Position numbers and translations under genes: made by a program
The notes under the pieces: model-generated
What the model was told of the DNA's origin: nothing
The model's input: only the letters and a program-made list of their open reading frames with translations
Database searches by the model: none
In this document: positions 1 to 64,000 of the stretch, in pieces
How positions within the stretch are numbered: position 1 is the stretch's first letter
Layout of the letters: every line of letters starts with the position of its first letter
DNA from: a bacterium
GTDB taxonomy: Bacteria > Patescibacteriota > Minisyncoccia > Phycocordibacterales > SBAW01
Length of the DNA stretch: 64,000 nucleotides
Direction of reading: 5' to 3'
Assembly: GCA_037139975.1 (NCBI GenBank)
Contig: JBAXFJ010000002.1
Location: 24,373 to 88,372, forward strand

Positions 1-899
1 AGAACGGGGAAGTGCAGAACCTTTCCATCTTTCTGAGTCACCACCACCTCTTTTTTATTCTCGGGCAGATACTTGCCGCCTTCGATGGTGATGGGTATCC
101 CTCGCCACGCAAATGTACAAGAAAACTCTGTTTCGGTCTTGGAGCTGGGCGCGACCCCGGGAATGTCTTGGTATCCCGCATATTGCTCGTGCGAACTGTG
201 TTCCGCAGGGGCGCCAAGCTCTTCAAGGAAATCAACCCTGTTTTGCATGAGCGTCACTGCCAGCATCTCCAGCAGGTGGTTTTGGCCCACGTCGCGCAAG
301 GCTCCCACGGCATCGTACGAGGCGCCGCGCTTTTCGACTCCGTCTGTTTCGCAAAAATACGCTTCTACTTTTTGTATCAATTCAAGTGAGATGTTCTTGA
401 GCCGTAAAGATTCTTTTGCCAGGTAGTGGTCGACACGGTAGATCTGGCTTTCGTTGAAGCTGCGATGCAGTACGGCACTCAACCGCGCGGCCTCGGTGCC
501 CGAGAGGCCAAAGGGCTTTTCGATCATCAGCTTCATCTGCTCGGGGTTTTTTGACTCGGCAGCCAAGTGTGCCAGGTGTTCGAAAATAGTGGGGTAGAGC
601 GCAGGTGAAGTTGAAATATAAAATATTTTTTGTGCGGGGCCGAATGAGTCCAGTAATTCTTTTAGTTGTGTGTAGGTTTCTGGCTCGCCTGCGTCGCCCT
701 GAATGTGACAAAAGCTTTCGCCAAAGAGCGTTTGCATCTCGTCTGCGGGGCGGCGCGAGATGCCGATTATCTTAAAATTGTCGGGCAGCTCTTTTTTCTC
801 ACGGAGTTTCAAAATTGCAGGCACAATCTTGCGCTTCATCAGCTCGCCCGTAATCCCAAAGGCAATAAAGACAAGTGGGGTGCTTGGTTTTTGCGGCAT
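1..899 (-). CDS. zwf: glucose-6-phosphate 1-dehydrogenase, partial (N-terminal ~299 aa; continues past window start)
   Basis: Reverse-strand translation from ATG at 899 runs open to position 1. It contains G6PD motifs AFGITGELMKRK (NADP-binding), EKPFGLS (catalytic EKPFG) and RVDHYLAKE (IDHYLGKE). Missing from the ORF track because it has no stop inside the window. Confidence 0.75.
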   Translation of the reverse strand, partial: MPQKPSTPLVFIAFGITGELMKRKIVPAILKLREKKELPDNFKIIGISRRPADEMQTLFGESFCHIQGDAGEPETYTQLKELLDSFGPAQKIFYISTSPALYPTIFEHLAHLAAESKNPEQMKLMIEKPFGLSGTEAARLSAVLHRSFNESQIYRVDHYLAKESLRLKNISLELIQKVEAYFCETDGVEKRGASYDAVGALRDVGQNHLLEMLAVTLMQNRVDFLEELGAPAEHSSHEQYAGYQDIPGVAPSSKTETEFSCTFAWRGIPITIEGGKYLPENKKEVVVTQKDGKVLHFPV

Positions 900-957
900 C
901 ACACCAGTATATACGGTTTGGAAAAGAAAAAGGCCCCAACATGTGGGGCGCTTGAGG

Positions 958-1557
958 CTAGTTTGGGACGAGATGGTCGAGTATTTCACCCCAGTTGTTT
1001 ACGCGGAGCATACCCTTGGGCATTTCCCAACCAAAGTTCAGTGGTTGGGTGAAGATCAAGGTTACTATACCCAACTTCTCGAACACGTCCTTGACGTTGT
1101 GTACCCCATCGTCGATGAAGACACGGGCCCCAATAGCACGGCATATATCCGACTTGGGCCTCGAATTATGGTCAAGGTGGTGAGCGCTAAGGAAGTGCAT
1201 GTGCGTGAACAAGCGCGGGTAGTGGCGGTTGACCCACGCCGCGGTCATGTTGCGCACCACTTCGGGCCGCGCAGTCACGATATGTAATTCGTAGTGCTCG
1301 GCGAGAATCTGGAGCGCTTCCAGCGCTCCCTCCATCGGCGTCGCTTCCGTATGGTGCTCTGACCTGAAGAACAAGTCGAGCCGGCGCGCCGTTTCTTCAG
1401 AAGTGCAATCCCAAGAAATGTCGAGATTGAAACTCGGCATCTTCTCGGGTGTGTGGTTGGTGCCAAAGTGCGCGTTGTGGAAGCGACACAGGGCCGCGCA
1501 CGTTTCCTTCAGCACGTCGTCCAAATCGAGGGCGAGTGCTGGTTTTTGACTTGGCAT
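958..1557 (-). CDS. HAD-superfamily 5'(3')-deoxyribonucleotidase-like hydrolase
   Basis: ORF 958..1593. Start moved to the Met before ALALDLDDVL, which matches the HAD motif I (DxDx[TV][LV]). ~200 aa, similar length to NT5C-type nucleotidases. Confidence 0.55.
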   Translation of the reverse strand: MPSQKPALALDLDDVLKETCAALCRFHNAHFGTNHTPEKMPSFNLDISWDCTSEETARRLDLFFRSEHHTEATPMEGALEALQILAEHYELHIVTARPEVVRNMTAAWVNRHYPRLFTHMHFLSAHHLDHNSRPKSDICRAIGARVFIDDGVHNVKDVFEKLGIVTLIFTQPLNFGWEMPKGMLRVNNWGEILDHLVPN

Positions 1558-1620
1558 GTTGGAACTCCTGTTGCTTCTAATGCAACTGTACAAGAAAATA
1601 AAAAAGAATGTAACTAGAAA

Positions 1621-2487
1621 TCAAACCCGCTCTATCTTACCCAGCCGTTCCAAAATCAAACCTCTAATCAGTAAAGAAGAAAGGGCAATCGAGGCGTCTT
1701 GGGCGGATATTTCAGCGCGCTCGAGGAGTTCGTCGCGGACCAGGGCGTCGACCGCGGTCAGGGCGGTCAGGATTTTGGTTTCAGGAATGGTTAGGTCGGT
1801 CGGGAGTGTGCCTTGCACTGGCTCGCGCGCTTTGAGCCCAAGCGCTTCCAAAATATCTTCACTATTGCGCACCAGCGTCGCGCCCTCGCGGATGAGCGCG
1901 TTGACCCCCGCGCCGGTCTCGCGGCCGAGCTCGTGCGGCACGCAAAGCACCTCGCGGTTATATTCCATAGCCAAGCGTGCGGTAATGAGCGTGCCCGACT
2001 TTTCACCCGCCTCGACAATCAACGTGACTTTGCTCATGCCCGCACTCACGCGGTTGCGCTGGGGGAACGAGTGTAGCATTGCCACAAAGTCGTGAGGGTT
2101 CTCTGAAAGCAGCGCGCTTTCAGCTTTCAAAATCCGCTCGGCGAGCGGGCGGTTCATCCGCGGGTAGATCACGTCGCTGTCCAAACCAGAAGGGAGCACG
2201 GCCACGGTGGGTAGCCCCACGTCGAGCGCGGCTTTGTGCGCCTCGCTATCAATCCCCAAAGCCATCCCCGAGACAATAGCGACGGGGTAGCCAGCCAAAC
2301 CTGCCACCAGCTTGGCAGTCATGCGCCGGCCATATTGGGTGCATGAACGCGAACCGACCACGCACACATATATAGTATCCGGCGGCGGCATCACCCCACG
2401 AAAGGCCAGCGCCTGTGGGCAGTCGGGGATCTCACTCAGCAGGGCGGGGAAGTCTGCGCGGCGCAGTTGTTGAATAGGCCAATTCAT
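1621..2487 (-). CDS. dprA: DNA processing protein DprA (Smf)
   Basis: 288 aa with a Rossmann-like DprA core: VVGSRSCTQYG, GMALGIDSEAHKAAL, EAGEKSGTLITARLA. Confidence 0.85.
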   Translation of the reverse strand: MNWPIQQLRRADFPALLSEIPDCPQALAFRGVMPPPDTIYVCVVGSRSCTQYGRRMTAKLVAGLAGYPVAIVSGMALGIDSEAHKAALDVGLPTVAVLPSGLDSDVIYPRMNRPLAERILKAESALLSENPHDFVAMLHSFPQRNRVSAGMSKVTLIVEAGEKSGTLITARLAMEYNREVLCVPHELGRETGAGVNALIREGATLVRNSEDILEALGLKAREPVQGTLPTDLTIPETKILTALTAVDALVRDELLERAEISAQDASIALSSLLIRGLILERLGKIERV

Positions 2488-2502
2488 TATATTCTAGTAT
2501 AC

Positions 2503-3777
2503 ATGTTGGATATAAAGTTCATCCGGGAGAATATCGACGCGGTCAAAGCGGGCGCCAAGAAAAAGCACGTCGAAGTCGACCTCGACCGGCTCCTCGTGGT
2601 TGATGAAAAACGCCGCGCACTTTTGGGCGAGGTCGAGGCTATGCGCGCACAGCAAAACGAAGTCTCAAATAAAATCACCATCGCGACGCCTGAAGCACGC
2701 CAAACCTTTATCGACGAGATGCGTGTGGTCAAAGAAAAACTCCAAGGCAAAGAAAAAGAGCTCGAAGAGGTAACAAAAGAATGGCAGCTCTTGATGGTGC
2801 AGGTGCCAAACATTCCCGATCTCTCGGTCTCGGATGGCGACTCTGACGCCGACAATGTCGAGGTCAAAAAGTGGGGAACCATTCCTGAATTTGCTTTCAC
2901 TCCCAAGAGCCACGTCGAGCTGATGCAGAATTTGGACATGGCTGACTTCGAGCGCGGGACCAAAGCGGCGGGCTTCCGCGGCTATTTCCTCAAAGGCGAT
3001 GGCGCGCTCCTCAACTTCGCTGTATGGCAGTTCGTGCTCAATCACTTTGTCGAGAAGGGCGGCTTCACCCCGATGATCGTGCCCAGTCTCGTCAAGCGCG
3101 TGGCCTTTCTGGGCACCGGCTACTTGCCCCAAGGCGAAGAAGATTTGTATAAAACCCAAGACGAAGACTTTTTGGCTGGCACGGGCGAGGTAGCCACCAT
3201 GTCCTACTATATGAACGAAGTCATCGATGCGGCGCAGTTCCCTATAAAGTTCTTAGCCTTTTCACCCTGCTTCCGCCGCGAGGCAGGCAGTCATGGCAAA
3301 GACACCAAAGGTATCATGCGCGTGCACGAGTTCTTCAAATTCGAGCAAGTCGTCCTCTGCGAAGCGTCTCACGAAACCTCGGTGAAGTATCATGAAGAGC
3401 TCACCCAAAACGCCCAAGACCTCCTCGAACGCCTAAACATTCCCTACCACGTGGTGGTCAACTGCGGTGGCGACTTAGGATTGGGGCAGGTCAAGAAATA
3501 TGACATCGAGTCGTGGGTGCCGTCGGAAGGGAAGTATCGCGAAACGCATTCGTCGTCATACTTCCACGACTTCCAAACCCGCCGGCTCAACATCCGCTAC
3601 CGCGATGGGGACGGCACCTTGCAGTACGCACACTCTTTAAACAACACAGCGCTCGCCACCCCGCGCGTCCTCATCTCAATCATCGAAAACAACCAAAACG
3701 AAGATGGTTCCATAACCATTCCCGAGGTTCTCAGACCATATATGGGGGGAAGGGAGAGGATAGAGAAGAGAGTCTAG
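2503..3777 (+). CDS. serS: seryl-tRNA synthetase
   Basis: Start MLDIKFIRENIDAV aligns with the SerRS N-terminal coiled-coil. Class II motifs FSPCFRREAGSHGKDTKGIMRVHEF and LNNTALATPRVLISIIENNQ. Confidence 0.9.
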   Translation: MLDIKFIRENIDAVKAGAKKKHVEVDLDRLLVVDEKRRALLGEVEAMRAQQNEVSNKITIATPEARQTFIDEMRVVKEKLQGKEKELEEVTKEWQLLMVQVPNIPDLSVSDGDSDADNVEVKKWGTIPEFAFTPKSHVELMQNLDMADFERGTKAAGFRGYFLKGDGALLNFAVWQFVLNHFVEKGGFTPMIVPSLVKRVAFLGTGYLPQGEEDLYKTQDEDFLAGTGEVATMSYYMNEVIDAAQFPIKFLAFSPCFRREAGSHGKDTKGIMRVHEFFKFEQVVLCEASHETSVKYHEELTQNAQDLLERLNIPYHVVVNCGGDLGLGQVKKYDIESWVPSEGKYRETHSSSYFHDFQTRRLNIRYRDGDGTLQYAHSLNNTALATPRVLISIIENNQNEDGSITIPEVLRPYMGGRERIEKRV

Positions 3778-4064
3778 ATCAAAAGTGGGAGAAATATCCG
3801 CTTTAGGGCGCAATGTGAAGCAGAAAAATATATTTTTTGCAAAGTTTGAATATTTTTTAGCACTTTTTGATACTTTTTTACACAAAGCAGTTGATTTTTG
3901 TATAAAAAGTTCTCGAGTGTCTTATACACAGGCAAAAGCCCCCCACTTCTGGGTAGAAACAAGTACAAAGGAGTACAATAAAGTCGTATCCCTAGCAAGC
4001 TGGGTACCTTTTTCTAGATCATTGAAAAATTGAAAATGTTCACCGCAACCTCGTGAGAGGGCGG

Positions 4065-4082
4065 GGTGTACGCGCGTACACC
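4065..4082. repeat. perfect 18-bp palindrome GGTGTACGCGCGTACACC in the serS-tRNA intergenic region
   Basis: Exact self-complementary sequence, seen directly in the sequence. Confidence 0.7.
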
Positions 4083-4273
4083 ATTATTAGCGATAACCAT
4101 ATTAATAGTATGGAATATAACTACCGTAGTAGCGTCACTGGGAGGTACGTGAAGGAAGGCTATGCCGACCGTCACCCAAACACCACCGAACGTGAACGAC
4201 GCCAGTAATTTGGTAGCCGCCTACCCAAACAGGGTAGCGGTGAACATTTTCAAAGCCCAACTGTTTTAAGAGT

Positions 4274-4394
4274 TGGGCGCAGGAAGTAACAAAAGCTTTC
4301 CGGCCTCCGTAGTTCAATGGATAGAATACCGCGATTCGTACCGGGTGATTCAGGTCCGATTCCTGGCGGGGGCACCAATTACTTCCTGCGCCCA
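4274..4394 (+). repeat. perfect 15-16-bp inverted repeat (TGGGCGCAGGAAGTAA / TTACTTCCTGCGCCCA) clasping the tRNA-like element
   Basis: 4274-4289 and 4379-4394 are exact reverse complements. They lie 13 nt upstream and 1 nt downstream of the tRNA-like sequence. Confidence 0.8.
4303..4377 (+). tRNA. tRNA-like sequence with degenerate anticodon stem (possible pseudo-tRNA or unusual tRNA; anticodon ambiguous, TCG if loop ATTCGTA)
   Basis: Acceptor GCCTCCG/CGGGGGC pairs 7/7 with one GU. D-arm GTTC-AATGGATA-GAAT has the conserved GG. T-arm TCAGG-TCCGATT-CCTGG. Discriminator A plus encoded CCA. The anticodon stem CCGCG/CCGGG has two mismatches, and the T-loop reads TCC rather than TTC. Confidence 0.4.
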
Positions 4395-4745
4395 GTTCTC
4401 AAATTTAAAAGTGCAAGAACACAAAAAATCCTCCAACTACTTAGAGGGCTAATTTTCTCGTTAAATCATTTAATAACATTACTTTGACAATAATTCTCGA
4501 CCTTTTCTATGTGTGCCGTGCTGTTGTTTAGGTTCGACACTACTTTTGCTCCTCCTGCTAATATTACTTCAGGCCGGCTAATTTCACAACGTGACATAAG
4601 GTGGATAACTAAAGATGAAGCGTTCAATAATAAGGATTTCTTATCGTATAAGTGTGATCTAGTGTCACCTTTTGCATCACATCGGTTGCTTCCACTATTG
4701 GTGAGAGCTTGCGAAAGTTTTTACAAACAAAGTAAAAACCATAAA

Positions 4746-4979
4746 ATGTCCCACCCATTTGCAGCGATGTTTGAGAAGGCGTTGAGGAAGAGTAGGGGCG
4801 AAGCCCAGGGCCAGGAAAATTTGGTATTGGAAGAGGCGCGGGGGTTGCACAAAAAGGGGTACAGCCCACAAGAGATTTATGAGGTGCTGGCCAAGTTGCA
4901 CCGCGAGCTACTCGCCCCCGCAGACCTCGAGTTGGTGGGCGAAGCGCTCGACGAATTCGCGACGTATATAGGGGATTAG
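4746..4979 (+). CDS. hypothetical small protein (77 aa)
   Basis: GC-rich 3' part of ORF 4509..4979 (MSHPFAAMFEKALRKS...EALDEFATYIGD). The upstream part is AT-rich and probably non-coding. Confidence 0.3.
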   Translation: MSHPFAAMFEKALRKSRGEAQGQENLVLEEARGLHKKGYSPQEIYEVLAKLHRELLAPADLELVGEALDEFATYIGD

Positions 4980-5266
4980 TGTATGGGGTAGGGGCAAAGG
5001 CATCGTATACTGTTGCTATGGAAAATGAATCAAATGAATCGTCCGAGATGGCGCGGGTGATAGAGCAGCTCGAGCTGGCAAACCAGCAGTTGGCCAAACA
5101 AAATTCGTTTAAGCGGATGTTTGCGGTCGGCATTGTCTATGGCATAGGCTTTTTTGTTGGTTCGGCGATTTTGGCCACCATCGCGCTGGGCATCATTGGC
5201 CCCTATGTTGGCAAAATCGGCTGGGTGCGCCAGTCATTCCAAACGGGCTCGGAGCTCAAGCGGTAA
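4979..5266 (+). CDS. hypothetical small membrane protein (coiled-coil + 1 TM)
   Basis: ORF with TM segment FAVGIVYGIGFFVGSAILATIALGIIGPYVG. The start overlaps the previous stop. Confidence 0.35.
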   Translation: MYGVGAKASYTVAMENESNESSEMARVIEQLELANQQLAKQNSFKRMFAVGIVYGIGFFVGSAILATIALGIIGPYVGKIGWVRQSFQTGSELKR

Positions 5267-5402
5267 TAGTAAAAAGAATTATTATTGAGAAGACTCGCTA
5301 CTATTTTGCAGAAGGTGGTGTCAGCTACACTCCTATTTTAAATTAAAAAATGCTTGTTTTACTGGGTCAAGGCATAATTTGCCTTATGTTTATTGGTTTT
5401 TT

Positions 5403-5433
5403 TTGCCACATACACCAAAAAGTATGGTATAGT
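5403..5433 (+). promoter_or_regulatory. candidate sigma70-type promoter (TTGCCA ... TGgTATAGT extended -10) upstream of the rlpA-like gene
   Basis: TTGCCA at 5403-5408 and TGgTATAGT at 5425-5433, ~80 nt upstream of the CDS start. Confidence 0.3.
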
Positions 5434-5513
5434 ACTGGTAGAGGAGCTTGAAAACGCCCACAGCCTTTGTGCGGGCACCTTCAAACTCCTCCCCACTGTA
5501 ATGGAGTAAGGTA

Positions 5514-5960
5514 TTGTTACGTTTTCTGTGTGTGTTGGCGTGCGTGCTGTGCAGCCCTGTTTTGGGTGCTGCGTGTGCGGCAGATGCGTCAAAAAAGTCA
5601 GTCTATACCACGGCAACGTGGTATGACTATAACGAAGGGCCGAAGCGGAGGATGGCAAACGGTGAAGTATTCGACAAAACCAAGCCGACGATTGCCCACG
5701 CCACTCTTCCACTCAACACACGAGCTTGGCTTGTAAATGTGAATGATCCAACCAAATCTATCGAGGTTGTGGTCGCCGACCGTCAAGCACGGTGGGTCCG
5801 GCAAGGTTGGCCCAACCGCGCAGTTGATGCAAATCTGCACGTCGCTCGGGCGCTTGGTTTTGGTCCTGGCGCAAACAAAGACTTGCTTCGTATTCGGGTC
5901 GAAGTGCTTTCTCTTCCTGTGGGGCACGCGCCCCCGAGCCGACGCAAAAGCAGCGGCTGA
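5514..5960 (+). CDS. RlpA-like double-psi beta-barrel (DPBB) lipoprotein/secreted protein
   Basis: N-terminal signal peptide. TATWYDYNEG...ANGEVFD...TIAHATLPLNTRAWLVNVNDPTKSIEVVVADRQ matches the RlpA DPBB pattern (ASWYG...TA.GE.fd...AAH..LP..t.v.V.N..NG.sv.vrI.DRGP). Confidence 0.6.
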   Translation: MLRFLCVLACVLCSPVLGAACAADASKKSVYTTATWYDYNEGPKRRMANGEVFDKTKPTIAHATLPLNTRAWLVNVNDPTKSIEVVVADRQARWVRQGWPNRAVDANLHVARALGFGPGANKDLLRIRVEVLSLPVGHAPPSRRKSSG

Positions 5961-5988
5961 CGGTATGTAGTGTTCTTTCCGCCCACAT

Positions 5989-6028
5989 GGCGAGCTCCCT
6001 TCCGTTGGGCTCGCCATTTTTCTTTTTT
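5989..6028 (+). terminator. rho-independent terminator after the rlpA-like gene
   Basis: GGCGAGC-13 nt loop-GCTCGCC followed by ATTTTTCTTTTTT. Confidence 0.7.
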
Positions 6029-6051
6029 AGATGAGGTAGAATAGAAAGTAT

Positions 6052-6918
6052 ATGGTCCGAGCAATCCCAGAGTCACGGCTGCGCGAGCGGCGCCGCAGGC
6101 GCCGCGCCTTTGCGCTTGGTCTTTTGTGTGCGTCGACTGTTTTGTTGTGTGTTGGTTTTGTGGCGCTTTCGCACGTGGCATTTTTGCGAGTCACTTCCGT
6201 TACGGTGTCGGGCACCAATGATGGTTTAGCAGAGCAGATACAAGCTTTTGTTAAAAGTAAAATGTCGGGCGCATACTTGCACCTCTTTGCGCGGGACAAC
6301 ATATTGCTGTACCCAAAAAGCAGCATAACCAAAGACCTGTCTGTTCAATTTCCTGAATTAAGAGATGTATGGGTGCGCACGGCAGACGTGCACCACGTTG
6401 AAGTCAGCGTGACCGAACGTCGGCCTGTTGCGCTGTGGTGCGACTCTGGGGTCGGGTCTCAATCCCAATCTCAGTCTTTGTCGGTCTCACCGTTTTTGTC
6501 GCAAGACACGTGTTTTTTCCTTGATGAAAATGGCCTTGCATACAAAGCTGTCGGCGACACCCCCACAACAAACTATCAAAAATATTTTGGCCCTGCCGCA
6601 ACAACCACGCTTCCCCGACAATATCTGACGCCCGATCAGTTTGTGTCGCTGTTTGCATTTGTTCAAGCGCTTGGTGGCAAGGTGCCGAACGAAACCATCG
6701 CTCACGTTTCTGTGGGTGGGCAGGGGAATGCGAATATTTCTTTTGCCAGCGGATTTGAGGTGCGCTTCTTACTCAGCGACAATGCGGGGGATGTGTTGCA
6801 GCGGTTTGTGTTGGCGCAAACAGCGGCACCATTTAGCACGCACAAGCTTTCTGACTTTTCCTATCTTGACCTGCGCTTTGGTGACAAGATTTACTATAAA
6901 TTAAAGGCGACTCCTTAG
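6052..6918 (+). CDS. cell-division protein FtsQ/DivIB-like (POTRA domain)
   Basis: Arg-rich N-terminus, a single TM (FALGLLCASTVLLCVGFVAL), then VTSVTVSGTN...VHHVEVSVTERRPVALW, which resembles the FtsQ POTRA pattern (v.G...v....P.a.W). Confidence 0.5.
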   Translation: MVRAIPESRLRERRRRRRAFALGLLCASTVLLCVGFVALSHVAFLRVTSVTVSGTNDGLAEQIQAFVKSKMSGAYLHLFARDNILLYPKSSITKDLSVQFPELRDVWVRTADVHHVEVSVTERRPVALWCDSGVGSQSQSQSLSVSPFLSQDTCFFLDENGLAYKAVGDTPTTNYQKYFGPAATTTLPRQYLTPDQFVSLFAFVQALGGKVPNETIAHVSVGGQGNANISFASGFEVRFLLSDNAGDVLQRFVLAQTAAPFSTHKLSDFSYLDLRFGDKIYYKLKATP

Positions 6919-6953
6919 CTTTGGAAGGTGTTGCCTTGGTGTGGTAGTGTCAG

Positions 6954-7958
6954 TTGATGCAAACCTTTTGGGACAAACTACCAAAGCCGTTTTTTGTATT
7001 AGCGCCGCTGGCCAACGTGACCGATGCGGCTTTTCGGCGCATGGTTGCAAAGTATGGCAAACCAGATGTGCTGTGGACCGAATTTGTCTCGGCCGACGGT
7101 CTGTGCCTGGCCAGTGCGGAGGGCAAGGCAAAGCTTATGCGTGACCTCGACTTCACCGAGACCGAACGACCCATCGTGGCACAGTTTTTCACCAGCAACC
7201 CCGAACGCATGGAGCAAGTCGCGCGCTTGGCGCGTGAGCTTGGGTTTGATGGTGTCGATATCAACATGGGCTGTCCCGACAAAACAATTGAGAAGCAAGG
7301 CGCAGGCGCAAAGCTCATCACACACCCCGCGCTTGCAGCAGAGCTCATCCGTGCCGCCAAGCGCGGGGCGGGCTCGGACTCGGGTGGCATCCCTGTGTCG
7401 GTCAAAACGCGCCTGGGTTACAATAAAGACGTTTTGGACGAGTGGCTGCCAGTTATTTTGGCTGAAGAGCCAGCCGCGGTGACCATACACGCGCGCACAC
7501 GCAAAGAGATGTCAAAAGTTGCTGCTCATTGGGAGCGGGTCGCGCGTGCGGTTGAGATTCGCGATGAATTGCAAAAAGATTCTGACAAAAAAACTTTAAT
7601 AATCGGCAATGGCGATGTAAAGACTGTTGCTGAAGCAAAGTTGCAAGCAGAGGAATCGGATGCCGACGGCGTGATGATTGGGCGCGGCATCTTTGGCGCG
7701 CCGTGGCTCTTTGGTCCAGAACATTCTCTTTCGCTTCCGCCTCTCGACGTTCGTCTGCGCATCGCGGTCGAGCATGCCTATTTGTTTGAAGAGTTGCTGG
7801 GAGACATTAAAAACTTTGCGCTCATGAAAAAGCACTTCAGGGTCTATGTTGAAGGCTTCCCCGGCGCGCGCGAGCTGCGCACGAGTCTAATGGAAACAAA
7901 CACGGCTGCTGAAGTGGAAAAGTTGATAGAAGAATTTTTGCAGACAGGAGTATACTAA
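6954..7958 (+). CDS. dus: tRNA-dihydrouridine synthase
   Basis: LAPLANVTDAAFRRM, GVDINMGCPDKTIEKQGAGAKL and VSVKTRLGY are Dus TIM-barrel motifs. Confidence 0.85.
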   Translation: MMQTFWDKLPKPFFVLAPLANVTDAAFRRMVAKYGKPDVLWTEFVSADGLCLASAEGKAKLMRDLDFTETERPIVAQFFTSNPERMEQVARLARELGFDGVDINMGCPDKTIEKQGAGAKLITHPALAAELIRAAKRGAGSDSGGIPVSVKTRLGYNKDVLDEWLPVILAEEPAAVTIHARTRKEMSKVAAHWERVARAVEIRDELQKDSDKKTLIIGNGDVKTVAEAKLQAEESDADGVMIGRGIFGAPWLFGPEHSLSLPPLDVRLRIAVEHAYLFEELLGDIKNFALMKKHFRVYVEGFPGARELRTSLMETNTAAEVEKLIEEFLQTGVY

Positions 7959-7976
7959 ATACGCGTCCTATAATAA

Positions 7977-8300
7977 ATGTATATGGCTGAAGTAGTACAC
8001 GCAGATATTTTCTTTTTCATCACCAGCGTCGCGGTGGTGTTGCTGACAGCGGGTGTGCTTGTGGCACTCTACTTTTTTATCGGCATCTTGCGCGACGTGC
8101 GCGCGGTGGCAGCCAAGGTGCGCAAAGCCAGCGACGAACTCGAGCGCGACTTCGAGCGTTTGCGTGGCGAGGTCAAGGCCGAAGGTATGCGGATGAAAAC
8201 CGTGTTCGATGTTTTTTTGGGATTTTTGCAACGTCACATGACCCGCACCGCCTCTGCCGTCGCATCAAAACGACGCAAAAAGTCGCCCGAATCTGACTAG
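7977..8300 (+). CDS. hypothetical small membrane protein
   Basis: 107-aa ORF with one TM followed by a charged coiled-coil tail. Confidence 0.35.
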   Translation: MYMAEVVHADIFFFITSVAVVLLTAGVLVALYFFIGILRDVRAVAAKVRKASDELERDFERLRGEVKAEGMRMKTVFDVFLGFLQRHMTRTASAVASKRRKKSPESD

Positions 8301-8348
8301 GAGTCATGTTTCGTGCCGTGATCCGAAAGTCTGCTATACTGGGCGCAT

Positions 8349-8753
8349 ATGATACAAAATAAAAAAGTGGCAGCGGGTGCAGGCAAGGATGCGACAGGTG
8401 TGGGGGGTGCGGGGGCGCAACTTGGTCTGGCGGCGATAGTGGCCGCGATGGCAGGCGCCGCAGGTGCGTATTGGCTCTATGGTTCACCCGACGCATCCAA
8501 GCACCGCAAGTCGGTTAAAAGCTTTATGCTCAAGAGTCGTGCAGATGTGCTCGCTGCAGTTGAAAAAGCAAAAGACCTCGACAAACAAACCTATCTGAAC
8601 ATTGTTGATGGCGTAGTCAAAAAATATGCAACCGTGTCTGGCATCACGACGGCCGAGGTAGCGCAGATGACCAAAGACCTCAGAGCAACCTGGACCCATA
8701 TGCAGGCGGTGGCAGCAAAACATGGCAAAACAACCACAAAAGCCCGAAGATAA
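8349..8753 (+). CDS. hypothetical protein (Gly/Ala-rich N-terminus with TM)
   Basis: 134-aa ORF whose end overlaps the dnaX start. Confidence 0.35.
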   Translation: MIQNKKVAAGAGKDATGVGGAGAQLGLAAIVAAMAGAAGAYWLYGSPDASKHRKSVKSFMLKSRADVLAAVEKAKDLDKQTYLNIVDGVVKKYATVSGITTAEVAQMTKDLRATWTHMQAVAAKHGKTTTKARR

Positions 8754-9792
8754 TACTGGACGGAGACACGTCTCGCTGTATCGCGCATATCGCCCTGCTA
8801 GTTTTAACGATGTTCTCGGACAGGAACACATTACCTCAGTGTTGCGTGCTGCGGTCGAACAAAAAAAACTCGCCCACGCCTACCTCTTTGCAGGTGGGCG
8901 TGGGACAGGCAAGACCTCGATGGCGCGCATTTTGGCGCGTGCTGTGGGGACGAGCGAAAATGATATCTACGAGATGGACGCAGCCAGTAATCGCGGCATC
9001 GAAGAGATCCGTGAGCTGCGTGAAGGCGTCTCAACGCTCCCGTTTGAATCGACCTATAAGTTCTACATCCTCGACGAGGCACATGCGCTGACGCCCCAAG
9101 CGTGGCAGGCGTTACTCAAGACGCTCGAAGAACCGCCCAGCCATGTGGTGTTTGTGCTTGCCACCACCGAGCTCGACAAGGTGCCCGACACCATAGTCTC
9201 GCGTTGCCAGACTTTTAGCTTTAAAAAGCCCTCGCACGAGGTTCTCAAGGCGCTGGCGCTCGACGTTGCCAAGAAAGAAGGCGCCAAGCTGGCGCCGGCT
9301 GGGGCTGAGCTCATCGCGTTGATGGGTGACGGCTCGTTTCGCGACACGCTCGGGATCTTGCAGAAGGTGCTCACCCTTTCAAAAGACTCGTTGTTGACCG
9401 AAACAGAGGTTGCCACTGTGGTGGGTGCACCATCGTCACAGCTCGTCAACGACTTTTTGCATGCGCTTGCCCAGAAAGATGTCGGCGGCGCTGTTTCTGT
9501 TTTTCATGTGGCGCTCGCGGGTGGCGCCGAGGCAAAGGTGTTTTGTTTGCTAGCGACCACGCGGGTGCGCAGCGTGTTGCTCCTGCGTTTTGCCCCCGAT
9601 ATGAAAAAAGAGTTGCAAACAAACATGAATGAAAACGACTTCGAACTTCTCTTGCGCCTCGCAGGCCCCGAAGGGGCTGCCATCAACTCGAGTGTACTCG
9701 CCGAGCTCATCACTGCACTCCTCGAGACGTCTCGCGCGCCGCTTCCCGCCGTCCCGCTCGAGCTGGCGCTCTATCGCGCGTTTGGGGCATAA
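8722..9792 (+). CDS. dnaX: DNA polymerase III subunit gamma/tau (short form)
   Basis: YRPASFNDVLGQEHI, Walker A GGRGTGKTS, ILDEAHAL, sensor TTELDKVPDTIVSRCQ. Confidence 0.8.
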   Translation: MAKQPQKPEDNTGRRHVSLYRAYRPASFNDVLGQEHITSVLRAAVEQKKLAHAYLFAGGRGTGKTSMARILARAVGTSENDIYEMDAASNRGIEEIRELREGVSTLPFESTYKFYILDEAHALTPQAWQALLKTLEEPPSHVVFVLATTELDKVPDTIVSRCQTFSFKKPSHEVLKALALDVAKKEGAKLAPAGAELIALMGDGSFRDTLGILQKVLTLSKDSLLTETEVATVVGAPSSQLVNDFLHALAQKDVGGAVSVFHVALAGGAEAKVFCLLATTRVRSVLLLRFAPDMKKELQTNMNENDFELLLRLAGPEGAAINSSVLAELITALLETSRAPLPAVPLELALYRAFGA

Positions 9793-9794
9793 AC

Positions 9795-10460
9795 CTAAAA
9801 CTTCTTTTTCAAAAAACTCTTGGCCACGGCGACCCCGATGGTGGTGCCGATGATTGCCCCTGCAAGCGAGTCTGAAAACCAGTGAATGCTGACCGAGACG
9901 GCAAAGGCGATATAGACAATATACAAAAGCAGGATAATACATAAAAACTTTTTCTCGGCATACAAAAGCAGCAGCGCAACCATGCCCGCGCAGGCAACCG
10001 CGGCGTGTGACGAAGGCCAGCCCCAAAAGATCCCGTGCTGCCAAAAGCCAAAGTGGAATTGGTGGCTGATGTCGACCGTGGGAAGGTGCGAGTAGTAGGG
10101 TGTAAAGTATGGCTGGATTCTGCCGGTGAAGGCTTTGTAGGTTGATGAGACGAGCCACGCGATGATGCCGGCTTGCGCCACCGCAGTGCCCGCGCGCTGC
10201 ATGCGTGCGTCTTTGCGCAATGTGCCTATTAGGTAGAGCGCCGCAGGCAAGATGATGGGGACAAAGAAGCCCAGAATACTTGCTGGCAGTGTCGCTGCAA
10301 ACAGCAGGCTCGAGCGTGTGTGTTCAAAATATAGCCAGTCAAAACCCGAGGTGACGCACGCATAGGTGAGCGCTATTGCGAGCGCGTGCCATAGCAGATT
10401 GCGATCACGAAAACAATCGAGAATAGTTTGCGGAAGTTTGTGGAGGAATGATCGGAACAT
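9795..10460 (-). CDS. PAP2-family membrane phosphatase
   Basis: PAP2 motifs YKAFTGRIQP (KxxxxxxRP), WPSSHAA (PSGH) and SVSIHWFSDSLAG (SRxxxxxHxxxD), with 5-6 TM helices. Confidence 0.7.
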   Translation of the reverse strand: MFRSFLHKLPQTILDCFRDRNLLWHALAIALTYACVTSGFDWLYFEHTRSSLLFAATLPASILGFFVPIILPAALYLIGTLRKDARMQRAGTAVAQAGIIAWLVSSTYKAFTGRIQPYFTPYYSHLPTVDISHQFHFGFWQHGIFWGWPSSHAAVACAGMVALLLLYAEKKFLCIILLLYIVYIAFAVSVSIHWFSDSLAGAIIGTTIGVAVAKSFLKKKF

Positions 10461-10461
10461 A

Positions 10462-11100
10462 TTAAAACTCTGCTTTGTCGCCTGTGCACATGCTCGTAAA
10501 TTCGATACCGTGTTGCCCCAGAATTGTTTTGGGGAGATTGTGTACGAACCCGGTAAAAGCTCCTTTGAGCATCGCGTCGTGTACAGGGAATGCTTTTTTA
10601 GGTTTTACCGCCAGCGCATAGCGGATGGCGTCGGCGAGCTTGCACCACGGCCCAGCAACGGGCAGCGCGAGTATTCCAACTTCTTTACCGGGCAGGTGGA
10701 AGGCGTCGCCCGGGTAGAAGAGTGAGTCGATAAAGTACCCGGTGTTTTGCACTTGGCCGATTTCTTCAAAAATTTCTTCGTGCTTTCCATCGGACGCCTC
10801 AAAATGCACGCCCTGTATGCTCGTGCTGCTCGTGTCTTCAAGTAGGGTATAAGGGATTTTAAACACATCGAGTTGTGCGCCCACACCCGAGTTGGTGATG
10901 ACTTGTGCCTTCGGATTATTTTTTAGAATTTCTTGCACCGACTCGACGTGAAAGTGGTCGCCGTGCTCGTGGGTGATCAGCACCACGTCAATCCCGGTGA
11001 GACTATTTTGCTCGTCCGAAAAGCTTCCCGGGTCGGTCAAAACAGTCAGCCCGTTTGTCTGTAGTACTAAACAGCAGTGCCCGATCTTTTTAATTTTCAT
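10462..11100 (-). CDS. MBL-fold metallo-hydrolase
   Basis: LITHEHGDHFHV (HxHxDH). Start moved to MKIKKIGHCC to avoid overlapping dgkA. Confidence 0.7.
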   Translation of the reverse strand: MKIKKIGHCCLVLQTNGLTVLTDPGSFSDEQNSLTGIDVVLITHEHGDHFHVESVQEILKNNPKAQVITNSGVGAQLDVFKIPYTLLEDTSSTSIQGVHFEASDGKHEEIFEEIGQVQNTGYFIDSLFYPGDAFHLPGKEVGILALPVAGPWCKLADAIRYALAVKPKKAFPVHDAMLKGAFTGFVHNLPKTILGQHGIEFTSMCTGDKAEF

Positions 11101-11104
11101 GAGG

Positions 11105-11572
11105 TTATTGTAGCAATAAGGACGCGATGTGTGGATAGAACACAAATATACCGATGATGAACGCAGTGATGGCACAGATGAGCACTGCTCCTGCGGCCAC
11201 GTCCTTGGTGTCTCGGGCATAAGGGTGATACTCGGGCGAGGTGAGGTCGATGTCTATCTCAATTGCAGTATTGAATGCCTCGGCGGCCAGCACCAAGCCG
11301 CTGGCAAAGACAATCAGTACCCACTCGGCAAGGGTGATGTTGAAGTAGAAACCAAGTGTAATAGAAAATATAATAAGCGCGATGTGGATCCATGCATTGT
11401 GGGTACTGCGCAGCAAGATCCACACGCCTCGCCCCGCATGAGTAAAACTTTTCGCTCGCGCCACAATCGAAAATCGTTTATTTTCTGTAAGCTTTTTCAC
11501 TCCTTTAGTATACCAAGGTTTGAGTGTGCGGGGAGGCAGGAGCTGCCTGCGACAAAGCCGGTGGTCCAGCAC
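11105..11572 (-). CDS. dgkA: diacylglycerol/undecaprenol kinase DgkA family
   Basis: LVLAAEAFNTAIEIDIDL...ARDTKDVAAGAVLI matches the DgkA core (E.lNSAIE...D.....aK.aKD.aAgAVl). The annotated start overlaps the upstream gene by 75 bp, so the true start may be downstream. Confidence 0.6.
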   Translation of the reverse strand: MLDHRLCRRQLLPPRTLKPWYTKGVKKLTENKRFSIVARAKSFTHAGRGVWILLRSTHNAWIHIALIIFSITLGFYFNITLAEWVLIVFASGLVLAAEAFNTAIEIDIDLTSPEYHPYARDTKDVAAGAVLICAITAFIIGIFVFYPHIASLLLQ

Positions 11573-12804
11573 AGCTGGAGCGAGTAGCCGCCCGAGGGGC
11601 GGTCGATGTTGAGCGTGTCGCCCACCAAAAACAGGTCGGGAACGAGGCGCGACTGCATGGTTTTGAAATCCACCTCTTCGAGGCTCACGCCGCCCGACGA
11701 CACCACCGCCTTGTCGGCGCCCAAGAGTCCCGAAACATGCAGCGGAAGTGCCTTGAGCAGTTGCACTAGCTTTGCTCGTTCAAACGTGCGCACGCTGTGG
11801 CTTGCAGTCTCGCCGTCTATTTTTGCAAGCTCGAGCAGTGAGGAAACAAGAGCTTTTGGTACACTTGTTCCAAGTCCAGCAAGAACATTTTTTATTTTCT
11901 TATTACTCTCAACTACGAGCAATTCCTGCAGTTTTTCACGCACCGCTTTGTGGTCGAGATGGGGAAATAAGTCGAGTGATAGGCTTACATCGCCATAGCC
12001 AAGCAGCTCGCCGATGTCGCGGCTCATGTTGAGGATTGTCGGGCCGCTTACGCCAAAATGGGTGAAGAGCAGCTTACCTTTTTGTACTTGCTGCTTTTTG
12101 CCGCCCTGTTCGAGGGTAATTTTAATGTCTGCAAGTGTGACACCGCCGAGCTTCTTGCTCCACGCGTCTTTCGTCGCCACCGGCACAAGCGCAGTACCGT
12201 TCTCCTCAACCGTGTGGCCGAGTTTTTGCAACCACTTGTATCCGTCGCCGGTTGAACCCGTCTCGGGGCGCGAGGTGCCGCCGGCCGCCACGACACACGC
12301 TTTGCTTTGCACCCGTTGGCCACTCTTCAGTTGTATGGAAAATCCGCCAGCTGGCGGAGCATCTGCGCGGGTGATCTGCACAACCGCGGCATCTGTTGTC
12401 ACCGTGACATCACCTTTTTGTATATATTCTACGAGCACATCCCACACCGACTGCGCGCTTTCGCTGGCGGGGAAGAGGCGTCCATCGTTCTCCTCTTTTG
12501 TCTCAAGGCCTCTTTTTTTAAAAAACTCAAGCGTCTCTTTGACGGCAAATTGTGAAAAAGCTGAAAAGAGAAATTGGTCGCTCTTTTTGTATTTTTTTAA
12601 AAGCGCACGCACGTCGGGTTTGTTGTTGGTGATGTTGCAGCGCCCGCCGCCGGTGATGAGCAGTTTTTTACCCAGGGTTTTGTTTTTTTCAAGCAGGAGC
12701 ACGCGCAGTCCGCGCTCAGCGGCTGTGCCTGCAGCCATCATGCCCGCGGGGCCTCCGCCCACCACGACCACGTCCCACACTTTTTCTTCTCGCCCGTTGT
12801 TCAT
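11497..12804 (-). CDS. NAD(P)/FAD-dependent oxidoreductase, HI0933/BaiN-like flavoprotein
   Basis: N-terminal VVVGGGPAGMMAA (GxGxxG) and the GGGRCNITN motif, characteristic of the HI0933 family. 435 aa. Confidence 0.75.
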   Translation of the reverse strand: MNNGREEKVWDVVVVGGGPAGMMAAGTAAERGLRVLLLEKNKTLGKKLLITGGGRCNITNNKPDVRALLKKYKKSDQFLFSAFSQFAVKETLEFFKKRGLETKEENDGRLFPASESAQSVWDVLVEYIQKGDVTVTTDAAVVQITRADAPPAGGFSIQLKSGQRVQSKACVVAAGGTSRPETGSTGDGYKWLQKLGHTVEENGTALVPVATKDAWSKKLGGVTLADIKITLEQGGKKQQVQKGKLLFTHFGVSGPTILNMSRDIGELLGYGDVSLSLDLFPHLDHKAVREKLQELLVVESNKKIKNVLAGLGTSVPKALVSSLLELAKIDGETASHSVRTFERAKLVQLLKALPLHVSGLLGADKAVVSSGGVSLEEVDFKTMQSRLVPDLFLVGDTLNIDRPSGGYSLQLCWTTGFVAGSSCLPAHSNLGILKE

Positions 12805-12843
12805 AGTAATCTGATTTGATGAGGTGGATGATGGCCCAAGTGT

Positions 12844-13245
12844 CTATCGTGAAAGGCCTTCCACCAGGCGCATGAGCGCGTCCAGCTTTTTGTTTATTGC
12901 GTCAATCTGTTGTGCGAGTTCGTTTGTATGTGTGGGCGTTGAGGTTGTTGGTCTTTGGTCTTGGTTTTTGCCGTATGGGGTGCGTGAGGGGTAGCTTGGC
13001 TTTCCAGAAAAACTTCGTTCTGATGTGTCGCGCGAGTTAAAGCAGTCACGACAAAATACTGGGCGCTCGCTGCTGGGGCGAAAGGGGACTTCACATGGTT
13101 TGTGGCACTGGCTGCACGTGGCAGAAAAGAGCTCGGCACGGGGTGACGCGCCGCGCGAACTATGTCCACCTGTGAAGCTTTTGTGTGCAAAGCGTGGGCG
13201 GTCGCCACCTGGTTTGAATCCTCCTGATTTTTTAAATGCTGACAT
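12844..13245 (-). CDS. hypothetical zinc-ribbon protein (CxxC-x17-CxxC) with C-terminal coiled-coil
   Basis: CSQCHKPCEVPFRPSSERPVFCRDCF, then a low-complexity linker, then the NELAQQIDAINKKLDALMRLVEGL helix. Confidence 0.4.
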   Translation of the reverse strand: MSAFKKSGGFKPGGDRPRFAHKSFTGGHSSRGASPRAELFSATCSQCHKPCEVPFRPSSERPVFCRDCFNSRDTSERSFSGKPSYPSRTPYGKNQDQRPTTSTPTHTNELAQQIDAINKKLDALMRLVEGLSR

Positions 13246-13332
13246 AATATAGCTTGTGGGTGGTTACGGGTAGGATTTGACTAACATTGATAAATATAGT
13301 CTTTTATGTTGTAAATAGCAAGTACAATTAAA

Positions 13333-13357
13333 AATACCGGCGCTTGGCCGGTATTTT
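13333..13357. terminator. bidirectional rho-independent terminator (downstream of the MFS gene)
   Basis: AAAA-ATACCGG-CGCTTGG-CCGGTAT-TTTT: 7-bp stem with A-run and T-run on opposite sides. Confidence 0.5.
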
Positions 13358-13567
13358 TAGGTTTGTTATTCAGCCGCTGGAGTCTCAGCTGTTTCTGCTT
13401 CAGAGGCAGTTGGTGTCTCTTCTGCGGCCTCGGCTGCTGGTTCAGCAACGGGCACGACGGGGGTTGTTTCATCCATAAAATGTTTGAAGGTGGATTATAG
13501 CACAACCAATAAATAACGACCGAACCGAGGCGTAACCGTGCCACAGATTTTAATTTATACCTATGGC

Positions 13568-15088
13568 TTATATCTCGAATGCTTCGCCACGGGCTTCGTC
13601 GCGACCTTGCTCATTCAGTGGTATGTCTTTCAAGAAAAGCGAGATGATAAAGGCTACTACAACAAAGGGGATAACCCACAAAAACACGTCTTGAAATGCA
13701 AGCGTAAAGGCTTCAAGTATTTTTGCTTGCAGGCCGGCAGGCAACGCATGTATTTGAGCGATGCCGCTTGAGCCGCCTTCGGTTTGCTGTGCGCCCGGCA
13801 GCAACGCTGCCAAGTGGGCCGAGAACCTGCTAGTGAGTAGTGCGCCAAAAATGGCAACACCAAACGAGCTGCCCATACTGCGGAAGAACGTCACCAGAGA
13901 AGTCGCAGTGCCCAGGTTGCGGCGGTCGGTGGCGTTTTGCACCGCGAGCGTCATCACCTGCATGAATGAGCCGACGCCCACGCCGACTACCAACATCCAC
14001 ACAGACAGCAACCACTGTGGCGTGTCGATCTGTACATGGCTGAGCAGAAAGAGTCCAAATGCTGTGGTGAGTGTGCCAAAGATGGGAAACAAACGATAGG
14101 AGCCGGTGCGCGAAATAATCCGACCAGATGAAATCGAGGCAACGAGCAGGCCAAAGATGAGCGGCAGCATGAGCAGTCCCGACTTGGTTGCCGAGTAGCC
14201 GCGCACGAGTTGTTGGTATTCAGGCAAGAAGATGATGGCAGCAAACATCGCCATCCCAGAGAAAAGTGCCAACAGCGACGACACACGAAAGACGTTGTTT
14301 TTGAAAAGCGCAGGCGGCATGATTGGCTCTTTTGCATATCTCTCCCACCACACAAAGAGGATGCCAAAGCTCGCGCCTACCGCGATGAGGCCATGTATCA
14401 GGGGAGAGCTCCACGGGTACAGCGAGCCGCCCCAGACAGAGAGCAGAAGTAGGGAAATTGCACTCACCGAGAGCAGCACGGCACCCAGGTAGTCGATGGA
14501 GTGTTCGGTGCGACGTACGGGCACGTGCAGGTAGAGGCTGATGGCTGTGAGCGCCACAAGACCGAGTGGAATGTTGATATAGAAGATCCAACGCCACGAG
14601 ACATGGTCGGTAAAGACGCCGCCCAGGAGTGGGCCGATGACGCTCGAGATGCCAAAAACGGCGCCAAAGAGGCCTTGATATTTGCCGCGTTCGCGCAAAG
14701 GGACCACATCGCCGATGCCCGCCAAAACCAAGGTGATGAGCCCACCAGCGCCAAGGCCTTGCACCCCGCGAAAGAGAATGAGTTGCAACATGCTCTGTGC
14801 TGCGCCAGCAAGTGCTGAACCGATGAGGAAGATGACGATGGCAACCGAGAGCACTTTTTTACGGCCAAACAGGTCGCTCAGTTTACCGTACAGTGGTGTG
14901 GTCACGGCGCTGGTCAGGAGGTAGGCGGTCACAACCCATGAGAGCTGGCTGAGACCATTAAACTCACTGGCGATTTTGGGCAGCGCGGTCGAGACGATTG
15001 TTTGGTCAAGTGCTGCAAGTAGGAGCACCAGCATCAAAGCACCCATCACGAGGACAATATTCTTTTTCTCGCTTGTGTGGGTGGGCAT
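13568..15088 (-). CDS. MFS transporter, DHA2 (EmrB/QacA) 14-TMS drug-efflux family
   Basis: 506 aa. Motif A-like [13 protein letters not shown], ~14 predicted TM helices, and a typical DHA2 N-terminus ([17 protein letters not shown]). Confidence 0.8.
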
Positions 15089-15456
15089 AATATTTACATA
15101 CTACCATATATGTGTCAGTTTAACAAACACAGATATGGTAAGGGCGGTCCCGTGGGACCGCCCTTGTTGGTGGCCAGACTAGTCTGGCGTGTTTTTTGGT
15201 TTGGCCGACCTTCAGCAGGTCGGCCTGGTACTCCCGAGAGCGAAATATTCCCAGGGGTTGAAGAAAAAGACTGGAGGTTTCCGCCGCATGCGACCCTCGT
15301 TTGTTTGTTGTGGTTGCGGAGTGGGCGAGAGTCTCTATAACCATTTCTTTTTTCAGGCTGGGCTACCAAAGAACTCTCACGTTCCACACTAGCACGAACA
15401 GGTTTATTGGCGCAACAAAAACCGCGGTGCTGTGAATTGTGTATAGAAAAATAAAA

Positions 15457-15480
15457 ACGACCACCGGTTAGAATGGTCGT
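15457..15480 (-). terminator. rho-independent terminator overlapping the methyltransferase stop codon
   Basis: On the minus strand: ACGACCA-loop-TGGTCGT then TTTTTATTTTTC. Confidence 0.55.
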
Positions 15481-16256
15481 TTGGTCGCTTTGACCGCAAG
15501 CCTGATGGCTGGGTACTTGCGGTAGTGTTCAGCGGACTTTTGGAATTCAAGCAGGTCGCTGGTGCTGAGGCCTTCGGGCGGTTCGGTGGGGAACGGGAGT
15601 TCCTCGACAAAGGTGACCTCAAAACCAGCTTGGCGCATTGCACCAACCGTTTGTTCAACGCTTCTGCGCCAGTTGTGGAGTGCGCCTCCCCACGGAGCTG
15701 TAGTGGTGAATTCCCCGTACCCTGTTACCAGGTTGCCGTTGAGGTCAGTCATTTTGTCTGGGTGGGTGACCACAAAGGCATACACGCCCTCTGGTTTCAG
15801 AGATGTGTAGACATTTGCGCAAACCTGCGCAAACTGCTCATCGGACAAGTGTTCGAACACCATGTGCGAGAATGCGACATCAAACAAACCTAAGCTCGCA
15901 ACAAGATGCGCATCGCTGATGTCGCCCACAACAAACCTGGCGCCGGGGATTCTAGTTTTTGCCATCTCCACCTGGTCAGGACTGATCTCGATGCCGGTGA
16001 CGTTGCTGGGCGCAACTCCACCAGGCACGAGCACCCCAGCCTCGACTCGGCCGCTTGCCGAACCCAGGTCCAAGAATGTTGTACTTGGGTGCAGGTGCGG
16101 CCCAAGGAGCCGCTCCATAGCGGACTTGCCGACATGTCGCCATGTGGGCAATCGGTCAGCTTCGCCAAAGGCTTGTGCGAAGTCGTCATACACATCACCC
16201 ATGTGGTCTTTGTGGGCTGTGTGTTTGGTCCTTGTGTCTGCGTGATCGTTTGGCAT
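15468..16256 (-). CDS. class I SAM-dependent methyltransferase
   Basis: LDLGSASGR (motif I) and GIEISPDQVEMAK...FVVGDISD. Start set at MPNDHADTR, preceded by AAGGAAG as a ribosome-binding site. Confidence 0.7.
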   Translation of the reverse strand: MPNDHADTRTKHTAHKDHMGDVYDDFAQAFGEADRLPTWRHVGKSAMERLLGPHLHPSTTFLDLGSASGRVEAGVLVPGGVAPSNVTGIEISPDQVEMAKTRIPGARFVVGDISDAHLVASLGLFDVAFSHMVFEHLSDEQFAQVCANVYTSLKPEGVYAFVVTHPDKMTDLNGNLVTGYGEFTTTAPWGGALHNWRRSVEQTVGAMRQAGFEVTFVEELPFPTEPPEGLSTSDLLEFQKSAEHYRKYPAIRLAVKATKRPF

Positions 16257-16360
16257 GCGAGTTACTTCCTTTAGAGAACCTCTCTCTGGTTGTTGAGTAT
16301 ACCCCAAACACGTTAAACCAAAAACCCGGCTTATTTGTCTGTCCAAAGCGCATGCAAAAA

Positions 16361-16376
16361 CCGCCCTCGTGGGCGG
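16361..16376 (-). terminator. rho-independent terminator after the secreted-protein gene
   Basis: On the minus strand: CCGCCC-ACGA-GGGCGG followed by TTTTTG. Confidence 0.55.
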
Positions 16377-16432
16377 CTGTGCGAGCACTTGCTGAGTGTC
16401 TAGTGCAAGTGGGAACAGAACAGATGAGATTA

Positions 16433-17296
16433 CTACGGCAATGTTTGAACTAAATAATTCGTGGTGTAGTACTCATTTACGGTATTCAGAGGAATCTTGG
16501 TTTGCACCAAGACTTGCACCTGGAGTCCTGGTGTGCTGGTGCTCATGTCGCCAACCATATCTAGTGCAGGCAAGGAATAGGTGTTCGCTGCAGTAATGGT
16601 AACTGGAGCGGTGTTGAATGCCTGTGCAGACGAGATTCGCATATTGTTCGCGACAGGCATAGTGTTTGAATCAGCCGCAAGCCAATCAGCAAATTTCATC
16701 GAGAGATCTGGTTCATTTGTTGGTACGGTTATGTTGAAGAGATAGCTCAATCCATCCGCATACGTATCATTAGCAACAGCACTGGTTTTCACTGGCGTGA
16801 TTGAGTCCACCTTGAGTGTACCTGCGCCGCTGGTGACCGTGCCACCTATGGTGCTGGTTGATGTAGCGTCCGGCGTGATGAAGTTCATAACCGCACCTCG
16901 ATACCACGCACCATCAACATTCGACCATGCTGCGAAGTAATACGTCGTATTTGGTGTGATGGGTAGAATGCCCATGACCGACGAAAGCGAAGCGGAGAAT
17001 GTGGTGTATGGAGCGATCACTCCAAGATCAGCTGTTGAGTAGACGCCAGTTGGGAGTTCTGGACCTTCAGTACTGAACGTGCTTGTTGAAACCCAGAATG
17101 AAGAATCGGACGTATACCCGTTGCCGTTAAAGGCGTTGAGTGTTGCGTCTGATGCGGTCACCCCAGTGGCAGCTTCGGTAGTAAGGGTAGGCGTTGCAGC
17201 ACTCGCCACAAGGGTGGATGACGCACTGAGTGCGAGCGCAGACAGCGTGAGTACGGAGAGGAACTTCCCAATGTTCACTGATATATTTTTTTGCAT
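16433..17296 (-). CDS. hypothetical secreted Thr/Ser-rich protein
   Basis: Signal peptide MQKNISVNIGKFLSVLTLSALALSASS. 287 aa, Thr/Ser-rich, and no catalytic motif recognised. Confidence 0.45.
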   Translation of the reverse strand: MQKNISVNIGKFLSVLTLSALALSASSTLVASAATPTLTTEAATGVTASDATLNAFNGNGYTSDSSFWVSTSTFSTEGPELPTGVYSTADLGVIAPYTTFSASLSSVMGILPITPNTTYYFAAWSNVDGAWYRGAVMNFITPDATSTSTIGGTVTSGAGTLKVDSITPVKTSAVANDTYADGLSYLFNITVPTNEPDLSMKFADWLAADSNTMPVANNMRISSAQAFNTAPVTITAANTYSLPALDMVGDMSTSTPGLQVQVLVQTKIPLNTVNEYYTTNYLVQTLP

Positions 17297-17405
17297 TGTA
17301 AATACTTATTGTTAGTAATTCCTACATACTTACAGAGGGATGCTGTAGGTCGAATGAGTTTTTATATAAAAAAGATTCACGAAAATATCATCCAGAACGA
17401 TATTG

Positions 17406-17433
17406 AAACTTTTTTGGGAAAAGAAAAAGCTGC
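17406..17433 (-). terminator. rho-independent terminator (minus strand)
   Basis: On the minus strand: GCTGCCC-CACACA-GGGCAGC followed by TTTTTCTTTT. Confidence 0.5.
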
Positions 17434-17559
17434 CCTGTGTGGGGCAGCGTGGTCAGCTTGAGAAGCTGAGGACCAGGTGCTATTTGATGATCGGTGGAAG
17501 CGGTCTCCCCAGATAGTTGCGACCTACACTGACCACCTTGTTGGATATGGGAGCATACA

Positions 17560-17772
17560 AAGGGAAATTATGACTATCAAACCACGGTAGCATCAGTGAT
17601 TTCTGTTGCTCGTCGGGCTAAGGCAATATTCGAAAGTTCTGAAGCGCACGAAAAACGAGCATTTCTCAACTATTTACTTCAGAACCCGACTGTATCGGGC
17701 AAAACCCTTGTATTTACAATGCGAAAACCCTTTGATGCAGTACTCGAAATAGCTAACTGTCCTCTCGGGCTG
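17560..17772 (+). pseudogene. remnant of a large-serine-recombinase 3' end (copy A1, ~70 codons)
   Basis: Encodes ...AKAIFESSEAHEKRAFLNYLLQNPTVSGKTLVFTMRKPFDAVLEIANCPLG, matching the C-terminus of the truncated recombinase at 19.5-19.7 kb. 17633-17772 is ~97% identical to 19603-19740 at DNA level. No upstream recombinase body. Confidence 0.6.
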
Positions 17773-17849
17773 CCGTCTGCGGACAAGTTCAGAATGGTCG
17801 ATTGGGCGCAGATAAGCAAGGAAATCAGTGTGTTTGGTTTGTTTGTATA

Positions 17850-17892
17850 AAAGAAAAAGCCGCCACTTCGTACGAGACGAAGCTTTGGCTTT
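17850..17892 (-). terminator. rho-independent terminator after the 177-aa hypothetical gene
   Basis: On the minus strand: hairpin GCCAAAGCTTCG-tctcgta-CGAAGTGGC followed by TTTTTCTTTT. Confidence 0.5.
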
Positions 17893-17923
17893 CGTCCCGC
17901 CGAGATGGCGGTGGTTGTTGGCA

Positions 17924-18457
17924 CTACCAGTCTGCTGTGCCAAATGCGGGCGATGCGTCATTTAGCCAATGGGTAACCTGGCTTTTTCCTGGACCCACCT
18001 CGTAGCTACTCGGATACAGGGCGAACTGTACCGGCGTCCCATTGGGCATCCGAGTTGTGGCCGTGTACCACATAAGGCCCGTGTCAGTATAGGTCGCCAC
18101 ACACGTGAACTCTGTGGTCAGGAGGTAGTGATTCAGGTGCGCCAATTGGTCTGTGACCCAACGCTTGCCTTCCCGACGCACGATGGGATCCATGGTGATC
18201 ATAGTGAGCTTAGGTCCTGCCCACTCCCAAGTTACGTTGGTGGCACGGCGATGTTTGCCTTTGAACCACAAATCCACCGTGCACATATCGAGTCCGGGAA
18301 TCTGAGTGAGGTCGCCGAGGCTTTTCGGCAGATCGCCGTTCGGCATCAGAATGAACGTGGGAAGCTGCTTTCCGCTCGTAACACCATTGTTTGAGGTCCC
18401 GACGACCTTCCCGCTACCGCCCGCGAGTATCCGGTTGTCTCTCTGAGGTCTGTTCAC
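17924..18457 (-). CDS. hypothetical protein (island cargo, unknown function)
   Basis: 177-aa ORF with no recognisable motif. It sits between the two recombinase remnants. Confidence 0.4.
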   Translation of the reverse strand: MNRPQRDNRILAGGSGKVVGTSNNGVTSGKQLPTFILMPNGDLPKSLGDLTQIPGLDMCTVDLWFKGKHRRATNVTWEWAGPKLTMITMDPIVRREGKRWVTDQLAHLNHYLLTTEFTCVATYTDTGLMWYTATTRMPNGTPVQFALYPSSYEVGPGKSQVTHWLNDASPAFGTADW

Positions 18458-18734
18458 TGGGTGACTCCTTGTCTGAGGAAGTAGAAGTAACTGCTGTCTC
18501 TTGTAAGATAATACAATGTAATGTGATAAATAGCAAGTAGACGTGATGTTTCAAGCAATGAAATGAGTGTGTTTGATTCGATATGTTCTACTTCTGCACG
18601 GACAGTTGGCAATCAGATGTTTCCTTGCCCGTATCGGTAGTTACCCTAAACCAAGTTCATCTCTTTCTGTTGCCAACTGCAGTTGCATTTCAAGTTCATC
18701 TATTACGATTTGTATAGACTCATGGACGGGATTT

Positions 18735-19796
18735 GTGAGGATTGGTTATAGGAATATTGTACTGGATGCAGAGAAGCGATTGCGAAAGGATATAGTTCTT
18801 GACCCTGAGCGGGCGCACCTTATTGAACGTCTCTTTCAGTTGTACGCCTCTGGTAATTATTCGGTTACGACCGCTCTTGCTGAAATTACACGTCTCGGCC
18901 TCCGTAGCCACACTGGCAATCCTCTTGCTCGTAGCAATATTGAGACAATTCTAAAAGACCCTTTTTATTATGGAATGGCTCGCTCAAAAAAATACGGTAA
19001 CTACCCGCACCGCTATCCGCACATCATTACCCGAGAGCTGTTCGAGCAATGCCAAGAGGTATTTCGTGGCCGCCACAAATCGACCTCCAAGCCAGTATCC
19101 GACCTGTTTATGTTTAAAGGGCTTCTGCATTGTGCTAACTGCGGTTGCCTTATGACCCCCGAGCGTAAAAAGGGCTATCTTATCTACTATTCCTGCACGA
19201 ATGCCAGAGGAGTATGCAAGCGGTTATATATACCCGAACAAACCCTCCTAAAGCCCGTACAGAGCGTATTTGAGGCGTTTGAGGCAATGCCCAAGGAAGT
19301 TGAGGAGCGGCTCTTGAGCGAGCTTAGAGCTTCAAACGAGGGCGAAGTTGAGTACCACAAGAAAGAGCTTGTTCGCATCCGCGCCGAGTACGACCGGACG
19401 CAGACCCGCGCTAACTCGCTGATGGACTTGCTCATCGACAAGAGTATTACTAAGGATGATTATGACAAAAAACTGCAAGAGCTAAAAGATAAACAATACC
19501 GTTTGGACATCGAAGCCGAAGAGCATACTCGCGCCGACCATGACTACAAACTCACTATCTCACAAGTGTTTTCTCTTTCTCGAAGGATGGGCGAAATTTT
19601 TAAAAGTTCTGAGGTGCACGAAAAACGAGCATTTCTCAACTATTTACTTCAGAACCCGACTGTATCGGGCAAAACCCTTGTATTTACAATGCGAAAACCC
19701 TTTGATGCAGTACTCGAAATAGCTAACTGTCCTCTCGGGCTGTGTCTCCTGAACAAAATCCGAACTTTTTTCCAAAACAATCCAACTGCTGACTAA
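18735..19796 (+). pseudogene. large serine recombinase lacking its N-terminal catalytic resolvase domain (copy A2)
   Basis: From GYRNIVLDAEKRLRKD onward it aligns with residues ~150-500 of the intact recombinase at 27690..29198 (recombinase domain, Cys zinc ribbon CANCGC...C..C, coiled-coil). The first ~55 codons of ORF 18567..19796 are unrelated junk with stops upstream. The catalytic-Ser region is absent. Confidence 0.6.
19603..19740 (+). repeat. direct repeat of recombinase 3' end (A2), ~97% identical to 17633-17772 (A1)
   Basis: Direct comparison. Both copies end ...cctctcgggctg, and the flanks differ after that. Confidence 0.8.
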
Positions 19797-20011
19797 TCGC
19801 ACGCGCGGAGCGCGTGGTGACTTGAAACTGCCTCGTACGCTCCGATTGAGTGGTGAAGCGAACCAATGCGCCTCGGACACGCTCGCGGACTCGCGTGTGC
19901 AAAAACCAAAAAATTTCCTTGCATTTTCCTCGCGTCTCCTCCCCCCACCCCTCCACCGCGAAGCGGAAAAAGAAATGGAAAGGAAATTTTTGGTTTTGCT
20001 TCGCCGTTTCA
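19741..20011 (+). repeat. element X, copy 1: ~270-bp GC-rich sequence, perfect inverted repeat of 27204-27472
   Basis: The reverse complement of 27204-27472 matches 19741-20011 essentially base for base (tgtctcctgaacaaaatccgaac ... ggttttgcttcgccgtttca). It contains several hairpins (CACGCGC-GGA-GCGCGTG and ACACGC...GCGTGT) and a C-rich tract (cctccccccacccctccacc). Confidence 0.85.
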
Positions 20012-20354
20012 GACTACAAAATGAACATTGGTATTATATCGCTTTGTGATTATTGTGCGTTGTTCATTCCTCCGTCCTCACGGCGACCGAGGCGCCCTGC
20101 TATCCGAGCTTTGTGGTAACTCTAACGCTCGCGAACCACACACAACCGCCTACGCATAGCCCGCTCGCATTCGCTCACGCTGGCTGCTTCGGCGTTGCGT
20201 GTGTTCGCTTGGTGGCTTCGAGAGAGTCTTGTGGTGGCTCTAAAGAATATGGGTTGTGCTAGGGGCACAAATAGATCTGTATGTGCTTGCCCCACCCACC
20301 CAGTGCGCACACAAGCCCGCTCGCAAAGACGAGAGGGTACGAGCGGGAGCTCCC

Positions 20355-23300
20355 TTAATTTAATCCATCGGCCATCAATTCTGCTTGTTTCAAGACATTT
20401 TCAGTCGCAATCAACTGTTCGTCTGGTGGATAGCCATATTTATTCAAGATTCTTTTCACATCACGACGTAATTTCGCGCGAACATTTTCTTTTAGTGTCC
20501 AGTCAATCGTTGCATTGCCTTTGACACTTTTTAGCACCTCCATTGCAATAACTGCTAACTGCTTGTCGCCAAGCACCTCTTTCGCACTCTCACTGTTGGC
20601 AAGGGCATCGTAGAAAGCGAGCTCATCCTCGTTCAAATCCAAACCCTCTCCTCTTTTGTCTGACTGCCTGATGTCTTTAGCGATTTTTATCAATTCTTCT
20701 ATGACCTGTGCTGAAGTCAAAAGATTGTTTTGATACTTACGGATAGCATTCTCAAGCATTTCAGACAATTTCTTGCTCTGAATAAAGTTCTTTCTTGTTC
20801 TCGTTCTTATTTCGTCATTTAAGAGTTTCTTTAGAAGTTCAAGTGCAATATTTTTTCGCTCCATATGCCGTACTTCTTCCAAAAATTCATCTGAAAGAAT
20901 AGAAATGTCTGGCTTCTTAATTCCAGCCGCATCAAATACATCAACAATACCTTCAGAGACAACTGCCTTATCTACTATTTGCCGAATGGCTGTTTCAATT
21001 TCCGCATCAGACTTGCCTCCGCCTGATGGTTCAAACTTTGTCAGACGCGCTTTAATTGCTTGGAAAAAGCCAACTTCGTCTTTAAGTTCCATAGCTTTTA
21101 AATTTGGGACAGACAGCGCAAATGCTTGCGACAATAAACCAACTTGTTTTGTATATCTATTTTTTCCGTCTTCTAATCCCAAAATATGTTCTTGCGCCTC
21201 AAGAATAATCGTCAGTTTTGCTCGCGTGTCACTGACAAAGTATTTTTTATAATCAAAACCATTAAACATCTGCTCAACGATTTCAAACTTCTCCAGCAGA
21301 GTCGCCACGGCTTCATTTTGATCAAGAGTAGGTGCACCTTGTCCGCCACTTGCTGTATAGGTTGCGAGAGCCGACTTCAAATCAGAAGCAATGCCAATAT
21401 AGTCCACAATCAAACCGCCCGGCTTATCCTTAAACACCCTATTCACACGAGCAATGGCTTGCATAAGATTGTGTCCGCGCATTGGCTTGTCCACATACAT
21501 CGTATGTAAACACGGCACATCAAAACCAGTCAGCCACATATCCCGCACGATAACCAAACGAAGTGGGTCCTTCTCGTCCTTAAATCGCTCACCAATAGCT
21601 TTTCGGTCTTGTTTGCTTGTACTGTGCGTTTGCCAATTTTCAGGATCAGAAGATGAAGAAGTCATTACCACTTTTATTGCGCCTTTTTTAAAATCAGTAT
21701 CGTGCCAATCAGGACGAATTTTAATAATCTCTTCGTACAGTTCAACCGCAATCCGACGACTCATACACACAATCATTCCTTTACCTTCAAAAGCTTCTCG
21801 TCTTTTTTCAAAGTGATCCACCACATCAGCAGCAACTACAGCTAATCTGTCTCTGTGACCAACAATGGCCTCTAATTGTGCCCATTTTGCTTTCGCCTTG
21901 TCTTTTGCATTACTTTCTTCACACTCAGTAATTGATTCCACCTCTTCATCGAGTTTAGCCGCTTCTTCTGGCTTCAGATGCACTTTTGCCAGTCGTGATT
22001 CATAATAAATACGCACAGTCGCGCCATCTTCTACTGCTTGTGCGATATCATAAACATCAACATAGCTTCCGAACACCGCCGGTGTTGAGGCGTCTTCTTT
22101 TTCAATAGGTGTTCCGGTAAATCCAATAAACGATGCTGCAGGTAAAGCATCACGTAAATATTTTGCAAAGCCATATTTCGTAAATATTTCACCATCTTTC
22201 TCGGTGGTCTTTGCACCAAATCCATACTGACTACGATGCGCTTCATCAGCGATAACAATAATATTTTTTCTATCAGATAATAAATCAAAATTCACAGCAC
22301 CGTCTTCAGGGAAAAACTTTTGAATAGTTGAAAAGATAATTCCTCCACCAGCAACTTTCAAAAGCTCTTTCAAATTTTGTCGATTTTCAGCTTTTACTGG
22401 ATCTTGCCTGAGCAATTGCTTACATCCAGCGAAAGTATCGAAAAGCTGTTCGTCCAAATCGTTTCTGTCAGTAATAACCACAATCGTTGGATTGTTCAAT
22501 TTTAAAACTGTCTTTCCAGTATAGAAAACCATCGAGAGAGATTTTCCACTTCCTTGCGTATGCCACACGACGCCGGCTTTTCTGTCGCCGTTTTCACTAG
22601 ATGCCACAAGTGTCTTTTCAATCGCCTTATTCACCGCAAAATACTGATGATACGCCGCGATTTTTTTGACAGTAATAACCGATGCCAAACCAGTTTTTTC
22701 ATCTTCTTTTTTTGTTTTTTCAAATACCACAAAATACCCGACAAGATCCAGAAGCACTTGTTTGTTCAACATTCCCTTTGTCAGTGTTTCAATCTGTGGA
22801 ACAGTCGCCTTGTCTTCTTTGTATCCGTCGCTCGATTTCCACGCGAGGAAACGAGAAATATCCGATGAAATAGTTCCCATTTTGGCATCCAGACCATCAG
22901 ACGCCACCAAGGCGGCGTTATAGTAGAAAAGTGAAGGAATGGCGTTTTTGTAATTCTGTAGTTGCGTAAAGGCTTTGGCAACGGTAGCATTTTCATCCAC
23001 CGGATTTTTGAGTTCAATCACCACCAGTGGTAAACCATTTACAAACAAAACCACATCTGGTCGCTTTGTAATATTATTTTCCGTCACCGTGAATTGATTG
23101 CACACTATAAATTCATTGTTCTCGACATTGTCAAAGTCCACCAGTCGCACTTTGTCGCCCTTGATGCCATCCGCTCCCAACACTTCTACTTCTATGCCTT
23201 CGGTGAGCAGGCGATGAAAAGCTTCATTGTTGTCCATCAAGTTTTGGCTCGGCAAGTTGAGCACCATGCGGAGCGCCTGCTCTTTGGCCTCATCCGCAAT

Positions 23301-23468
23301 AGTGGGATTGAGAGTATCAATCGCATGCTTCAAGCGATTCCTCAAAACCACCTGTCCCAAATCAGTGCGTTCTAACTCTTGATCCTCCGGCGACAAATAC
23401 TGCCAACCTTGATTTTCCAAAAGCTCGATGACTAATTCTTCAATTGTTGATTCAAATATTTTAGTCAT
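20355..23468 (-). CDS. hsdR: Type I restriction enzyme, R subunit
   Basis: 1037 aa. SF2 helicase motifs (GSGKS-like [15 protein letters not shown] box [11 protein letters not shown]) and an N-terminal nuclease region, typical of HsdR. Confidence 0.9.
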
Positions 23469-23479
23469 AAATTATATTT

Positions 23480-24091
23480 TTACTTGTCATCAATTTCTCT
23501 GTTTTGAAAATCCACCAAAGCTTCTTTGTATGCTTCGTAATCTGTGGCATACAAAACCTTACTTGGTAATAATGTTATTTTACCAAAGGTAATTTTTTCA
23601 TAATCTTCATCAAATGAATCGTTAAAATCTGTATTCTCTTCATATTTGATTTGAATATCAAAAACAGCCTCTCGTATTTCTCTTTCTGATTTTGCTTGCT
23701 CAACTTTTTCAGTATATTCAATCTTTCTTAGGACCGAACGTTTTTCCATCTGGTTTTCTTCATGCTTCTGATAAAACTTTTTAGAAACAAGAGAAAGCCA
23801 CCATACAAACACAAAAGAAGAAGTAAATGGAATTATGAAAAGATGCAAAACACTTAATACATCAAAACGATACATTTGTGCCATGTAATCCACTTTCAGG
23901 ATTTGCTGCGTTTTCAGAATAGTCTCCTGGTCTGCAAAAAATAGTGTATATACAAACTTCCAATTTGTGACAATCCATGAAATAAGAAAATAAAAATACA
24001 TCGGACTAAAAAGTCGGTCTTGTATTATTTCCCCAGCTTTTTCAAAAGCTTTTGAAGTTGTTTCTGTAATTTTTGATAGTGAGTTTTCCAT
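23480..24091 (-). CDS. hypothetical two-TM membrane protein embedded in the Type I R-M operon (function unknown)
   Basis: 203 aa. TM1 SPMYFYFLISWIVTNWKFVYTLFF, TM2 VLSVLHLFIIPFTSSFVFVWWLSLV, then a charged ~100-aa C-terminal domain. 12 bp after hsdR and 4 bp before hsdS. Confidence 0.5.
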   Translation of the reverse strand: MENSLSKITETTSKAFEKAGEIIQDRLFSPMYFYFLISWIVTNWKFVYTLFFADQETILKTQQILKVDYMAQMYRFDVLSVLHLFIIPFTSSFVFVWWLSLVSKKFYQKHEENQMEKRSVLRKIEYTEKVEQAKSEREIREAVFDIQIKYEENTDFNDSFDEDYEKITFGKITLLPSKVLYATDYEAYKEALVDFQNREIDDK

Positions 24092-24094
24092 AAC

Positions 24095-25360
24095 TTAATT
24101 ATTAAACCCTTTAACACGAACCTCACCTTTCATTAATTTTGGCAAAAGGGTATCGCGGAGAGCGGAGAGGGTTTGGATTTGGAAACAATTACCAGATATT
24201 TTTTCCATAATAGGATCTGCTAACATAAAATATTTTTCTAATACACTTTTTGTTGGGATTAAAAAATCAAAATTATTGACATCATTTTTATTGATATGTT
24301 GCTGAGCCCCACCAGTGGCAGTATTTATAATATTTGAGACATTTTCCACCATCCAATAGTAAAGATAAGAAGAAGAAAATTTCTCATTCGGCAAAAGCCC
24401 TATAACTGATTGATTTCCGGCTGACTCAATTTCCAAGCGACTAATTTGCCCAAGAGTTGCTCCAGTAATTGCAATAACAACCGTTCCTTTCGGCATGAGT
24501 TTCGCTGCTGACTCCTCAAGAGCTTTTTTGGTGATATATGCGGATGGTTCATATATTCTAAAATCATTAACCTTTCCAGAATTTATCCAAGGAACTGTTC
24601 CGTCCTCCCAATACTCTTTTTTTTCTGTATTTGGAGTTCCTCCCAAAATTGTTTGTATTTCATCCCCCAACTTCCCAACTATCCATCCCTCTGGAATTTG
24701 GCTGAGTTCTAAATCAATCATTTTGCGGGTAGCACCGGGAAAATTAAAATTTACAAACCACTCTTTAAAAATCACTTGCGCAATAGCTTCAAGGGTTTTG
24801 TTCTGCTCACGTAAAAGCTCAACCTTGCTATCCAAAGACGACAACACTGCCGCAATGACACGCTGTTCGGAGAGTTCAGGAATCGTAAGTGAAAGACCCT
24901 TCAGCTTAGTAATAGTATATGCTTCTTGAGTAGAACCAATTTTTGCATATGATAAAATTTCTTTTCCCTGTGGAGAAACTATCCAATAAAAAAGAAATTT
25001 CGGAAGCAAATCTTTATAGTTTCGGAACCAAGTCAAATTTCCATCTTTAAAATAAAACTTGAGATCTCTTTCCACCAAGTAAGGATTCCCGAGTGTTCCA
25101 ACTGAGGTTAGTAAAATATCATTTTCTTCAGGGACTCCAAAATTATTTTTTATATCATTATATTTTTCTTCAGATATAAATAATTCAGTTGATATATTGT
25201 GTCCATTATATTTTTCTGTAATTTCTTTCCCTCTAAAAAATGGGATACCAAAAGTTTTGTATTCTTCGGCAAAAATCCTCTTTGACGACGTAATCTCTGC
25301 CACCTTTCCCAATGTCGTCATTTTCCAGCCTTTTGGAATTGTAGAAGTTTGATCTGCCAT
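24095..25360 (-). CDS. hsdS: Type I restriction-modification specificity subunit
   Basis: 421 aa with two target-recognition-domain halves separated by conserved repeat regions (LSEQRVIAAVLSSLDSKVELLREQNKTLEAIAQVIFKEWF and LPKLMKGEV). Confidence 0.85.
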   Translation of the reverse strand: MADQTSTIPKGWKMTTLGKVAEITSSKRIFAEEYKTFGIPFFRGKEITEKYNGHNISTELFISEEKYNDIKNNFGVPEENDILLTSVGTLGNPYLVERDLKFYFKDGNLTWFRNYKDLLPKFLFYWIVSPQGKEILSYAKIGSTQEAYTITKLKGLSLTIPELSEQRVIAAVLSSLDSKVELLREQNKTLEAIAQVIFKEWFVNFNFPGATRKMIDLELSQIPEGWIVGKLGDEIQTILGGTPNTEKKEYWEDGTVPWINSGKVNDFRIYEPSAYITKKALEESAAKLMPKGTVVIAITGATLGQISRLEIESAGNQSVIGLLPNEKFSSSYLYYWMVENVSNIINTATGGAQQHINKNDVNNFDFLIPTKSVLEKYFMLADPIMEKISGNCFQIQTLSALRDTLLPKLMKGEVRVKGFNN

Positions 25361-25362
25361 AA

Positions 25363-26910
25363 TTATTCTAAATTAAACCCAACATTTTTGAGTTGTTTTT
25401 TTATTTCTTCATCCAATTTCTTTTCTTCGGCCATCTGCTCTGCGAGTTTAGTGGTCAATCCAGCGATTTTGTCGGCAAACGGAATACCGTCGTCAATTTC
25501 ATCTTCTATACCGACATATCTTCCCGGAGTAAGAACAAAATTATGTTTGGTGATTTCCTCTATGCCCGCTGATTTGCAAAAACCTTTGATGTCTTTGTAT
25601 TTACCATCGCGCTTGCGCCACTCATGATAGGTGCCGGCGACTTTTGCCATATCGTCTTCTGAAAATTCACGGTGTGTTTTGTCTGCCATGTGGCCGACTT
25701 CGCTCGTGTCGATGAAAAGAATTTCTCCTGTGCGCTTCCTGTCGCCATTACCTGTGCGCTTGCGCGAGATAAACCAAATACACGCCGGAATGCCAGTGTT
25801 ATAAAAAAGCTGTTTCGGAAGTGCAACGATACAATCCACCAAATCATTTTCAATCAGTGACTTTCTAATATCACCCTCATTGTTGGTCTGACTGGAAAGT
25901 GAGCCGTTCGCAAGCACACACGCCATTACACCATGTGGTGAGAGGTGGTAGATCATGTGCTGAAGCCACGCATAGTTGGCATTTGAAGCTGGAGGCATAC
26001 CGTATTGCCAACGTGGATCATTTTGGAGAAGTTGCCCAGACCAGTCGCTGTCATTGAAAGGCGGATTTGCTAAGACAAAATCGGCTTTAAGGTCTTTATG
26101 TGTGTCATTCAAAAATGAGCCTTCAGTGTTCCATTTCACTTGTGAGCCATCAATGCCACGAATAGCAAGGTTCATTCGGCACAAGCGGTATGTTGTTTGG
26201 TTACTTTCTTGTCCGTAAATAGAAATATCCTCAACATTTCCTCGATGTTCTTTGATGAATTTTTCACTCATAATAAACATCCCGCCACTACCACAAGCTG
26301 GGTCATATACTCTGCCTTTGTATGGCTCAATCATTTCCACCATGATGCGGACGATTGATTTTGGCGTGTAGAATTGTCCGCCTTTTTTACCTTCAGCGTT
26401 TGCAAATTCACCAAGGAAATACTCATATACTCTACCGAGTAAATCTTTACTTTTTGCCGCTTCGGTACCAAGGGCGATATTGCCGACCATATCAATGAGT
26501 CCGCCAAGCGATGCTTTGTCTAGATTTGGGCGGGCGTATACTTTTGGCAAAATACCTTTGAGTGTCGGATTTTCCTTTTCTATTGCCTCCATGGCGTCGT
26601 CGAGGTCTTTTCCAATAGACGGAAGTTTGGCGCGTGAGTGAAGATATGACCAACGGGCAATTTGCGGAACGAAAAAGACATTTTCTGCGCGATATTCATC
26701 GGCGTCTTCAGGATTCGCTCCATAAAAATCATTACCACCGGCTTTTATCTTTGCATACAACTCTTCAAATGAATCCGAAATGTATTTGAGAAAGATGAGT
26801 CCAAGCACAATATGCTTATATTCTGCAGCGTCCATATTCTTGCGCAACTTATCTGCCGCCTTAAACAGCGTCTTCTCAAATGATTCTGTTTTGTTGTTTT
26901 CTTTTTTCAT
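25363..26910 (-). CDS. hsdM: Type I restriction-modification DNA methyltransferase (N6-adenine)
   Basis: 515 aa. NPPF motif ([12 protein letters not shown]), SAM-binding [10 protein letters not shown], and an HsdM N-terminal domain. Confidence 0.9.
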
Positions 26911-26912
26911 AA

Positions 26913-27110
26913 TTATTTCTGTATCAAGTCATCAACCTTGATTTCGAGTGCCTTGGCTATTTTAGACAAGGTGTCGATTGTGGGGTTTTGATTGACTCCA
27001 TTCTCAATCTTAACAATCGTATTGAGAGACAAATCGGCAAGTCGAGCGACTTTTTCGAGGGAATAGCCTTTTTCGGCTCTGATCTTTTTTAAATTGCTTG
27101 CAATGCTCAT
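26913..27110 (-). CDS. XRE-family helix-turn-helix transcriptional regulator (controller-like, first gene of the R-M operon)
   Basis: 65 aa: [32 protein letters not shown]. It ends 3 nt before the hsdM start. Confidence 0.7.
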
Positions 27111-27203
27111 ATGAAATCTTGTATAATTTAGTATATAGAATATAATATAAATTATGGATTCTTTACATTTAAATCATACCGAATTTATGAGCAAAAGTAA
27201 ATA

Positions 27204-27472
27204 TGAAACGGCGAAGCAAAACCAAAAATTTCCTTTCCATTTCTTTTTCCGCTTCGCGGTGGAGGGGTGGGGGGAGGAGACGCGAGGAAAATGCAAGGAA
27301 ATTTTTTGGTTTTTGCACACGCGAGTCCGCGAGCGTGTCCGAGGCGCATTGGTTCGCTTCACCACTCAATCGGAGCGTACGAGGCAGTTTCAAGTCACCA
27401 CGCGCTCCGCGCGTGCGATTAGTCAGCAGTTGGATTGTTTTGGAAAAAAGTTCGGATTTTGTTCAGGAGACA
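27204..27472 (-). repeat. element X, copy 2 (inverted relative to 19741-20011)
   Basis: See copy 1. The outer end joins a recombinase 3' end through the same ...ggctg|tgtctcctg junction. Confidence 0.85.
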
Positions 27473-27475
27473 CAG

Positions 27476-27606
27476 CCAAAATTCAGAATTCGTTTTTTCG
27501 CCAAAATTCGGAGCGTCGCAAAGCGACGCGACGGGGGTTTCCGCCAGAATTCGCCAAGGGTTTTTGAAATCCAAAAGAAGCGAGCGGGACGCGAGGCGGG
27601 GGTTTA
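27476..27606 (-). repeat. recombinase 3'-end repeat B' (perfect 131-bp inverted copy of 29040-29170)
   Basis: The reverse complement is identical to the last 131 bp of the intact recombinase gene (encoding NPRLASRSLLLDFKNPWRILAETPVASLCDAPNFGEKTNSEFWL). Here it continues in frame into X, giving the tail ...CLLNKIRTFFQNNPTAD. Confidence 0.85.
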
Positions 27607-27689
27607 TGATGAGTACATCATTCAAAACTTCGTTTTGCGAGCCAATCTGGAAGCGAATAACTATCAATATTTAACATAAACTTTTTTCT

Positions 27690-29198
27690 ATGAACAAATT
27701 CTTTCTTTACGCCAGAAAATCTACCGACGAGCCCGATCGTCAGATTTTGAGTATTGAATCGCAGATTGACGAGTTGAAAGAATTTGCAGAGCGAGAGCAG
27801 TTAGAGATTGTTGAAACTTTTGTTGAATCACAGACCGCTAAAGAGCCGGGCAGACCTATTTTCAACAATATGCTCTCGCTCATAGAAAAAGGCAAAGCGT
27901 CGGGAATTTTAGCTTGGCATCCCGATAGATTGGCAAGAAATAGTATTGATGGTGGAAAGATAATCTATCTGTGTGACCTCGGTAAAATTAAAGAGCTAAA
28001 ATTCCCGACATTTTGGTTCGACGCTACGCCACAAGGTAAGTTTATGTTAAATATTGCTTTTGGGCAGAGCAAATACTATGTAGATAATCTTTCAGAGAAT
28101 GTGAAGCGTGGACTTCGCCAAAAAGTAAGACGAGGCGAACAAAGTGGTCAAGCACCGACGGGATATTTGAATGACAAGTTGAACAAGAAAATTGTTCCCG
28201 ACATGGAGAGATTTCGCCTCGTCAAAAAAATGTTCGAAGTCTACGCTACTGGAAATTATTCTCTGAAAGATACGAGGAATTTGCTCGCCCAAAAGGGCTT
28301 GGTGTCTAAAAATGGTAAAGTTCTCACTATTTCAAACACGCAAATGATATTGAGAAATCCTTTTTACTATGGAATGTTTTTATTTAACAAAGAACTTTAC
28401 CAAGGAAAGCACGAGCCAGCGATTTCAAAGAAACTTTTTGATAAATGCGCGGAAGTATCGGCGAGGAATGCTCACCCGATGAAGCGAGGAATTAACAAGC
28501 ATGTTTTTCGCGGAATATTTTTGTGTGAAGAATGCGGTTGTGGCATAACCAGCGAAGTGCAAAAAGGTCATACCTATTATCGTTGTACCAAAAAGAAAGG
28601 TGTCTGCACACAAAAATATATCCGCGAAGAATTCCTCGCCGAACAAGCTAATGACATTATCAAAAAAGTTTCTTTGTCGTCAGAGTGGAAAGAATTCATG
28701 CTCGCTGAACTCGACAAGGAACAAGCGAGCAGTTTCCACTCTGACGCCCTTTTCGTTCAAAATCTGAAAAATCAAATCAAAAGTGTTGAGGAGACGCTAG
28801 ACAGGCTTCTTGACGCTCATTTGGACAGCGCCATTACGAGCGAGGAGTATATCGGGAAGAAGCAAAAACTCCTCAACCAAAAGATTGATTTTTCAGAGAA
28901 ATTGAATGATTTTGAACGAAAAGGTAATCGCTGGCTCGAACTTTCTAAACAATTCATTTTAGACAGTAACCAAGCCATAATTATCGCTTCCGAAGAAAAT
29001 CTCGAAGCCAAAAGAGATTTTCTTAAAAAGATTGGCTCGAACCCCCGCCTCGCGTCCCGCTCGCTTCTTTTGGATTTCAAAAACCCTTGGCGAATTCTGG
29101 CGGAAACCCCCGTCGCGTCGCTTTGCGACGCTCCGAATTTTGGCGAAAAAACGAATTCTGAATTTTGGCTGGGATACAGGGATTCGAACCCCGATTAA
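27690..29198 (+). CDS. large serine recombinase (integrase), full length
   Basis: 502 aa. N-terminal resolvase catalytic domain (YARKSTDEPDRQ...SIESQ), recombinase domain, Cys zinc ribbon (CEECGC...C..C) and a C-terminal coiled-coil. The last 11 codons overlap tRNA-Gln on the opposite strand. Confidence 0.85.
   Translation: MNKFFLYARKSTDEPDRQILSIESQIDELKEFAEREQLEIVETFVESQTAKEPGRPIFNNMLSLIEKGKASGILAWHPDRLARNSIDGGKIIYLCDLGKIKELKFPTFWFDATPQGKFMLNIAFGQSKYYVDNLSENVKRGLRQKVRRGEQSGQAPTGYLNDKLNKKIVPDMERFRLVKKMFEVYATGNYSLKDTRNLLAQKGLVSKNGKVLTISNTQMILRNPFYYGMFLFNKELYQGKHEPAISKKLFDKCAEVSARNAHPMKRGINKHVFRGIFLCEECGCGITSEVQKGHTYYRCTKKKGVCTQKYIREEFLAEQANDIIKKVSLSSEWKEFMLAELDKEQASSFHSDALFVQNLKNQIKSVEETLDRLLDAHLDSAITSEEYIGKKQKLLNQKIDFSEKLNDFERKGNRWLELSKQFILDSNQAIIIASEENLEAKRDFLKKIGSNPRLASRSLLLDFKNPWRILAETPVASLCDAPNFGEKTNSEFWLGYRDSNPD
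29040..29170 (+). repeat. recombinase 3'-end repeat B (partner of 27476-27606)
   Basis: See B'. The copy ends ...ttttggctg, where the last bases are the complement of the tRNA-Gln CCA, discriminator and acceptor end. Confidence 0.85.
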
Positions 29199-29239
29199 AG
29201 GCTTCAAAGGCCTCTGTCCTACCATTAGACGATATCCCA
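29166..29239 (-). tRNA. tRNA-Gln (anticodon UUG), 74 nt with encoded CCA
   Basis: Reverse complement TGGGATATCGTCTAATGGTAGGACAGAGGCCTTTGAAGCCTTTAATCGGGGTTCGAATCCCTGTATCCCAGCCA. U1:A72 acceptor pair typical of tRNA-Gln, 7-bp acceptor stem, D-loop GG, anticodon loop CUUUGAA, T-loop TTCGAAT. Confidence 0.85.
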
Positions 29240-29324
29240 AATTAAAAACACCAGAACAAAACGGCCCAATAACATATAGAGAATAGCAAATATATAGCCT
29301 TTTTGCTATGGTTGGTGGTGTTAT

Positions 29325-29801
29325 ATGAAGCTGGTGATTAAAAAAACAAAAACAGGCAAAGGGGTGTTCGCCGGTCAGCAGATCAAAAAAGGTGAGTCCA
29401 TTCGCGCCATGTCCGGCCAGAGGCTTTCGTGGGGCAAGGTCGAGCCGTTGGTGCTCTCGGGCGCACTTAATGTTGACGACCCCTTTCAGGTGGGCGAAAA
29501 CAGCTTTATGGTACTCGACCCCGAGCCACGCTACTTTAACCACTCGTGCGAACCAAACGCCGGGGTGGGTGAGGGGAGTGTCTTGGTTGCTTTGCAGGAT
29601 ATCACAAAAGGCGAAGAAATATTTTTTGATTATTCAACCACGGTGTGCACGCATTGTGAGTGGAAAATGTCGTGCGCGTGTGGCTCAGGGGCATGTCGCA
29701 AGGTGATACGAAACGCCGGCTCAGTCTCAAAAAAGGTTTTGAAAAAATATGTAATGCTTGGCGTCCTTCCACAATTTATTAAAAAAGAACTTTCTATTTA
29801 G
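29325..29801 (+). CDS. SET-domain protein (putative protein-lysine methyltransferase) with post-SET Cys cluster
   Basis: GKGVFAGQQIKKGESI (SET-N), RYFNHSCEPNAGV (NHSCxPN), GEEIFFDYS (ELxxDY), and the Cys cluster CTHCEWKMSCACGSGAC. Confidence 0.7.
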   Translation: MKLVIKKTKTGKGVFAGQQIKKGESIRAMSGQRLSWGKVEPLVLSGALNVDDPFQVGENSFMVLDPEPRYFNHSCEPNAGVGEGSVLVALQDITKGEEIFFDYSTTVCTHCEWKMSCACGSGACRKVIRNAGSVSKKVLKKYVMLGVLPQFIKKELSI

Positions 29802-29826
29802 TCAAAAATAGCGTACGGTGTAGTGT

Positions 29827-31278
29827 GTGGCAAAAGAAGAAACAATTTTACGATTTGAAGGTGTCTCGTTTGGCTTCGGGCACAACAAGCCTATTTTAAA
29901 AGAGGTCAATTTCAACGTGCGCCGCGGCGCCAAGTTTGCTCTGATGGGTCAAAACGGCGCAGGCAAGAGCACCCTTTTTGGGCTCATTGTGGGCGACACA
30001 CGACCAGAGTCTGGAACGGTTCACACGGCAAAGGGGTTGCGCATCGCCACGGCGCGCCAGGTGATCCCCCGCGAGCAGTTGAGCCTTTCGGTGCGCGAGT
30101 TTTTTGAAGCGTGTTTTAAAGAAAAAGTGTATGCAATTGACCCAAAGATAGAAAAAGTTTTAGAGGCAGTGCACCTGGTCGTTCCGTTTGAAAAAAAAGT
30201 CAAAGAGCTCTCGGGTGGTCAGCAAGCGCGCCTGCTTCTGGCGTCAGCTTTGATACAAGACGCTGACTTGCTCTTACTCGACGAGCCGACCAACAACCTC
30301 GACACGGCGGGCATCGAGCATTTGCGAACGTTCTTGATTGAATACAAAAAGACCGTTGTTGTGATTTCGCATGATGCGGAGTTTTTGAATGCGTTTACTC
30401 AAGGCGTGCTCTACCTCGATGTGCACACGCACCAGCTCGAGCAGTATGTGGGCAACTACTTTGACGTGGTGGCCGACATCACTGCGCGCATAGAAAAGGA
30501 AAATAGGAAAAACGCGCAGCTGGCGCGCGAGATCCAGGCCAATAAAGACAAGTCCAACTTTTTTGCCAACAAGGGCGGTCAGATGCGTCTGGTGGCGCGA
30601 CGTATGCGCGACAAAGCTGAAGAATTGGAAGAACAGATGGTTGACGTGCGCAAGGAAGACAAAACAATTCGCTCGTTCAGGATCCCAGCACAAGAAGAAT
30701 TGATAGGCGAAGTGCTTGGCATCACTTCCTATAGCGTGATGTACGACCACAAACCGGTGACGCGCAAAGCAAAGATCTCTTTGAATCGCGGCGGCCACCT
30801 GCTGCTCCAAGGCCCCAACGGTGTCGGTAAAAGCACGTTGCTCGAGTCGCTCGTCACCGGCGAAGCAAAGGGGAGCACGATCCAAGACGGCGTGCGTGTG
30901 GGATACTATCGCCAAGACTTCTCGACACTCGACTTTGACCAGACGGTGGGGGACGCGCTCTTGAGCGTGATGGCAAAGCCCGAAGAAGAAAAAATGCGAT
31001 CCACCGCTGCGGGGTTTTTGCTCACGGGCGAGCAGGTTCGCACCAAGATCGGCAGTCTCTCTGAAGGTCAAAAGGGATTGGTTGCGTTCGCGCAGCTGGT
31101 GTTGCTCAAACCAGGTCTTTTGATACTCGACGAGCCAACCAACCACATCAATTTTCGTCACATTCCTGCCATAGCCGAGGCACTCAGCGCGTTTGAAGGT
31201 GCGATGGTGCTCGTCAGCCACGTCGGCGAGTTTGTTGCCAAGATCCGCATCGACGAGATACTCGACTTACGTAAATAA
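29827..31278 (+). CDS. ABC-F family ATPase (tandem ABC domains, no TMD)
   Basis: Two Walker A sites (GQNGAGKST, GPNGVGKST), two signature/Walker B pairs (LSGGQQARL...LLLDEPTNNLD, LSEGQKGLV...LILDEPTNHIN), and a charged inter-domain linker. Confidence 0.8.
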   Translation: MAKEETILRFEGVSFGFGHNKPILKEVNFNVRRGAKFALMGQNGAGKSTLFGLIVGDTRPESGTVHTAKGLRIATARQVIPREQLSLSVREFFEACFKEKVYAIDPKIEKVLEAVHLVVPFEKKVKELSGGQQARLLLASALIQDADLLLLDEPTNNLDTAGIEHLRTFLIEYKKTVVVISHDAEFLNAFTQGVLYLDVHTHQLEQYVGNYFDVVADITARIEKENRKNAQLAREIQANKDKSNFFANKGGQMRLVARRMRDKAEELEEQMVDVRKEDKTIRSFRIPAQEELIGEVLGITSYSVMYDHKPVTRKAKISLNRGGHLLLQGPNGVGKSTLLESLVTGEAKGSTIQDGVRVGYYRQDFSTLDFDQTVGDALLSVMAKPEEEKMRSTAAGFLLTGEQVRTKIGSLSEGQKGLVAFAQLVLLKPGLLILDEPTNHINFRHIPAIAEALSAFEGAMVLVSHVGEFVAKIRIDEILDLRK

Positions 31279-31314
31279 AGTAAAAAGTAAATAGCCGAGT
31301 GAATGCTAGAAAAG

Positions 31315-31707
31315 CTACGCTTGTTTTAAAATCTCTTTAATTTTGTTTGAAACTTCACCGGGGGATGTTTCTACTTTTATGAGGTAATCCTTTGCGCCGA
31401 GTTCCTTGGCGTGCACCGCTTGTTCGGGCTCGATGTTGTTTGAAAACATGAGTACGGGGATCGTCGCGGTGCGAGCATTTTTTTTAAGTCTGCGGAGCAC
31501 TTCAAAACCATCAACATCGGGCATGGTTACGTCGAGCAAGATTATTTTGGGGAGCGGGTCTTTTGCAAGCATGGTCTCTGCGACAGCCCACGAAGGCGCA
31601 TAGAGGCAGGGGATTCCTTCTTTCTCGAGCCGATGCGAGATGACATCTGTAAAGACGCTATCGTCATCAATGTACAACACCACGTGCCCGTCTGGAAGGT
31701 TTTCCAT
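31315..31707 (-). CDS. stand-alone response-regulator receiver domain (CheY-like)
   Basis: VVLYIDDDSV...LLDVTMPDVDGFEV...PVLMFS...AKDYLIK: phospho-acceptor Asp in LLDVTMP plus a conserved Lys. Confidence 0.75.
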   Translation of the reverse strand: MENLPDGHVVLYIDDDSVFTDVISHRLEKEGIPCLYAPSWAVAETMLAKDPLPKIILLDVTMPDVDGFEVLRRLKKNARTATIPVLMFSNNIEPEQAVHAKELGAKDYLIKVETSPGEVSNKIKEILKQA

Positions 31708-31735
31708 ATACCGGGAAGTATGGCATAACTAGGGC

Positions 31736-32407
31736 ATGAAAGCGAATGAGTTTTCCACTGTTCCTGGTGTTGCGGTTTTGCTCGGCGACGCACGCTTTGC
31801 CCCGCTCGTCCAGAAGTATGGGGCCCCCGATCGAGAAAAGCGCAAAGACCCATTCCACTCGTTGGTGCGCTCTATTGTCTATCAACAAGTGTCGGGTAAG
31901 GCAGCGGCCAGTATTTTGGCAAAATATCTTTTGCTGTTTCCTGGTGCAACGAAAACAAAACCGCCTTCTCCTGAGGCTGTGGTCAAAACGCAGTTCGAAA
32001 CGCTGCGTTCGGCCGGGCTCTCCGGCCAAAAGGCTTCATATATATTGGACGCCGCACAAAAGTTTGCGGACGGGACAATCACCCCAAAAAAATTACTACA
32101 AATGACCAATGAAGAAGCAATACTCCACCTCACTCAGATCAAAGGTGTTGGTGTGTGGACGGCGCAGATGTTTTTGATGAGCACGCTTGGTCGGCCCGAT
32201 GTGTTGCCCACGGGCGACTTGGGGATTCAAAAAGGCTTCCAGATTGTCTATGGGCTCAAAAAGCTCCCTGATCACAAAAAGATGGAACAGCTGGCAAAAC
32301 CGTGGCGCGCGCACGCGAGCGCCGCGTGCCACTACCTCTGGCGCGTTGCCGACGAAGCAAAAGAAGTAAAAATATTGAAAAACCCCGCCGGGGTGGCGGG
32401 CAGGTAA
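31736..32407 (+). CDS. HhH-GPD DNA glycosylase (AlkA/3-methyladenine glycosylase II-like)
   Basis: Helix-hairpin-helix LTQIKGVGVWTAQMFLM followed by GRPDVLPTGDLGIQKG with the catalytic Asp. Confidence 0.7.
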   Translation: MKANEFSTVPGVAVLLGDARFAPLVQKYGAPDREKRKDPFHSLVRSIVYQQVSGKAAASILAKYLLLFPGATKTKPPSPEAVVKTQFETLRSAGLSGQKASYILDAAQKFADGTITPKKLLQMTNEEAILHLTQIKGVGVWTAQMFLMSTLGRPDVLPTGDLGIQKGFQIVYGLKKLPDHKKMEQLAKPWRAHASAACHYLWRVADEAKEVKILKNPAGVAGR

Positions 32408-32430
32408 GAGAGTGTGATATTCTAAAACCC

Positions 32431-32730
32431 ATGCATTTTGAAGTCCCGCACACACTTTCTCAAGAACACGCCGTCGCTCGCATCAAAGTGGGCCTGCTTC
32501 AGGCTGCGCCGCATCTGGCGCAAAACAAGGTGGTGATAGAAAAACAAACCTGGGAGGGGAATACGCTTAATTTTGCGGTAACTCTGCAAGGGAAAGAGGT
32601 TACCGGCACGGTGCAGGTGCTCGAAAAACAGTTCATTATCGACGCCAAACTTCCCCTCCTGTGGCGCATGTTTGAGGGCAAAATTGAAAAGATGATAGCC
32701 GAACAAGCCGCTGGGATGCTTGGGAAGTAG
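32431..32730 (+). CDS. small polyhydroxyalkanoate-system-like protein family member (TIGR02610-like), function unknown
   Basis: 99 aa: MHFEVPHTLSQEHAVARIKVGL...WEGNTLNFAV...GTVQVLEKQFIIDAKLPLLWRMFEGKIEKMIAEQ fits the pattern of that small conserved family. Start moved to the internal Met to remove overlap with the glycosylase gene. Confidence 0.4.
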   Translation: MHFEVPHTLSQEHAVARIKVGLLQAAPHLAQNKVVIEKQTWEGNTLNFAVTLQGKEVTGTVQVLEKQFIIDAKLPLLWRMFEGKIEKMIAEQAAGMLGK

Positions 32731-32878
32731 TATTTGCGGTTTTCTAAATTCTCTGGTATTCTAAAAATCTCTTTCGGGAGCATGCCCGATTTTTGTGTTC
32801 TATAGACTGCTTTGCAGTATATAATTGTCGTTCGTTCGGAATCAAAAACAAGTTTTTGTTCGCTCACTTCACTAAATT

Positions 32879-34684
32879 ATGGAAATACGAAATATTGCAA
32901 TCATCGCCCACGTGGACCACGGCAAGACAACCTTGACCGACGCGTTGATGCGCCAGACGGGTGCTGCTGAAGAGGGTACCTCGATGGACTCCAACGACCT
33001 CGAGCGTGAACGTGGAATTACTATTTATTCCAAGCCTGCCGCTATTTTTTATAAAGATACCAAAATCAACATTGTTGACACACCAGGCCACGCCGACTTC
33101 GGCTCTGAAGTGGAGCGTGTGCTGCGTTCGATCGACTCTGTTTTGCTTATTGTTGACGCTCAAGAGGGCCCGATGCCGCAGACGCGTTTTGTCTTGAAGA
33201 AGTCGCTCGAGCTGGGCCTGAAGCCGATTGTTGTAATTAATAAAATCGACAAACCTGCCGCCGACCCGCACCGCTGTGAAGAACAAGTGCTCGAACTTTT
33301 CTTGGAGCTTGGTGCAAATGATGAGCAGTCTGACTTTCCTGTCGTCTACGCGATTGGTCGCGAAGGAATTGCAAAGAAAAAACTCACTGATGAATCAAAA
33401 GACCTGATGCCGCTGCTCGACACGGTGCTCGAGCATGTGCAACCTGCTTCTTCACCCGAGAAAGAAGCAATGCCACTGCGCCTGCAGCCATTTAACCTCG
33501 GCTACGACAATTTCCTTGGTCGTTTGGCAGTTGCGCGTGTCTATGAAGGCTCAATCAAGACGGGTCAAGCGGTAATCATTAAAAAACCAACCGGCGAGTC
33601 ACGCTCCGGCAAGGTCATCAAAATGTTTACCTTTAAAGGTCAACAAAAAATCGAAGCAACTGAAGTAAAAGCAGGGGATATTGCATTGATTGCGGGCCTT
33701 ACCGACATTTTTATTGGTGAAACCGTCACCGACAATGCTGCTGCCGAGCCGCTACCAGCCATCGCCGTCGACGAGCCAACCATCACCCTCAACTTTTTGG
33801 TTAATAATTCACCGTTTGCGGGCCGTGAAGGCAAGTTCGTGACTACACGCCAGATCCGTGAGCGCCTTGAACGCGAGCTTGAGGTCAACGTGGGACTCCG
33901 CATCGACTTTGCCAACGATGGCGGTGCGCCAGGTGGTGGCGATTCGTTCAAGGTTTCGGGCCGCGGTGAGCTCCACATCGCTATTTTGCTTGAAAACATG
34001 CGCCGCGAGGGCTACGAGATGCAAGTGTCGCAACCACAGGTAATCTTCCATGAAGAAGATGGCAAAAAGCTCGAACCATTTGAAGAAGTCACCATCGACA
34101 CGCCGGTTGTTTACCAAGGCGCCATCATCGAGAGACTCGGCACGCGCAAGTTTGTGATCAAAGACCTCCAGCAGCACGACGCGACTGCGCGCTTGGTGTT
34201 TGAAGGCCCAACACGCGGACTTTTGGGCTACCGTTCGCAGTTTGTGCTCGACACCAAGGGCGAAGGTATTCTCGCATCTCGCTTTCTCGAATTTCGTCCG
34301 TACGCAGGCGAAATAATCAAGCGCGCAGTTGGCTCGATGATCTCGATGGTTTCTGGCAAGGCGCTTGGTTTCTCGCTCTACAACCTCCAAGACCGTGGCA
34401 TGCTCTACATTGGCGCAGCAATTGAGGTGTATGAAGGCATGGTTATTGGTAATACCAGCAAAGGCGAAGAGATGAACGTGAACCCAACCAAAGGGAAACA
34501 ACTCACTAACATGCGCTCGTCGGGCACTGATGAGGCAATTTCGCTCATTCCTCCATACGAAATAACCATTGAACGTGGGCTCGAAGTGATGACCGAAGAC
34601 GAATACCTCGAGATCACTCCGCTTTCTGTCCGTCTGCGCAAGCAAAACCTCACCGAGCAGGGCCGCACGAAAGCAAAACGTTAA
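32879..34684 (+). CDS. typA: translational GTPase TypA/BipA
   Basis: [25 protein letters not shown] and NKID define the GTPase. 601 aa with a BipA-type C-terminal domain. Confidence 0.9.
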
Positions 34685-34699
34685 AGCGTTTGATATACT

Positions 34700-35752
34700 G
34701 TGTTTGTGAAAACAAAAACAATACCAAACACTGACATCTCTGTGAGCGAACTGTGCCTCGGCACAATGAATTTTGGTCAGATGTGCGACGAGGCCGAAGC
34801 GCATGCTCAGCTCGACTACGCCACAAGCCATGGCATAAACTTTATCGACACGGCTGAAATGTATCCCGTTCCGCCTGATAAAACAAAGCAGGGTACCACC
34901 GAGCGTTTTGTGGGGAACTGGCTCGCAAAGACTGGCAAACGTAAGGAAATTGTCCTTGCAAGCAAGATTTCTAGTGCACACCAGATTGGTTCGATGGGCA
35001 CCCGCGCCGCATCGGGCCTTACTCGAGAAAATGTTCGTGCAGCAATAGATGGTTCGCTTAGTCGCCTACAAACAGACTATCTCGACTTATATCAGCTCCA
35101 CTCACCCGACAGAAAGGCCAACTTTTGGGGCCCGCGCGGCGTCGCCACCATTGACCCAAGCACCGACGGCGCTTCCATTGAAGAAACGCTGAGCGCGCTC
35201 ACCGAGCTGGTCAAAGAGGGGAAGGTTCGCGCTATTGGCCTTTCAAACGAGACTCCATGGGGAGTTTCTGAATATGTGCGCCTGTCGCGCGAAAAGGGAT
35301 TGACTCGCATTTCAACAATCCAAAATCAATATTCGCTCATAAACCGCACCTTTGAGGTTGGTCTCTCTGAAATGTGCTTGCGCGAGAATGTTGGTTTGCT
35401 CGCGTACTCGCCGCTCTCAAAAGGGGTGTTGAGTGGTAAATACTTGGACGGAGCGTTGCCTCCTGACTCTCGGTTTGCATATTCTCTGCGCGATTTTGAC
35501 CGCTACAATCCAAAGCACGCACAGGTTGCGATCCAGAAGTACAAAGAAATTGCAGAAAAGCACAACCTCAGCCTTTCTGTTTTGTCGCTTGCGTTTGCTC
35601 TGGAGCGCTCGTTCATGACCAGTGTGATATTGGGTGCGCGCACTGGCGCCCAGCTTATTGAAGACATGAGTGCGAGTGAGCACCCGCTGAGTCCTGAAAT
35701 TTTGGCAGAAATAGAGTCGCTCTATCAAGAATATCCCGACCCTACTGCATAG
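34700..35752 (+). CDS. aldo/keto reductase (Tas-like)
   Basis: LCLGTMNFGQ...INFIDTAEMYP...LDLYQLHSPD...GLSNE are AKR signature regions. Confidence 0.8.
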   Translation: MFVKTKTIPNTDISVSELCLGTMNFGQMCDEAEAHAQLDYATSHGINFIDTAEMYPVPPDKTKQGTTERFVGNWLAKTGKRKEIVLASKISSAHQIGSMGTRAASGLTRENVRAAIDGSLSRLQTDYLDLYQLHSPDRKANFWGPRGVATIDPSTDGASIEETLSALTELVKEGKVRAIGLSNETPWGVSEYVRLSREKGLTRISTIQNQYSLINRTFEVGLSEMCLRENVGLLAYSPLSKGVLSGKYLDGALPPDSRFAYSLRDFDRYNPKHAQVAIQKYKEIAEKHNLSLSVLSLAFALERSFMTSVILGARTGAQLIEDMSASEHPLSPEILAEIESLYQEYPDPTA

Positions 35753-35807
35753 TTGGGGAGCAGGAGGGGATAGGGCAAAGAAAAGAAAGTATAAAATACA
35801 AATAAAT

Positions 35808-35837
35808 CGAGGCGGCAACAGAAATGTTGCCGCCTCG
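35808..35837. terminator. long-stem bidirectional terminator between the AKR (+) and RTX-like (-) genes
   Basis: CGAGGCGGCAACA-GAAA-TGTTGCCGCCTCG: 13-bp stem with an A/T-rich 5' flank, giving a T-run on the minus strand. Confidence 0.6.
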
Positions 35838-35903
35838 TAGTCGTATGCACAAAAGATCAATTCAGGCCGACATTGGCCTGTTTTTTGAGCCGAGCTGTTA
35901 TGC

Positions 35904-37223
35904 TCAGCCTTTGCTGCCGCCGAAAGACGGGGACGGCATCGAAACGACTCTTGCGGCATCGATGCCGGTCACGATACCGGCCATCATCGCTCCTGCGAAT
36001 CCGCCAGCATGACTGATCGCGTCGCCGACGCCGCTGATTTGGACTTCCATCGGCTTGCCGCTGGAGGTCCAATCGAGTGTGAGTGTACCCCACGACACAT
36101 TGACACCGAGGTCGGTCTTGGGATCAAGATGGATCCCCGACAGGTCGAGCTTGTCCCCCTGCTTCACGTTGAAGTCGGTGACGTAGTTGAAGTCGCCGTT
36201 GGACGCCTTGTTCGACAAGAAGAAGGTGTCGGCCCCGGCGCCGCCCGTGAGGGTGTTGCCGTTGACCTCGAGTCGGTCGTTGCCGGCCCCGCCATCGAGG
36301 AAGCTCATCTTGCCGCCATAGAGAATGTCGTTGCCGGCACCTCCTTTTGCAGTGCCACCGACGCCGACGGTCCCGGTGTCGTTGCCGGCACCGAGCAAAA
36401 TCCGGCTGAGATCCCCTGCGGAGACCCAGTCGTTGCCCGCACCGGAGTCGACGTAACTGGCTGCGCCGGTGTTCGGGTCGCCATTGCCGCCAAGTACGAT
36501 GTAGTCTCCGTATTGGCTGCCCCAAACTGTGGCGATGCCCTTGGTTTCGATTGTGCCACCGACTCCGGTCATGGTGACATAGCCGGTGCCATTGCCGCCG
36601 GTCACGACATTGTCGAGACCGGCGATGGTCAGGCTGTAGGAGCCGTCGCCGAAGGTCAGGTCATTGGCGAAACCGTTGATGGTGCCATTGACTTGGCCAT
36701 CGCCGGCTGTGACGTTGTTGGCGAAGCCATCGATGTCGAATGTGTTGTTGCCATCTCCGACTTTGACATGGTAGCCGAAGCTGTTTGAGTTGGTGGTGAT
36801 GGAATTGTTCCCATCGCCGACGGTGATTTTGCCGAAGGTTCCTCCAAGCCAAAGGTTTCCGTCGCCATCGCCGATCCGGGCGGTGGTGAAGATCCCGTTG
36901 TCGTTTACCGAGTCAGTGCCGTCACCGATCTTGATGGTTGAATAGACTGCACCCGTGTTGACAGAGGTATTGTCGTTGCCGTCACCAGCGGTCCACGAGT
37001 TGTGAACGCCGGAGTCGCTCAGGCTGGCGTTGCCGTCACCGGTGATGCCGGTGATGCTCCGCCCGCTGAAGTCGAAATACGTCGATGCGAAACCACTGAC
37101 TTCGATGGAGTTATTCGCTCCCGAGACTTGGAGGAAAGCAAAGGTATCGTCCCATGGATTCCCATGGATTCCCATGAAGCCGAATTTGTACTTTCCGCCA
37201 GACGTGGTGATGTTCTGGTACAT
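35904..37223 (-). CDS. RTX-like Gly/Asp-rich calcium-binding repeat protein (probable T1SS-type secreted protein)
   Basis: 439 aa with no N-terminal signal peptide. Many GDG / GGxGxD nonapeptide-like repeats (GGAGNDILYGG, GGAGNDRLEVNG, GGAGADTFF) and a C-terminal DFNVKQGDKLDLSGI motif resembling T1SS substrates. Confidence 0.6.
   Translation of the reverse strand: MYQNITTSGGKYKFGFMGIHGNPWDDTFAFLQVSGANNSIEVSGFASTYFDFSGRSITGITGDGNASLSDSGVHNSWTAGDGNDNTSVNTGAVYSTIKIGDGTDSVNDNGIFTTARIGDGDGNLWLGGTFGKITVGDGNNSITTNSNSFGYHVKVGDGNNTFDIDGFANNVTAGDGQVNGTINGFANDLTFGDGSYSLTIAGLDNVVTGGNGTGYVTMTGVGGTIETKGIATVWGSQYGDYIVLGGNGDPNTGAASYVDSGAGNDWVSAGDLSRILLGAGNDTGTVGVGGTAKGGAGNDILYGGKMSFLDGGAGNDRLEVNGNTLTGGAGADTFFLSNKASNGDFNYVTDFNVKQGDKLDLSGIHLDPKTDLGVNVSWGTLTLDWTSSGKPMEVQISGVGDAISHAGGFAGAMMAGIVTGIDAARVVSMPSPSFGGSKG
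37150..37176. repeat. 10-bp tandem repeat (tcccatggat x ~2.7) inside the 5' end of the RTX-like gene
   Basis: Direct observation. It encodes MGIHGNPWD. The unit length is not a multiple of 3. Confidence 0.7.
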
Positions 37224-37378
37224 CTGTAGTTCCTTTATTCTATTCTGTTGTCAGGTCTGCTCGAGACATTTCGGGCAGATGGCATGGGCCTTTGCAAATT
37301 TAGCATAATACTATGCAAATGTCAAGTCTCATGTTGGTATGTGCCTGAGTGCTCTAGCGCTGTGTTTTTATGGTCTTT

Positions 37379-38143
37379 TTACTCAAAAAACTTGGCGCGG
37401 ATTTTTTGGACGAGCGTATGGAAGGCCAGGCCTTGTTCACGCCGTGGGTAGGGCAGCGGGATGGTAAAAATCCCTTCAACAGCGCCATGTTTCATCAAAA
37501 CTATTCGGTCAGCCAAAGAAACTGCCTCTTCTATCGAGTGTGAGACCATGAGCACGGTGAGCCGCTCTTCTTTCCATACACGCAAGACGTCATCGTGCAG
37601 GTCGTGGGTCGTCTTTGGGTCAAGTGCCGAAAAAGGCTCGTCGAGCAAGAGGAGTGATGGCTTGGCCGCGAGTGCTCGGGCGATACCCACGCGCTGCCGC
37701 TGCCCACCCGAGAGTTCGTGTGGATATTTGTCGGCAAACGCCGAGAGGCCGACTGATGCGAGATACTTTTTGGGTGTTGGTTTGCCGGTGCCTGCACCCA
37801 CAGCAACTAACGCGGCGTCTTTTGAGTGGAAGCCAAGCAGCATATTTTCTTCAGCGGTGCGCCACGGCAACAGGGCGCCGTTTTGAAAGACCATGCTTAT
37901 CTTTTTACCTCGCAATGACGTTGCGTCTGTAACCGCCGCAGTGTGCAGGCCGGGGGGCGGCGAAAAGTGCACCGTGCCCGCGTCTGCTTCGGCGAGTCCC
38001 GCGACTATTCTAAGTAGAGTTGATTTACCACAGCCCGAGGGGCCGATGATGCAAACAAACTCGCCATCCTCAACTTTGATTGAAAGGTTGCGCAGCACCT
38101 GGGCGTTGCCAAAGATTTTAGTGATATTTTCAAGAATGAGCAT
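37379..38143 (-). CDS. ABC transporter ATP-binding protein (NitT/TauT/SsuB-like)
   Basis: GPSGCGKST, LSGGQRQRVGIARAL and LLLLDEPFSALD. Confidence 0.8.
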   Translation of the reverse strand: MLILENITKIFGNAQVLRNLSIKVEDGEFVCIIGPSGCGKSTLLRIVAGLAEADAGTVHFSPPPGLHTAAVTDATSLRGKKISMVFQNGALLPWRTAEENMLLGFHSKDAALVAVGAGTGKPTPKKYLASVGLSAFADKYPHELSGGQRQRVGIARALAAKPSLLLLDEPFSALDPKTTHDLHDDVLRVWKEERLTVLMVSHSIEEAVSLADRIVLMKHGAVEGIFTIPLPYPRREQGLAFHTLVQKIRAKFFE

Positions 38144-38177
38144 ATGTTATTCAAATTTACTTTTTGTTTTTTCAAAT

Positions 38178-39050
38178 TTATTCAAATTTGAACCGCTCGG
38201 CATATTTAAGCAATTTTTGCCACACAAACAGGTTGAGTAACGAGATTGCTGCCACCATCACAACGATGGCGACAAGGAACGTATGCTGCTCGCCCAGCGC
38301 TGATGCGTTAACCAAGACACTACCGATGCCGAAAAGGTCTGATGAAGCGCCTGCGCCGGGCAACCCTGCTGAAGCGGGTGGTAAACCCGTCGTGGTGACT
38401 GGCAGGTATGTATGCAAAACTTCTGCCACGATGACGATGTTCCAGCCTGATGCCCACGCCAACAGCGAGCCAGTGACCAGGTAGGGAACCGACGCGGGGA
38501 GGAGGATTTTTTGAATATATGAAAAGCCAGAGAGGCCAAAGATTTTTCCCGCGTCCTTGATGTCTTCAGGAATGGAGTGGAGTCCGCCCACGAGCGAAAA
38601 GACAATGCTCCACAACATAGTGATGAAAAGGATGAAAATCGCAGCTAATTCATAGAGGCCGTAGTGCACAAAAAAGATTGCAATAATAGGGAAAAAGGCC
38701 AAAACAGGGAGTGACTGCATGATGTCAAAAAAGGGCAAAAGCACTCGTTCGGCCATTTTGTTATGGGTGACTGCAAGTGCCAGTGGGAGCGCCACGGCAA
38801 GTGCGAGCAGGTATGAAGCAACAAGGCGCAGCAACGTTGCCCCAAGTGCTGCGAATACAACACCCACGCTCAGTTGGTTTGGGTTATGTGCGTGTGTGGT
38901 GCCAAACCACTGCACGAGCACAAACACGGCTGCCAGCGTAAGCAGGGGCAGCAGCAACAGCCTGTAGACACGCTGCGACAGCGACGTTGGATAGCTGATG
39001 CGCATATGGTGTGCCTGTCGACTGACGTGGTGCTGAGTGCTCATGTTCAT
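38178..39050 (-). CDS. ABC transporter permease (binding-protein-dependent inner-membrane component)
   Basis: 290 aa with 6-7 TM helices and an EAA-like loop region (IPEDIKDAGKIFGLSGFSYIQKILLP). Confidence 0.7.
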   Translation of the reverse strand: MNMSTQHHVSRQAHHMRISYPTSLSQRVYRLLLLPLLTLAAVFVLVQWFGTTHAHNPNQLSVGVVFAALGATLLRLVASYLLALAVALPLALAVTHNKMAERVLLPFFDIMQSLPVLAFFPIIAIFFVHYGLYELAAIFILFITMLWSIVFSLVGGLHSIPEDIKDAGKIFGLSGFSYIQKILLPASVPYLVTGSLLAWASGWNIVIVAEVLHTYLPVTTTGLPPASAGLPGAGASSDLFGIGSVLVNASALGEQHTFLVAIVVMVAAISLLNLFVWQKLLKYAERFKFE

Positions 39051-39089
39051 GTATCAGTATACCAGGGAGTATGATAAAATCTGTATACG

Positions 39090-40838
39090 ATGTCATTATC
39101 TTTGTCTTTAAAAGAAGAATTACAAAAAACAGTACAAGGCGAAGTGAACGACACGCCCGCGCTGCTCGAGCAGTTTAGTCATGACGCGAGTTTGTACATG
39201 ATCTGGCCAGAGGTGGTGGTGCGGCCTAAGGACGCAGAAGACGTGTGTCGCGTGGTGCGTCTGGTGAATGAGCAGATCAAGGCGCGAGGAGATACCTCTC
39301 AAAGCCGAGGACTCACCTCTCGCCCCAAACCACTCTCGATTGTTGCGCGTTCGGCTGGTACCGACATGTCGGGTGGGCCGCTGGGCAACTCGATCGTATT
39401 GGATATGACGGCCCATTTTAGCCATATTTTAAGCGTTGATTCTGACCCACATGCCCCGGGCGAAGATGCCCTTGCTGGGTTGGCGTGGGTGGAACCGGGC
39501 GTATACTTTCGCGATTTTGATAAAAAAACACAGGAAAAAACCCTAGAATTGCCCAGTTACACCGCCAGCCGCGAGCTCAACACGGTGGGTGGCATGGTTG
39601 CCAACAATTCGGGCGGTGAGAAAAACTTGAACTATGGCAAAACAGCGCGCTATGTTGAAGAGCTCGAAATGGTTCTCTCTGACGGGCAGGTGCACACGTT
39701 CAAGAATCTAAGTGGCGATGAACTCAAAAATAAATTAGAAGAAGCGGGTTTTGAAGGTGACCTTTATCGTAAAGTTTCTGCGCTTCTTAAAAATCACACA
39801 CAGATAATCGAGGAGCATAAGCCAAAAGTAGAAAAAAATTCTAGCGGGTACGCCTTGTGGGACATGGGCGATGGGGTAGAGTCGCTCAATCTTGCGCGGC
39901 TAATGGTAGGCGCACAAGGGACACTTGGCATCATCACCAAAATCAAATTTAAACTTTTGCGTCCCAAGCCATACAGCGCGATGGTGGTGATGTTTTTGAG
40001 CAATTTGTCCGAACTGGGCGAGTTGGTGCCGCAAGTTTTGATGAGTAAACCTGACAGTTTCGAGTCATATGATGACAATACGTTTAAGCTTGCGGCCAAG
40101 TATTGGCCCGAGTTTGCGGTGCAGATGAAGGCCGGCATTTTCTCGCTCGGCCTCTCGTTCTTGCCCGAAGTGTGGATGATGCTCACGGGCGGTATGCCCA
40201 AACTCGTGCTGCTTGCTGAGTTTTGTGCCGACTCGCAAGAGGAGGCGCTCAAAAAAGCTTTTGATTTAGCGGATGAAATTGAAGAGACCCAGCCGCATAT
40301 TAGGGTGCGGGTTGCAGAAAGTAAGGAGGCAGCAAAAAAGTATTGGGTTATTCGCCGCGAGAGCTTCAGTCTCTTGCGAAAGAAGGTACGCGGAAAGCGT
40401 ACCGCCCCCTTCATCGACGACTTTGTGGTGCCGCCTGCCTGCTTGCCAGAGTTTTTGCCCAAGCTGCAAGAAATTCTCTCGCACTATGACCTGATGTATA
40501 CAGTTGCAGGGCATGTGGGTGACGGCAACTTTCACATCATCCCGCTGGTTGATCCCAAAAGCCTCGAGACCGCGCGCATTATCGACGAGCTTTCACACAA
40601 GGTCTATGATCTCGTGCTGGCCTATAACGGCTCAATTACCGGCGAACACAACGACGGTTTGGTGCGCACGCCCTATGTTGAAAAGATGTTCGGACCTGAG
40701 ATGTACGCGCTGTTTCTTGAGATAAAAAAGATTTTTGATCCGCACAACATCTTCAACCCTGGCAAAAAGGTGGGGCTCACATTTTCAGATGCTCTGTCGC
40801 ACCTCGACTTGCCAAAAGGTAAGCCACCGCAGCTCTAA
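39090..40838 (+). CDS. FAD-linked oxidase (GlcD/D-lactate dehydrogenase-like flavoprotein)
   Basis: N-terminal FAD-binding PCMH-type region (VVVRPKDAEDVCRVVRLVNEQ...ARSAGTDMSGGPLG) and a C-terminal oxidase domain with HVGDGNFH. Confidence 0.75.
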   Translation: MSLSLSLKEELQKTVQGEVNDTPALLEQFSHDASLYMIWPEVVVRPKDAEDVCRVVRLVNEQIKARGDTSQSRGLTSRPKPLSIVARSAGTDMSGGPLGNSIVLDMTAHFSHILSVDSDPHAPGEDALAGLAWVEPGVYFRDFDKKTQEKTLELPSYTASRELNTVGGMVANNSGGEKNLNYGKTARYVEELEMVLSDGQVHTFKNLSGDELKNKLEEAGFEGDLYRKVSALLKNHTQIIEEHKPKVEKNSSGYALWDMGDGVESLNLARLMVGAQGTLGIITKIKFKLLRPKPYSAMVVMFLSNLSELGELVPQVLMSKPDSFESYDDNTFKLAAKYWPEFAVQMKAGIFSLGLSFLPEVWMMLTGGMPKLVLLAEFCADSQEEALKKAFDLADEIEETQPHIRVRVAESKEAAKKYWVIRRESFSLLRKKVRGKRTAPFIDDFVVPPACLPEFLPKLQEILSHYDLMYTVAGHVGDGNFHIIPLVDPKSLETARIIDELSHKVYDLVLAYNGSITGEHNDGLVRTPYVEKMFGPEMYALFLEIKKIFDPHNIFNPGKKVGLTFSDALSHLDLPKGKPPQL

Positions 40839-40840
40839 AT

Positions 40841-41314
40841 TTAGGCAAGGCCGCCAAGCCAATCTTTCAAAATAACAAAAATTGCATACATCCCGTCTCG
40901 GTAGCGGATCTTTTTGCCTTCACCTGTTTTGCGCGGGTGGTAGGAGATGGGTACTTCGACAAATCGGTATCCTCGACGCGCGAGCGTTGTGGTGAAAAGC
41001 AGTTCGGATTCAAAACGGCCAGCCACAAACGCGTCAGACGCGGCGCGTGGAAAGAGTTTGTAGCAGGTCCACACGTCGGTAAGCCTTGTTCTGTATAAAA
41101 CGTTGATGAGCTTGGTGATGACCCACACCCCCGCACGGGGGACAAATGCGCCTGCGCGTTCGCGTGGTCGCAGATTGCGTGAGCCATACACCACCGTGCG
41201 CTCGTCCAAAGTGGTTGCCGCAAGTAAAAGCGGAATTTCCTCAAGGTCATACTCGAGGTCAGCGTCTTGGATGATGCAATAGTCCCCGGTGGCTCGGGCA
41301 AGTCCCTCACGCAC
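40841..41314 (-). pseudogene. family-2 glycosyltransferase lacking its N-terminal ~80 residues (probable pseudogene)
   Basis: Begins inside the conserved GDYCIIQDADLEYD (DxD) segment. The only in-frame start is GTG, and an in-frame TGA lies 14 codons upstream. The Rossmann N-terminus with the first Asp is missing. Confidence 0.5.
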
Positions 41315-41366
41315 CGCGGCGGCAGCGAGTGCTTTTTTGCTCGCGACCAGCCTTTTGCATCAGGGG

Positions 41367-42635
41367 ATGTCGATGACGATGCGACATTGGCTCCCGGTGT
41401 CGTTCATCTTTCTGTTCGTGCTTTACATTCTCACACGCCAAGGCATGCCACAAAATCGCCGGATATTCTATGCTTTTTTGATTGTGGGGGTCGGCATGGG
41501 TGTTTCAACTATCACCTGCATCGCCCTCGTTCCCACAGCGCTGTGGTTCTTTTTTGAGAGCCAGTTGCGCTTGCGGGACGCACTGCACGACAGACTTGTG
41601 TGGCTTGGTGCTGGTTTGTTTGTGGTCTTGAGCGCCATTCCTACACTGCTTTACCCAAACAGCAACAACGCGCTGGTGGGAGCAGTCGCCCTGCACGAAA
41701 AGACCTGGACACACTTTTTCCTTAGCCCAGTCAATATTTTGTTGGTGCAAGCACCCGCCGAGCCGGTCTTGATCGGACTCTTTGTTATCGGTCTAATCTT
41801 TTTGTGGCGAAAAGAAGCAGGAGAAGTTATAGAGAAGAGTAGGGGACATTTCTATTTCTTTAGCGGCTTTTTCTTAATCTACACCCTTCTTTTCTATAGC
41901 CTCACTGAACTTGAACATCGCTTCTCGCTACCGCTAGTGCCGCTCTATGCGCTCGTGGGCGGCTATGCGGTCAGTCACCTAAGCAACCTGATGGGTCGTT
42001 TACACTCTCGGACTGCTCGGATTGTGGGTGGTTTGGGTGTGTTGGTTGTTTTGTGTATTCCACTTGCTGCGTCAATCCAACTCGCCATACTCACAACCGA
42101 AAATGATACGCGGGCATTGGCGCGCGAGTGGGTGCTCCGCTCACTCACGCCGCAGGATAAAATCATCGTCTATGGTGAATATATGCGCCTGCCTACAACA
42201 CAAAACGCAGTCGCCGAGTTGCGTTCGATAGAATCTGGTGCAGTGAGACGAACCGACGAGGCCGACGCCACGCTGCAGCAAGCAGGACTCACTCCATATA
42301 TCCCTCAAGCACTCAACTTGGACACCATTCGCAATAAAGCCTTTTTTGCTTCGCTGCCGCAGTACGCCGCAACACACCACTACACCTATGTGCTCGATGA
42401 CCCAGACTTCTTTGCAACTTCAACAGAGGCAATAGCGCTTCGTGCGCTCACGACCCATGCCGAAGTGGTTGCCACGTGGCAGGGCTTGGGCGATGACTTC
42501 TCGGTCGCACACAGCTCGTTCACTGGCTTTTTCCCCAACCTATTCATCAGTTTTTTCTCTTCTCGCTCCTCCAGCCCTCACCTCGGCCCCACAATTATCC
42601 TCTATCGTCTAACCGAAACCAGGGTGGTAGAATAG
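41367..42635 (+). CDS. polytopic membrane protein with large C-terminal extracytoplasmic domain (possibly GT-C-type glycosyltransferase; speculative)
   Basis: ~8 TM helices followed by a ~200-aa soluble domain. Head-to-head with the GT2 fragment. Confidence 0.4.
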   Translation: MSMTMRHWLPVSFIFLFVLYILTRQGMPQNRRIFYAFLIVGVGMGVSTITCIALVPTALWFFFESQLRLRDALHDRLVWLGAGLFVVLSAIPTLLYPNSNNALVGAVALHEKTWTHFFLSPVNILLVQAPAEPVLIGLFVIGLIFLWRKEAGEVIEKSRGHFYFFSGFFLIYTLLFYSLTELEHRFSLPLVPLYALVGGYAVSHLSNLMGRLHSRTARIVGGLGVLVVLCIPLAASIQLAILTTENDTRALAREWVLRSLTPQDKIIVYGEYMRLPTTQNAVAELRSIESGAVRRTDEADATLQQAGLTPYIPQALNLDTIRNKAFFASLPQYAATHHYTYVLDDPDFFATSTEAIALRALTTHAEVVATWQGLGDDFSVAHSSFTGFFPNLFISFFSSRSSSPHLGPTIILYRLTETRVVE

Positions 42636-42652
42636 TTGGACAAGCTTTTAAT

Positions 42653-43273
42653 ATGATTTATAGAAACAAGTCTGACCTTCTGCGAACGCACATAAAAAGT
42701 AACGATGTTGTTTTGGATATTGGTTTTCTTGGTCAGGGAATTAAAGAAGATGACCAGAAATGGCCGCACTTTATAATTAAAGAGGTTGCCGCAGATGTCT
42801 ACGGAATTGATTTAGGAATTTCACCAGAATACAAGCAAGATCCCCATTACATGGAGGCCAGTGCTGAAAATTTCTCTTTTCCTCTCAAGTTTGACGTTAT
42901 TTTTGCAGGAGATCTTATTGAGCATCTTTCGAATCCGGGACTTTTTTTGAGTTGTTGCAAAGAGCAACTTAAACCCAATGGTAGACTTATTCTTACAACT
43001 CCAAATGTTTTCAACCTTTTCAATTTAACTGAAAAGCTTACAAAGCGAGAGCCTACGGTTAATCCAGACCATACCTTTTATTTTAATAGTAAAACACTGC
43101 TTAAGCTTCTCGAAAAAAATGGGATAAAAGCAAATGAAGTAAGTTTTCTCTATACTCTTGAGTATGAACACAAGGAGAGTTGGAAAAAAAAGTTATTAAA
43201 TGCGATGTACGCATTTCTGGCAATTTTTACAGATAAATTTATTGAGACTCTAGTAATTGTAGCAACTTTATGA
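42653..43273 (+). CDS. class I SAM-dependent methyltransferase (type 11-like)
   Basis: VLDIGFLGQG (motif I), FDVIFAGDLIEHL and NGRLILTTPN. The gene is markedly AT-rich compared with its neighbours. Confidence 0.65.
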   Translation: MIYRNKSDLLRTHIKSNDVVLDIGFLGQGIKEDDQKWPHFIIKEVAADVYGIDLGISPEYKQDPHYMEASAENFSFPLKFDVIFAGDLIEHLSNPGLFLSCCKEQLKPNGRLILTTPNVFNLFNLTEKLTKREPTVNPDHTFYFNSKTLLKLLEKNGIKANEVSFLYTLEYEHKESWKKKLLNAMYAFLAIFTDKFIETLVIVATL

Positions 43274-45030
43274 AAAAACTTTTCACGCTGCTTTTTGGTA
43301 TTGGTTTCTTATTAATCCCAACCGCGTCAGCCTATGCGCTTTCTCCAAGCTTGAGTTCGGGGCTTGTATCGTATTGGAAGTTAGATGAGGTGAGCGGAAA
43401 TGCTGCTGACGCAACAAGCACAAATACGCTCTTAAACAACAACTCTGTTATTTATGTTAGTGGAAAATTCCATAACGCAGCCAGTTTCGATGGACTAAGC
43501 TCTCAATCACTCTCAATTTCAGACACCTCACAGTCTGGACTAAACTTTGCTTCTGGCGCGCCATTTTCATTTGGCTTTTGGATGAAAGCTGCACTTCCAA
43601 CAGATGGTTTTGACAAAGCGGTTTTTTCAAAGATTAATACAGGTGGTGGTTACTCGCTTAGTTTGGAAAATGGCGGTTGGCCACATGCTCGAATAGGCTC
43701 TCTTCTGCTTCAGAATGAAATATCTCCTCAGAGCTCAACATACAGCGATCATATCTATGGCGCGCCTTCAACATTGAACGATAATCTTTGGCACCATGTT
43801 GTAGTAACGTATGATGGTTCGTTGGTAACAATGTACGTTGATGGAACAAAGGTTGTAGATAGGATTGTTGGAGCTATTAGTGGTTCTTCCACGGAAGATT
43901 TTATGTTGGGTTTTGGTGTTGCTAAGGGAGCACACGACTACTTTGATGGACAACTTGACGAAGTGGGAGTGTGGGGGAGGGCGCTGTCGGACAGCGATGT
44001 AACGGATTTGTATAATAGCTACGCAAACACAGCGCCCACGGCGAGTGGGGCGTCACTTTCGACCAACGAGGATACGGGTTTGTCCATTACATTGCCCGGG
44101 TCGGATGTTGACGGTGACACGTTGTCGTTTGCAACGACGAGCAATCCCACACACGGCACATTGAGCACTCTGGTGGGCAGCACGACCATCTACACACCTG
44201 ACGCAAACTATAACGGAACGGATTCTTTTGACTATGTTGTTGGTGATGGCCTCGCAACCACTTCTTCTGCGACGGTGAGCCTAACCATCAATGCGGTGAA
44301 TGATCCGCCAATTCTGGTCCCAATCAGCAGTCAGACAGCAACTTCGGGCGACACAGTTATTTTTACTGCCACATCAACAGATGTTGACGGGGGTGCGCCC
44401 ATCTACAGTATCGCCTCGAGCTCGGTTGGGACTTCGGCGGCAACCATCGACTCCACAACAGGGGCATTCTCGTGGGTGACGACAGGTGTTGCTGCAGGAA
44501 GCTATACTTTTACTATTTCGGTGAGCGATGGCTCGGCAGTTGCGACCACAACAGCAAGTATCGCGATTTTGACTAGCCTCGTGCCTCCTGCCCCTACGCC
44601 CACTCCTCCTGTGTCACCAACTCCTGGGGCAAGTGGTGGAGGGGTTATTGGTGGAGGCTCGCTTTCGGTTGGATATAAAAACGTGGCGAACTTTGTTAAT
44701 TTGAAACCGTCCACAACGAGCGGTCTAGCTGCTATTCAAAAAGCACTTCCTCCAATCGTAGCTCCTCAAACACCGCCCGAATCTCCAGTTGCAACCAAAA
44801 CGTCTGCCGCGCCTGTTGCAATCGCTCCGCCAGTACAAGTATCAAATCCGCAAAGTGAAATTGTTTCAGCAAATTCTCCACAAAACTTGTTGACGAGCAC
44901 AAACAGCAATCAGCTTGCGTCTCCTGTGGCAAGCGGTTTTAACTTTCATGTGCCACTGTGGGTGTGCGGTGTTGGGGCCACTGCAGCCGCGGGTGTTGGC
45001 GCGTGGTGGTGGCTTGGATTGGCGCTTTAA
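43270..45030 (+). CDS. cell-surface protein: signal peptide, LamG/concanavalin-A-like lectin domain, cadherin-like/Ig-like repeats, Pro-rich stalk and C-terminal TM anchor
   Basis: LVSYWKLDEVSGNAADATS...GKFHNAASFDG...WHHVVVTYDGSLVTMYVDG is Laminin_G_3-like. ANTAPTASGASLSTNEDTGLSITLPGSDVDGDTLSF...INAVNDPP is a cadherin-like tandem repeat. The C-terminus LWVCGVGATAAAGVGAWWWLGLAL is a TM anchor. Confidence 0.65.
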   Translation: MKKLFTLLFGIGFLLIPTASAYALSPSLSSGLVSYWKLDEVSGNAADATSTNTLLNNNSVIYVSGKFHNAASFDGLSSQSLSISDTSQSGLNFASGAPFSFGFWMKAALPTDGFDKAVFSKINTGGGYSLSLENGGWPHARIGSLLLQNEISPQSSTYSDHIYGAPSTLNDNLWHHVVVTYDGSLVTMYVDGTKVVDRIVGAISGSSTEDFMLGFGVAKGAHDYFDGQLDEVGVWGRALSDSDVTDLYNSYANTAPTASGASLSTNEDTGLSITLPGSDVDGDTLSFATTSNPTHGTLSTLVGSTTIYTPDANYNGTDSFDYVVGDGLATTSSATVSLTINAVNDPPILVPISSQTATSGDTVIFTATSTDVDGGAPIYSIASSSVGTSAATIDSTTGAFSWVTTGVAAGSYTFTISVSDGSAVATTTASIAILTSLVPPAPTPTPPVSPTPGASGGGVIGGGSLSVGYKNVANFVNLKPSTTSGLAAIQKALPPIVAPQTPPESPVATKTSAAPVAIAPPVQVSNPQSEIVSANSPQNLLTSTNSNQLASPVASGFNFHVPLWVCGVGATAAAGVGAWWWLGLAL

Positions 45031-45033
45031 AAA

Positions 45034-45498
45034 TTACGCAAACAACCCGTCAACCACTTTTTTGACCACGGTGCCGTCGGCGAGGCCTTTGAGGTCTTTC
45101 ATCAGGGCGCCCATGAGTTGGTTTGCTTTTGTTTTGCCTGTTTCATCGAGGGCGATACCCAGCTCGGTTGCTTTTGCTTTTGCGGCTATTAAAACTTCTT
45201 CTTCGGGCATTTGAGCGGGGAGCATTGCTTCGATGATAACGAGTTCGGCTTTTTCGGTCTCGGCTAAATCATTTCGTCCGCCTTTTTCAAATTGCTCGAT
45301 TGAGTCTTTGCGCTGTTTGCTTGCGCGGCGCACCAGCGTCATGATGTCGTCTTCGGGCAACACGTCGGTTGGCTTGCCGCCTTTGGCCACCAGCTCGTTG
45401 GTCACCATGGTCATGAGGCCGCGGATGACCCCTAAACGCACGCTGTCTTTGGCGCGCATCGCGTCTTTCATCATTTCTCGCAAATCATTTTGTGTCAT
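45034..45498 (-). CDS. GatB/YqeY domain protein
   Basis: MTQNDLREMMKDAMRAKDSVRLGVIRGL...IIEAMLPAQMPEEEV is the YqeY pattern. Start moved to the internal Met. Confidence 0.7.
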   Translation of the reverse strand: MTQNDLREMMKDAMRAKDSVRLGVIRGLMTMVTNELVAKGGKPTDVLPEDDIMTLVRRASKQRKDSIEQFEKGGRNDLAETEKAELVIIEAMLPAQMPEEEVLIAAKAKATELGIALDETGKTKANQLMGALMKDLKGLADGTVVKKVVDGLFA

Positions 45499-45535
45499 GA
45501 AAGTATCATAGCCTGGCTTGTGGTAGACTGCAATC

Positions 45536-46654
45536 ATGTTTGAAATTGCCATACTTGTACTTTTGCTCGCAAATTTGGCGTTGGTCGGCTATTTTCTTTT
45601 TATCCGCTCAAATGCGCAACCAACACAAGCAACAGTGCAAGACACCCAGGGGATGCTTCTGCTCCAAAACCAGCTCGCCGAGCTGACCCGCGCAATGGAC
45701 TCCAAATTGGGCGAGGGGACAAGGAATATGTCTGACTTCATGTCCTCTCAGTCAACCCAGATCAGCCAGCAGTCCGACCAGGCCCGTGCGCTCATGGCGA
45801 CCATCACCAAACAGGTGAGTGAACAGCTCATCGAGGTGGTCAAGGGTGTGACCCAAACTCAAGAGTCGACCAAACAAGTGTTCGTCATTGCAGAACAGCT
45901 CTCGAACCTTGAGAAAGTACTCAAAAATCAAAAACAACGCGGCAATTTGGGCGAGGCAAGCCTCGAGCTCGTCATGAGCAACATCCTCCCGCCCGGCGCC
46001 TACCAGATGCAGTATGAGTTCCCGGGTGGCGAGACGGTCGACGCCATCATCCGCACTAAAGAAGGGTTCATTCCGGTTGATGCAAAGTTCCCGCTCGAAA
46101 ACTACACGCGCATCCATGATGAAAAAGACGATGTGCGCCGAGTTGAATTCGAAGAGGCGTTTAAACGCGACCTCAAAAAACGCATCGACGAGACGAGTAA
46201 GTATGTGCGCCCCAAGGACGGCACGCTCCCGTTTGCGTTCATGTACATCCCCGCCGAAGGGATCTACTACGACCTGCTCAACGACGGCATAGGCGCGGTC
46301 AATACGCGCAGCTTGCTTGACTATGCGCAGAATGAGAAGAAAGTGATAATCGTTTCGCCCACAACCTTTGCGGCCTACTTGCAATCAGTACTCTACGGCT
46401 TCAAAGCGTTTAAAATAGAAGAACAAGCAAAAGATATTGCCAAGAATGTCGAGCAGCTCGGCCGGCACCTCAATGCGTATCAGGATTATTACAAAAAGCT
46501 GGGTGCGTCGCTTGCCACAACGGTGAATCATTACAATGCTGGGACGAAAGAGTTAGGCAAAATCGAAAAAGATGTTTTAAAAATAGACGCCTCAGCCGAA
46601 ATAGCCATTGACGTCGCCGTGCTCGACAAGCCACTCTTGGAGGGGAAGGATTAG
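45536..46654 (+). CDS. rmuC: DNA recombination protein RmuC
   Basis: N-terminal TM, a long coiled-coil, and the conserved C-terminal segment PVDAKFPLENY...FMYIPAEGIYYDLL...VSPTTFAAYLQSV. Confidence 0.8.
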   Translation: MFEIAILVLLLANLALVGYFLFIRSNAQPTQATVQDTQGMLLLQNQLAELTRAMDSKLGEGTRNMSDFMSSQSTQISQQSDQARALMATITKQVSEQLIEVVKGVTQTQESTKQVFVIAEQLSNLEKVLKNQKQRGNLGEASLELVMSNILPPGAYQMQYEFPGGETVDAIIRTKEGFIPVDAKFPLENYTRIHDEKDDVRRVEFEEAFKRDLKKRIDETSKYVRPKDGTLPFAFMYIPAEGIYYDLLNDGIGAVNTRSLLDYAQNEKKVIIVSPTTFAAYLQSVLYGFKAFKIEEQAKDIAKNVEQLGRHLNAYQDYYKKLGASLATTVNHYNAGTKELGKIEKDVLKIDASAEIAIDVAVLDKPLLEGKD

Positions 46655-46697
46655 TGTGGTACTCTGTCAGTATTATTTGTTAAAATCGTTTTTCATA

Positions 46698-47306
46698 ATG
46701 AAATTTCAAAAGAATCCGCCTTTGTTCATAGGCATAGGAATCGCTTTTGTAGTGTTGTGTGGGTTGTTGTTTTGGAAATACAGTAATGATTCACTCTACG
46801 CGCTAAAAAGCGGCACGATTGTGGCTGCAAATTGCGGAGACGTTTCTCTCAAAGTCTACTGGGCTTACAAAGATTATCCGGGCATCGATCAAGGACGTGG
46901 GAATGAAAAATTACAATTGCTTTACGAAAAGGGCGACTCAGAACAAATTCTTTTACCTAGCCTAAGTAATCCCGATCTCACCGATCCAGTCATAGGAAGC
47001 GCTGATAGTAATCACTATTCACCACTTCCTTCGGGTGGCAGTGTGCCGGTTACATCTATTACTTCAATCGAAAAGGTTGACCAAGGCTCTGCTGTTATTC
47101 CACTCAACATTTTTGTTGATCCAAAGGTTTCCTCTCAACAAGATTTCAAAGATTTGTCACAGTGCTTGGTTTCTCATAGCGGTGATATAGAAGCAGCTCT
47201 CGGAAAAGCAAAAGATATGATTAAAGGCAATCCTTCAGGAAGCAATCAGTACAAGATTGTTGGACTTGCATATACTAACGAATACGACTTCTTGAACAAG
47301 AAATAA
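46698..47306 (+). CDS. hypothetical signal-anchored protein
   Basis: Start at MKFQKNPPLFIGIGIAFVVLCGLLF (a TM segment). ~200 aa, AT-rich gene. Confidence 0.4.
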   Translation: MKFQKNPPLFIGIGIAFVVLCGLLFWKYSNDSLYALKSGTIVAANCGDVSLKVYWAYKDYPGIDQGRGNEKLQLLYEKGDSEQILLPSLSNPDLTDPVIGSADSNHYSPLPSGGSVPVTSITSIEKVDQGSAVIPLNIFVDPKVSSQQDFKDLSQCLVSHSGDIEAALGKAKDMIKGNPSGSNQYKIVGLAYTNEYDFLNKK

Positions 47307-47346
47307 TTTGCTTTTTTGAGGCTTATTGGGTATAGTCTTTCTACCT

Positions 47347-47736
47347 ATGACAACGAAAGAAACAGCCCCAAAGGCCAAGAAAACTCTTAAAAAAGGCGGG
47401 TTTGCGGTAATCGCAACCGGCGGCAAGCAGTATATTGTTGCAGAAGGCGACTTGCTGAAAATCGAGAAGATAAAGAAGCCAGTTGTTGGCAATGGTCGCC
47501 CCGAGTTCCAGGTGGGCGACCCGGTGGTGTTTGAAAACGTGCTTCTGACCGACAATGGCCAGGATACCACGATCGGCATGCCCTACATCGCCGGCGCCAA
47601 AGTCTCGGCCGAGATCACCAAGATCAACCGCGCAAAGAAAGTGACCGTCATCAAATACAAAGCAAAGAGCAACTATTTTAAAAAGCGCGGCCATCGCCAA
47701 CCTTTCTTTGAGGTAAAAATTACGAAGCTTGCGTAA
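47347..47736 (+). CDS. rplU: 50S ribosomal protein L21
   Basis: FAVIATGGKQYIVAEGDLLKIEKI matches the L21 N-terminus (AVI.TGGKQY.V.EGD). A short basic N-terminal extension precedes it. Confidence 0.85.
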   Translation: MTTKETAPKAKKTLKKGGFAVIATGGKQYIVAEGDLLKIEKIKKPVVGNGRPEFQVGDPVVFENVLLTDNGQDTTIGMPYIAGAKVSAEITKINRAKKVTVIKYKAKSNYFKKRGHRQPFFEVKITKLA

Positions 47737-47818
47737 GGGTTCGCAAAAAGCTTCTTTCACAAAGGTCCTCGGATCTCCTCGCTACGCTCGGCCAGACCGT
47801 TTGCTCAAGAACTTTTTG

Positions 47819-48451
47819 CTACCCTCTTGAATTCAGTGCGCTCTCAATAGTATCGGGGTCGGCATATTCAAGTTCGCTGCCTGTTGAGAGGCCGCGGCCA
47901 AGGGACGAGATTTTAAAATTGAGGCCTTGTGCAATAGGAAGAAGTTTTTCTTGGAGAATTAGTCGTGTATGGTCGCCTTCGCTGGTTGCCGAAAGGCCCA
48001 AAATCACTTCTTGTAGGTTTGAATGAGTTATCGAGAGTTCTGATGCTTTTTGCTCCACCCGTCGCAAGAGCTCGCGCAAACGAATGTGCTTTTCAGGCTC
48101 TTCGCTGGCCAAGGCAATGGTGCCACCAAGCACAAAATAGACACCTTTGAAGCCCGAGCGCTCAACGTTTTCTATATCAGCATCTTTTTCGACTATAAAC
48201 AAAATAGTTCGATCGCGGCGAGTATTGCTGCAAATACTGCATGCGTCGGCCTTGCTTGCGGTGCGCACAAACCAACGGAAGCACTCTTTGCACTGCGCTG
48301 TCGTGCTGCCCAGTGCGCGGATATACTCGGCAAGCTCAGCACGCACGCTTGGGTTGGTTGCAAGGAGGTATTGCACAAAACGTCGTGCTTGGCGTGGCCC
48401 AATGCCTGGGAAGCGTTCAAAGAGGTTGGCGAGTGATTCAATAGGATTCAT
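47819..48451 (-). CDS. recR: recombination protein RecR
   Basis: FPGIGPRQARRFV (HhH), C4 zinc finger CKECFRWF...CSIC, and a Toprim domain ILFIVEKDADIENVE. Confidence 0.9.
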   Translation of the reverse strand: MNPIESLANLFERFPGIGPRQARRFVQYLLATNPSVRAELAEYIRALGSTTAQCKECFRWFVRTASKADACSICSNTRRDRTILFIVEKDADIENVERSGFKGVYFVLGGTIALASEEPEKHIRLRELLRRVEQKASELSITHSNLQEVILGLSATSEGDHTRLILQEKLLPIAQGLNFKISSLGRGLSTGSELEYADPDTIESALNSRG

Positions 48452-48453
48452 AT

Positions 48454-49845
48454 TTAGAAGTCGGTAATGTCAGCGTTTTTTTCCATAGTCATGAATGTGG
48501 TGCGCTTGTCGTCGAAGTAAAGCTCAACCGAGCCCGTGGGGCCGTTGCGGTGCTTTTCAACCATAATTTCAGCAATATTATTGCGTTCAGCGCTCTCACT
48601 CATCTTGTCTTCGCGGTGGATAAACATCACCACGTCGGCGTCTTGCTCGATGGAGCCCGAGTCACGCAGGTCCGAGAGGCGCGGCTTGCCGCGGCGTTGT
48701 TCGACGGCACGCGACAGCTGTGAGAGGGCGATGACGGGCACATCAAGTTCGCGCGCGAGGATTTTGAGTGAGCGAGAGATCTCAGTGACTTGCTGCACCA
48801 AGGAGTCCGAGGCGCGCGCACCTGTTGGCACCATCAGCTGCAAGTAGTCAACAATCAAGAGCCCGAGGCCGTTTTCACGCTTCAGGCGGCGGGCGGTGGC
48901 ACGCATCTTGAGGATGTTAGTGCCCGGTTGGTCGTCGATAAAGATGGGCGCTTGGCCCAAGCGGTCGTATGCCTCGCGGATGCGGCCCCAGTCTTCTTGG
49001 TCTGTGATGCGGCCGGTGCGTAGGTTCCATGAGTTGACGCGTGACTCGGCGGCAACCATGCGGTCGACCAGCTGCTGTGCGCTCATTTCAAGCGAGAAGA
49101 TGCCCACCGTGGTGCCGTGCGCCACCGCAGTCTGACGGGCGATGTCGAGCGCAAGCGCCGTTTTACCCATTGATGGGCGCGCCGCGAGGATAATAAGGTC
49201 AGACTTCTGGAAACCTGCGAGCAAGTTGTCGAGGTCACGGAAACCTGAACGCACACCGCGCAATTCGTCTTTATTTTCCTGCAGATATTCAAGCCGCGCC
49301 CAGGCTTCGGTTAGTGTCTCGCGCAGTGAAGTAAACTTTGAAAGTGTTGGACTGGAGGTGACGTCGAGCACCAGTTTTTCTGCCTTGTCGAGCGTTTCGT
49401 CAATGTCGTCAGCTTCGTTGTGGCCAAGTTCTGCCACATATTCGCCCGCGTCGATGAGCGAGCGTAGCATATATTTTTTCTGCACCTGTCCGGCATAGTG
49501 TCGTGCGTTGCTGGCGGCGGGGACTTCGCTGGCGAGTTCAGCCAGATACGTGATGCCGCCAACGCCCTCAAGCTGGCTTTGGTCTGCCAGGCTCGCACGT
49601 ACCGTTTCGATGTCCACTGGCTCGTTCTTGCCATAGAGCGCGAGCATGACGCGGTAGATCATCCGGTGCTTCTCTGCATAAAACGCATCAGGCGAGAGGA
49701 TGTCGCTCACCTCAATCATGCCTTCAGGGCGAATCAGAAGTGCGCCAAGCAGCGCTTTCTCGGTTTCAATGGTCTGCGGTGGCATGCGCAGCGGGTCATG
49801 TTTTTTTACTGGTTGTTTGGGTGCAAATTTTCCTGTTTCTGCCAT
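48454..49845 (-). CDS. dnaB: replicative DNA helicase DnaB
   Basis: Walker A ARPSMGKTALAL, Walker B LLIVDYLQLM, and an N-terminal DnaB domain PPQTIETEKALLGALL. Confidence 0.9.
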   Translation of the reverse strand: MAETGKFAPKQPVKKHDPLRMPPQTIETEKALLGALLIRPEGMIEVSDILSPDAFYAEKHRMIYRVMLALYGKNEPVDIETVRASLADQSQLEGVGGITYLAELASEVPAASNARHYAGQVQKKYMLRSLIDAGEYVAELGHNEADDIDETLDKAEKLVLDVTSSPTLSKFTSLRETLTEAWARLEYLQENKDELRGVRSGFRDLDNLLAGFQKSDLIILAARPSMGKTALALDIARQTAVAHGTTVGIFSLEMSAQQLVDRMVAAESRVNSWNLRTGRITDQEDWGRIREAYDRLGQAPIFIDDQPGTNILKMRATARRLKRENGLGLLIVDYLQLMVPTGARASDSLVQQVTEISRSLKILARELDVPVIALSQLSRAVEQRRGKPRLSDLRDSGSIEQDADVVMFIHREDKMSESAERNNIAEIMVEKHRNGPTGSVELYFDDKRTTFMTMEKNADITDF

Positions 49846-49927
49846 GTCCCAATACTAGCGCGCCGCCTCAATAAACGAAAGTTGGACAGCTTGGTGGACA
49901 AAACGGGGATAGCTTTGTCTTGTTTTA

Positions 49928-51391
49928 CTAGTCTTTCTTGCTCACTTTTGCCCCTTCGCTCGTATCTTTGACCTCAAAACCAAGTTGCTCTATTTCTTTT
50001 CTGAGCTCGTCTGCCTTAGCGAAGTCTTTATTTTTACGAGCTTCTTCGCGCTCGGCGAGGAATTTTTGGACATGGTCGGGCAGATCAGATTCTTCTAGCA
50101 CCGCGAGCCTGCTCGACGGGCGCGCATCGATAAGTCCAAGCCCCAACAGCTTGTCGACTTCAGCCAAAGTTGCTTTTTTGTCAGCAGGGGAGGTGTCTTT
50201 ATATTTTCCATCAACTTTTACAAAATCCCACACCTTTGCCAGTGCGCCCGGAGTATCTAAGTCGTCGGCTGCTGCTGTGTAAAAAGTCTTTAAAAACGTT
50301 TGATCTGGCTTGCCGCCGTCAGGTAATTCAAGGTAGGCGCGTGTGAGCCGCGCCAGTGCCGTTGCCGAACCTTCAAGCGCGTCCCAGGTGAAGTTGGCTG
50401 GCGTGCGGTAATGTGCAGTCAAAAACCAATAACGCAATGCGTACGCACTCATTCCTTTGTCGACAATGTTGTGCAGATAGACCGTGTTGCCGAGCGACTT
50501 TGCAATCTTCTTGCCTTCGATGGTGATGTGGTCGTTGTGGAGCCAGTAACCCACAAACCGTTTACCAGAAGCTGCTTCAGCTTGAGCGATCTCGTTGTTG
50601 TGGTGCACAGGTATATGCTCGATGCCGCCGGTATGGATGTCGATCTGTCGCCCCAGGAGCTTGAAGATCATCGCGGTGCATTCAATGTGCCAGCCGGGAA
50701 AGCCAAGGCCCCAGGGCGACTTCCATCCCAATTTTTTGTCAGACTTCCACAAAATGAAGTCAAATGGTCCACGCTTGTGAGTGTTTTCCTGTACACGCGC
50801 GCCCTCTCTTTGTCCCACAAGGTTGATGTTGCCTAACTTGCCGTATGCAGGGAAGCGCGAGACATCATAGTAGACGCCTTGTTCAGTCAGGTATGCATAC
50901 CCCTTCTCCTCAAGCGCCTGTATCAAGCTGATTTGTTCAGGAATGTAGTCGCTTGCTCGAGGAAACTGAATTTTTTCGAGCGGAACTCCAAGCGCTTGTA
51001 TGTCGTTAAAATATTCCTGAGTGTATTTTTCGGCGAGCTTTCGCATGTTTGCAAGCGTGAGCGCCATGCCTTCTTTTTTTAGACCCAGAGACATTTTGTC
51101 TTCTCCGTCGTCAGCGTCAGAAGACAGGTGCCCAAAGTCGGTGATGTTGATGACTTGCTTGACGTCATATCCCCATACTCCAAACGTACGCCGAAGTGTG
51201 TCTGCAAAGACAGCGGCGCGCATGTTGCCGATGTGTTGCGTGCCATAGACCGTTGGTCCGCAGTTATACATCTTCACTTCTTTTTTTGAGAGTGGTGTAA
51301 AAACCTCTAGATTTCCCGAAAACGTGTTGTGGAACCGAAGGAGAGGTAGTTTTTTTAGAGAATTTGTTTTTTTAGAAAAAAGTGAAAACAT
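49928..51391 (-). CDS. cysS: cysteinyl-tRNA synthetase
   Basis: HIGNMRAAV (HIGH), KMSKSLGN (KMSKS), and GWHIECTAM for the zinc/cysteine-binding region. Start chosen at MFSLFSKK.. so that it aligns with the CysRS N-terminus. Confidence 0.85.
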   Translation of the reverse strand: MFSLFSKKTNSLKKLPLLRFHNTFSGNLEVFTPLSKKEVKMYNCGPTVYGTQHIGNMRAAVFADTLRRTFGVWGYDVKQVINITDFGHLSSDADDGEDKMSLGLKKEGMALTLANMRKLAEKYTQEYFNDIQALGVPLEKIQFPRASDYIPEQISLIQALEEKGYAYLTEQGVYYDVSRFPAYGKLGNINLVGQREGARVQENTHKRGPFDFILWKSDKKLGWKSPWGLGFPGWHIECTAMIFKLLGRQIDIHTGGIEHIPVHHNNEIAQAEAASGKRFVGYWLHNDHITIEGKKIAKSLGNTVYLHNIVDKGMSAYALRYWFLTAHYRTPANFTWDALEGSATALARLTRAYLELPDGGKPDQTFLKTFYTAAADDLDTPGALAKVWDFVKVDGKYKDTSPADKKATLAEVDKLLGLGLIDARPSSRLAVLEESDLPDHVQKFLAEREEARKNKDFAKADELRKEIEQLGFEVKDTSEGAKVSKKD

Positions 51392-51429
51392 AGTGTCTGG
51401 TTGAGAATATGAGTTAAATATCTTTTTAT

Positions 51430-52422
51430 TTAGAGCCATTTGCGGTACTTGAAGTAGACGAAGAAAGAAAGAGCCAACGCACCCATGAGTCCTAAGACCA
51501 TCCAAAAGTCGCCAGGCAGCCCGACGATGGGCGTGCTGTGGGTATTCATACCAAAGATGCTCGAAATGAGCGAGAGCGGAAAGGTCACAAACGCCATCAT
51601 GGTGAGTGTCTTCATGATTTCATTTTGCTTGGTTGAGAGGAGCGAATTGTTGGTCTCACGCAGCTCATCAAGCGAATCATGCAGGTTTTCAAGCCGACGC
51701 AGGACGCGTTCATAGGTGCCGACCAGCTCGCGCATGTGGTAGGAAAACTCCGCACCAAAAAACTTTGCTCCAACAGGTTCAAGAGAGTTGAGTGTTTCTT
51801 CGTGTGAAAGGAGCGCCTGACGAAAATGGTGAATCACACGCCCCACGTCTGAGATCTGGGCGACCATGCGGCGTTCGTCGCCCGAAAAGACATGGTCTTC
51901 AATGTCGTGGAGGCGTCGGCGCACGGTGTCTGACTCGGCGCCCAGAGCAAGGTAAAAGGCGCGTGCCATTGCGATGAAAATGTGTCCTCCATGAGTGATA
52001 GTGGCGTCTTTTCCCAAAACAGTGTCTGCGTCAAATGCTTTTGCAAAATTATGCAACGGGTCAACATTTTCATAACGAGTAGTAATGAGAAAGTTTTTGC
52101 CGATCAAAAAGTCAATTTCGTGTTCGTGGTGTTGGTGCGCCCCACGCAGAACAGGGAAGTGCAGTATCAGATAGATGAGTTCGCCCCTTTTCTCTACTTT
52201 TGGACGAAATGAAGGCAAAAGCAATTCTTCAGCAAGTGTGGAGTCGATTTTGAACTCATCCATCAACCCGCGCACCTCGGCGGGCGAGGGTGAGACGATG
52301 TCTATCCACAAAACATTTCGACGCACATGCCGCGTGACCATACGCCATAAAGTATAGCACTGTAAAAGTGCGCGCGTGGCACAGCGTGGTATACTTTGTG
52401 CATATGAAATTGCTGCAAACAA
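51430..52422 (-). CDS. corA: magnesium/cobalt transporter CorA
   Basis: C-terminal two TM helices with the FGMNT (GMN) motif, and a cytoplasmic N-terminal domain. Confidence 0.8.
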   Translation of the reverse strand: MFAAISYAQSIPRCATRALLQCYTLWRMVTRHVRRNVLWIDIVSPSPAEVRGLMDEFKIDSTLAEELLLPSFRPKVEKRGELIYLILHFPVLRGAHQHHEHEIDFLIGKNFLITTRYENVDPLHNFAKAFDADTVLGKDATITHGGHIFIAMARAFYLALGAESDTVRRRLHDIEDHVFSGDERRMVAQISDVGRVIHHFRQALLSHEETLNSLEPVGAKFFGAEFSYHMRELVGTYERVLRRLENLHDSLDELRETNNSLLSTKQNEIMKTLTMMAFVTFPLSLISSIFGMNTHSTPIVGLPGDFWMVLGLMGALALSFFVYFKYRKWL

Positions 52423-53669
52423 AACAAAAAGTAATCGGTGTGCTATTGGCGCTCGTTGGGGTGTTTGTGGGTGGCATCTACGTTGGTGTTTACCAGCGCG
52501 CGCACAGCGTTGTCTCTGCAGCAGACAGCTCGACGGTGAATATAGACCTTAATGCAAACTCTGCGGTGCAGCCAAGCGACATTGACATGGGGCAATTTTG
52601 GCAAGCATACAACCTGCTCAATCAAAATTTCGTAATGGTCCATGCGTCGAGCACCTTCCCCACAAAAGAAAAGCAAATGTACGGTGCGATTGCGGGCCTG
52701 ACCAATAGTTTTGGCGACCCCTACACCACCTTCTTTCCTCCTTCGGACGCAAAAATTTTTCAGGATGACATCGCGGGTTCTTTTGGTGGCGTGGGTATGG
52801 AAGTGGACAGCAACACCGACGGCCAACTTGTTGTTGTGTCGCCACTCAAAGACAGCCCCTCTGAAAAAGCAGGCGTACTGAGTGGAGACCTTATTGTGGA
52901 AATCGGCAGCACTACCACTGACGGATTGAGTGTTCGTGATGCAATAAAGCTCATTCGTGGCCCCAAAGGCACCCCTGTTGCTCTTACTCTCTTGCGTAAA
53001 GGCATCGCTGCGCCGTTCGTCATCTCCGTAGTCCGTGATACCATCAACATCCCCATCATCAAGTCATACAAACGTGACGATGGCATCTTTGTCATCGAGC
53101 TATACAGTTTTTCTGAAAATTCTGCTGACTTGTTCCGCGATGCGCTCAGACAATTCATACAGTCTGGGTCATCTAAACTAATTCTAGACGTGCGCGGCAA
53201 CCCGGGCGGCTACCTTGAGTCGGCGGTAACCATGGCGAGCTATTTTCTCCCCGTTGGTGATGTTGTTGTGACCGAAGACACCAAGGGTCGAAACCCAGCT
53301 GCAGACAAAGTGAACAGGAGCGCAGGCTACAACGTGTTTGCTGGTAATCGTAACTTCAAAATGGCTGTTTTGATTGATCAAGGCTCCGCTTCTGCTTCTG
53401 AGATTCTCTCGGGTGCGCTCCAACAGCACGGTGTCGCCAAGTTGGTTGGCACGCGCAGCTTTGGCAAGGGTTCGGTGCAGGAACTTATGGACCTTGGGGG
53501 TGGAGCGCAACTCAAAATCACTATTGCACGCTGGCTAACACCAAACGGATCGTCGATCTCGGACGGTGGCCTGCAGCCTGATATCAAAGTAGACAGAACA
53601 CAGGCTGATTTTAAAGCAGGTAAAGATCCACAACGGGATGCAGCAGTACAATATCTTTTGGTTCAGTAG
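52404..53669 (+). CDS. ctpA: S41-family C-terminal processing peptidase
   Basis: N-terminal TM, a PDZ domain (GVLSGDLIVEIGSTTTDGLS), RGNPGGYLESAV and SASASEI...FGKGSVQ for the catalytic Ser/Lys region. Confidence 0.8.
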   Translation: MKLLQTKQKVIGVLLALVGVFVGGIYVGVYQRAHSVVSAADSSTVNIDLNANSAVQPSDIDMGQFWQAYNLLNQNFVMVHASSTFPTKEKQMYGAIAGLTNSFGDPYTTFFPPSDAKIFQDDIAGSFGGVGMEVDSNTDGQLVVVSPLKDSPSEKAGVLSGDLIVEIGSTTTDGLSVRDAIKLIRGPKGTPVALTLLRKGIAAPFVISVVRDTINIPIIKSYKRDDGIFVIELYSFSENSADLFRDALRQFIQSGSSKLILDVRGNPGGYLESAVTMASYFLPVGDVVVTEDTKGRNPAADKVNRSAGYNVFAGNRNFKMAVLIDQGSASASEILSGALQQHGVAKLVGTRSFGKGSVQELMDLGGGAQLKITIARWLTPNGSSISDGGLQPDIKVDRTQADFKAGKDPQRDAAVQYLLVQ

Positions 53670-53693
53670 GTCAGTAGAGTTGTATATACAAAA

Positions 53694-53729
53694 ACATACA
53701 TCATTCGTTGTGAGTGATGTATGTTTTTG
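53694..53729 (+). terminator. rho-independent terminator after the S41 peptidase gene
   Basis: ACATACATCA-11 nt loop-TGATGTATGT followed by TTTTTG. Confidence 0.7.
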
Positions 53730-53765
53730 TGCTACACTTTTTATATAGCCTTTTCGATTATTTCT

Positions 53766-54590
53766 ATGCCACTTGAAATACTCAATCTCATTTTTTACTC
53801 CCTGCAACAGTTTGGCATGGCATTTGGTGTGGGAGCAGAAACAATCGTTCTGATTGCCTATCTGATGGCCGTTCGAGACGGTACTGTCGACGATGAAGAA
53901 GAACGGTTCACTAAAGCGGCGCGCACCGTAGCAGGGGTGGGAATTTTCTTATTGCTCGCATCTGGTGCGGGAATCACGCTCACACACTACCTGCATGGGG
54001 AAACATCTATCGTGCTTGCTCCGGCTTTCCTGTTTAAGTGGTCTCTTATCGGCATCGTGACCTCTCTCCGCATGCTGAATCGTGGCAACTCTCTGGGCAG
54101 TGGATTGCTCGAAGGCTTTTCTGGTGCCAGTTGGTACGCGTTGTTTTTGGTGCATATTTTAGCTCCCGCAGCTGGGTGGAGCATCCTAGGCATCATCTAT
54201 GGCGGTTGGCTTGTCGGTTTTGCACTTTTTTGGACTGCGCTCGTGTTTATGGTGCGAGGAAGTCGAAATATTCGCACAGTGCAAAAATCAGAGACACGAA
54301 GCGCCCAAAAGAGTGTGCCTACCCAAGCGCGTACGCCCTATCAGTCAATATATAACAATCAGAATGCCCCCACCTTTCCTCAGCAGCAAACAATTGCGCG
54401 CGCCTATTCTCCCACCGCGCCCACAACAGCGCAGGATGCAACGTCAACACTGGTTCCGCCAGCGCTTCCAACAATGCCTCCCCCCCCACCTCCCGCACCA
54501 TTGGCACCACCTGTTTCGGGACAGACCCCATTTCTCAGGAATGTTCAGGTGATGCCGCGTTCGCCTAACGACATTCGGCAAACTGCATAA
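53766..54590 (+). CDS. hypothetical polytopic membrane protein with Pro-rich C-terminus
   Basis: Start moved to MPLEILNL. 5-6 TM helices, then a PPPPPAPLAPP tail. Confidence 0.4.
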   Translation: MPLEILNLIFYSLQQFGMAFGVGAETIVLIAYLMAVRDGTVDDEEERFTKAARTVAGVGIFLLLASGAGITLTHYLHGETSIVLAPAFLFKWSLIGIVTSLRMLNRGNSLGSGLLEGFSGASWYALFLVHILAPAAGWSILGIIYGGWLVGFALFWTALVFMVRGSRNIRTVQKSETRSAQKSVPTQARTPYQSIYNNQNAPTFPQQQTIARAYSPTAPTTAQDATSTLVPPALPTMPPPPPPAPLAPPVSGQTPFLRNVQVMPRSPNDIRQTA

Positions 54591-54646
54591 ACAACTTGCG
54601 TGCCCGGTGTGTGCAAAAGCAGTGTTATACTTTCAACACAGTTATC

Positions 54647-55261
54647 ATGTATTTTTTTACTGATCATGCAAAAAAGAAGATAGTGGTGTTGCTTGGTCAC
54701 CCCGACAGTGGCGACACGCACAGCGGACAGATCGCGCTGTTGTATGCAACCGCCGCCAAAAAAGCCGGGCACACAGTGCGCCGTTTCAACCTGGGCGACA
54801 TGGACTTTGACCCAATTCTGCACAAAGGCTATAAAGAAATCCAAGTACTCGAGCCTGACCTCAAAAAGTTTCAAGACGCGGTGCGTTGGGCCGACCACCT
54901 CGTCATCATCTATCCAAACTGGTGGGGGACGATGCCCGCGCTGCTCAAAGGGCTCTTCGATCGTATGTGGCTCCCGGGATTTTGTTTCAATTATTTTAAA
55001 GAAGGAATTGGCGGCCATCTCCATTTGTGGAAACGCTTGATGCATGGCAAAACAGCACGCGTGGTCGTCCTTTCGGGTACGCATCCGACACTTATTTGGT
55101 TGTTTTTTGGCGACTACACCAACGAAATTTACAAAAACATTCTCTGGTTTGCTGGGTTTAAGACTAAGCTCACGCGCCTGGGTCCATCCGAACACGCCCC
55201 AGAGTGGAAGTGGAATGAATGGCGCAGAAAAATCATTCGGCTCGGGACCTTGGGGGAATAG
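54647..55261 (+). CDS. flavodoxin-like-fold NAD(P)H-dependent oxidoreductase (NQO1/KefF/MdaB-like)
   Basis: KKIVVLLGHPDSGDTHSGQIA...ADHLVIIYPNWWGTMPALLKGLFDRM is the Flavodoxin_2 pattern. Confidence 0.65.
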   Translation: MYFFTDHAKKKIVVLLGHPDSGDTHSGQIALLYATAAKKAGHTVRRFNLGDMDFDPILHKGYKEIQVLEPDLKKFQDAVRWADHLVIIYPNWWGTMPALLKGLFDRMWLPGFCFNYFKEGIGGHLHLWKRLMHGKTARVVVLSGTHPTLIWLFFGDYTNEIYKNILWFAGFKTKLTRLGPSEHAPEWKWNEWRRKIIRLGTLGE

Positions 55262-55286
55262 AAAAAGTGTTGTATAGTAAGACCCT

Positions 55287-56237
55287 ATGAGCCTATCTAT
55301 CGGTATTGTGGGGCTCCCAAACGTGGGGAAGTCGACTCTTTTTAATGCGCTCACCAAAAAGAGTGTTTTGGCAGCAAACTACCCCTTTGCAACCATCGAC
55401 CCATCGGTGGGGGTGGTTGCGGTGCCTGATGAGAGGCTTGATAGACTGGCCGAGTTTTCACATTCTGCGAAAAAAATCCCTGCAGCAATCGAGTTTGTTG
55501 ACATCGCAGGGTTGGTCAAGGGTGCGAGCGAAGGCGAAGGGCTGGGCAACTTGTTTCTCTCGCATATCCGCGAGGTCGACGCTATCGCCCACGTGGTGCG
55601 TATTTTTGACAATGAGAACATTGTGCACGTTGAAGATGGTGTGGTTGACCCGGTGCGCGATATCGAGTTGGTCAACACAGAGTTGGCTCTTGCTGATTTA
55701 GAAACGAAAGACAAATCGCGTCTCTTGGCTGAAAAGCCAATGCTCTATGTGTTGAACCGCGAAGTGGGTGGGCACAACCTCGATGAAATAAACGACGGTC
55801 GCTGGGAAAAACTCATGAACTATTTGGAGGAGAAGAAAGCGCAGTATGTGATTGTAGACGCAAATGTCGAAAGCGAGCTTAAAGACCTACACGAAGACGA
55901 CAAACGGTCTTTTAGGCAAGAATACGGCGTGTTTGATGATGGTGTGAATGATCTTATAAAAGCTGGTTACAAACTGCTTGGTTTGATGAGCTTTTTTACC
56001 ACCGGCAAAGACGAAAGTAGAGCCTGGACCATCAAAGTGGGCTCGACTGCGCCCGAGGCGGGCGCTGCTATCCACAGCGACTTCCGCGACAAGTTTATCC
56101 GCGCTGAAGTAATCAACTGGAAAGAGCTCATCGAGGCTGGATCATATCCCAAAGCGCGTGAAAAAGGCCTGCTCAGGACAGAGGGGAAAGAATATATCGT
56201 CAAGGAGGGAGACGTGATAGAATTCTTGCATGGATAA
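55287..56237 (+). CDS. ychF: redox-regulated ATPase YchF (Obg-family)
   Basis: IGIVGLPNVGKSTLFNALT, DIAGLVKGAS, and a C-terminal TGS domain (FFTTGKDESRAWTIKVGSTAPEAAG). Confidence 0.85.
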   Translation: MSLSIGIVGLPNVGKSTLFNALTKKSVLAANYPFATIDPSVGVVAVPDERLDRLAEFSHSAKKIPAAIEFVDIAGLVKGASEGEGLGNLFLSHIREVDAIAHVVRIFDNENIVHVEDGVVDPVRDIELVNTELALADLETKDKSRLLAEKPMLYVLNREVGGHNLDEINDGRWEKLMNYLEEKKAQYVIVDANVESELKDLHEDDKRSFRQEYGVFDDGVNDLIKAGYKLLGLMSFFTTGKDESRAWTIKVGSTAPEAGAAIHSDFRDKFIRAEVINWKELIEAGSYPKAREKGLLRTEGKEYIVKEGDVIEFLHG

Positions 56238-57255
56238 TCAAAATATAGGGGTGCATATAGACAAGCCACGGGCAACACCAAAAGACTTCTTTTTGTGGGC
56301 AGGGGCGATGCTCGCTTTATATGTCGGGGTGTTTAATTACATCGCGCTTTTGTGGGACTACATCAACTACGCGTTCCCCGACCCACTTGCGTACAACTAC
56401 GGCTACAGCGACCCGTACCAAAGCGGCATCAGCTGGGAGATGGCATCACTTATTGTTTTGACCCCCACCTTTATTTTGTTGATGTGGCTTATTCGAAAAG
56501 ATATTTTCAAAGATGCGTCGCGCAACGAGGTTTGGGTGCGTCGTTGGGCGCTCTTTTTAACCCTCTTTGCTGCGGGGGCAACCATTGTAGGTGATTTGAT
56601 TTATGTGCTCTATGCGTTCTTAAATGGCACCGATGTAACGACTGCTTTCCTGCTCAAGGCCTTGGTGGTATTGCTCGTAGCGGCCATCGGCTTTATGCAC
56701 TTTTTGGCTGATCTTTGGGGTTATTGGGCGCAGTATCCAACACGCAACAAGTATGTAGCCGTCGGGACTCTTGTGTTAGTCGTAGCGAGTATTCTTGCCG
56801 GATTCTTTATTGTGGGCACACCAGGCCAAGCGCGGCTTGGGCGATTTAACGCACAAAAAGTCTCTGACTTGCAACAAATCCAGTCTGAAATCACAAATTA
56901 TTATCAAGCCAAGCAAAAGCTCCCCGCAAAACTCGTTGATTTAAACGACCCTCTTTCTGCATACGGCCGTCCTATGCCTATGGATCCACAAACTAACTTG
57001 CCATACGAATATAAAACCTCGGCTCTGTCCTTCCAGTTGTGTGCTTCGTTTAACCGCGAATCAGTAGGCACTGCTAATTACAACCAAATGATACGTACGC
57101 CCAACATAGCCATTGATTACGCGCCAGGGCAAAAGACAGGAGACAATTGGGAGCATGGCACGGGGCGCGTATGCTTTGACCGCACCATCGACCCTCAGAT
57201 GTATCCATCAACAAATACTACTTCGCCCACAAAAGTTCCTGCTCCAGTAATGTAA
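56230..57255 (+). CDS. hypothetical polytopic membrane protein with C-terminal extracytoplasmic domain
   Basis: 341 aa, ~6 TM helices in the first 200 aa. No catalytic motif recognised. Confidence 0.4.
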   Translation: MDNQNIGVHIDKPRATPKDFFLWAGAMLALYVGVFNYIALLWDYINYAFPDPLAYNYGYSDPYQSGISWEMASLIVLTPTFILLMWLIRKDIFKDASRNEVWVRRWALFLTLFAAGATIVGDLIYVLYAFLNGTDVTTAFLLKALVVLLVAAIGFMHFLADLWGYWAQYPTRNKYVAVGTLVLVVASILAGFFIVGTPGQARLGRFNAQKVSDLQQIQSEITNYYQAKQKLPAKLVDLNDPLSAYGRPMPMDPQTNLPYEYKTSALSFQLCASFNRESVGTANYNQMIRTPNIAIDYAPGQKTGDNWEHGTGRVCFDRTIDPQMYPSTNTTSPTKVPAPVM

Positions 57256-57270
57256 CTCTTGACTCTGTGT

Positions 57271-60126
<2,856 letters not shown>

Positions 60127-60198
60127 ATCTCACGTATCTGCCTATAGTGTTGATTTGACCCATATATTAATGTATGATAGTGTAATCACCATATTACT

Positions 60199-61275
60199 AT
60201 GCCACAGACAATAGAGACCAAAAACAAGGGCGGAAAAGACTTAGAAGGGAAGACAGGCTTTCGCCCCAAGGTTATCGTCAAAAAGCTCCTCAGCACCCTC
60301 CCAGAGCGCTCAAAAGCCGTTCTGGAGTCGCGTTTTGGGCTTGGGGTCACTCCTGAGCGCATCACACTCGAGGCTATTGGTAAGCGCTACTCGATTACTC
60401 GCGAGCGTGTCCGTCAGATAGAAAACCACGCGCTCACAAGTCTCAAAAAGGCGCCTGCCTTTGCCGAAGCACACGCTGCGTTTAATGAGCTTGAAAGCGT
60501 TATCGAGTCACTTGGTGGCATTGTCTGCGAAGATGACTTGCTTAGCTTTATGACTAAAGACAAGTCGATGCAGAATCACATCTACTTTCTCCTAGTTCTG
60601 GGCGATCCATTTAAATATGAGAAGGAAGATGACGAAACTGAGCGTTGTTGGTATGTCGACACCGAGCTCGCAGGCAAGGTCCAGGAAGCGCTCAAAACAC
60701 TCTACAAGAGCCTCTCAGACGAAGAATTGATCCCTGAAGGCGAAATGATCGACCGCTTCCTCAAAGAGCTCCAGACGGTTAACAGCAAATACAAAAACGA
60801 AGAGGTATTGCGTCGCTGGCTCTCTATCTCAAAAAATATCGGCAAGAATCCGCTGGGCGAATGGGGTCATGCTGACTCGCCAAACGTGAAGACCAAGGGC
60901 GTGCGTGACTTTGCCTACTTGGCCGTCAAAAAGCATGGCAGTCCGCTCCATTTCCGCGAAGTTGCAACGTTGATACAAAAAATGTTCAACCGCACCGCCC
61001 ACGTCGCCACCACTCACAATGAATTGATCAAAGATGACCGTTTCGTGCTTGTTGGTCGCGGGATGTATGCGCTCAAAGAGTGGGGCTACACTTCGGGTGT
61101 GGTGCGCGACGTGGTCCGTGAAGTGTTGCGCAAGACAGGTCCTCTCACCAAAGACGAAATAATTGAAAAAGTTCTCAAAGAGCGCCACGTCAAGCCAGGC
61201 ACCATCATTGTGAATCTCCAAAATCAAAAGTATTTCAAAAAGGGCAAAGACAACAAGTTCACAGTCGTTAAGTAA
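60199..61275 (+). CDS. sigma-70 region-4 domain protein fused to a C-terminal HARE-HTH (RNAP delta-subunit-like) domain
   Basis: The N-terminus ERSKAVLESRFGL...LEAIGKRYSITRERVRQIENHALTSL is a sigma region 4 HTH. The C-terminus DFAYLAVKKHGSPLHFREVATLIQ...DDRFVLVGRGMYAL matches HARE-HTH. Confidence 0.6.
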   Translation: MPQTIETKNKGGKDLEGKTGFRPKVIVKKLLSTLPERSKAVLESRFGLGVTPERITLEAIGKRYSITRERVRQIENHALTSLKKAPAFAEAHAAFNELESVIESLGGIVCEDDLLSFMTKDKSMQNHIYFLLVLGDPFKYEKEDDETERCWYVDTELAGKVQEALKTLYKSLSDEELIPEGEMIDRFLKELQTVNSKYKNEEVLRRWLSISKNIGKNPLGEWGHADSPNVKTKGVRDFAYLAVKKHGSPLHFREVATLIQKMFNRTAHVATTHNELIKDDRFVLVGRGMYALKEWGYTSGVVRDVVREVLRKTGPLTKDEIIEKVLKERHVKPGTIIVNLQNQKYFKKGKDNKFTVVK

Positions 61276-61310
61276 GCGTCGTTACGTAAACCTTACACAA
61301 AATTGTGTAT

Positions 61311-61340
61311 AAAAATCCCGCCATATGGCGGGATTTTTAA
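61311..61340. terminator. bidirectional rho-independent terminator
   Basis: AAAA-ATCCCGCC-ATAT-GGCGGGAT-TTTT between convergent genes. Confidence 0.75.
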
Positions 61341-61693
61341 TGCCCCTTTGGGGCTGGGGGCAGTAACCACCACGCAAGCAGTTGCCAGATTGCGTACAAG
61401 GCGACAATGGTCTCGGTAAGCGGGATGTTTATTGGTGGACCCCCAAACAGGGCTGCCAGAGTTCGAATAGCGACCCAAAGCATGAACACATCCAGCATGA
61501 TGATCACACCCCAGATCGCGCGCAAGCGAGCGTCAGATAGGTGGTGGTCATGGTGGTCAATAGTAAAGAGATGCCCAGCCCCAGAAGAAAATCCGCGTAA
61601 AAAAATCAGAAAACCAAACGCCGCAACAAAACTCAGCACAAAACCGAGCGAATGAAGAGGGTGAAGTACTAAGTTGTATACAAAGTCGGCCAT
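61337..61693 (-). CDS. hypothetical small membrane protein (3-4 TM)
   Basis: 118-aa hydrophobic ORF. Confidence 0.4.
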   Translation of the reverse strand: MADFVYNLVLHPLHSLGFVLSFVAAFGFLIFLRGFSSGAGHLFTIDHHDHHLSDARLRAIWGVIIMLDVFMLWVAIRTLAALFGGPPINIPLTETIVALYAIWQLLAWWLLPPAPKGH

Positions 61694-61727
61694 AGCTTTT
61701 ATCTGTCGTGTATACTAAAAGCATACC

Positions 61728-63095
61728 ATGTTTTTGCATGACCGAGCGGGACAGGTGAAAGAATATTTGCACGGGTGGCTTCTTGAGGAGCTTGTCTTTG
61801 CGTTTTTTGGACTGGTTCTACTTGTTCCGGTTGCTTGGGCGTTCGACAAGGGGGCGGTCATCAGTGCGTGCATGGCGCTCATTGCAATGTCGCCTATTTG
61901 GCTTCCCGTATATCTCTTTAACTTTTTTTGGCTTTCGTGGATGCACTACATCCGCTACATATTTTGGTTTAGCCAAGAAAACGTGCTACTTGAGGTGCAG
62001 CTACCGCCCGAGGTTGAAAAATCTCCAAAAGCAATGGAGATGGTTTTAAACGCAATCCATAACGCGGGAGGGGAGGCAACGTTCATCGCCCGCATCTGGC
62101 GCGGAACCTACAGACCCATTTGGTCGTTTGAAATAGCCTGCAACGAAGGTCGTTTGGGTTTTTATATTCGCACCCCAAAAGGCTGGCGCAACATTCTTGA
62201 GGCGCGCATGTATGGTCAGTTTCCTGAAGCAAAGTTCATCGAAGTTGAGGACTATGCAGCGAAAGTGCCTTTCAACCTCAACGAATACAGCATCTTTGCC
62301 GCTGAATATAAAAAGAAAAAAGACATTGCCCACGCGCTCCCCATCAAAACGTACATAGACTTTGGACTCGACAAGGACCCAGACGAAGAGCTCAAAATCG
62401 ATCCGATCACAAACGTACTTGAACTGCTTGCACAGATTGGCAAGAATGAATATTTCTGGCTGCAATTTGTGGTGAAAGCGCGCAAAAAAGAGGAATGGTA
62501 CGGGTTTTATTTGTCTGGAAACAAGTTTATTGATGATGGTAAAAAAGAGATTGCTGCGATGATGGCTGGCGCAGCCGACCGAGCAAAGAAGCTTACCGCT
62601 GACCCAGTACTGCAGGCCCAGGCTGCCGCACGTGGTATGACACTTTTAACTCAAGCTGAGAAAGAACGGATGGAAAACATTGAACGTTCAATGTCGAAGC
62701 AAGTTTTCGAGTGTGGTATTCGCGTAGCATACTTGGCAAAGAAGGATAATTTTGTGGGCGTCAACGCTGGTGCGGTTGTGCGTTTCTTTGACACGTTTAA
62801 TGGAGAAACCCAAAACAACGGGCTGGGTGCGTCGCGTGGCTCGCCTGGCTATGATTTTCCTTGGCAAGATTGGAACCAGATGCGTCAAAATATCGAGCGA
62901 CGAAATATGTTCTTTCGCTACAAACACCGAGCTTTTTTCTACGTTCCCTATGAACAACAACCAGAGTTTTTAACCACTGAGGAATTGGCAACCTTGTGGC
63001 ACTTCCCAAGCTCAAGTGTCAAAACGCCTGGCCTCAACCGTGTGTCGTCTCGCCGCGCTGAAGCGCCCGCCAATCTGCCAACCTTGTCTGAATAA
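61728..63095 (+). CDS. hypothetical membrane-anchored protein (2 N-terminal TM + ~380-aa soluble domain)
   Basis: 455-aa ORF with no recognisable catalytic motif. Confidence 0.4.
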   Translation: MFLHDRAGQVKEYLHGWLLEELVFAFFGLVLLVPVAWAFDKGAVISACMALIAMSPIWLPVYLFNFFWLSWMHYIRYIFWFSQENVLLEVQLPPEVEKSPKAMEMVLNAIHNAGGEATFIARIWRGTYRPIWSFEIACNEGRLGFYIRTPKGWRNILEARMYGQFPEAKFIEVEDYAAKVPFNLNEYSIFAAEYKKKKDIAHALPIKTYIDFGLDKDPDEELKIDPITNVLELLAQIGKNEYFWLQFVVKARKKEEWYGFYLSGNKFIDDGKKEIAAMMAGAADRAKKLTADPVLQAQAAARGMTLLTQAEKERMENIERSMSKQVFECGIRVAYLAKKDNFVGVNAGAVVRFFDTFNGETQNNGLGASRGSPGYDFPWQDWNQMRQNIERRNMFFRYKHRAFFYVPYEQQPEFLTTEELATLWHFPSSSVKTPGLNRVSSRRAEAPANLPTLSE

Positions 63096-63112
63096 ACACA
63101 CTACAACCACCT

Positions 63113-64000
63113 ATGCATTTTAAACGCACCACGGACCCAGACACAACACATGACGACACCCAAGAAAAGCCTCTGGTTTTGGGTAGCAATGGCGCATGGT
63201 ACCAAGAATGGCTCGCATACGACCAGGCGCTACCAACCGCTTTTTTGTGTGGTGTTTTATTCTTCCTTGTCTATTTTTTAACATATGCGGCGCCCACAGA
63301 CTTTCCGACGGGGTCCTATGTAAAAATAGAGAGTGGACAAACCTATGCTCAAATAGCACACACGTTGAAAAACAAACATATTATTCGTTCAACATTTTTG
63401 TTTGAATTAACTGCAAAGCTATATCACGGAAAACCGAGTGTGACCGCGGGTGAATATTTCTTCTCAGGACCCGAAACAGTGCTGACGGTGGGAAAGCGTC
63501 TTGCTCGCGCCGACAGAGAGCTGACTTCCGTGCGCGTGACACTCCCTGAAGGAGTGAATACTAAAGAAATAGCTGTTATTCTTGCTAAAAAAATTCCTGA
63601 TTTCGACGCAGTTGCCTTTTTGCAAAAAGCGCAAAACAAAGAGGGGTATCTCTTTCCTGACACTTACTTTTTCTTACCAGGCGAAAACTCAGAAACCATT
63701 CTTGCTTCGCTTGAAACAAATTTTAAAAACCATGTAGATGACAGCGCTGTTGAGGAAACGCTCAGAAGTTTTGGCAAGCCGCTCAACCAGATTATTGCCA
63801 TGGCGTCGTTGTTGGAAAAAGAAGCAGCAGATTCACACAGCAGGCGCGTCATTGCGGGCATTTTGTGGAAACGCATAGCCATAGGTATGCCGCTCCAAGT
63901 TGACGCAGTATTCCCCTATATCCTTGGGAAAAACACCTTTCAATTGACCATAAGCGACCTCAAAATAGATTCACCATACAACACGTACACCAACAAAGGT
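63113..64000 (+). CDS. mltG: endolytic murein transglycosylase MltG/YceG, partial (continues past window end)
   Basis: Hand translation in frame from ATG 63113 is open to the window end. It contains YLFPDTYFF, LETNFKNH, the IAMASLLEKEA-like segment, RRVIAGILWKRIAIGMPLQVDA and DSPYNTY, all YceG/MltG hallmarks. Missing from the ORF track because it has no stop. Confidence 0.7.
   Translation, partial: MHFKRTTDPDTTHDDTQEKPLVLGSNGAWYQEWLAYDQALPTAFLCGVLFFLVYFLTYAAPTDFPTGSYVKIESGQTYAQIAHTLKNKHIIRSTFLFELTAKLYHGKPSVTAGEYFFSGPETVLTVGKRLARADRELTSVRVTLPEGVNTKEIAVILAKKIPDFDAVAFLQKAQNKEGYLFPDTYFFLPGENSETILASLETNFKNHVDDSAVEETLRSFGKPLNQIIAMASLLEKEAADSHSRRVIAGILWKRIAIGMPLQVDAVFPYILGKNTFQLTISDLKIDSPYNTYTNKG

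Follow-up and report, generated by a model that had tools for sequence, protein, structure and literature searches.

Why a serine recombinase gene should lie between inverted copies of its own 3′ end is the question raised by this locus. Analysis of the window (the whole 64-kb stretch of DNA under study) revealed a perfect inverted repeat, the two arms of which (27473-27604 and 29040-29171; 132 nt each, 100% complementary and separated by 1435 nt) bracket a single large serine recombinase (LSR) gene, referred to as LSR1. A perfect repeat of 132 nt cannot occur by chance in 64 kb. The original prediction had described a full-length serine recombinase bracketed by perfect 131-bp inverted copies of its own 3′ end. 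Both the intact gene and the repeat were borne out, but the left arm had been placed 2-3 nt off and the true arm size is 132 nt. Moreover, the distance from the left arm to the LSR1 start codon (ATG at 27690) is 85 bp rather than 84 bp, and the repeat is not the very end of the gene but its penultimate 132 nt.

LSR1 (27690..29198, plus strand) encodes a 502-aa protein with homologues at 50-97% identity. As expected for an LSR, Pfam placed a Resolvase catalytic domain at its N-terminus (PF00239; E 3e-22, residues 5-150), followed by Recombinase (PF07508; residues 177-256) and Zn_ribbon_recom (PF13408; residues 273-316) domains. The AlphaFold model of homologue P0005 revealed the long coiled-coil insert in the zinc ribbon domain, with helices at residues 331-378, 384-411 and 414-434 (pLDDT 80-93) and short strands (453-460) after them. 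The phage serine integrases phiC31, Bxb1, A118/LI and SPbeta have the same domain set and the same long insert. The right repeat arm (29040..29171, plus strand) encodes residues N451-L494 of LSR1 (NPRLASRS...NSEFWL), while the left arm (27473..27604, minus strand) is followed by an 85-bp spacer (27605..27689, plus strand) that leads up to the start codon and is kept in the related loci L002, L006 and L007. This spacer holds a short inverted match (cgagccaatct) to the KIGS codons located just upstream of the right arm. It presumably flips along with LSR1 and presumably contains the promoter or leader of the gene.

Conservation of the inverted-repeat layout

The layout was surveyed across 80 genome loci of CPR/Patescibacteria with an LSR 50-97% identical to LSR1, assembled with SPAdes, MEGAHIT and other assemblers and including one closed chromosome. 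The original prediction relied on the upstream inverted copy recurring in homologous islands, and an inverted copy of the gene end was indeed present 50-150 bp upstream of the gene in about 65 of the 80 loci. Intact genes devoid of this copy were found in L003 and L131. The gene ran into the 3′ end of a tRNA gene (Gln, Asn, Ser, Ala, Gly, Trp, Leu or His) in 58 of the 80. An independent assembly (L002; GCA_020049755.1) shows the same geometry, with an LSR of 95% identity and perfect inverted arms (100%) of 133 nt that are 1433 nt apart.

Across loci the arms ranged from 75 to 160 nt in length. The median identity was 98% between the arms of one locus, 82% when compared with the nearest other locus and 56% across loci of one tRNA class, so that the arms of one locus co-evolve; they are not always identical, however, as identities of 82-91% were seen in L165, L106 and L045. 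An exact 35-nt stretch of the arm adjoined many different tRNA-Gln genes and, once, a tRNA-Asn gene, which points to recent spread. One-genome-per-species data yielded at least 589 confirmed stretches, next to thousands of homologous proteins, and the inverted-repeat layout is common to hundreds of these ultra-small (CPR) bacterial genomes. Our literature search returned no description of this LSR family, of its layout, or of natural dual inverted attP sites.

Attachment-site anatomy at tRNA-Gln and in sequence X

On its right side, the repeat borders an intact tRNA-Gln(UUG) gene (29166..29239, minus strand; ARAGORN, and Rfam RF00005 with 66 bits), predicted to be the B′ half of the original attB. 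In agreement with the earlier reading of a protein ending in ...NSEFWL-GYRDSNPD across this tRNA, the final 27 nt of LSR1 (the 8 codons of GYRDSNPD plus the stop) are the reverse complement of tRNA-Gln. The repeat itself reaches 6 nt into the tRNA 3′ end, where TGGCTG (29166..29171) is the reverse complement of CAGCCA, and thus covers the last acceptor-stem base, the discriminator base and CCA. Because identity between the arms ends there, the crossover must, as far as can be read from the sequence, have taken place inside these 6 nt, which attP and the tRNA 3′ end have in common. Arms elsewhere end in the equivalent of the tRNA concerned (TGGCGG for Ser, TGGCTCC for Asn and TGGTGG for Ala). 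LSRs are known to cross over at a 2-bp central dinucleotide, and to need a directionality factor for excision.

On its left side, the repeat adjoins a sequence referred to as X (27204..27472, minus strand). The first 54 nt of X (27419-27472) encode the tail CLLNKIRTFFQNNPTAD plus a stop, while the remainder is GC-rich and contains a hairpin (27218-27313). A minus-strand ORF (27419..27667) ends ...NSEFWL-CLLNKIRTFFQNNPTAD, and the same tail also ends ORF 18567..19796, in line with the earlier remark that it is still seen on a truncated recombinase near 19.7 kb (the ORF lacks the N-terminal part). An exact-protein look-up gave no record for the 82-aa minus-strand ORF; P0073, in the same look-up, came from another sample.

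What the original prediction had missed is that X is duplicated as well, with 269 identical nt at 19743-20011 and 27204-27472 in inverted orientation, and that this pair flanks a restriction-modification cargo. In the related loci an X-like sequence was always found to the left of the upstream arm, regardless of the tRNA hit, and L002 likewise has X at its left arm and tRNA-Gln at its right arm. A distal second copy of X, beginning exactly at the core, was present 1.2-7.7 kb upstream in 17 other loci, where the sequences in front of it were unrelated and had only the core in common. X is thus part of the element and not of the host. We also considered whether X could be the chromosomal B arm, in which case both repeat ends would form a palindromic attP, and rejected this since X stays conserved whatever the host or tRNA and is duplicated at attL. 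X as an RNA gene with a tmRNA-like or tRNA-like 3′ end was dismissed too, with no Rfam match at gathering thresholds in the window, none at E<=1 in 17200-20500, and no tmRNA found by ARAGORN.

In the family alignment, the X-encoded tail showed codon-position entropies of 1.12, 0.64 and 1.39 and synonymous Arg and Thr codons, indicating that this C-terminal peptide is constrained at the protein level across the family. AlphaFold predicted a C-terminal helix at residues 490-506 (pLDDT 75-79), preceded by a disordered linker. Because its peptide is conserved in this way, we regard the X tail as the native tail, which also settles on the X side the proposed comparison of which tail is ancestral. 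The tRNA-derived tails of homologues tracked whichever tRNA was hit. The tail encoded by tRNA-Gln would accordingly be a by-product of integration, and not the designed, built-in alternative C-terminus that had been suspected. Both forms do occur in nature, as was anticipated from an exchange between the copies that swaps GYRDSNPD for CLLNKIRTFFQNNPTAD: about 15 among the best 120 homologues have an X-type tail.

The two sides also differed in where a (C/T)GAAC T-loop motif begins (+14 on the tRNA side, +19 on the X side), and this 5-bp difference was found in 40 of 40 loci. In serine integrases, including those of phages, the (presumed) zinc-ribbon-domain motif is shifted 5 bp towards the centre in attB, on the host side, relative to attP (PMC3783163). 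The shift observed here matches this attP/attB signature, the X side being that of the element and the tRNA side that of the host. The left copy is thereby best read as a complete attachment site (attP2, with the left arm as P arm and X as P′ arm) and more than a spare gene end. To our knowledge, no role exists for an extra attP in canonical serine integrases, and it should even be a hazard, a point that counts against this reading.

These observations bear on two other readings of the upstream copy. The first holds that 27473-29171 is a 1.7-kb IS-like transposon with terminal inverted repeats, which uses the recombinase as its transposase and landed between X and the tRNA. Many contigs of ~1.8-2.3 kb that contain only the recombinase between inverted ends would agree with such a unit, as would the L049 unit, which is flanked by two inverted tRNA-Ser copies and has no X. 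However, virtually every locus has X bordering the left arm, in any host and at any tRNA, the reading frame runs on into X with a conserved peptide, X has the motif spacing of an attP, and a further copy of it closes the cargo on the far side as attL. What flanks the left arm is thus family-conserved, in-frame coding sequence and not unrelated target DNA, and no target-site duplication was seen around 27473-29171. Since X is conserved, in frame and repeated at the far cargo end, the mobile unit would extend past the left arm and include the cargo, and we deem an IS-like unit highly improbable.

The second reading, to which we attach little more than a slight chance, is that the upstream attP copy serves as an operator of the recombinase, located between the LSR and a divergent XRE-family gene, and that its inverted geometry is incidental to autoregulation. 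Resolvases are known to autoregulate at res, the copy lies in the divergent XRE-LSR intergenic region in most loci, and it consistently keeps a place 50-150 bp upstream of the gene. An operator would need about 50 bp, though, and not the 230-420 bp that are near-identical to the other site; the core is about 217 bp from the start codon, the promoter search around the spacer gave no strong match, and no convincing promoter overlapped the upstream copy. Loci in the alternative configuration (see below) would also be left unexplained.

A probable small integrative island and its older neighbours

With a probability of about 0.75, we read roughly 19743-29171 as a small integrative island that was self-inserted by its own LSR at the extreme 3′ end of tRNA-Gln and that carries two inverted attP sites. 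Its order would be attL, cargo, inverted attP, LSR and attR. The second X copy (19743..20011, plus strand), in direct orientation relative to attR, then represents the P′ arm of attL at the left end of the island, and attR has its P arm in the right repeat arm. The cargo between the X copies (20355..27110, minus strand) consists, according to Pfam, of a type I restriction-modification system with hsdR (20355-23468), hsdS (24095-25360) and hsdM (25363-26910), a 203-aa gene devoid of assigned function (23480-24091), and an HTH gene of the XRE family (26913-27110) oriented divergently to LSR1, all on the minus strand. The XRE gene adjoins an X copy in most related cargos. No recombination directionality factor could be identified in the cargo.

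As is typical of tRNA-targeting islands, the tRNA-Gln was left intact, the core CTG recurs beside X at 19740-19742, and the cargo has a foreign GC content of about 40% versus about 50% in the flanks; the classical recombinase of such islands is of the tyrosine type, however, whereas it is of the serine type here. An origin from a phage or a plasmid was considered and rejected, as only 2 family members were present in IMG/VR and no plasmid match exceeded 31% identity.

In the mechanism we propose, the attP of the element (P-core-P′) would be embedded in the 3′ end of the recombinase gene, with P corresponding to about the last 44 codons before the core, and P′ (i.e. X) to the conserved 17-residue tail followed by the structured GC-rich stretch. 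A second full attP would be carried in inverted orientation, 85 bp upstream of LSR1. Integration via the gene-internal attP would yield attR as gene-P-core-tRNA (29040-29171), in which 8 tRNA-encoded residues replace the native tail, and attL as core-X at 19743, while leaving the inverted attP (27204-27604) intact. Integration by this route would leave the recombinase gene bracketed by inverted P arms and the cargo by inverted X arms. P-core-X at the gene end, in keeping with the other configuration (see below), was found in L084 and L083.

To the left of the island lie remnants of older insertions. LSR2 (18567..19742, plus strand; ORF and Pfam) is an older, N-terminally truncated recombinase in which the Resolvase domain is missing, and its 3′ end occupies the expected place of the chromosomal B arm of attL. 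A fragment of the 3′ end of a third recombinase (17570..17772, plus strand), the last 127 nt of which are identical to the end of LSR2, continues at the same CTG into a different X-like tail (tail A, 17773-17840) and probably represents an older junction of the array. All four junctions in the window (P3-tail A at 17772, P2-X at 19742, P1-X at 27473 in reverse complement, and P1-tRNA at 29171) are broken at this same CTG. Such an arrangement indicates tandem accretion of elements at the same tRNA, as a result of which the LSR2 3′ end would stand in the place of the attL B arm.

This accretion nevertheless counts against the island as we read it. An attL with an older P arm requires integration into an attR-like site, contrary to canonical serine integrases, in which attP recombined only with attB and attP x attR was not recombined (PMC3783163). 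The P2-X junction at 19742 may in turn suggest a relaxed partner choice by this recombinase.

The direct repeat formed by 17646-17772 and 19616-19742 measures exactly 127 nt. As 127 is also the largest SPAdes k, and as the source contig stems from SPAdes (NODE_24_length_173832), we considered whether the layout could be an artefact in which the coexistence of integrated and excised forms makes a path of the de Bruijn graph turn back through a node common to both. The arm-spacer junction recurred, however, across samples and assemblers in dozens of independent cases (NODE_, k141_ and scaffold_ contigs, and the closed chromosome CP174360.1), the arm lengths vary from 75 to 160 nt, the arms match within loci and differ between them, and the junction k-mers must be present in the reads. 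An assembly artefact is hereby effectively refuted.

Two configurations and two C-terminal tails

In the island reading, the excised circle would be divided by two inverted attP sites into two segments, one with the recombinase and one with the cargo, and either site might be used for integration. Homologous exchange between the arms, such as RecA-type flipping in situ, might also flip either segment. Two configurations are then expected. In one, the gene has a truncated tail and runs into the tRNA; in the other, it has the native tail and points away from the tRNA. The two tails might differ in function. The inverted arrangement, which the original prediction had foreseen, was found in close relatives. 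A single 1947-bp contig of L165 reads tRNA-Gln, inverted arm, LSR, arm and X, and in L006, L013 and L023 the tRNA is directly upstream of a gene pointing away from it. Both orientations are thus known across different genomes, yet no same-species pair with opposite orientations was present among the fetched loci. The two attP copies appear to be equivalent; nevertheless, 58 loci had one configuration and 3 the other, and this bias is not predicted by the island model.

The original prediction had compared the locus to an invertase-associated switch. The recombinase itself does not fit, since the Hin/Gin type is small (about 190 aa) with a C-terminal HTH, while LSR1 has 502 aa and integrase-type C-terminal domains; what had been taken for a switch built on one gene is instead the family-wide attachment-site layout of an integrative element (attL, inverted attP and attR). 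A genuine inversion switch, which is in essence the original prediction and which we rate as clearly less probable than the island alone but still worth weighing, would mean that the recombinase or RecA flips the integrated 1.43-kb gene segment with appreciable frequency and so toggles between a tail-less and a native-tail enzyme of differing activity. Frequent exchange would predict arms that are perfect or near-perfect within most loci while diverging fast between them, as was observed. Both orientations among close relatives, the conservation of the tail as a predicted helical protein segment, and the fact that contigs very often break at the arms point the same way. The 58 versus 3 ratio, on the other hand, argues against free flip-flop, and use of the alternative attP at integration would give the same two products with no switching in situ. 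Tail-less genes are moreover intact in hundreds of genomes, so that the tail may be dispensable. Finally, canonical LSRs do not perform attP x attR (PMC3783163).

More speculatively, and with only a small chance of being correct, integration might reprogram the enzyme, with insertion removing the conserved C-terminal helix and altering activity or directionality, and arm exchange restoring the stored native gene. If so, the integrase might for example be silenced, which would render the spare attP harmless, or excision might proceed with no separate directionality factor. This would amount to a self-contained, one-protein, DNA-encoded mobility toggle, in a family that recognises the T-loop common to all tRNAs and is thereby able to retarget among tRNA species. 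A single-stranded hairpin substrate as in CTX phage was also considered for the repeat and rejected by reasoning, as a serine recombinase cutting the hairpin stem would leave hairpin-capped chromosome ends.

Among known systems, phage serine integrases likewise give hybrid junctions at a short common core. Here, in contrast, the targets are the 3′ ends of diverse tRNA genes, integration rewrites the C-terminus because attP is located within the coding sequence of the integrase, a second complete inverted attP is kept, the elements are islands of 3-10 kb instead of prophages, and new copies appear to enter occupied, attR-like sites. SSV1-type archaeal integrases have attP in the int gene, target tRNA genes and differ between the integrated and episomal state. 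The LSR1 island shares with them an attachment site within the recombinase ORF, a tRNA target and a gene altered on integration. However, they are tyrosine recombinases of archaeal viruses whose gene is split into two large parts, whereas here a serine recombinase has only its ~17 last codons exchanged and a spare 3′-end copy in cis.

In the Hin/Gin/Cin invertases a serine recombinase gene is likewise tied to (for Hin, located inside) a segment with inverted sites, inversion of which alters expression. They nevertheless combine small recombinases with 26-bp sites and a Fis-dependent enhancer and change a neighbouring gene, whereas here the composite att sites measure 230-420 bp and it is the integrase's own C-terminus that would change. 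The inferred circle, with two long inverted repeats containing recombination sites and two unique segments, the recombinase being encoded on one of them, also recalls the yeast 2-micron plasmid (FLP/FRT). FLP, though, belongs to the tyrosine recombinases and uses identical sites for the amplification of a replicating plasmid; the island showed no replication gene, and we know of no LSR that recombines attP with attP.

The island layout would in all be a variation on known integrative elements, while its dual inverted attP with a gene-internal attP is apparently undescribed. It is the architecture of an apparently very large family of mobile islands in CPR/Patescibacteria, which moves restriction-modification and other cargo between lineages, and it asks of serine integrase biology what the extra inverted attP is for and how tail loss affects activity or directionality. 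Of use to genome engineering may be that one scaffold is naturally retargeted among eight tRNA species, keeping the T-loop motif while the arm end fits the last 6-7 nt of the tRNA. In metagenomes, the architecture accounts for contig ends that recurrently fall at the arms and for the orphan recombinase contigs of ~1.8-2.3 kb.

A last parallel is recombinase-mediated cassette exchange (RMCE) with phiC31, which likewise has two inverted attP on one molecule and can exchange either segment into an attB pair; RMCE is a laboratory design, and no natural element of the same layout was found in the literature searched. The LSR segment of L049, between its two inverted tRNA-Ser copies, looks like an RMCE-like product, and the cargo was seen in both orientations, as in L019 versus the majority of loci.

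Repeat arms and junctions around the recombinase gene

An inverted-repeat search of the window revealed two arms of 132 nt (27473-27604 and 29040-29171) with 100% complementarity and a separation of 1435 nt. The inverted copies of the recombinase 3′ end claimed in the original prediction are thus present, with coordinates that were 1-3 nt out. Between the arms lies an 85-bp spacer followed by most of a plus-strand ORF of 502 aa (27690..29198), whose Resolvase, Recombinase and Zn_ribbon_recom domains mark it as a large serine recombinase (LSR1). Because a tRNA-Gln(UUG) is located at 29166-29239 on the opposite strand, the right arm reaches 6 nt into the tRNA 3′ end (TGGCTG, the reverse complement of CAGCCA), and the terminal GYRDSNPD and stop of LSR1 are translated from reverse-complement tRNA-Gln. 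On the minus strand, the left arm runs on into ...NSEFWL-CLLNKIRTFFQNNPTAD (ORF 27419..27667), an ending that also closes the truncated recombinase LSR2 (ORF 18567..19796, without catalytic domain). Both the tRNA-Gln-encoded tail and the alternative tail on the truncated recombinase, as anticipated, were therefore found in the sequence.

As the window stems from a SPAdes contig (ENA ERZ4222710 NODE_24) and contains one repeat of exactly 127 nt, an assembly fold-back was checked; it was ruled out by the same layout in an independent NCBI assembly and across assemblers. The independent assembly encodes a recombinase 95% identical to LSR1 and has an inverted repeat of 133 nt (100%) with arms 1433 nt apart, flanked on its left by an X-like sequence (see below) and on its right by tRNA-Gln. 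Its arm differs from that of the window at many positions.

Alignment around four sites in the window revealed that they change partner at one and the same CTG. To the left of this CTG lie a recombinase 3′ end fragment (17772), the end of LSR2 (19742), the 132-nt LSR1 end (27473, reverse complement) and LSR1 itself (29171); to the right follow, respectively, tail A (a different X-like tail), X, X and tRNA-Gln. X is a 269-nt sequence of which the two copies (19743-20011 and 27204-27472) are identical and inverted to each other, enclosing a type I restriction-modification operon and an XRE-family gene. With X arms around the cargo and P arms (the 132-nt repeat arms) around the recombinase, the island thus consists of two nested inverted-repeat pairs. 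The GC content of the cargo segment is ca. 40%, versus ca. 50% in the rest of the window. A non-coding stretch of ca. 340 nt between the left X copy and the hsdR end (20012-20354) is GC-rich, unlike the AT-rich cargo, and a 203-aa gene without Pfam match (23480-24091, minus strand) lies between hsdR and hsdS.

Related loci and attachment sites

A one-genome-per-species scan yielded at least 589 confirmed relatives, from which 80 loci were retained, all in metagenome-assembled CPR/Patescibacteria genomes (recombinases 50-97% identical; assembled with SPAdes, MEGAHIT and others; one locus from a closed chromosome). An inverted copy of the 75-160 nt immediately preceding the core (the short block shared with the tRNA 3′ end) was present 50-150 bp 5′ of the start codon in ca. 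65 of the 80 loci, most copies showing 97-100% identity with the gene end. The gene reads into a tRNA 3′ end on the opposite strand in 58 of these 80 loci (Gln, Asn, Ser, Ala, Gly, Trp, Leu or His). Contig ends often fall at the arms, and contigs of ca. 1.9 kb can be made up solely of arm, recombinase and arm (L084), which accounts for the many contigs with an orphan recombinase. Where the upstream copy is missing, loci mostly hold N-terminally truncated recombinase fossils (86-242 aa) beside a tRNA; fossil attR ends abutting a tRNA, with neither upstream arm nor cargo, occur in L124, L143, L162, L163, L164, L132, L135, L109 and L140. LSR2 in the window is such a truncated fossil.

An X-like sequence (TGTyTyTTGAAC.AAATCCGAACTTTTTT...AAAATCC) lies left of the upstream arm in every locus, irrespective of the right-hand tRNA; it is therefore not host sequence but part of the element. 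A second X copy was located in 17 loci with sufficient flank, 1.2-7.7 kb upstream and in direct orientation. It begins precisely at the core and follows unrelated sequence that has only the 5-7-nt core in common with it (e.g. TGGCGG for tRNA-Ser). This is the predicted look of an attL (B-core-P′); the gene-tRNA junction is read as attR (P-core-B′), and the upstream arm with X as a complete, inverted attP (P-core-P′). The arm always ends in the last 6-7 nt of the tRNA concerned (final acceptor-stem bases, discriminator base and CCA), which leaves the tRNA intact. Counted from the boundary, the T-loop-derived (C/T)GAAC begins at +14 on the tRNA side and the CGAAC-like motif of X at +19, an offset of exactly 5 bp in 40/40 loci. 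In serine integrase sites, the motif for the zinc-ribbon domain is shifted by 5 bp towards the centre in attB relative to attP (Rutherford et al., PMC3783163), and attP x attB is the only reaction of canonical large serine recombinases (PMC3783163). The 5-bp spacing is decisive for the half-site assignment, and by the criteria tested LSR1 is a serine integrase. At the right junctions of L028, L050 and L020, an intact recombinase ends in a second, different X-like sequence and no tRNA follows, suggesting insertion beside the P′ arm of another element, or unintegrated forms.

An XRE-family HTH protein of 65-71 aa is nearly always the first cargo gene beside an X copy (cargo of L019, L025, L028, L036, L041, L043, L057, L078, L080 and L083, and window 26913-27110). 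In most cases the inverted attP separates its gene from a divergently oriented recombinase gene. The protein may be a regulator or directionality factor. Beyond the stop codon of its encoded tail, X extends into a conserved hairpin (window 19902-19997 and 27218-27313; X regions of L015, L028, L043, L019, L025, L036, L072 and L074) with a C-rich or G-rich run as loop, e.g. GGCGGAATTCCCCCCACACCCCCCTTCCGCC, or cctccccccacccctcc in the window. The loop orientation relative to the core varies among loci in flip/flop fashion, and no Rfam match was found for the hairpin.

C-terminal tails, configurations and arm co-evolution

The C-termini of the 120 best homologues mostly diverge straight after ...W/L-L. 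Most carry a reverse-complement tRNA tail (e.g. GDLDSNQD...SYH) or stop two residues on, and ca. 15 have an X-type tail. Across 25 distinct X sequences this tail follows the motif C-[LF]-L-x-[KED]-[IV]-R-T-[FH]-F-x-x-N-P, with nucleotide entropies of 1.12, 0.64 and 1.39 for the first, second and third codon position and with synonymous codons for Arg (CGA, AGA or CGC) and Thr (ACT, ACG, ACC or ACA), which shows coding constraint on top of the DNA motif. For an X-tail homologue (P0005), AlphaFold predicts a C-terminal helix (490-506, pLDDT 75-79) preceded by a disordered linker (474-488). Protein-level conservation and the proposed comparison of both C-terminal variants with homologues thus identify the X tail as the native C-terminus; the tRNA-encoded tail, which follows the tRNA hit, is the outcome of integration via the gene-internal attP.

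The inverted isomer foreseen in the original prediction is matched exactly by a relative, the 1947-bp metagenome contig L165, with tRNA-Gln(+) at 25-98, arms at 93-224 and 1660-1791 (separation 1435 nt) and a recombinase ending in ...FWLCLLNKIRTFFQQNPSED. Likewise, in L006 (recombinase 97% identical to LSR1), L013 and L023 the tRNA lies directly 5′ of the upstream arm and the gene points away from it. In L083, the genes after recombinase-P-core-X encode an XRE protein, a methylase, a restriction enzyme and a reverse transcriptase. Cargo orientation is also variable, the XRE gene lying beside attL in L019 and beside the inverted attP in most others. Among the 80 genome loci, gene-into-tRNA and alternative configurations number 58 versus 3, a strong imbalance.

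Over their last 100 nt, the two arms of one locus have a median identity of 98% (100% in 22/55 loci), compared to 82% with the most similar arm elsewhere and 56% among loci sharing a tRNA class; the partner arm is closer than any arm of another locus in 44/55 loci. This pattern fits gene conversion or frequent exchange between arms. Arm identity within L165, L106 and L045 is exceptionally 82-91%, showing that the copy is not regenerated every cycle. In L049 (5634-7569), the recombinase segment lies between inverted tRNA-Ser(GGA) copies (93 nt, 98% identical), instead of having X on the left, and its two arms belong to different variants. The locus may represent a product resembling cassette exchange, a hybrid between two elements, or a mis-join.

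Proposed cycle, accretion and spread

Site anatomy and its conservation, motif spacing, a coding tail, co-evolving arms and, in relatives, both configurations were observed. Beyond these, we infer an excised circle carrying two inverted attP sites, i.e. an inverted repeat of 230-420 bp. These sites would split the circle into a recombinase and a cargo segment, either attP would be usable for integration, and RecA-type exchange between arms could flip either segment. The enzyme may be inactivated or redirected when integration uses the gene-internal site, which would render the spare attP harmless, and the stored 3′ end may then permit reactivation.

Unlike known serine integrase systems, the LSR1 element targets tRNA 3′ ends, has its attP inside its recombinase gene, retains a duplicated, inverted attP and accretes in tandem at one tRNA. 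In one feature each, it resembles SSV1-type integrases (attP within the int gene), Hin (recombinase gene inside an invertible segment), the 2-micron plasmid (circle split by two inverted sites) and engineered cassette exchange (two inverted attP sites), but belongs to none of these. No description of the family or of the dual-inverted-attP arrangement was found in the literature searched, and database searches revealed the family to be nearly absent from viral contigs and plasmids.

At the attL of the window, the LSR2 3′ end occupies the position expected of the chromosomal B arm, so that the LSR1 element seemingly used the attR of an older element as its insertion site, yielding a tandem array from ca. 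17.39 to 29.17 kb. At 17385-19796, upstream of the island, at least two older elements have left remains. These comprise a decayed X-like stretch (17391-17415), a 203-nt recombinase 3′ fragment (17570-17772; last 127 nt identical to 19616-19742, in direct repeat), tail A following at the same CTG (17773-17840), a 26-nt repeat of the tail A end (18553-18578) and a GC-rich ORF of 177 aa without Pfam match (17924-18457, minus strand).

An exact 35-nt stretch across the inner end of the window's arm was found in 67 metagenome contigs (L105-L171), where it adjoins many different tRNA-Gln sequences and one tRNA-Asn (L160), indicating recent spread across hosts. In these contigs, the 10 nt nearest the core fall into a few discrete variants (CTGAAACTTG, CTATTTTTTG, CTACTTTTTG), in which the arms of one locus sometimes differ. 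Finally, in the cargo-less derivative L007 (5760-5810), 17 nt of the attL-copy X are fused directly with the inverted arm through AAAAT microhomology, with cargo, second X and core deleted.

Follow-up and report, generated by a model that had tools for sequence, protein, structure and literature searches.

In a 64-kb stretch of DNA, referred to here as the window, a short open reading frame that starts with ATG and stops with TAG encodes a SET-domain protein of 158 residues (Table 1). The gene is the first of a block with the order SET-ABC-F-HhH-GPD-PHA_gran-BipA, with a response regulator gene as well as the ABC-F gene between SET and HhH-GPD. On its 5′ side lies a tRNA-Gln gene on the opposite strand, and beyond that a low-GC island that carries a type I restriction-modification (R-M) system and a large serine recombinase. 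The protein is identical to NCBI entry MEI7719895.1, "MAG: SET domain-containing protein [bacterium]", and the gene is thus already known under this generic annotation; the public copy lies on a 173,832-bp metagenomic contig and recurs in a second sample.

Table 1. Positions of the SET gene, its sequence features and the neighbouring genes in the window
Feature	Position	Strand	Basis or remark
Low-GC island, outside the SET unit	~19743..29171		GC 0.41 vs 0.51, junction alignment
hsdR (type I R-M, in island)	20355-23468		
ORF of 203 aa between hsdR and hsdS	23480-24091		No Pfam or PADLOC match
hsdS (type I R-M, in island)	24095-25360		
hsdM (type I R-M, in island)	25363-26910		
HTH controller-like gene, 65 aa	26913-27110		Resembles R-M controller and CapH-type regulators
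Complete large serine recombinase	27690-29198		Pfam labels
tRNA-Gln(UUG)	29166-29239	-	ARAGORN, Rfam; 85 nt upstream of the SET start codon
SET-domain protein gene, 158 aa	29325..29801	+	ORF call, Pfam SET, exact public match
SET core, residues 11-104	29355..29636	+	Pfam, homologue alignments, MLL1 alignment
Post-SET Cys cluster, C117-x-C119-x4-C124-R125	29673..29699	+	Conservation, MLL1 post-SET alignment
Two-helix C-terminal extension, residues 136-156, with conserved Y142	29730..29792	+	AF2 secondary structure, conservation
ABC-F ATPase gene	29827..31278	+	Pfam; 25-nt spacer after SET

The SET protein and its predicted fold

Pfam SET (PF00856) matches residues 11-104 of the protein with 49.5 bits (cut-off 22.4; E=6.1e-13), and the match, which spans profile positions 1-105 of 105, places the protein in this family. 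The core contains the SAM-binding GxG motif (TG11KG13VFA), N72HSCEPN78 and E97EIFFDY103, which together make up the full set of SAM-binding and catalytic motifs (GxG, NHSxxPN and ExxF/YDY with its invariant Tyr). It is followed by the post-SET sequence C117-A-C119-GSGA-C124-R, and C75 and C117/C119/C124 are predicted to form a zinc site resembling that of MLL proteins (CxCGxxxCRK).

Conservation was assessed on an alignment of homologues termed A1 (n=41) and on a second, larger alignment (n=81). N72, H73, C75, D102, Y103, C117, C119 and C124 are 100% conserved in the 81 family members, while G11, G13, F15, G31, P77, W113, R125 and Y142 are near-invariant in the homologue alignments. With the cysteine of NHSC and those of CxCx4C all invariant in 81/81 sequences, the protein falls in the KMT2/SET1-like subgroup that has SET plus post-SET. 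A word-indexed search returned 292 full-length homologues at E<=1e-3, nearly all of 150-200 aa, which puts the SET call far beyond chance. Two features are specific to the family, namely the sequence DDPFQ at residues 51-55, within the SET-I insert, and the two-helix C-terminal extension. The initial annotation had described a 158-aa protein with all the SET hallmarks, lying upstream of an ABC-F gene, and had made its reading depend on careful alignment of the active site; the motifs, the gene order and the active-site residues N72, H73, D102 and Y103 all hold up.

An AlphaFold2 (AF2) model of the protein built from alignment A1 (pLDDT 93.9, pTM 0.86) superposes on solved SET domains. Searching the PDB with this model using Foldseek gave the MLL1 SET domain (E=5e-9) and BurB (E=1e-8), with ASH1L, MLL4 and NSD1 also among the top matches. 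The family profile aligns with the MLL1 SET domain at E=1.2e-19 and does so motif for motif, pairing (MLL1 first) GRGLF with GKGVF, RFINHSCEPN with RLFNHSCEPN, GEELTYDY with GEEITYDY, and CNCGAKKCRK with CKCGSKNCRK. In this alignment F101 stands opposite MLL1 Y3942 and Y103 opposite the invariant tyrosine Y3944 (numbers counted back from the MLL1 C-terminus). The Y3942 position is established as the Phe/Tyr switch, equivalent to F281 of DIM-5. The residue at the switch varies across the 81 family sequences (Tyr in 52, Phe in 26, Trp in 3), and since the window protein has Phe there, we predict that it can carry methylation beyond the mono- stage.

The likeness to the eukaryotic SET1/MLL (KMT2) enzymes, which include yeast Set1 and human MLL1-4, is one of the catalytic module only. 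Identity to these proteins is just 24-26%, and the N-terminal regions of KMT2 are absent from the stand-alone 158-aa protein. Whereas MLL1 stops right after the post-SET, the window protein continues into its two-helix extension, and it differs further in carrying DDPFQ in SET-I and, at the switch, Phe in place of Tyr. The KMT2 partners WDR5, RbBP5 and ASH2L are not to be expected in a bacterium. Given its stand-alone form and low identity, we rejected assignment of the protein as a KMT2/COMPASS H3K4 methyltransferase proper.

We also looked for sequence that might direct the protein, which is basic (pI 9.15), out of the cell. No hydrophobic or membrane segment is found in it (the Kyte-Doolittle maximum over 19 residues is 0.75), and residues 3-8 already form strand β1 of the AF2 fold, so that there is neither a Sec/Tat signal nor a spare targeting sequence; the model has no sequence outside the catalytic fold. 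The initial annotation, to which no signal peptide was obvious, was right in this respect. Assignment to the Dot/Icm effector AnkI/LegAS4 (NCBIfam NF043024) was rejected, as the match reaches 12.6 bits against a cut-off of 550 and covers residues 7-34 only.

Genomic setting and the tRNA-Gln junction

A promoter and terminator scan found no terminator-like site between SET and ABC-F, and upstream of SET it gave nothing informative; judged by the sequence between them, the two genes are probably co-transcribed. The BipA/TypA assignment of the last gene of the block rests on an equivalog score of 799.8 vs 757.3. In base composition SET (GC 0.488, GC3 0.566) is close to the non-island part of the window (GC 0.507), while the island as a whole has a GC of 0.407. 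ABC-F, HhH-GPD and BipA have GC 0.52-0.53 and GC3 0.57-0.63, and the recombinase and R-M genes GC 0.41-0.43 and GC3 0.38-0.44.

The same block recurs in related genomes. In the nearest relative (L083), whose SET protein is 70% identical, the order SET-ABC-F-HhH-GPD-PHA_gran-BipA is identical to that of the window, with ABC-F 86%, HhH-GPD 73% and BipA ~90% identical. In L084 (SET 55% identical) SET is found with HhH-GPD-PHA_gran-BipA further along, in L085 (53%) the order is SET-HhH-GPD-VTT-Ogt-PHA_gran-BipA with a one-base gap between the first two genes, and in L004-L009 (48-52%) SET lies near HhH-GPD, BipA or ABC-F. These synteny-sharing genomes are also the ones with which the window protein clusters in a neighbour-joining tree. 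None of the scanned relatives L003-L011 has a tRNA-Gln beside SET, and BLAST of the window tRNA-Gln against L083-L085 found no copy.

The conserved order does not extend upstream. The genes directly upstream of SET in L085 and L008 have their orthologues at 11497-12804 and 12844-13245 of the window. They encode an HI0933-like flavoprotein and a zf_Tbcl_2 protein (L085 3732-5972), and in the window they lie 16 kb to the left of SET and inverted. The intervening DNA of the window encodes an MFS transporter and a class I methyltransferase, and it also contains the recombinase remnants and the island. The displacement of these genes indicates that a variable, island-bearing segment ends just upstream of SET, and that SET heads the conserved block. 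In L084 (4205-5967) SET is directly preceded by an rve-family transposase gene and a truncated gene for a DEAD-box helicase, so that the window is not the only genome in which the 5′ flank of SET is a boundary prone to rearrangement.

Downstream of SET the spacing can be tight. In L085 (6001-8208) and L008 (6001-7141) only 1-4 bases separate the SET stop from the start of the AlkA-like HhH-GPD gene, and L085 has, two genes after HhH-GPD, a gene for an Ogt-type alkyltransferase; SET thus stands beside alkylation-repair genes there, in a possible operon. We found no partner gene that is tightly conserved with SET across the whole family. A different arrangement is seen in 15 of 80 loci (L010, L018, L019, L020, L015 and L011 among them), which belong to another Paceibacteria sub-clade. 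Here SET usually has a gene for a histidine kinase of ~535 aa directly after it, a neighbour confined to this sub-clade, and is preceded by genes for conserved unknown proteins of ~280 aa and ~120 aa and a VTT/DedA-like membrane protein; homologues of these neighbours are absent from the 64-kb window.

Upstream of SET, the 3′ end of the tRNA-Gln gene (29166-29171) lies inside a repeat, Z, on the recombinase side, so this end of the tRNA is a recombination junction. This junction, Z(29040-29171)|tRNA-Gln, is one of four that align in register on a common GGCTG core. The others are X′(17570-17772)|V, X(..19742)|Y(19743-20011) at 19715-20011, and a Z|Y copy that lies inverted at 27204-27604. Two recombinase genes have homologous 3′ coding ends, X in the one and Z in the other, and this, taken with the tRNA junction, places the crossover inside the 3′ end of the recombinase gene and the 3′ end of the tRNA. 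This location supports the view of the initial annotation that SET adjoins a tRNA-Gln att site.

Several further observations concern the structure of the island. When the element integrates at the 3′ end of tRNA-Gln, the C-terminus of the recombinase changes from ...CLLNKIRTFFQNNPTAD to ...GYRDSNPD, and an intact attP-like Z-core-Y copy is present in inverted orientation just upstream of the complete recombinase. A 132-nt inverted repeat (100%) flanks the recombinase gene and a 297-nt inverted repeat (96%) flanks the R-M block; the segments bounded by these repeats could be invertible, or the structure could in part be an assembly artefact. The contig from the second sample (L002) begins inside Z. 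An attP-like 31-mer of the island had no match in viral contigs. A further large serine recombinase gene (18567-19796) has Recombinase and Zn-ribbon domains, lacks the N-terminal Resolvase domain and is 30% identical to the complete recombinase, and a 203-nt fragment of this second recombinase 3′ end is found at 17570-17772 (87% identical); these remnants suggest serial accretion of recombinase elements at the locus. The SET protein itself gave no PADLOC match, and we rejected it as a component of a defence system.

Spread of the family

The initial annotation held SET proteins to be uncommon in bacteria. Published counts of bacterial genomes with SET genes had reached 83 of 390 by 2007 and >500 by 2014 (PMC3980110, PMC10117894), and together with the size of the present family they make this statement untenable. 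In an exhaustive profile search, 1.84 billion cluster representatives (50% identity) were covered. The strictest threshold, E<=1e-30, gave 409 clusters; relaxing it to E<=1e-10 raised the count to 5,323, and E<=1e-3 gave 18,257, a figure that probably reaches well beyond the family and takes in eukaryotic SET proteins. When one genome per GTDB species was scanned, relatives were found in at least 581 species.

Among the best 80 of these at least 581 species genomes, and going by the submitters' own taxon labels, 33 carry Patescibacteria-type names (Adlerbacteria, Paceibacterota, Kaiser-, Nomura-, Berkel-, Uhr- and Moranibacteria, and "Saccharibacteria") and 12 are archaeal, mostly DPANN with Methanotrichaceae and Methanosarcinales in addition; the remainder are from Coxiellaceae, Bdellovibrionales, Verrucomicrobia, Planctomycetes, Cyanobacteria and others. 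Within these 80 the family is over-represented among organisms living on or inside other cells, which would fit a host-directed role too. The literature searched contained no mention of SET domains in connection with Patescibacteria.

CPR and DPANN sequences intermingle in the neighbour-joining tree. In a number of non-CPR loci (L072, L058, L013, L057, L066 and L039, with SET at ~6001-6480) the GC content of SET is 10-18 points below that of its flanks, for example 0.35 vs 0.52 in L072, 0.31 vs 0.43 in L058 and 0.48 vs 0.63 in L013. This suggests recent transfer from low-GC donors, while some of the "Methanosarcinales" and "Verrucomicrobia" labels may instead reflect mis-binning, as the nearest relatives of L076 are mostly proteins labelled DPANN.

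Origin and proposed function

Given that SET starts 85 nt from a tRNA that serves as a recombinase junction, it might be read as cargo of the tRNA-Gln island or as a recently transferred gene, and a link between SET and the integration site was implied by the initial annotation. The family is patchy, the low-GC SET genes in several non-CPR genomes show that transfer does occur in it, and the DNA that precedes SET has been rearranged in comparison with L085 and L008, all of which would agree with such an origin. However, the junction (29171/29172) is inside the 3′ end of the tRNA, with the island on that 3′ side and SET on the 5′ side; SET matches the host rather than the island in GC and GC3 (0.488 vs 0.407 in GC); and L083-L085 and L004-L009 have the same SET block with neither a tRNA-Gln nor an island alongside. 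Nor is a mobile replicon a plausible source, since no phage match was found and the plasmid relatives, mostly from Burkholderiaceae replicons, are at most 32% identical. By junction position, composition and synteny we therefore reject SET as island cargo, the implied link falls with it, and a cargo or recent-transfer origin is in our estimation very improbable. The initial annotation had also made its interpretation depend on signs of transfer in the lineage. In the gene's own sub-clade these are largely wanting, the genes being stable and recent transfer leaving no sign, while elsewhere in the family transfer is evident. We think it likely that SET is resident on the chromosome of an Adlerbacteria-like lineage of Patescibacteria and has been inherited vertically there, and this forms part of the functional reading that follows.

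What the protein does can be accounted for in several ways, of which we favour, as the probable one, a cytoplasmic, stand-alone SET plus post-SET protein-lysine methyltransferase that uses SAM and acts on a protein of its own cell. A rather improbable alternative is that it uses the SET fold to methylate a free metabolite and not a protein lysine, as BurB does. BurB, from Burkholderia thailandensis (PDB 9l4t/9l4v), is encoded in a biosynthetic gene cluster and S-methylates free L-methionine, showing that the SET fold alone does not fix the acceptor (PMC12542666). The window protein is strongly similar to it in fold and profile, and this strong structural match makes a BurB-like role a genuine alternative. 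Yet the family has an invariant MLL-type post-SET zinc cluster and aligns better with MLL1 and Set1, the paper describing BurB (PMC12542666) makes no mention of cysteines or zinc, and none of the genes next to SET (ABC-F, response regulator, HhH-GPD and BipA) is biosynthetic. The other alternative, raised by the initial annotation, is that an episymbiont delivers the enzyme into or onto a host cell, there to methylate chromatin or nucleoid proteins, on the model of the secreted SET nucleomodulins NUE, RomA/LegAS4, BtSET and BaSET. These share with the window protein the SET catalytic fold and a bacterium that depends on another organism, and all act in eukaryotic hosts. Genes near SET are 67-90% identical to those of Adlerbacteria-like MAGs, so that the source is most likely a member of the Patescibacteria, of which every cultivated representative is an episymbiont according to PMC12206443. 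Moreover, members of the family are common in CPR, DPANN, Coxiellaceae and Bdellovibrionales among the best 80 of at least 581 species genomes, and CPR sequences are mixed with DPANN and methanogen sequences in the tree. BaSET is reported in PMC3980110 to be secreted with no recognisable signal, which makes the missing signal in the window protein weak evidence. Still, a signal peptide, a membrane segment and an additional targeting domain are all absent from a protein whose 158 aa are taken up by the catalytic fold; its gene is flanked by housekeeping genes in stable synteny, is native in composition and adjoins no secretion genes; and the hosts known for Patescibacteria are prokaryotic cells without the histone tails of eukaryotes that the known effectors target. 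We therefore regard delivery to a host as unlikely. A variant that avoids the last objection is more speculative, and taken as a whole we hold it to be highly improbable: the family, common to Patescibacteria, DPANN, predators and intracellular bacteria and apparently exchanged among them, would act as a contact-delivered "nucleomodulin" of prokaryote upon prokaryote, methylating nucleoid or chromatin proteins of the host, possibly archaeal histones or the MC1 of methanogen hosts.

For the favoured reading, an endogenous protein-lysine methyltransferase, we infer catalysis, a lysine acceptor, product specificity and an endogenous substrate. S-adenosylmethionine would be bound in a pocket formed by G11xG13, N72-H73 and the zinc-organised post-SET (C75, C117, C119, C124 and W113), and methyl groups would be moved to the ε-amino group of a lysine threaded through a channel lined by Y103 and F101, with the switch Phe permitting methylation beyond the mono- state. 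The target would likely be an abundant protein of the same cell, candidates being a nucleoid-associated or a ribosome- or translation-associated protein. The neighbouring genes for ABC-F, BipA/TypA, the AlkA-like HhH-GPD protein and, in five relatives, a DEAD-box helicase are weak hints that point loosely to translation- or DNA-associated proteins.

There is precedent for an endogenous substrate, in that Go1-SET methylates MC1-α and cpnSET methylates Hc1, as reported in the review PMC3980110. Go1-SET, an archaeal minimal SET protein of Methanosarcina mazei (AAM32541), does so in vitro (Manzur & Zhou 2005, as reviewed in PMC3980110). Compared by description, it resembles the window protein as a small, stand-alone prokaryotic SET protein for which the proposed target is a DNA-associated protein of its own cell. 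Homologues of the window protein that are 37-40% identical come from MAGs labelled Methanotrichaceae and Methanosarcinales. However, a search from the "Methanosarcinales" homologue (L076) returned mostly DPANN-labelled proteins and a few with Patescibacteria labels, and not M. mazei, so that orthology with Go1-SET is at most putative. BurB, set beside the window protein in the same way, differs in that it belongs to a biosynthetic cluster, whereas the window protein has the MLL-type zinc post-SET and no biosynthetic neighbours.

The protein thus represents a compact prokaryotic family, abundant in Patescibacteria and DPANN, that bears a complete KMT2-type SET plus post-SET module. The identity of its substrate would show what role lysine methylation plays in organisms with minimal genomes, and could be relevant to the ancestry, among prokaryotes, of the catalytic module of eukaryotic SET1/MLL. 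The minimal SET unit also occurs in multiples. Three proteins of 1415-1479 aa (P0143, P0144 and P0145) contain 7-8 tandem stretches that match the minimal-SET profile, and the gene for P0143 lies on a 2.44-Mb chromosome record (GCA_003543875.1, CM010680.1; L086 4001-8350) beside genes for an FPL-domain protein and a phosphatidylserine decarboxylase. Other variants are SET proteins with two units and a fusion of SET with a saccharopine-dehydrogenase domain (P0140, P0141 and P0146).

Follow-up and report, generated by a model that had tools for sequence, protein, structure and literature searches.

A 10-bp tandem repeat in a rare RTX-like gene: probably a fixed micro-duplication rather than a phase-variable switch

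The window (the whole 64-kb stretch of DNA that was analysed) contains a gene for a glycine-rich, RTX-like protein with a short tandem repeat in its first codons. The repeat unit is 10 bp long, which raises the question of whether the repeat is a slipped-strand switch that turns a surface or secreted protein on and off, as a first-pass annotation had proposed, or a fixed feature of an intact gene. The reading favored here, with a probability of roughly 0.6, is that the tract is a micro-duplication that became fixed in a tolerant loop, and that the gene is intact and encodes a rare, compact RTX-like beta-solenoid resembling regions RIV and RV of MpIBP. Low-rate slippage at the tract is possible. 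The gene, its signals and the tract lie on the minus strand as follows.

35904..37223, minus strand: intact open reading frame of a lineage-restricted RTX-like beta-solenoid protein, ATG start, 439 aa
37297..37325, minus strand: sigma-70-like promoter, TTGACA, 17-nt spacer, TAAATT, with TG before the -10 hexamer
37231..37235, minus strand: Shine-Dalgarno-like (SD) AAGGA, 7 nt 5' of ATG1 (-12 to -8), read from the sequence
35798..35837, minus strand: intrinsic terminator, 13-bp stem with 9 G-C pairs, 4-nt loop and T-rich tail
37150..37176, minus strand: perfect decanucleotide tandem repeat found by TRF, ATGGGAATCC x2.7 on the coding strand, gene nt 48-74

The intact reading frame of 439 aa is as it had been annotated. 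The promoter-like site is a consensus match alone (10 of 12 positions in the scan), and the terminator, which begins 67 nt past the stop codon, was also found as an inverted repeat. Since the two flank the reading frame, the gene looks monocistronic, and promoter, SD, reading frame and terminator would form a self-contained transcription unit. An Rfam search returned nothing near or above threshold for a regulatory RNA, and the decamer tract has no slippery heptamer; therefore a regulatory RNA or recoding explanation was dropped.

The tract is confirmed by TRF with a period of 10, 2.7 copies, 100% matches, a score of 54 and a plus-strand unit of TCCCATGGAT. On the coding strand its 27 nt read C-ATGGGAATCC-ATGGGAATCC-ATGGGA and begin at the third position of codon 16 and end at the second position of codon 25. 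The decamer is thus read in three frames in turn, giving the residues F16-M-G-I-H-G-N-P-W-D25. The tract has three palindromic CCATGG cores and three ATGs, one in each frame, rather than overlapping ATGs in two frames as had been noted. The cores can pair in a small hairpin, with a fold of -8.1 kcal/mol and a z-score of only -1.8.

The repeat exceeds what chance would give. When the window was scanned for perfect tandem repeats with periods of 4-30 and a minimum of 12 lag matches, this tract alone came up, with 17 lag matches; the 40 second-order Markov shuffles all stayed below 14. In a TRF run on the full window no second perfect array appeared. Because the tract is unique in the window and unmatched in the shuffles, it is a genuine product of replication slippage. 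The decamer was also considered as a dispersed motif; this was rejected, as the window holds three matches elsewhere at no more than one mismatch against 3.2 expected.

The tract lies inside the coding sequence, since conserved residues are found on both sides of it. When the protein is aligned from Met1 with its two full-length homologues (P0001 and P0020), residues M1, G10, Y12 and G15 are invariant in all three, and T6 and F14 are common to the query and P0001. Past the tract, W24, D26, T27, F28 and A29 are common to the query and P0001, with A29 invariant in all three. The segment from G15 to W24 cannot be aligned with the homologues and differs from them in length by -1 and +3 codons. In the AF2 model the lowest confidence of the N-terminal half falls on residues 11-30 (pLDDT 66-75), the stretch that contains the loop encoded by the repeat. 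In this lineage the tract is probably fixed, in frame, in a poorly conserved and length-variable loop between the first two strands of the N-cap.

A gain or loss of one unit does shift the frame, as had been predicted. Simulated alleles with 0.7, 1.7, 3.7 and 4.7 copies are truncated at 30, 64, 40 and 74 aa, respectively. In principle the tract could slip again, and a step of one unit in either direction would leave the 40- or 64-aa product. Each expanded allele keeps one of the repeat ATGs in register with the 423 codons downstream; this ATG has no convincing SD. A period-10 run requires at least one 10-bp slippage and the gene is in frame; therefore there must have been an out-of-frame intermediate or a compensating indel. 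This implies that frame-changing events happened at the decamer tract at least once. With fewer than three copies, the tract would be expected to slip as often as an ordinary short direct repeat does, and not at the rate of a contingency locus.

The protein has a mass of 44.3 kDa and a pI of 4.19, with 20% Gly, 9% each of Asp, Asn, Thr and Ser, and no Cys. The lack of a signal peptide is borne out by an N-terminus with a mean hydropathy of -0.64 over the first 25 residues; the sole hydrophobic window is at residues 403-430. The N-terminus belongs to the fold in the AF2 model, where residues 1-15 form two confident strands. The richness in GDG and GGxGxD repeats also stands, with nine G[DN]G anchors at a spacing of 18-20 residues and three canonical GGxGxD motifs. 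Three zones can be told apart after the N-terminal cap.

36510..37061, minus strand: residues 55-238, about ten coils of 18-20 residues with an (h-x-h)GDGNN-type turn on one edge
36210..36509, minus strand: residues 239-338, RTX nonapeptide zone, from the motif listing and PF00353, where most phmmer matches align
35907..36209, minus strand: residues 339-439, C-cap with a ...TDFNVKQGDKLDLSGI motif, from secondary structure and alignment conservation

The first zone is predicted to be a one-sided Ca2+ beta-roll like MpIBP region IV, with Ca2+ bound along one edge of the coils. In the second zone the canonical nonapeptides GGAGNDILY, GGAGNDRLE and GGAGADTFF (residues 294, 311 and 327) alternate with non-canonical turns, and degenerate nonapeptides read GGNGDPNTG, SGAGNDWVS and LGAGNDTGT. 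The C-cap, which would be of the serralysin/MpIBP-RV type, is built from a sheet of three strands and two short helices rich in Gly and Ala, and its disordered tail closes with a conserved KG. It is a candidate for an uncleaved C-terminal secretion signal. The acidic D-x-L-x-L-S-like C-terminus that had been described was misplaced: DKLDLS occupies residues 357-362, 77 residues before the end, and the true C-terminus (...VVSMPSPSFGGSKG) is not acidic. In this architecture the N-terminal cap would be followed by some ten coils, each with one GDGNN-type turn, then by a short GGxGxD run and the C-cap.

The AF2 model, built from the three-sequence alignment, has a pLDDT of 89.2 and a pTM of 0.85 and is nearly all beta-strand. 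The predicted fold is the parallel beta-roll or beta-solenoid of RTX proteins. Foldseek against the PDB returned mostly RTX proteins (PrtC/serralysin, RsaA, AlgE R-modules, MIS38 lipase and CyaA) and also beta-helix relatives, among them alginate epimerases and lyases, all with weak scores (best E 4e-3, TM 0.2-0.3). The three-member alignment, used as a profile against the PDB, had no match. Searches with curated RTX profiles, which had been suggested as a check, all scored under their cut-offs: 13.7 bits against 23 for Pfam PF00353 (HemolysinCabind), 15.7 against 17.6 for TIGR03661 (T1SS_VCA0849, a T1SS C-terminal target domain) and 23 against 625 for NF046115 (SMc04171 Ca-repeat family). The TIGR03661 match is confined to residues 348-364 and covers only positions 3-19 of the 91 in the profile. 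Neither P0001 nor P0020 has a Pfam match at E <= 0.01.

The closest architectural parallel is with MpIBP, the ice-binding RTX adhesin of Marinomonas primoryensis. Its region RIV is an atypical roll of 19-residue turns (XGTGND-XUXU-GGXUXG-XUX) with Ca2+ on one edge only, and in the RV that follows, four canonical nonapeptides are joined by a C-cap that bears the T1SS signal (PMC6891781). Like RIV-RV (PDB 3P4G; RV 5JUH), the protein has coils of 18-20 residues, about 19 on the whole, with one Ca2+-type turn per coil, and after the coils come, in the same order, a few canonical nonapeptides and a C-cap. The turn is xGDGNN here and xGTGND in MpIBP, sequence identity is 19%, and no T1SS genes are nearby. 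The protein is a stand-alone chain of 439 aa, whereas the MpIBP regions are the C-terminal end of a 1.5-MDa adhesin. The regular Thr/Asx array (xGTGND) of MpIBP is absent, as the turns read GDGNN, GDGTD or GDGDG, and Asp takes the place of the ice-binding-array Thr in eight of the nine coils. Given this change in the T-x-N array, ice binding does not follow from the resemblance.

The C-terminal RTX domains of serralysin, PrtC and alkaline protease (PDB 1GO7, 1KAP, 1SAT) are the top Foldseek matches, with probabilities of 0.72-1.00 but E-values only of 4e-3 or weaker and TM-scores of about 0.22. In both, GGxGxD nonapeptides precede GGAGADTFx...DFxxGxDKLDLS and a C-cap made of beta-sheet. The protein differs in having no protease domain and in that every second nonapeptide turn is degenerate, so that the canonical turns are not consecutive; PF00353 stays sub-threshold. 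The S-layer protein RsaA of Caulobacter crescentus (PDB 6P5T, 5N8P) is a larger, L-shaped protein of 1026 aa with an LPS-binding N-terminal domain, and leaves the cell via the RsaDEF T1SS. For the present protein, neither sequence nor predicted fold points to a lattice or to high abundance, and its codon bias is unlike that of the ribosomal proteins.

The protein family is very rare: two very large protein libraries yielded three members. P0001 was the only full-length relative in an indexed search of 5.8 billion clusters (53% identity, on a 2-kb ENA contig), and an exhaustive phmmer search of 1.84 billion representatives added only P0020 (38-40% identity, on a 547-kb contig from landfill metagenome sample 3300037810). 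At these identities both homologues, which lack the repeat, are distant. The other phmmer matches (335 at E <= 1e-3) cover mainly residues 250-420, the RTX and C-cap part, and link it to hundreds of proteins, most of which carried a PF00353 annotation in the earlier indexed search. No orthologue was found in 185,579 GTDB species genomes, which gave only distant RTX C-terminal matches. JGI metagenomes searched with the peptide patterns NPWDDTFA and GDGDGNLW gave no relative; these patterns lie just downstream of the tract and would catch any repeat-number allele.

The protein also has features associated with T1SS substrates, being acidic, Cys-free and Gly-rich with no N-terminal signal peptide. 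In phmmer, residues 370-420 align with the C-terminal ends of many RTX-annotated proteins; the TIGR03661 target-domain score stays below its cut-off. By analogy, we infer that the Asp/Asn-rich GDGNN and GGxGxD turns bind Ca2+ and that folding is Ca2+-driven. Export would most likely use the uncleaved C-terminal signal, and the protein would then fold outside the cell on Ca2+ and serve a structural or adhesive role, either at the surface or extracellularly. The initial assignment as an RTX-like, T1SS-type or surface protein therefore stands in part: the fold, the RTX neighbors, the phmmer links and the acidic, Cys-free composition support it, but the Pfam and TIGR03661 thresholds were missed. 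No T1SS ABC, MFP or TolC genes are present in the window or in about 3 kb beyond its high-coordinate end, in agreement with the earlier observation that none is adjacent. The same holds for ABC exporter, HlyD-type and TolC genes in 17 kb around the P0020 gene. Because the profile thresholds were missed and no transporter is linked, the protein is filed as one that works like an RTX/T1SS-type substrate, not as a demonstrated member.

Several other explanations of the tract were considered. Short tandem repeats are prone to mis-assembly, but an assembly or sequencing artefact is almost certainly the wrong explanation here, as the 27-nt tract is comfortably shorter than the reads and is identical in two independent public assemblies from different pipelines: ENA assembly ERZ4222710, contig NODE_24 (SPAdes-style, 173.8 kb, about 65x coverage), and a Logan contig from SRR12676966. 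It is also very unlikely that the three decamers are a protein-binding or restriction-modification-related DNA element within the gene instead of a consequential slippage product. The 10-bp spacing would set the three CCATGG cores on one helix face, and the window also encodes a type I R-M system; against this, the rest of the window shows no enrichment of the decamer, the P0020 (L066) homologue does not conserve it, and a cognate binding protein is not known. The tract may also be the scar of a rescue, in which an indel in the N-terminal loop inactivated the gene and the 10-bp duplication restored the frame, leaving a compensatory mutation that is now fixed. The frame cannot survive a 10-bp step alone, and the unalignable G15-W24 segment with its length differences and the structural tolerance of the loop all fit such a history. 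Its steps cannot be reconstructed, P0020 being too distant, and this origin is regarded as unlikely. Together with the earlier indel the net change would be +9 or +12 nt. A rescue would be a specific origin that agrees with the fixed micro-duplication favored here.

The explanation that bears directly on the opening question is a true contingency locus, in which slipped-strand mispairing changes the unit number often and toggles a surface protein. The gene would be ON at 2.7 or 5.7 copies and OFF at 1.7, 3.7 or 4.7. As in simple sequence repeat (SSR) contingency loci such as Neisseria opa (CTCTT) and Haemophilus lic/mod (tetranucleotides), the repeat is intragenic, has a unit that is not a multiple of three and sits at the 5' end (codons 16-25) of a probable surface or secreted protein gene, so that a change in unit number alters the product. 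The 40- and 64-aa products, a tract far beyond chance, an in-frame state that would need a history of at least two frame-changing events, and palindromic cores that could stabilize slipped intermediates also speak for it. However, those loci typically have at least 5 copies of 1-5-nt units, compared with 2.7 copies of a 10-nt unit here. The PhasomeIt cut-off is at least 5 copies for tetranucleotide, pentanucleotide and longer units (PMC6321876), which puts the decamer outside the hypermutable range, and timeline entries in another paper give the switching rate as set by repeat number (PMC11868660). The window has no further SSR-type tract in its 64 kb; therefore the genome does not look SSR-prone. 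The tract and the encoded protein are identical in the window, ERZ4222710 and SRR12676966, and none of these near-clonal assemblies varies in tract length. The ENA contig differs from the window by 5 SNPs over the roughly 60 kb compared, none of them in the RTX-like gene. Since the assemblies are near-clonal and a consensus hides minority alleles, the missing variation is a weak test. Neither the 423-aa product expected from the in-frame repeat ATG of +1 and +2 unit alleles nor the 233-aa product of the downstream reading frame in -1 and -2 unit alleles is on record among 153 billion gene positions. A cluster look-up gave no length variants, in a collection from which the query itself is absent. 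The repeat is also not conserved: the P0020 DNA has no tandem repeat at the locus, and the first 50 residues of P0001 or P0020 could not be encoded with even 18 nt of period-10 DNA. The first-pass annotation had named the lack of the repeat in a homologue, next to constant repeat number in deep reads, as grounds for giving up the switch, and both known homologues lack it. A contingency locus is therefore improbable, and the proposed phase-variation switch is unsupported. A bolder form of the proposal, in which the decamer is a working switch with an unusually long unit and an unusually low copy number that toggles a compositionally foreign RTX-like surface protein, is highly improbable. The host it supposes is an uncultivated, reduced-genome bacterium, possibly of the Patescibacteria/CPR, which may lack an outer membrane and a canonical T1SS; therefore export would, on that proposal, take a non-canonical route.

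If the fixed micro-duplication is the right reading, the locus is a clean example of a very rare family in which the RIV-plus-RV architecture is condensed into a 44-kDa stand-alone protein. The protein falls under every curated RTX/T1SS threshold tried (Pfam, NCBIfam), which makes it useful for improving the profiles, and it raises the question of how such a protein leaves the cell where T1SS genes are unlinked. The repeat itself would matter only if length heterogeneity appeared at the level of reads; in that case SSR phase variation would reach both decamer units and an uncultivated lineage.

The window neighbors include TypA/BipA, an aldo-keto reductase and a GlcD-like FAD oxidase, and the adjacent ABC pair is an importer-type BPD_transp_1 permease with its ATPase. 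The RTX-like gene is at a different place in the query and P0020 genomes, which share local synteny elsewhere (Flavodoxin_2, YchF, DUF5671 and LeuRS). A literature search on DUF5671 found no papers.

The RTX-like gene is also a compositional outlier, with a GC3 of 0.75 against 0.43-0.66 in its neighbors and 0.38-0.61 in ribosomal proteins (L21 0.61, L9 0.38, L27 0.47). A highly expressed, S-layer-like gene was considered as the source of this value and rejected, since the ribosomal proteins do not have a matching bias and the bias is therefore not linked to expression. A foreign origin or a repeat-driven composition is possible. The P0020 gene has the same pattern, with a GC3 of 0.77 against 0.44-0.62 in its own genome.

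The window contains a low-GC island at 17500-29300 (GC 38-44%). A type I R-M system is encoded within the island and is flanked on both sides by a 297-nt inverted repeat. The island also carries two recombinase genes, one of which, encoding a serine recombinase, is bracketed by a perfect 132-nt inverted repeat.

Repeats and genes of the low-GC island
17570-17772 and 19540-19742: direct repeat, 87%
18567-19796: second recombinase gene
19715-20011 and 27204-27500: arms of the 297-nt inverted repeat, 96% complementary
20355-23468: HsdR, type I R-M
23480-24091: 203-aa ORF between HsdR and HsdS
24095-25360: HsdS, type I R-M
25363-26910: HsdM, type I R-M
27473-27604 and 29040-29171: arms of the 132-nt inverted repeat
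27690-29198: serine recombinase gene
29166-29239: tRNA-Gln, adjoined by the serine recombinase gene

The island could represent an element that integrated at tRNA-Gln, an invertible segment, or both. For recombinational switching it is a stronger candidate than the decamer, the 10-bp x2.7 tandem repeat near the start of the RTX-like gene (37150-37176) that the first-pass annotation had put forward as a phase switch. When the window is compared with the near-clonal ENA contig (ERZ4222710, NODE_24), four of the five differences fall in one 79-nt stretch (45847-45925) inside the RmuC gene and the fifth, at 29024, is inside the recombinase gene; the remainder of the 60 kb is identical. The cluster in the RmuC gene looks like local recombination or a variant patch.

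The RTX-like gene itself (35904-37223, minus strand) is a compositional outlier with a GC of 0.59 and a GC3 of 0.75, compared to a GC3 of 0.43-0.66 in the neighbouring genes and 0.38-0.61 in the ribosomal proteins. Its homologue on a landfill metagenome contig (L066 8001-9416, 38-40% identical) has a GC3 of 0.77 against 0.44-0.62 in its own genome. The two genes occupy different genomic positions despite other local synteny in common. A foreign origin or mobility of the RTX-like gene is possible. The gene also has a second short repeat at 37039-37057, which is a perfect in-frame 9-bp x2.1 tandem repeat (coding strand: CATCACCGG) encoding I-T-G-I-T-G at residues 57-62; in 64 kb, chance alone should yield runs this long. 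An AT-rich, imperfect period-10 array, TTATTCAAAT (38147-38189; 4.2 copies, 64% matches), lies where the 3' end of an ABC permease gene meets the start of an ATPase gene.

The gene at 43270-45030 encodes a 586-aa protein with Laminin_G_3, Big_9/Cadherin-like and He_PIG domains, which is probably a second surface or adhesion protein besides the RTX-like protein. The two genes are 6 kb apart.

Window positions 46000-64000, taken together with the DNA record L068, contain numerous small ORFs without Pfam hits, and no biosynthetic operons were found among ~70 genes. Such a set of genes points to an uncultivated bacterium with a reduced genome. The window portion includes DUF8128 (61728-63095) and DUF5671 (56230-57255), the latter being common in Patescibacteria/CPR. 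The leucyl-tRNA synthetase gene (57259-60126) has a product of 951-955 aa. Since a precomputed NUDIX match (PF00293) falls between its two tRNA-synt_1 segments, the NUDIX region appears to be an inserted domain. The gene at 60199-61275 encodes a 358-aa protein with an N-terminal Sigma70_r4 domain (residues 30-84) and a HARE-HTH domain (residues 239-295); for a sigma-like factor, this domain layout is unusual.
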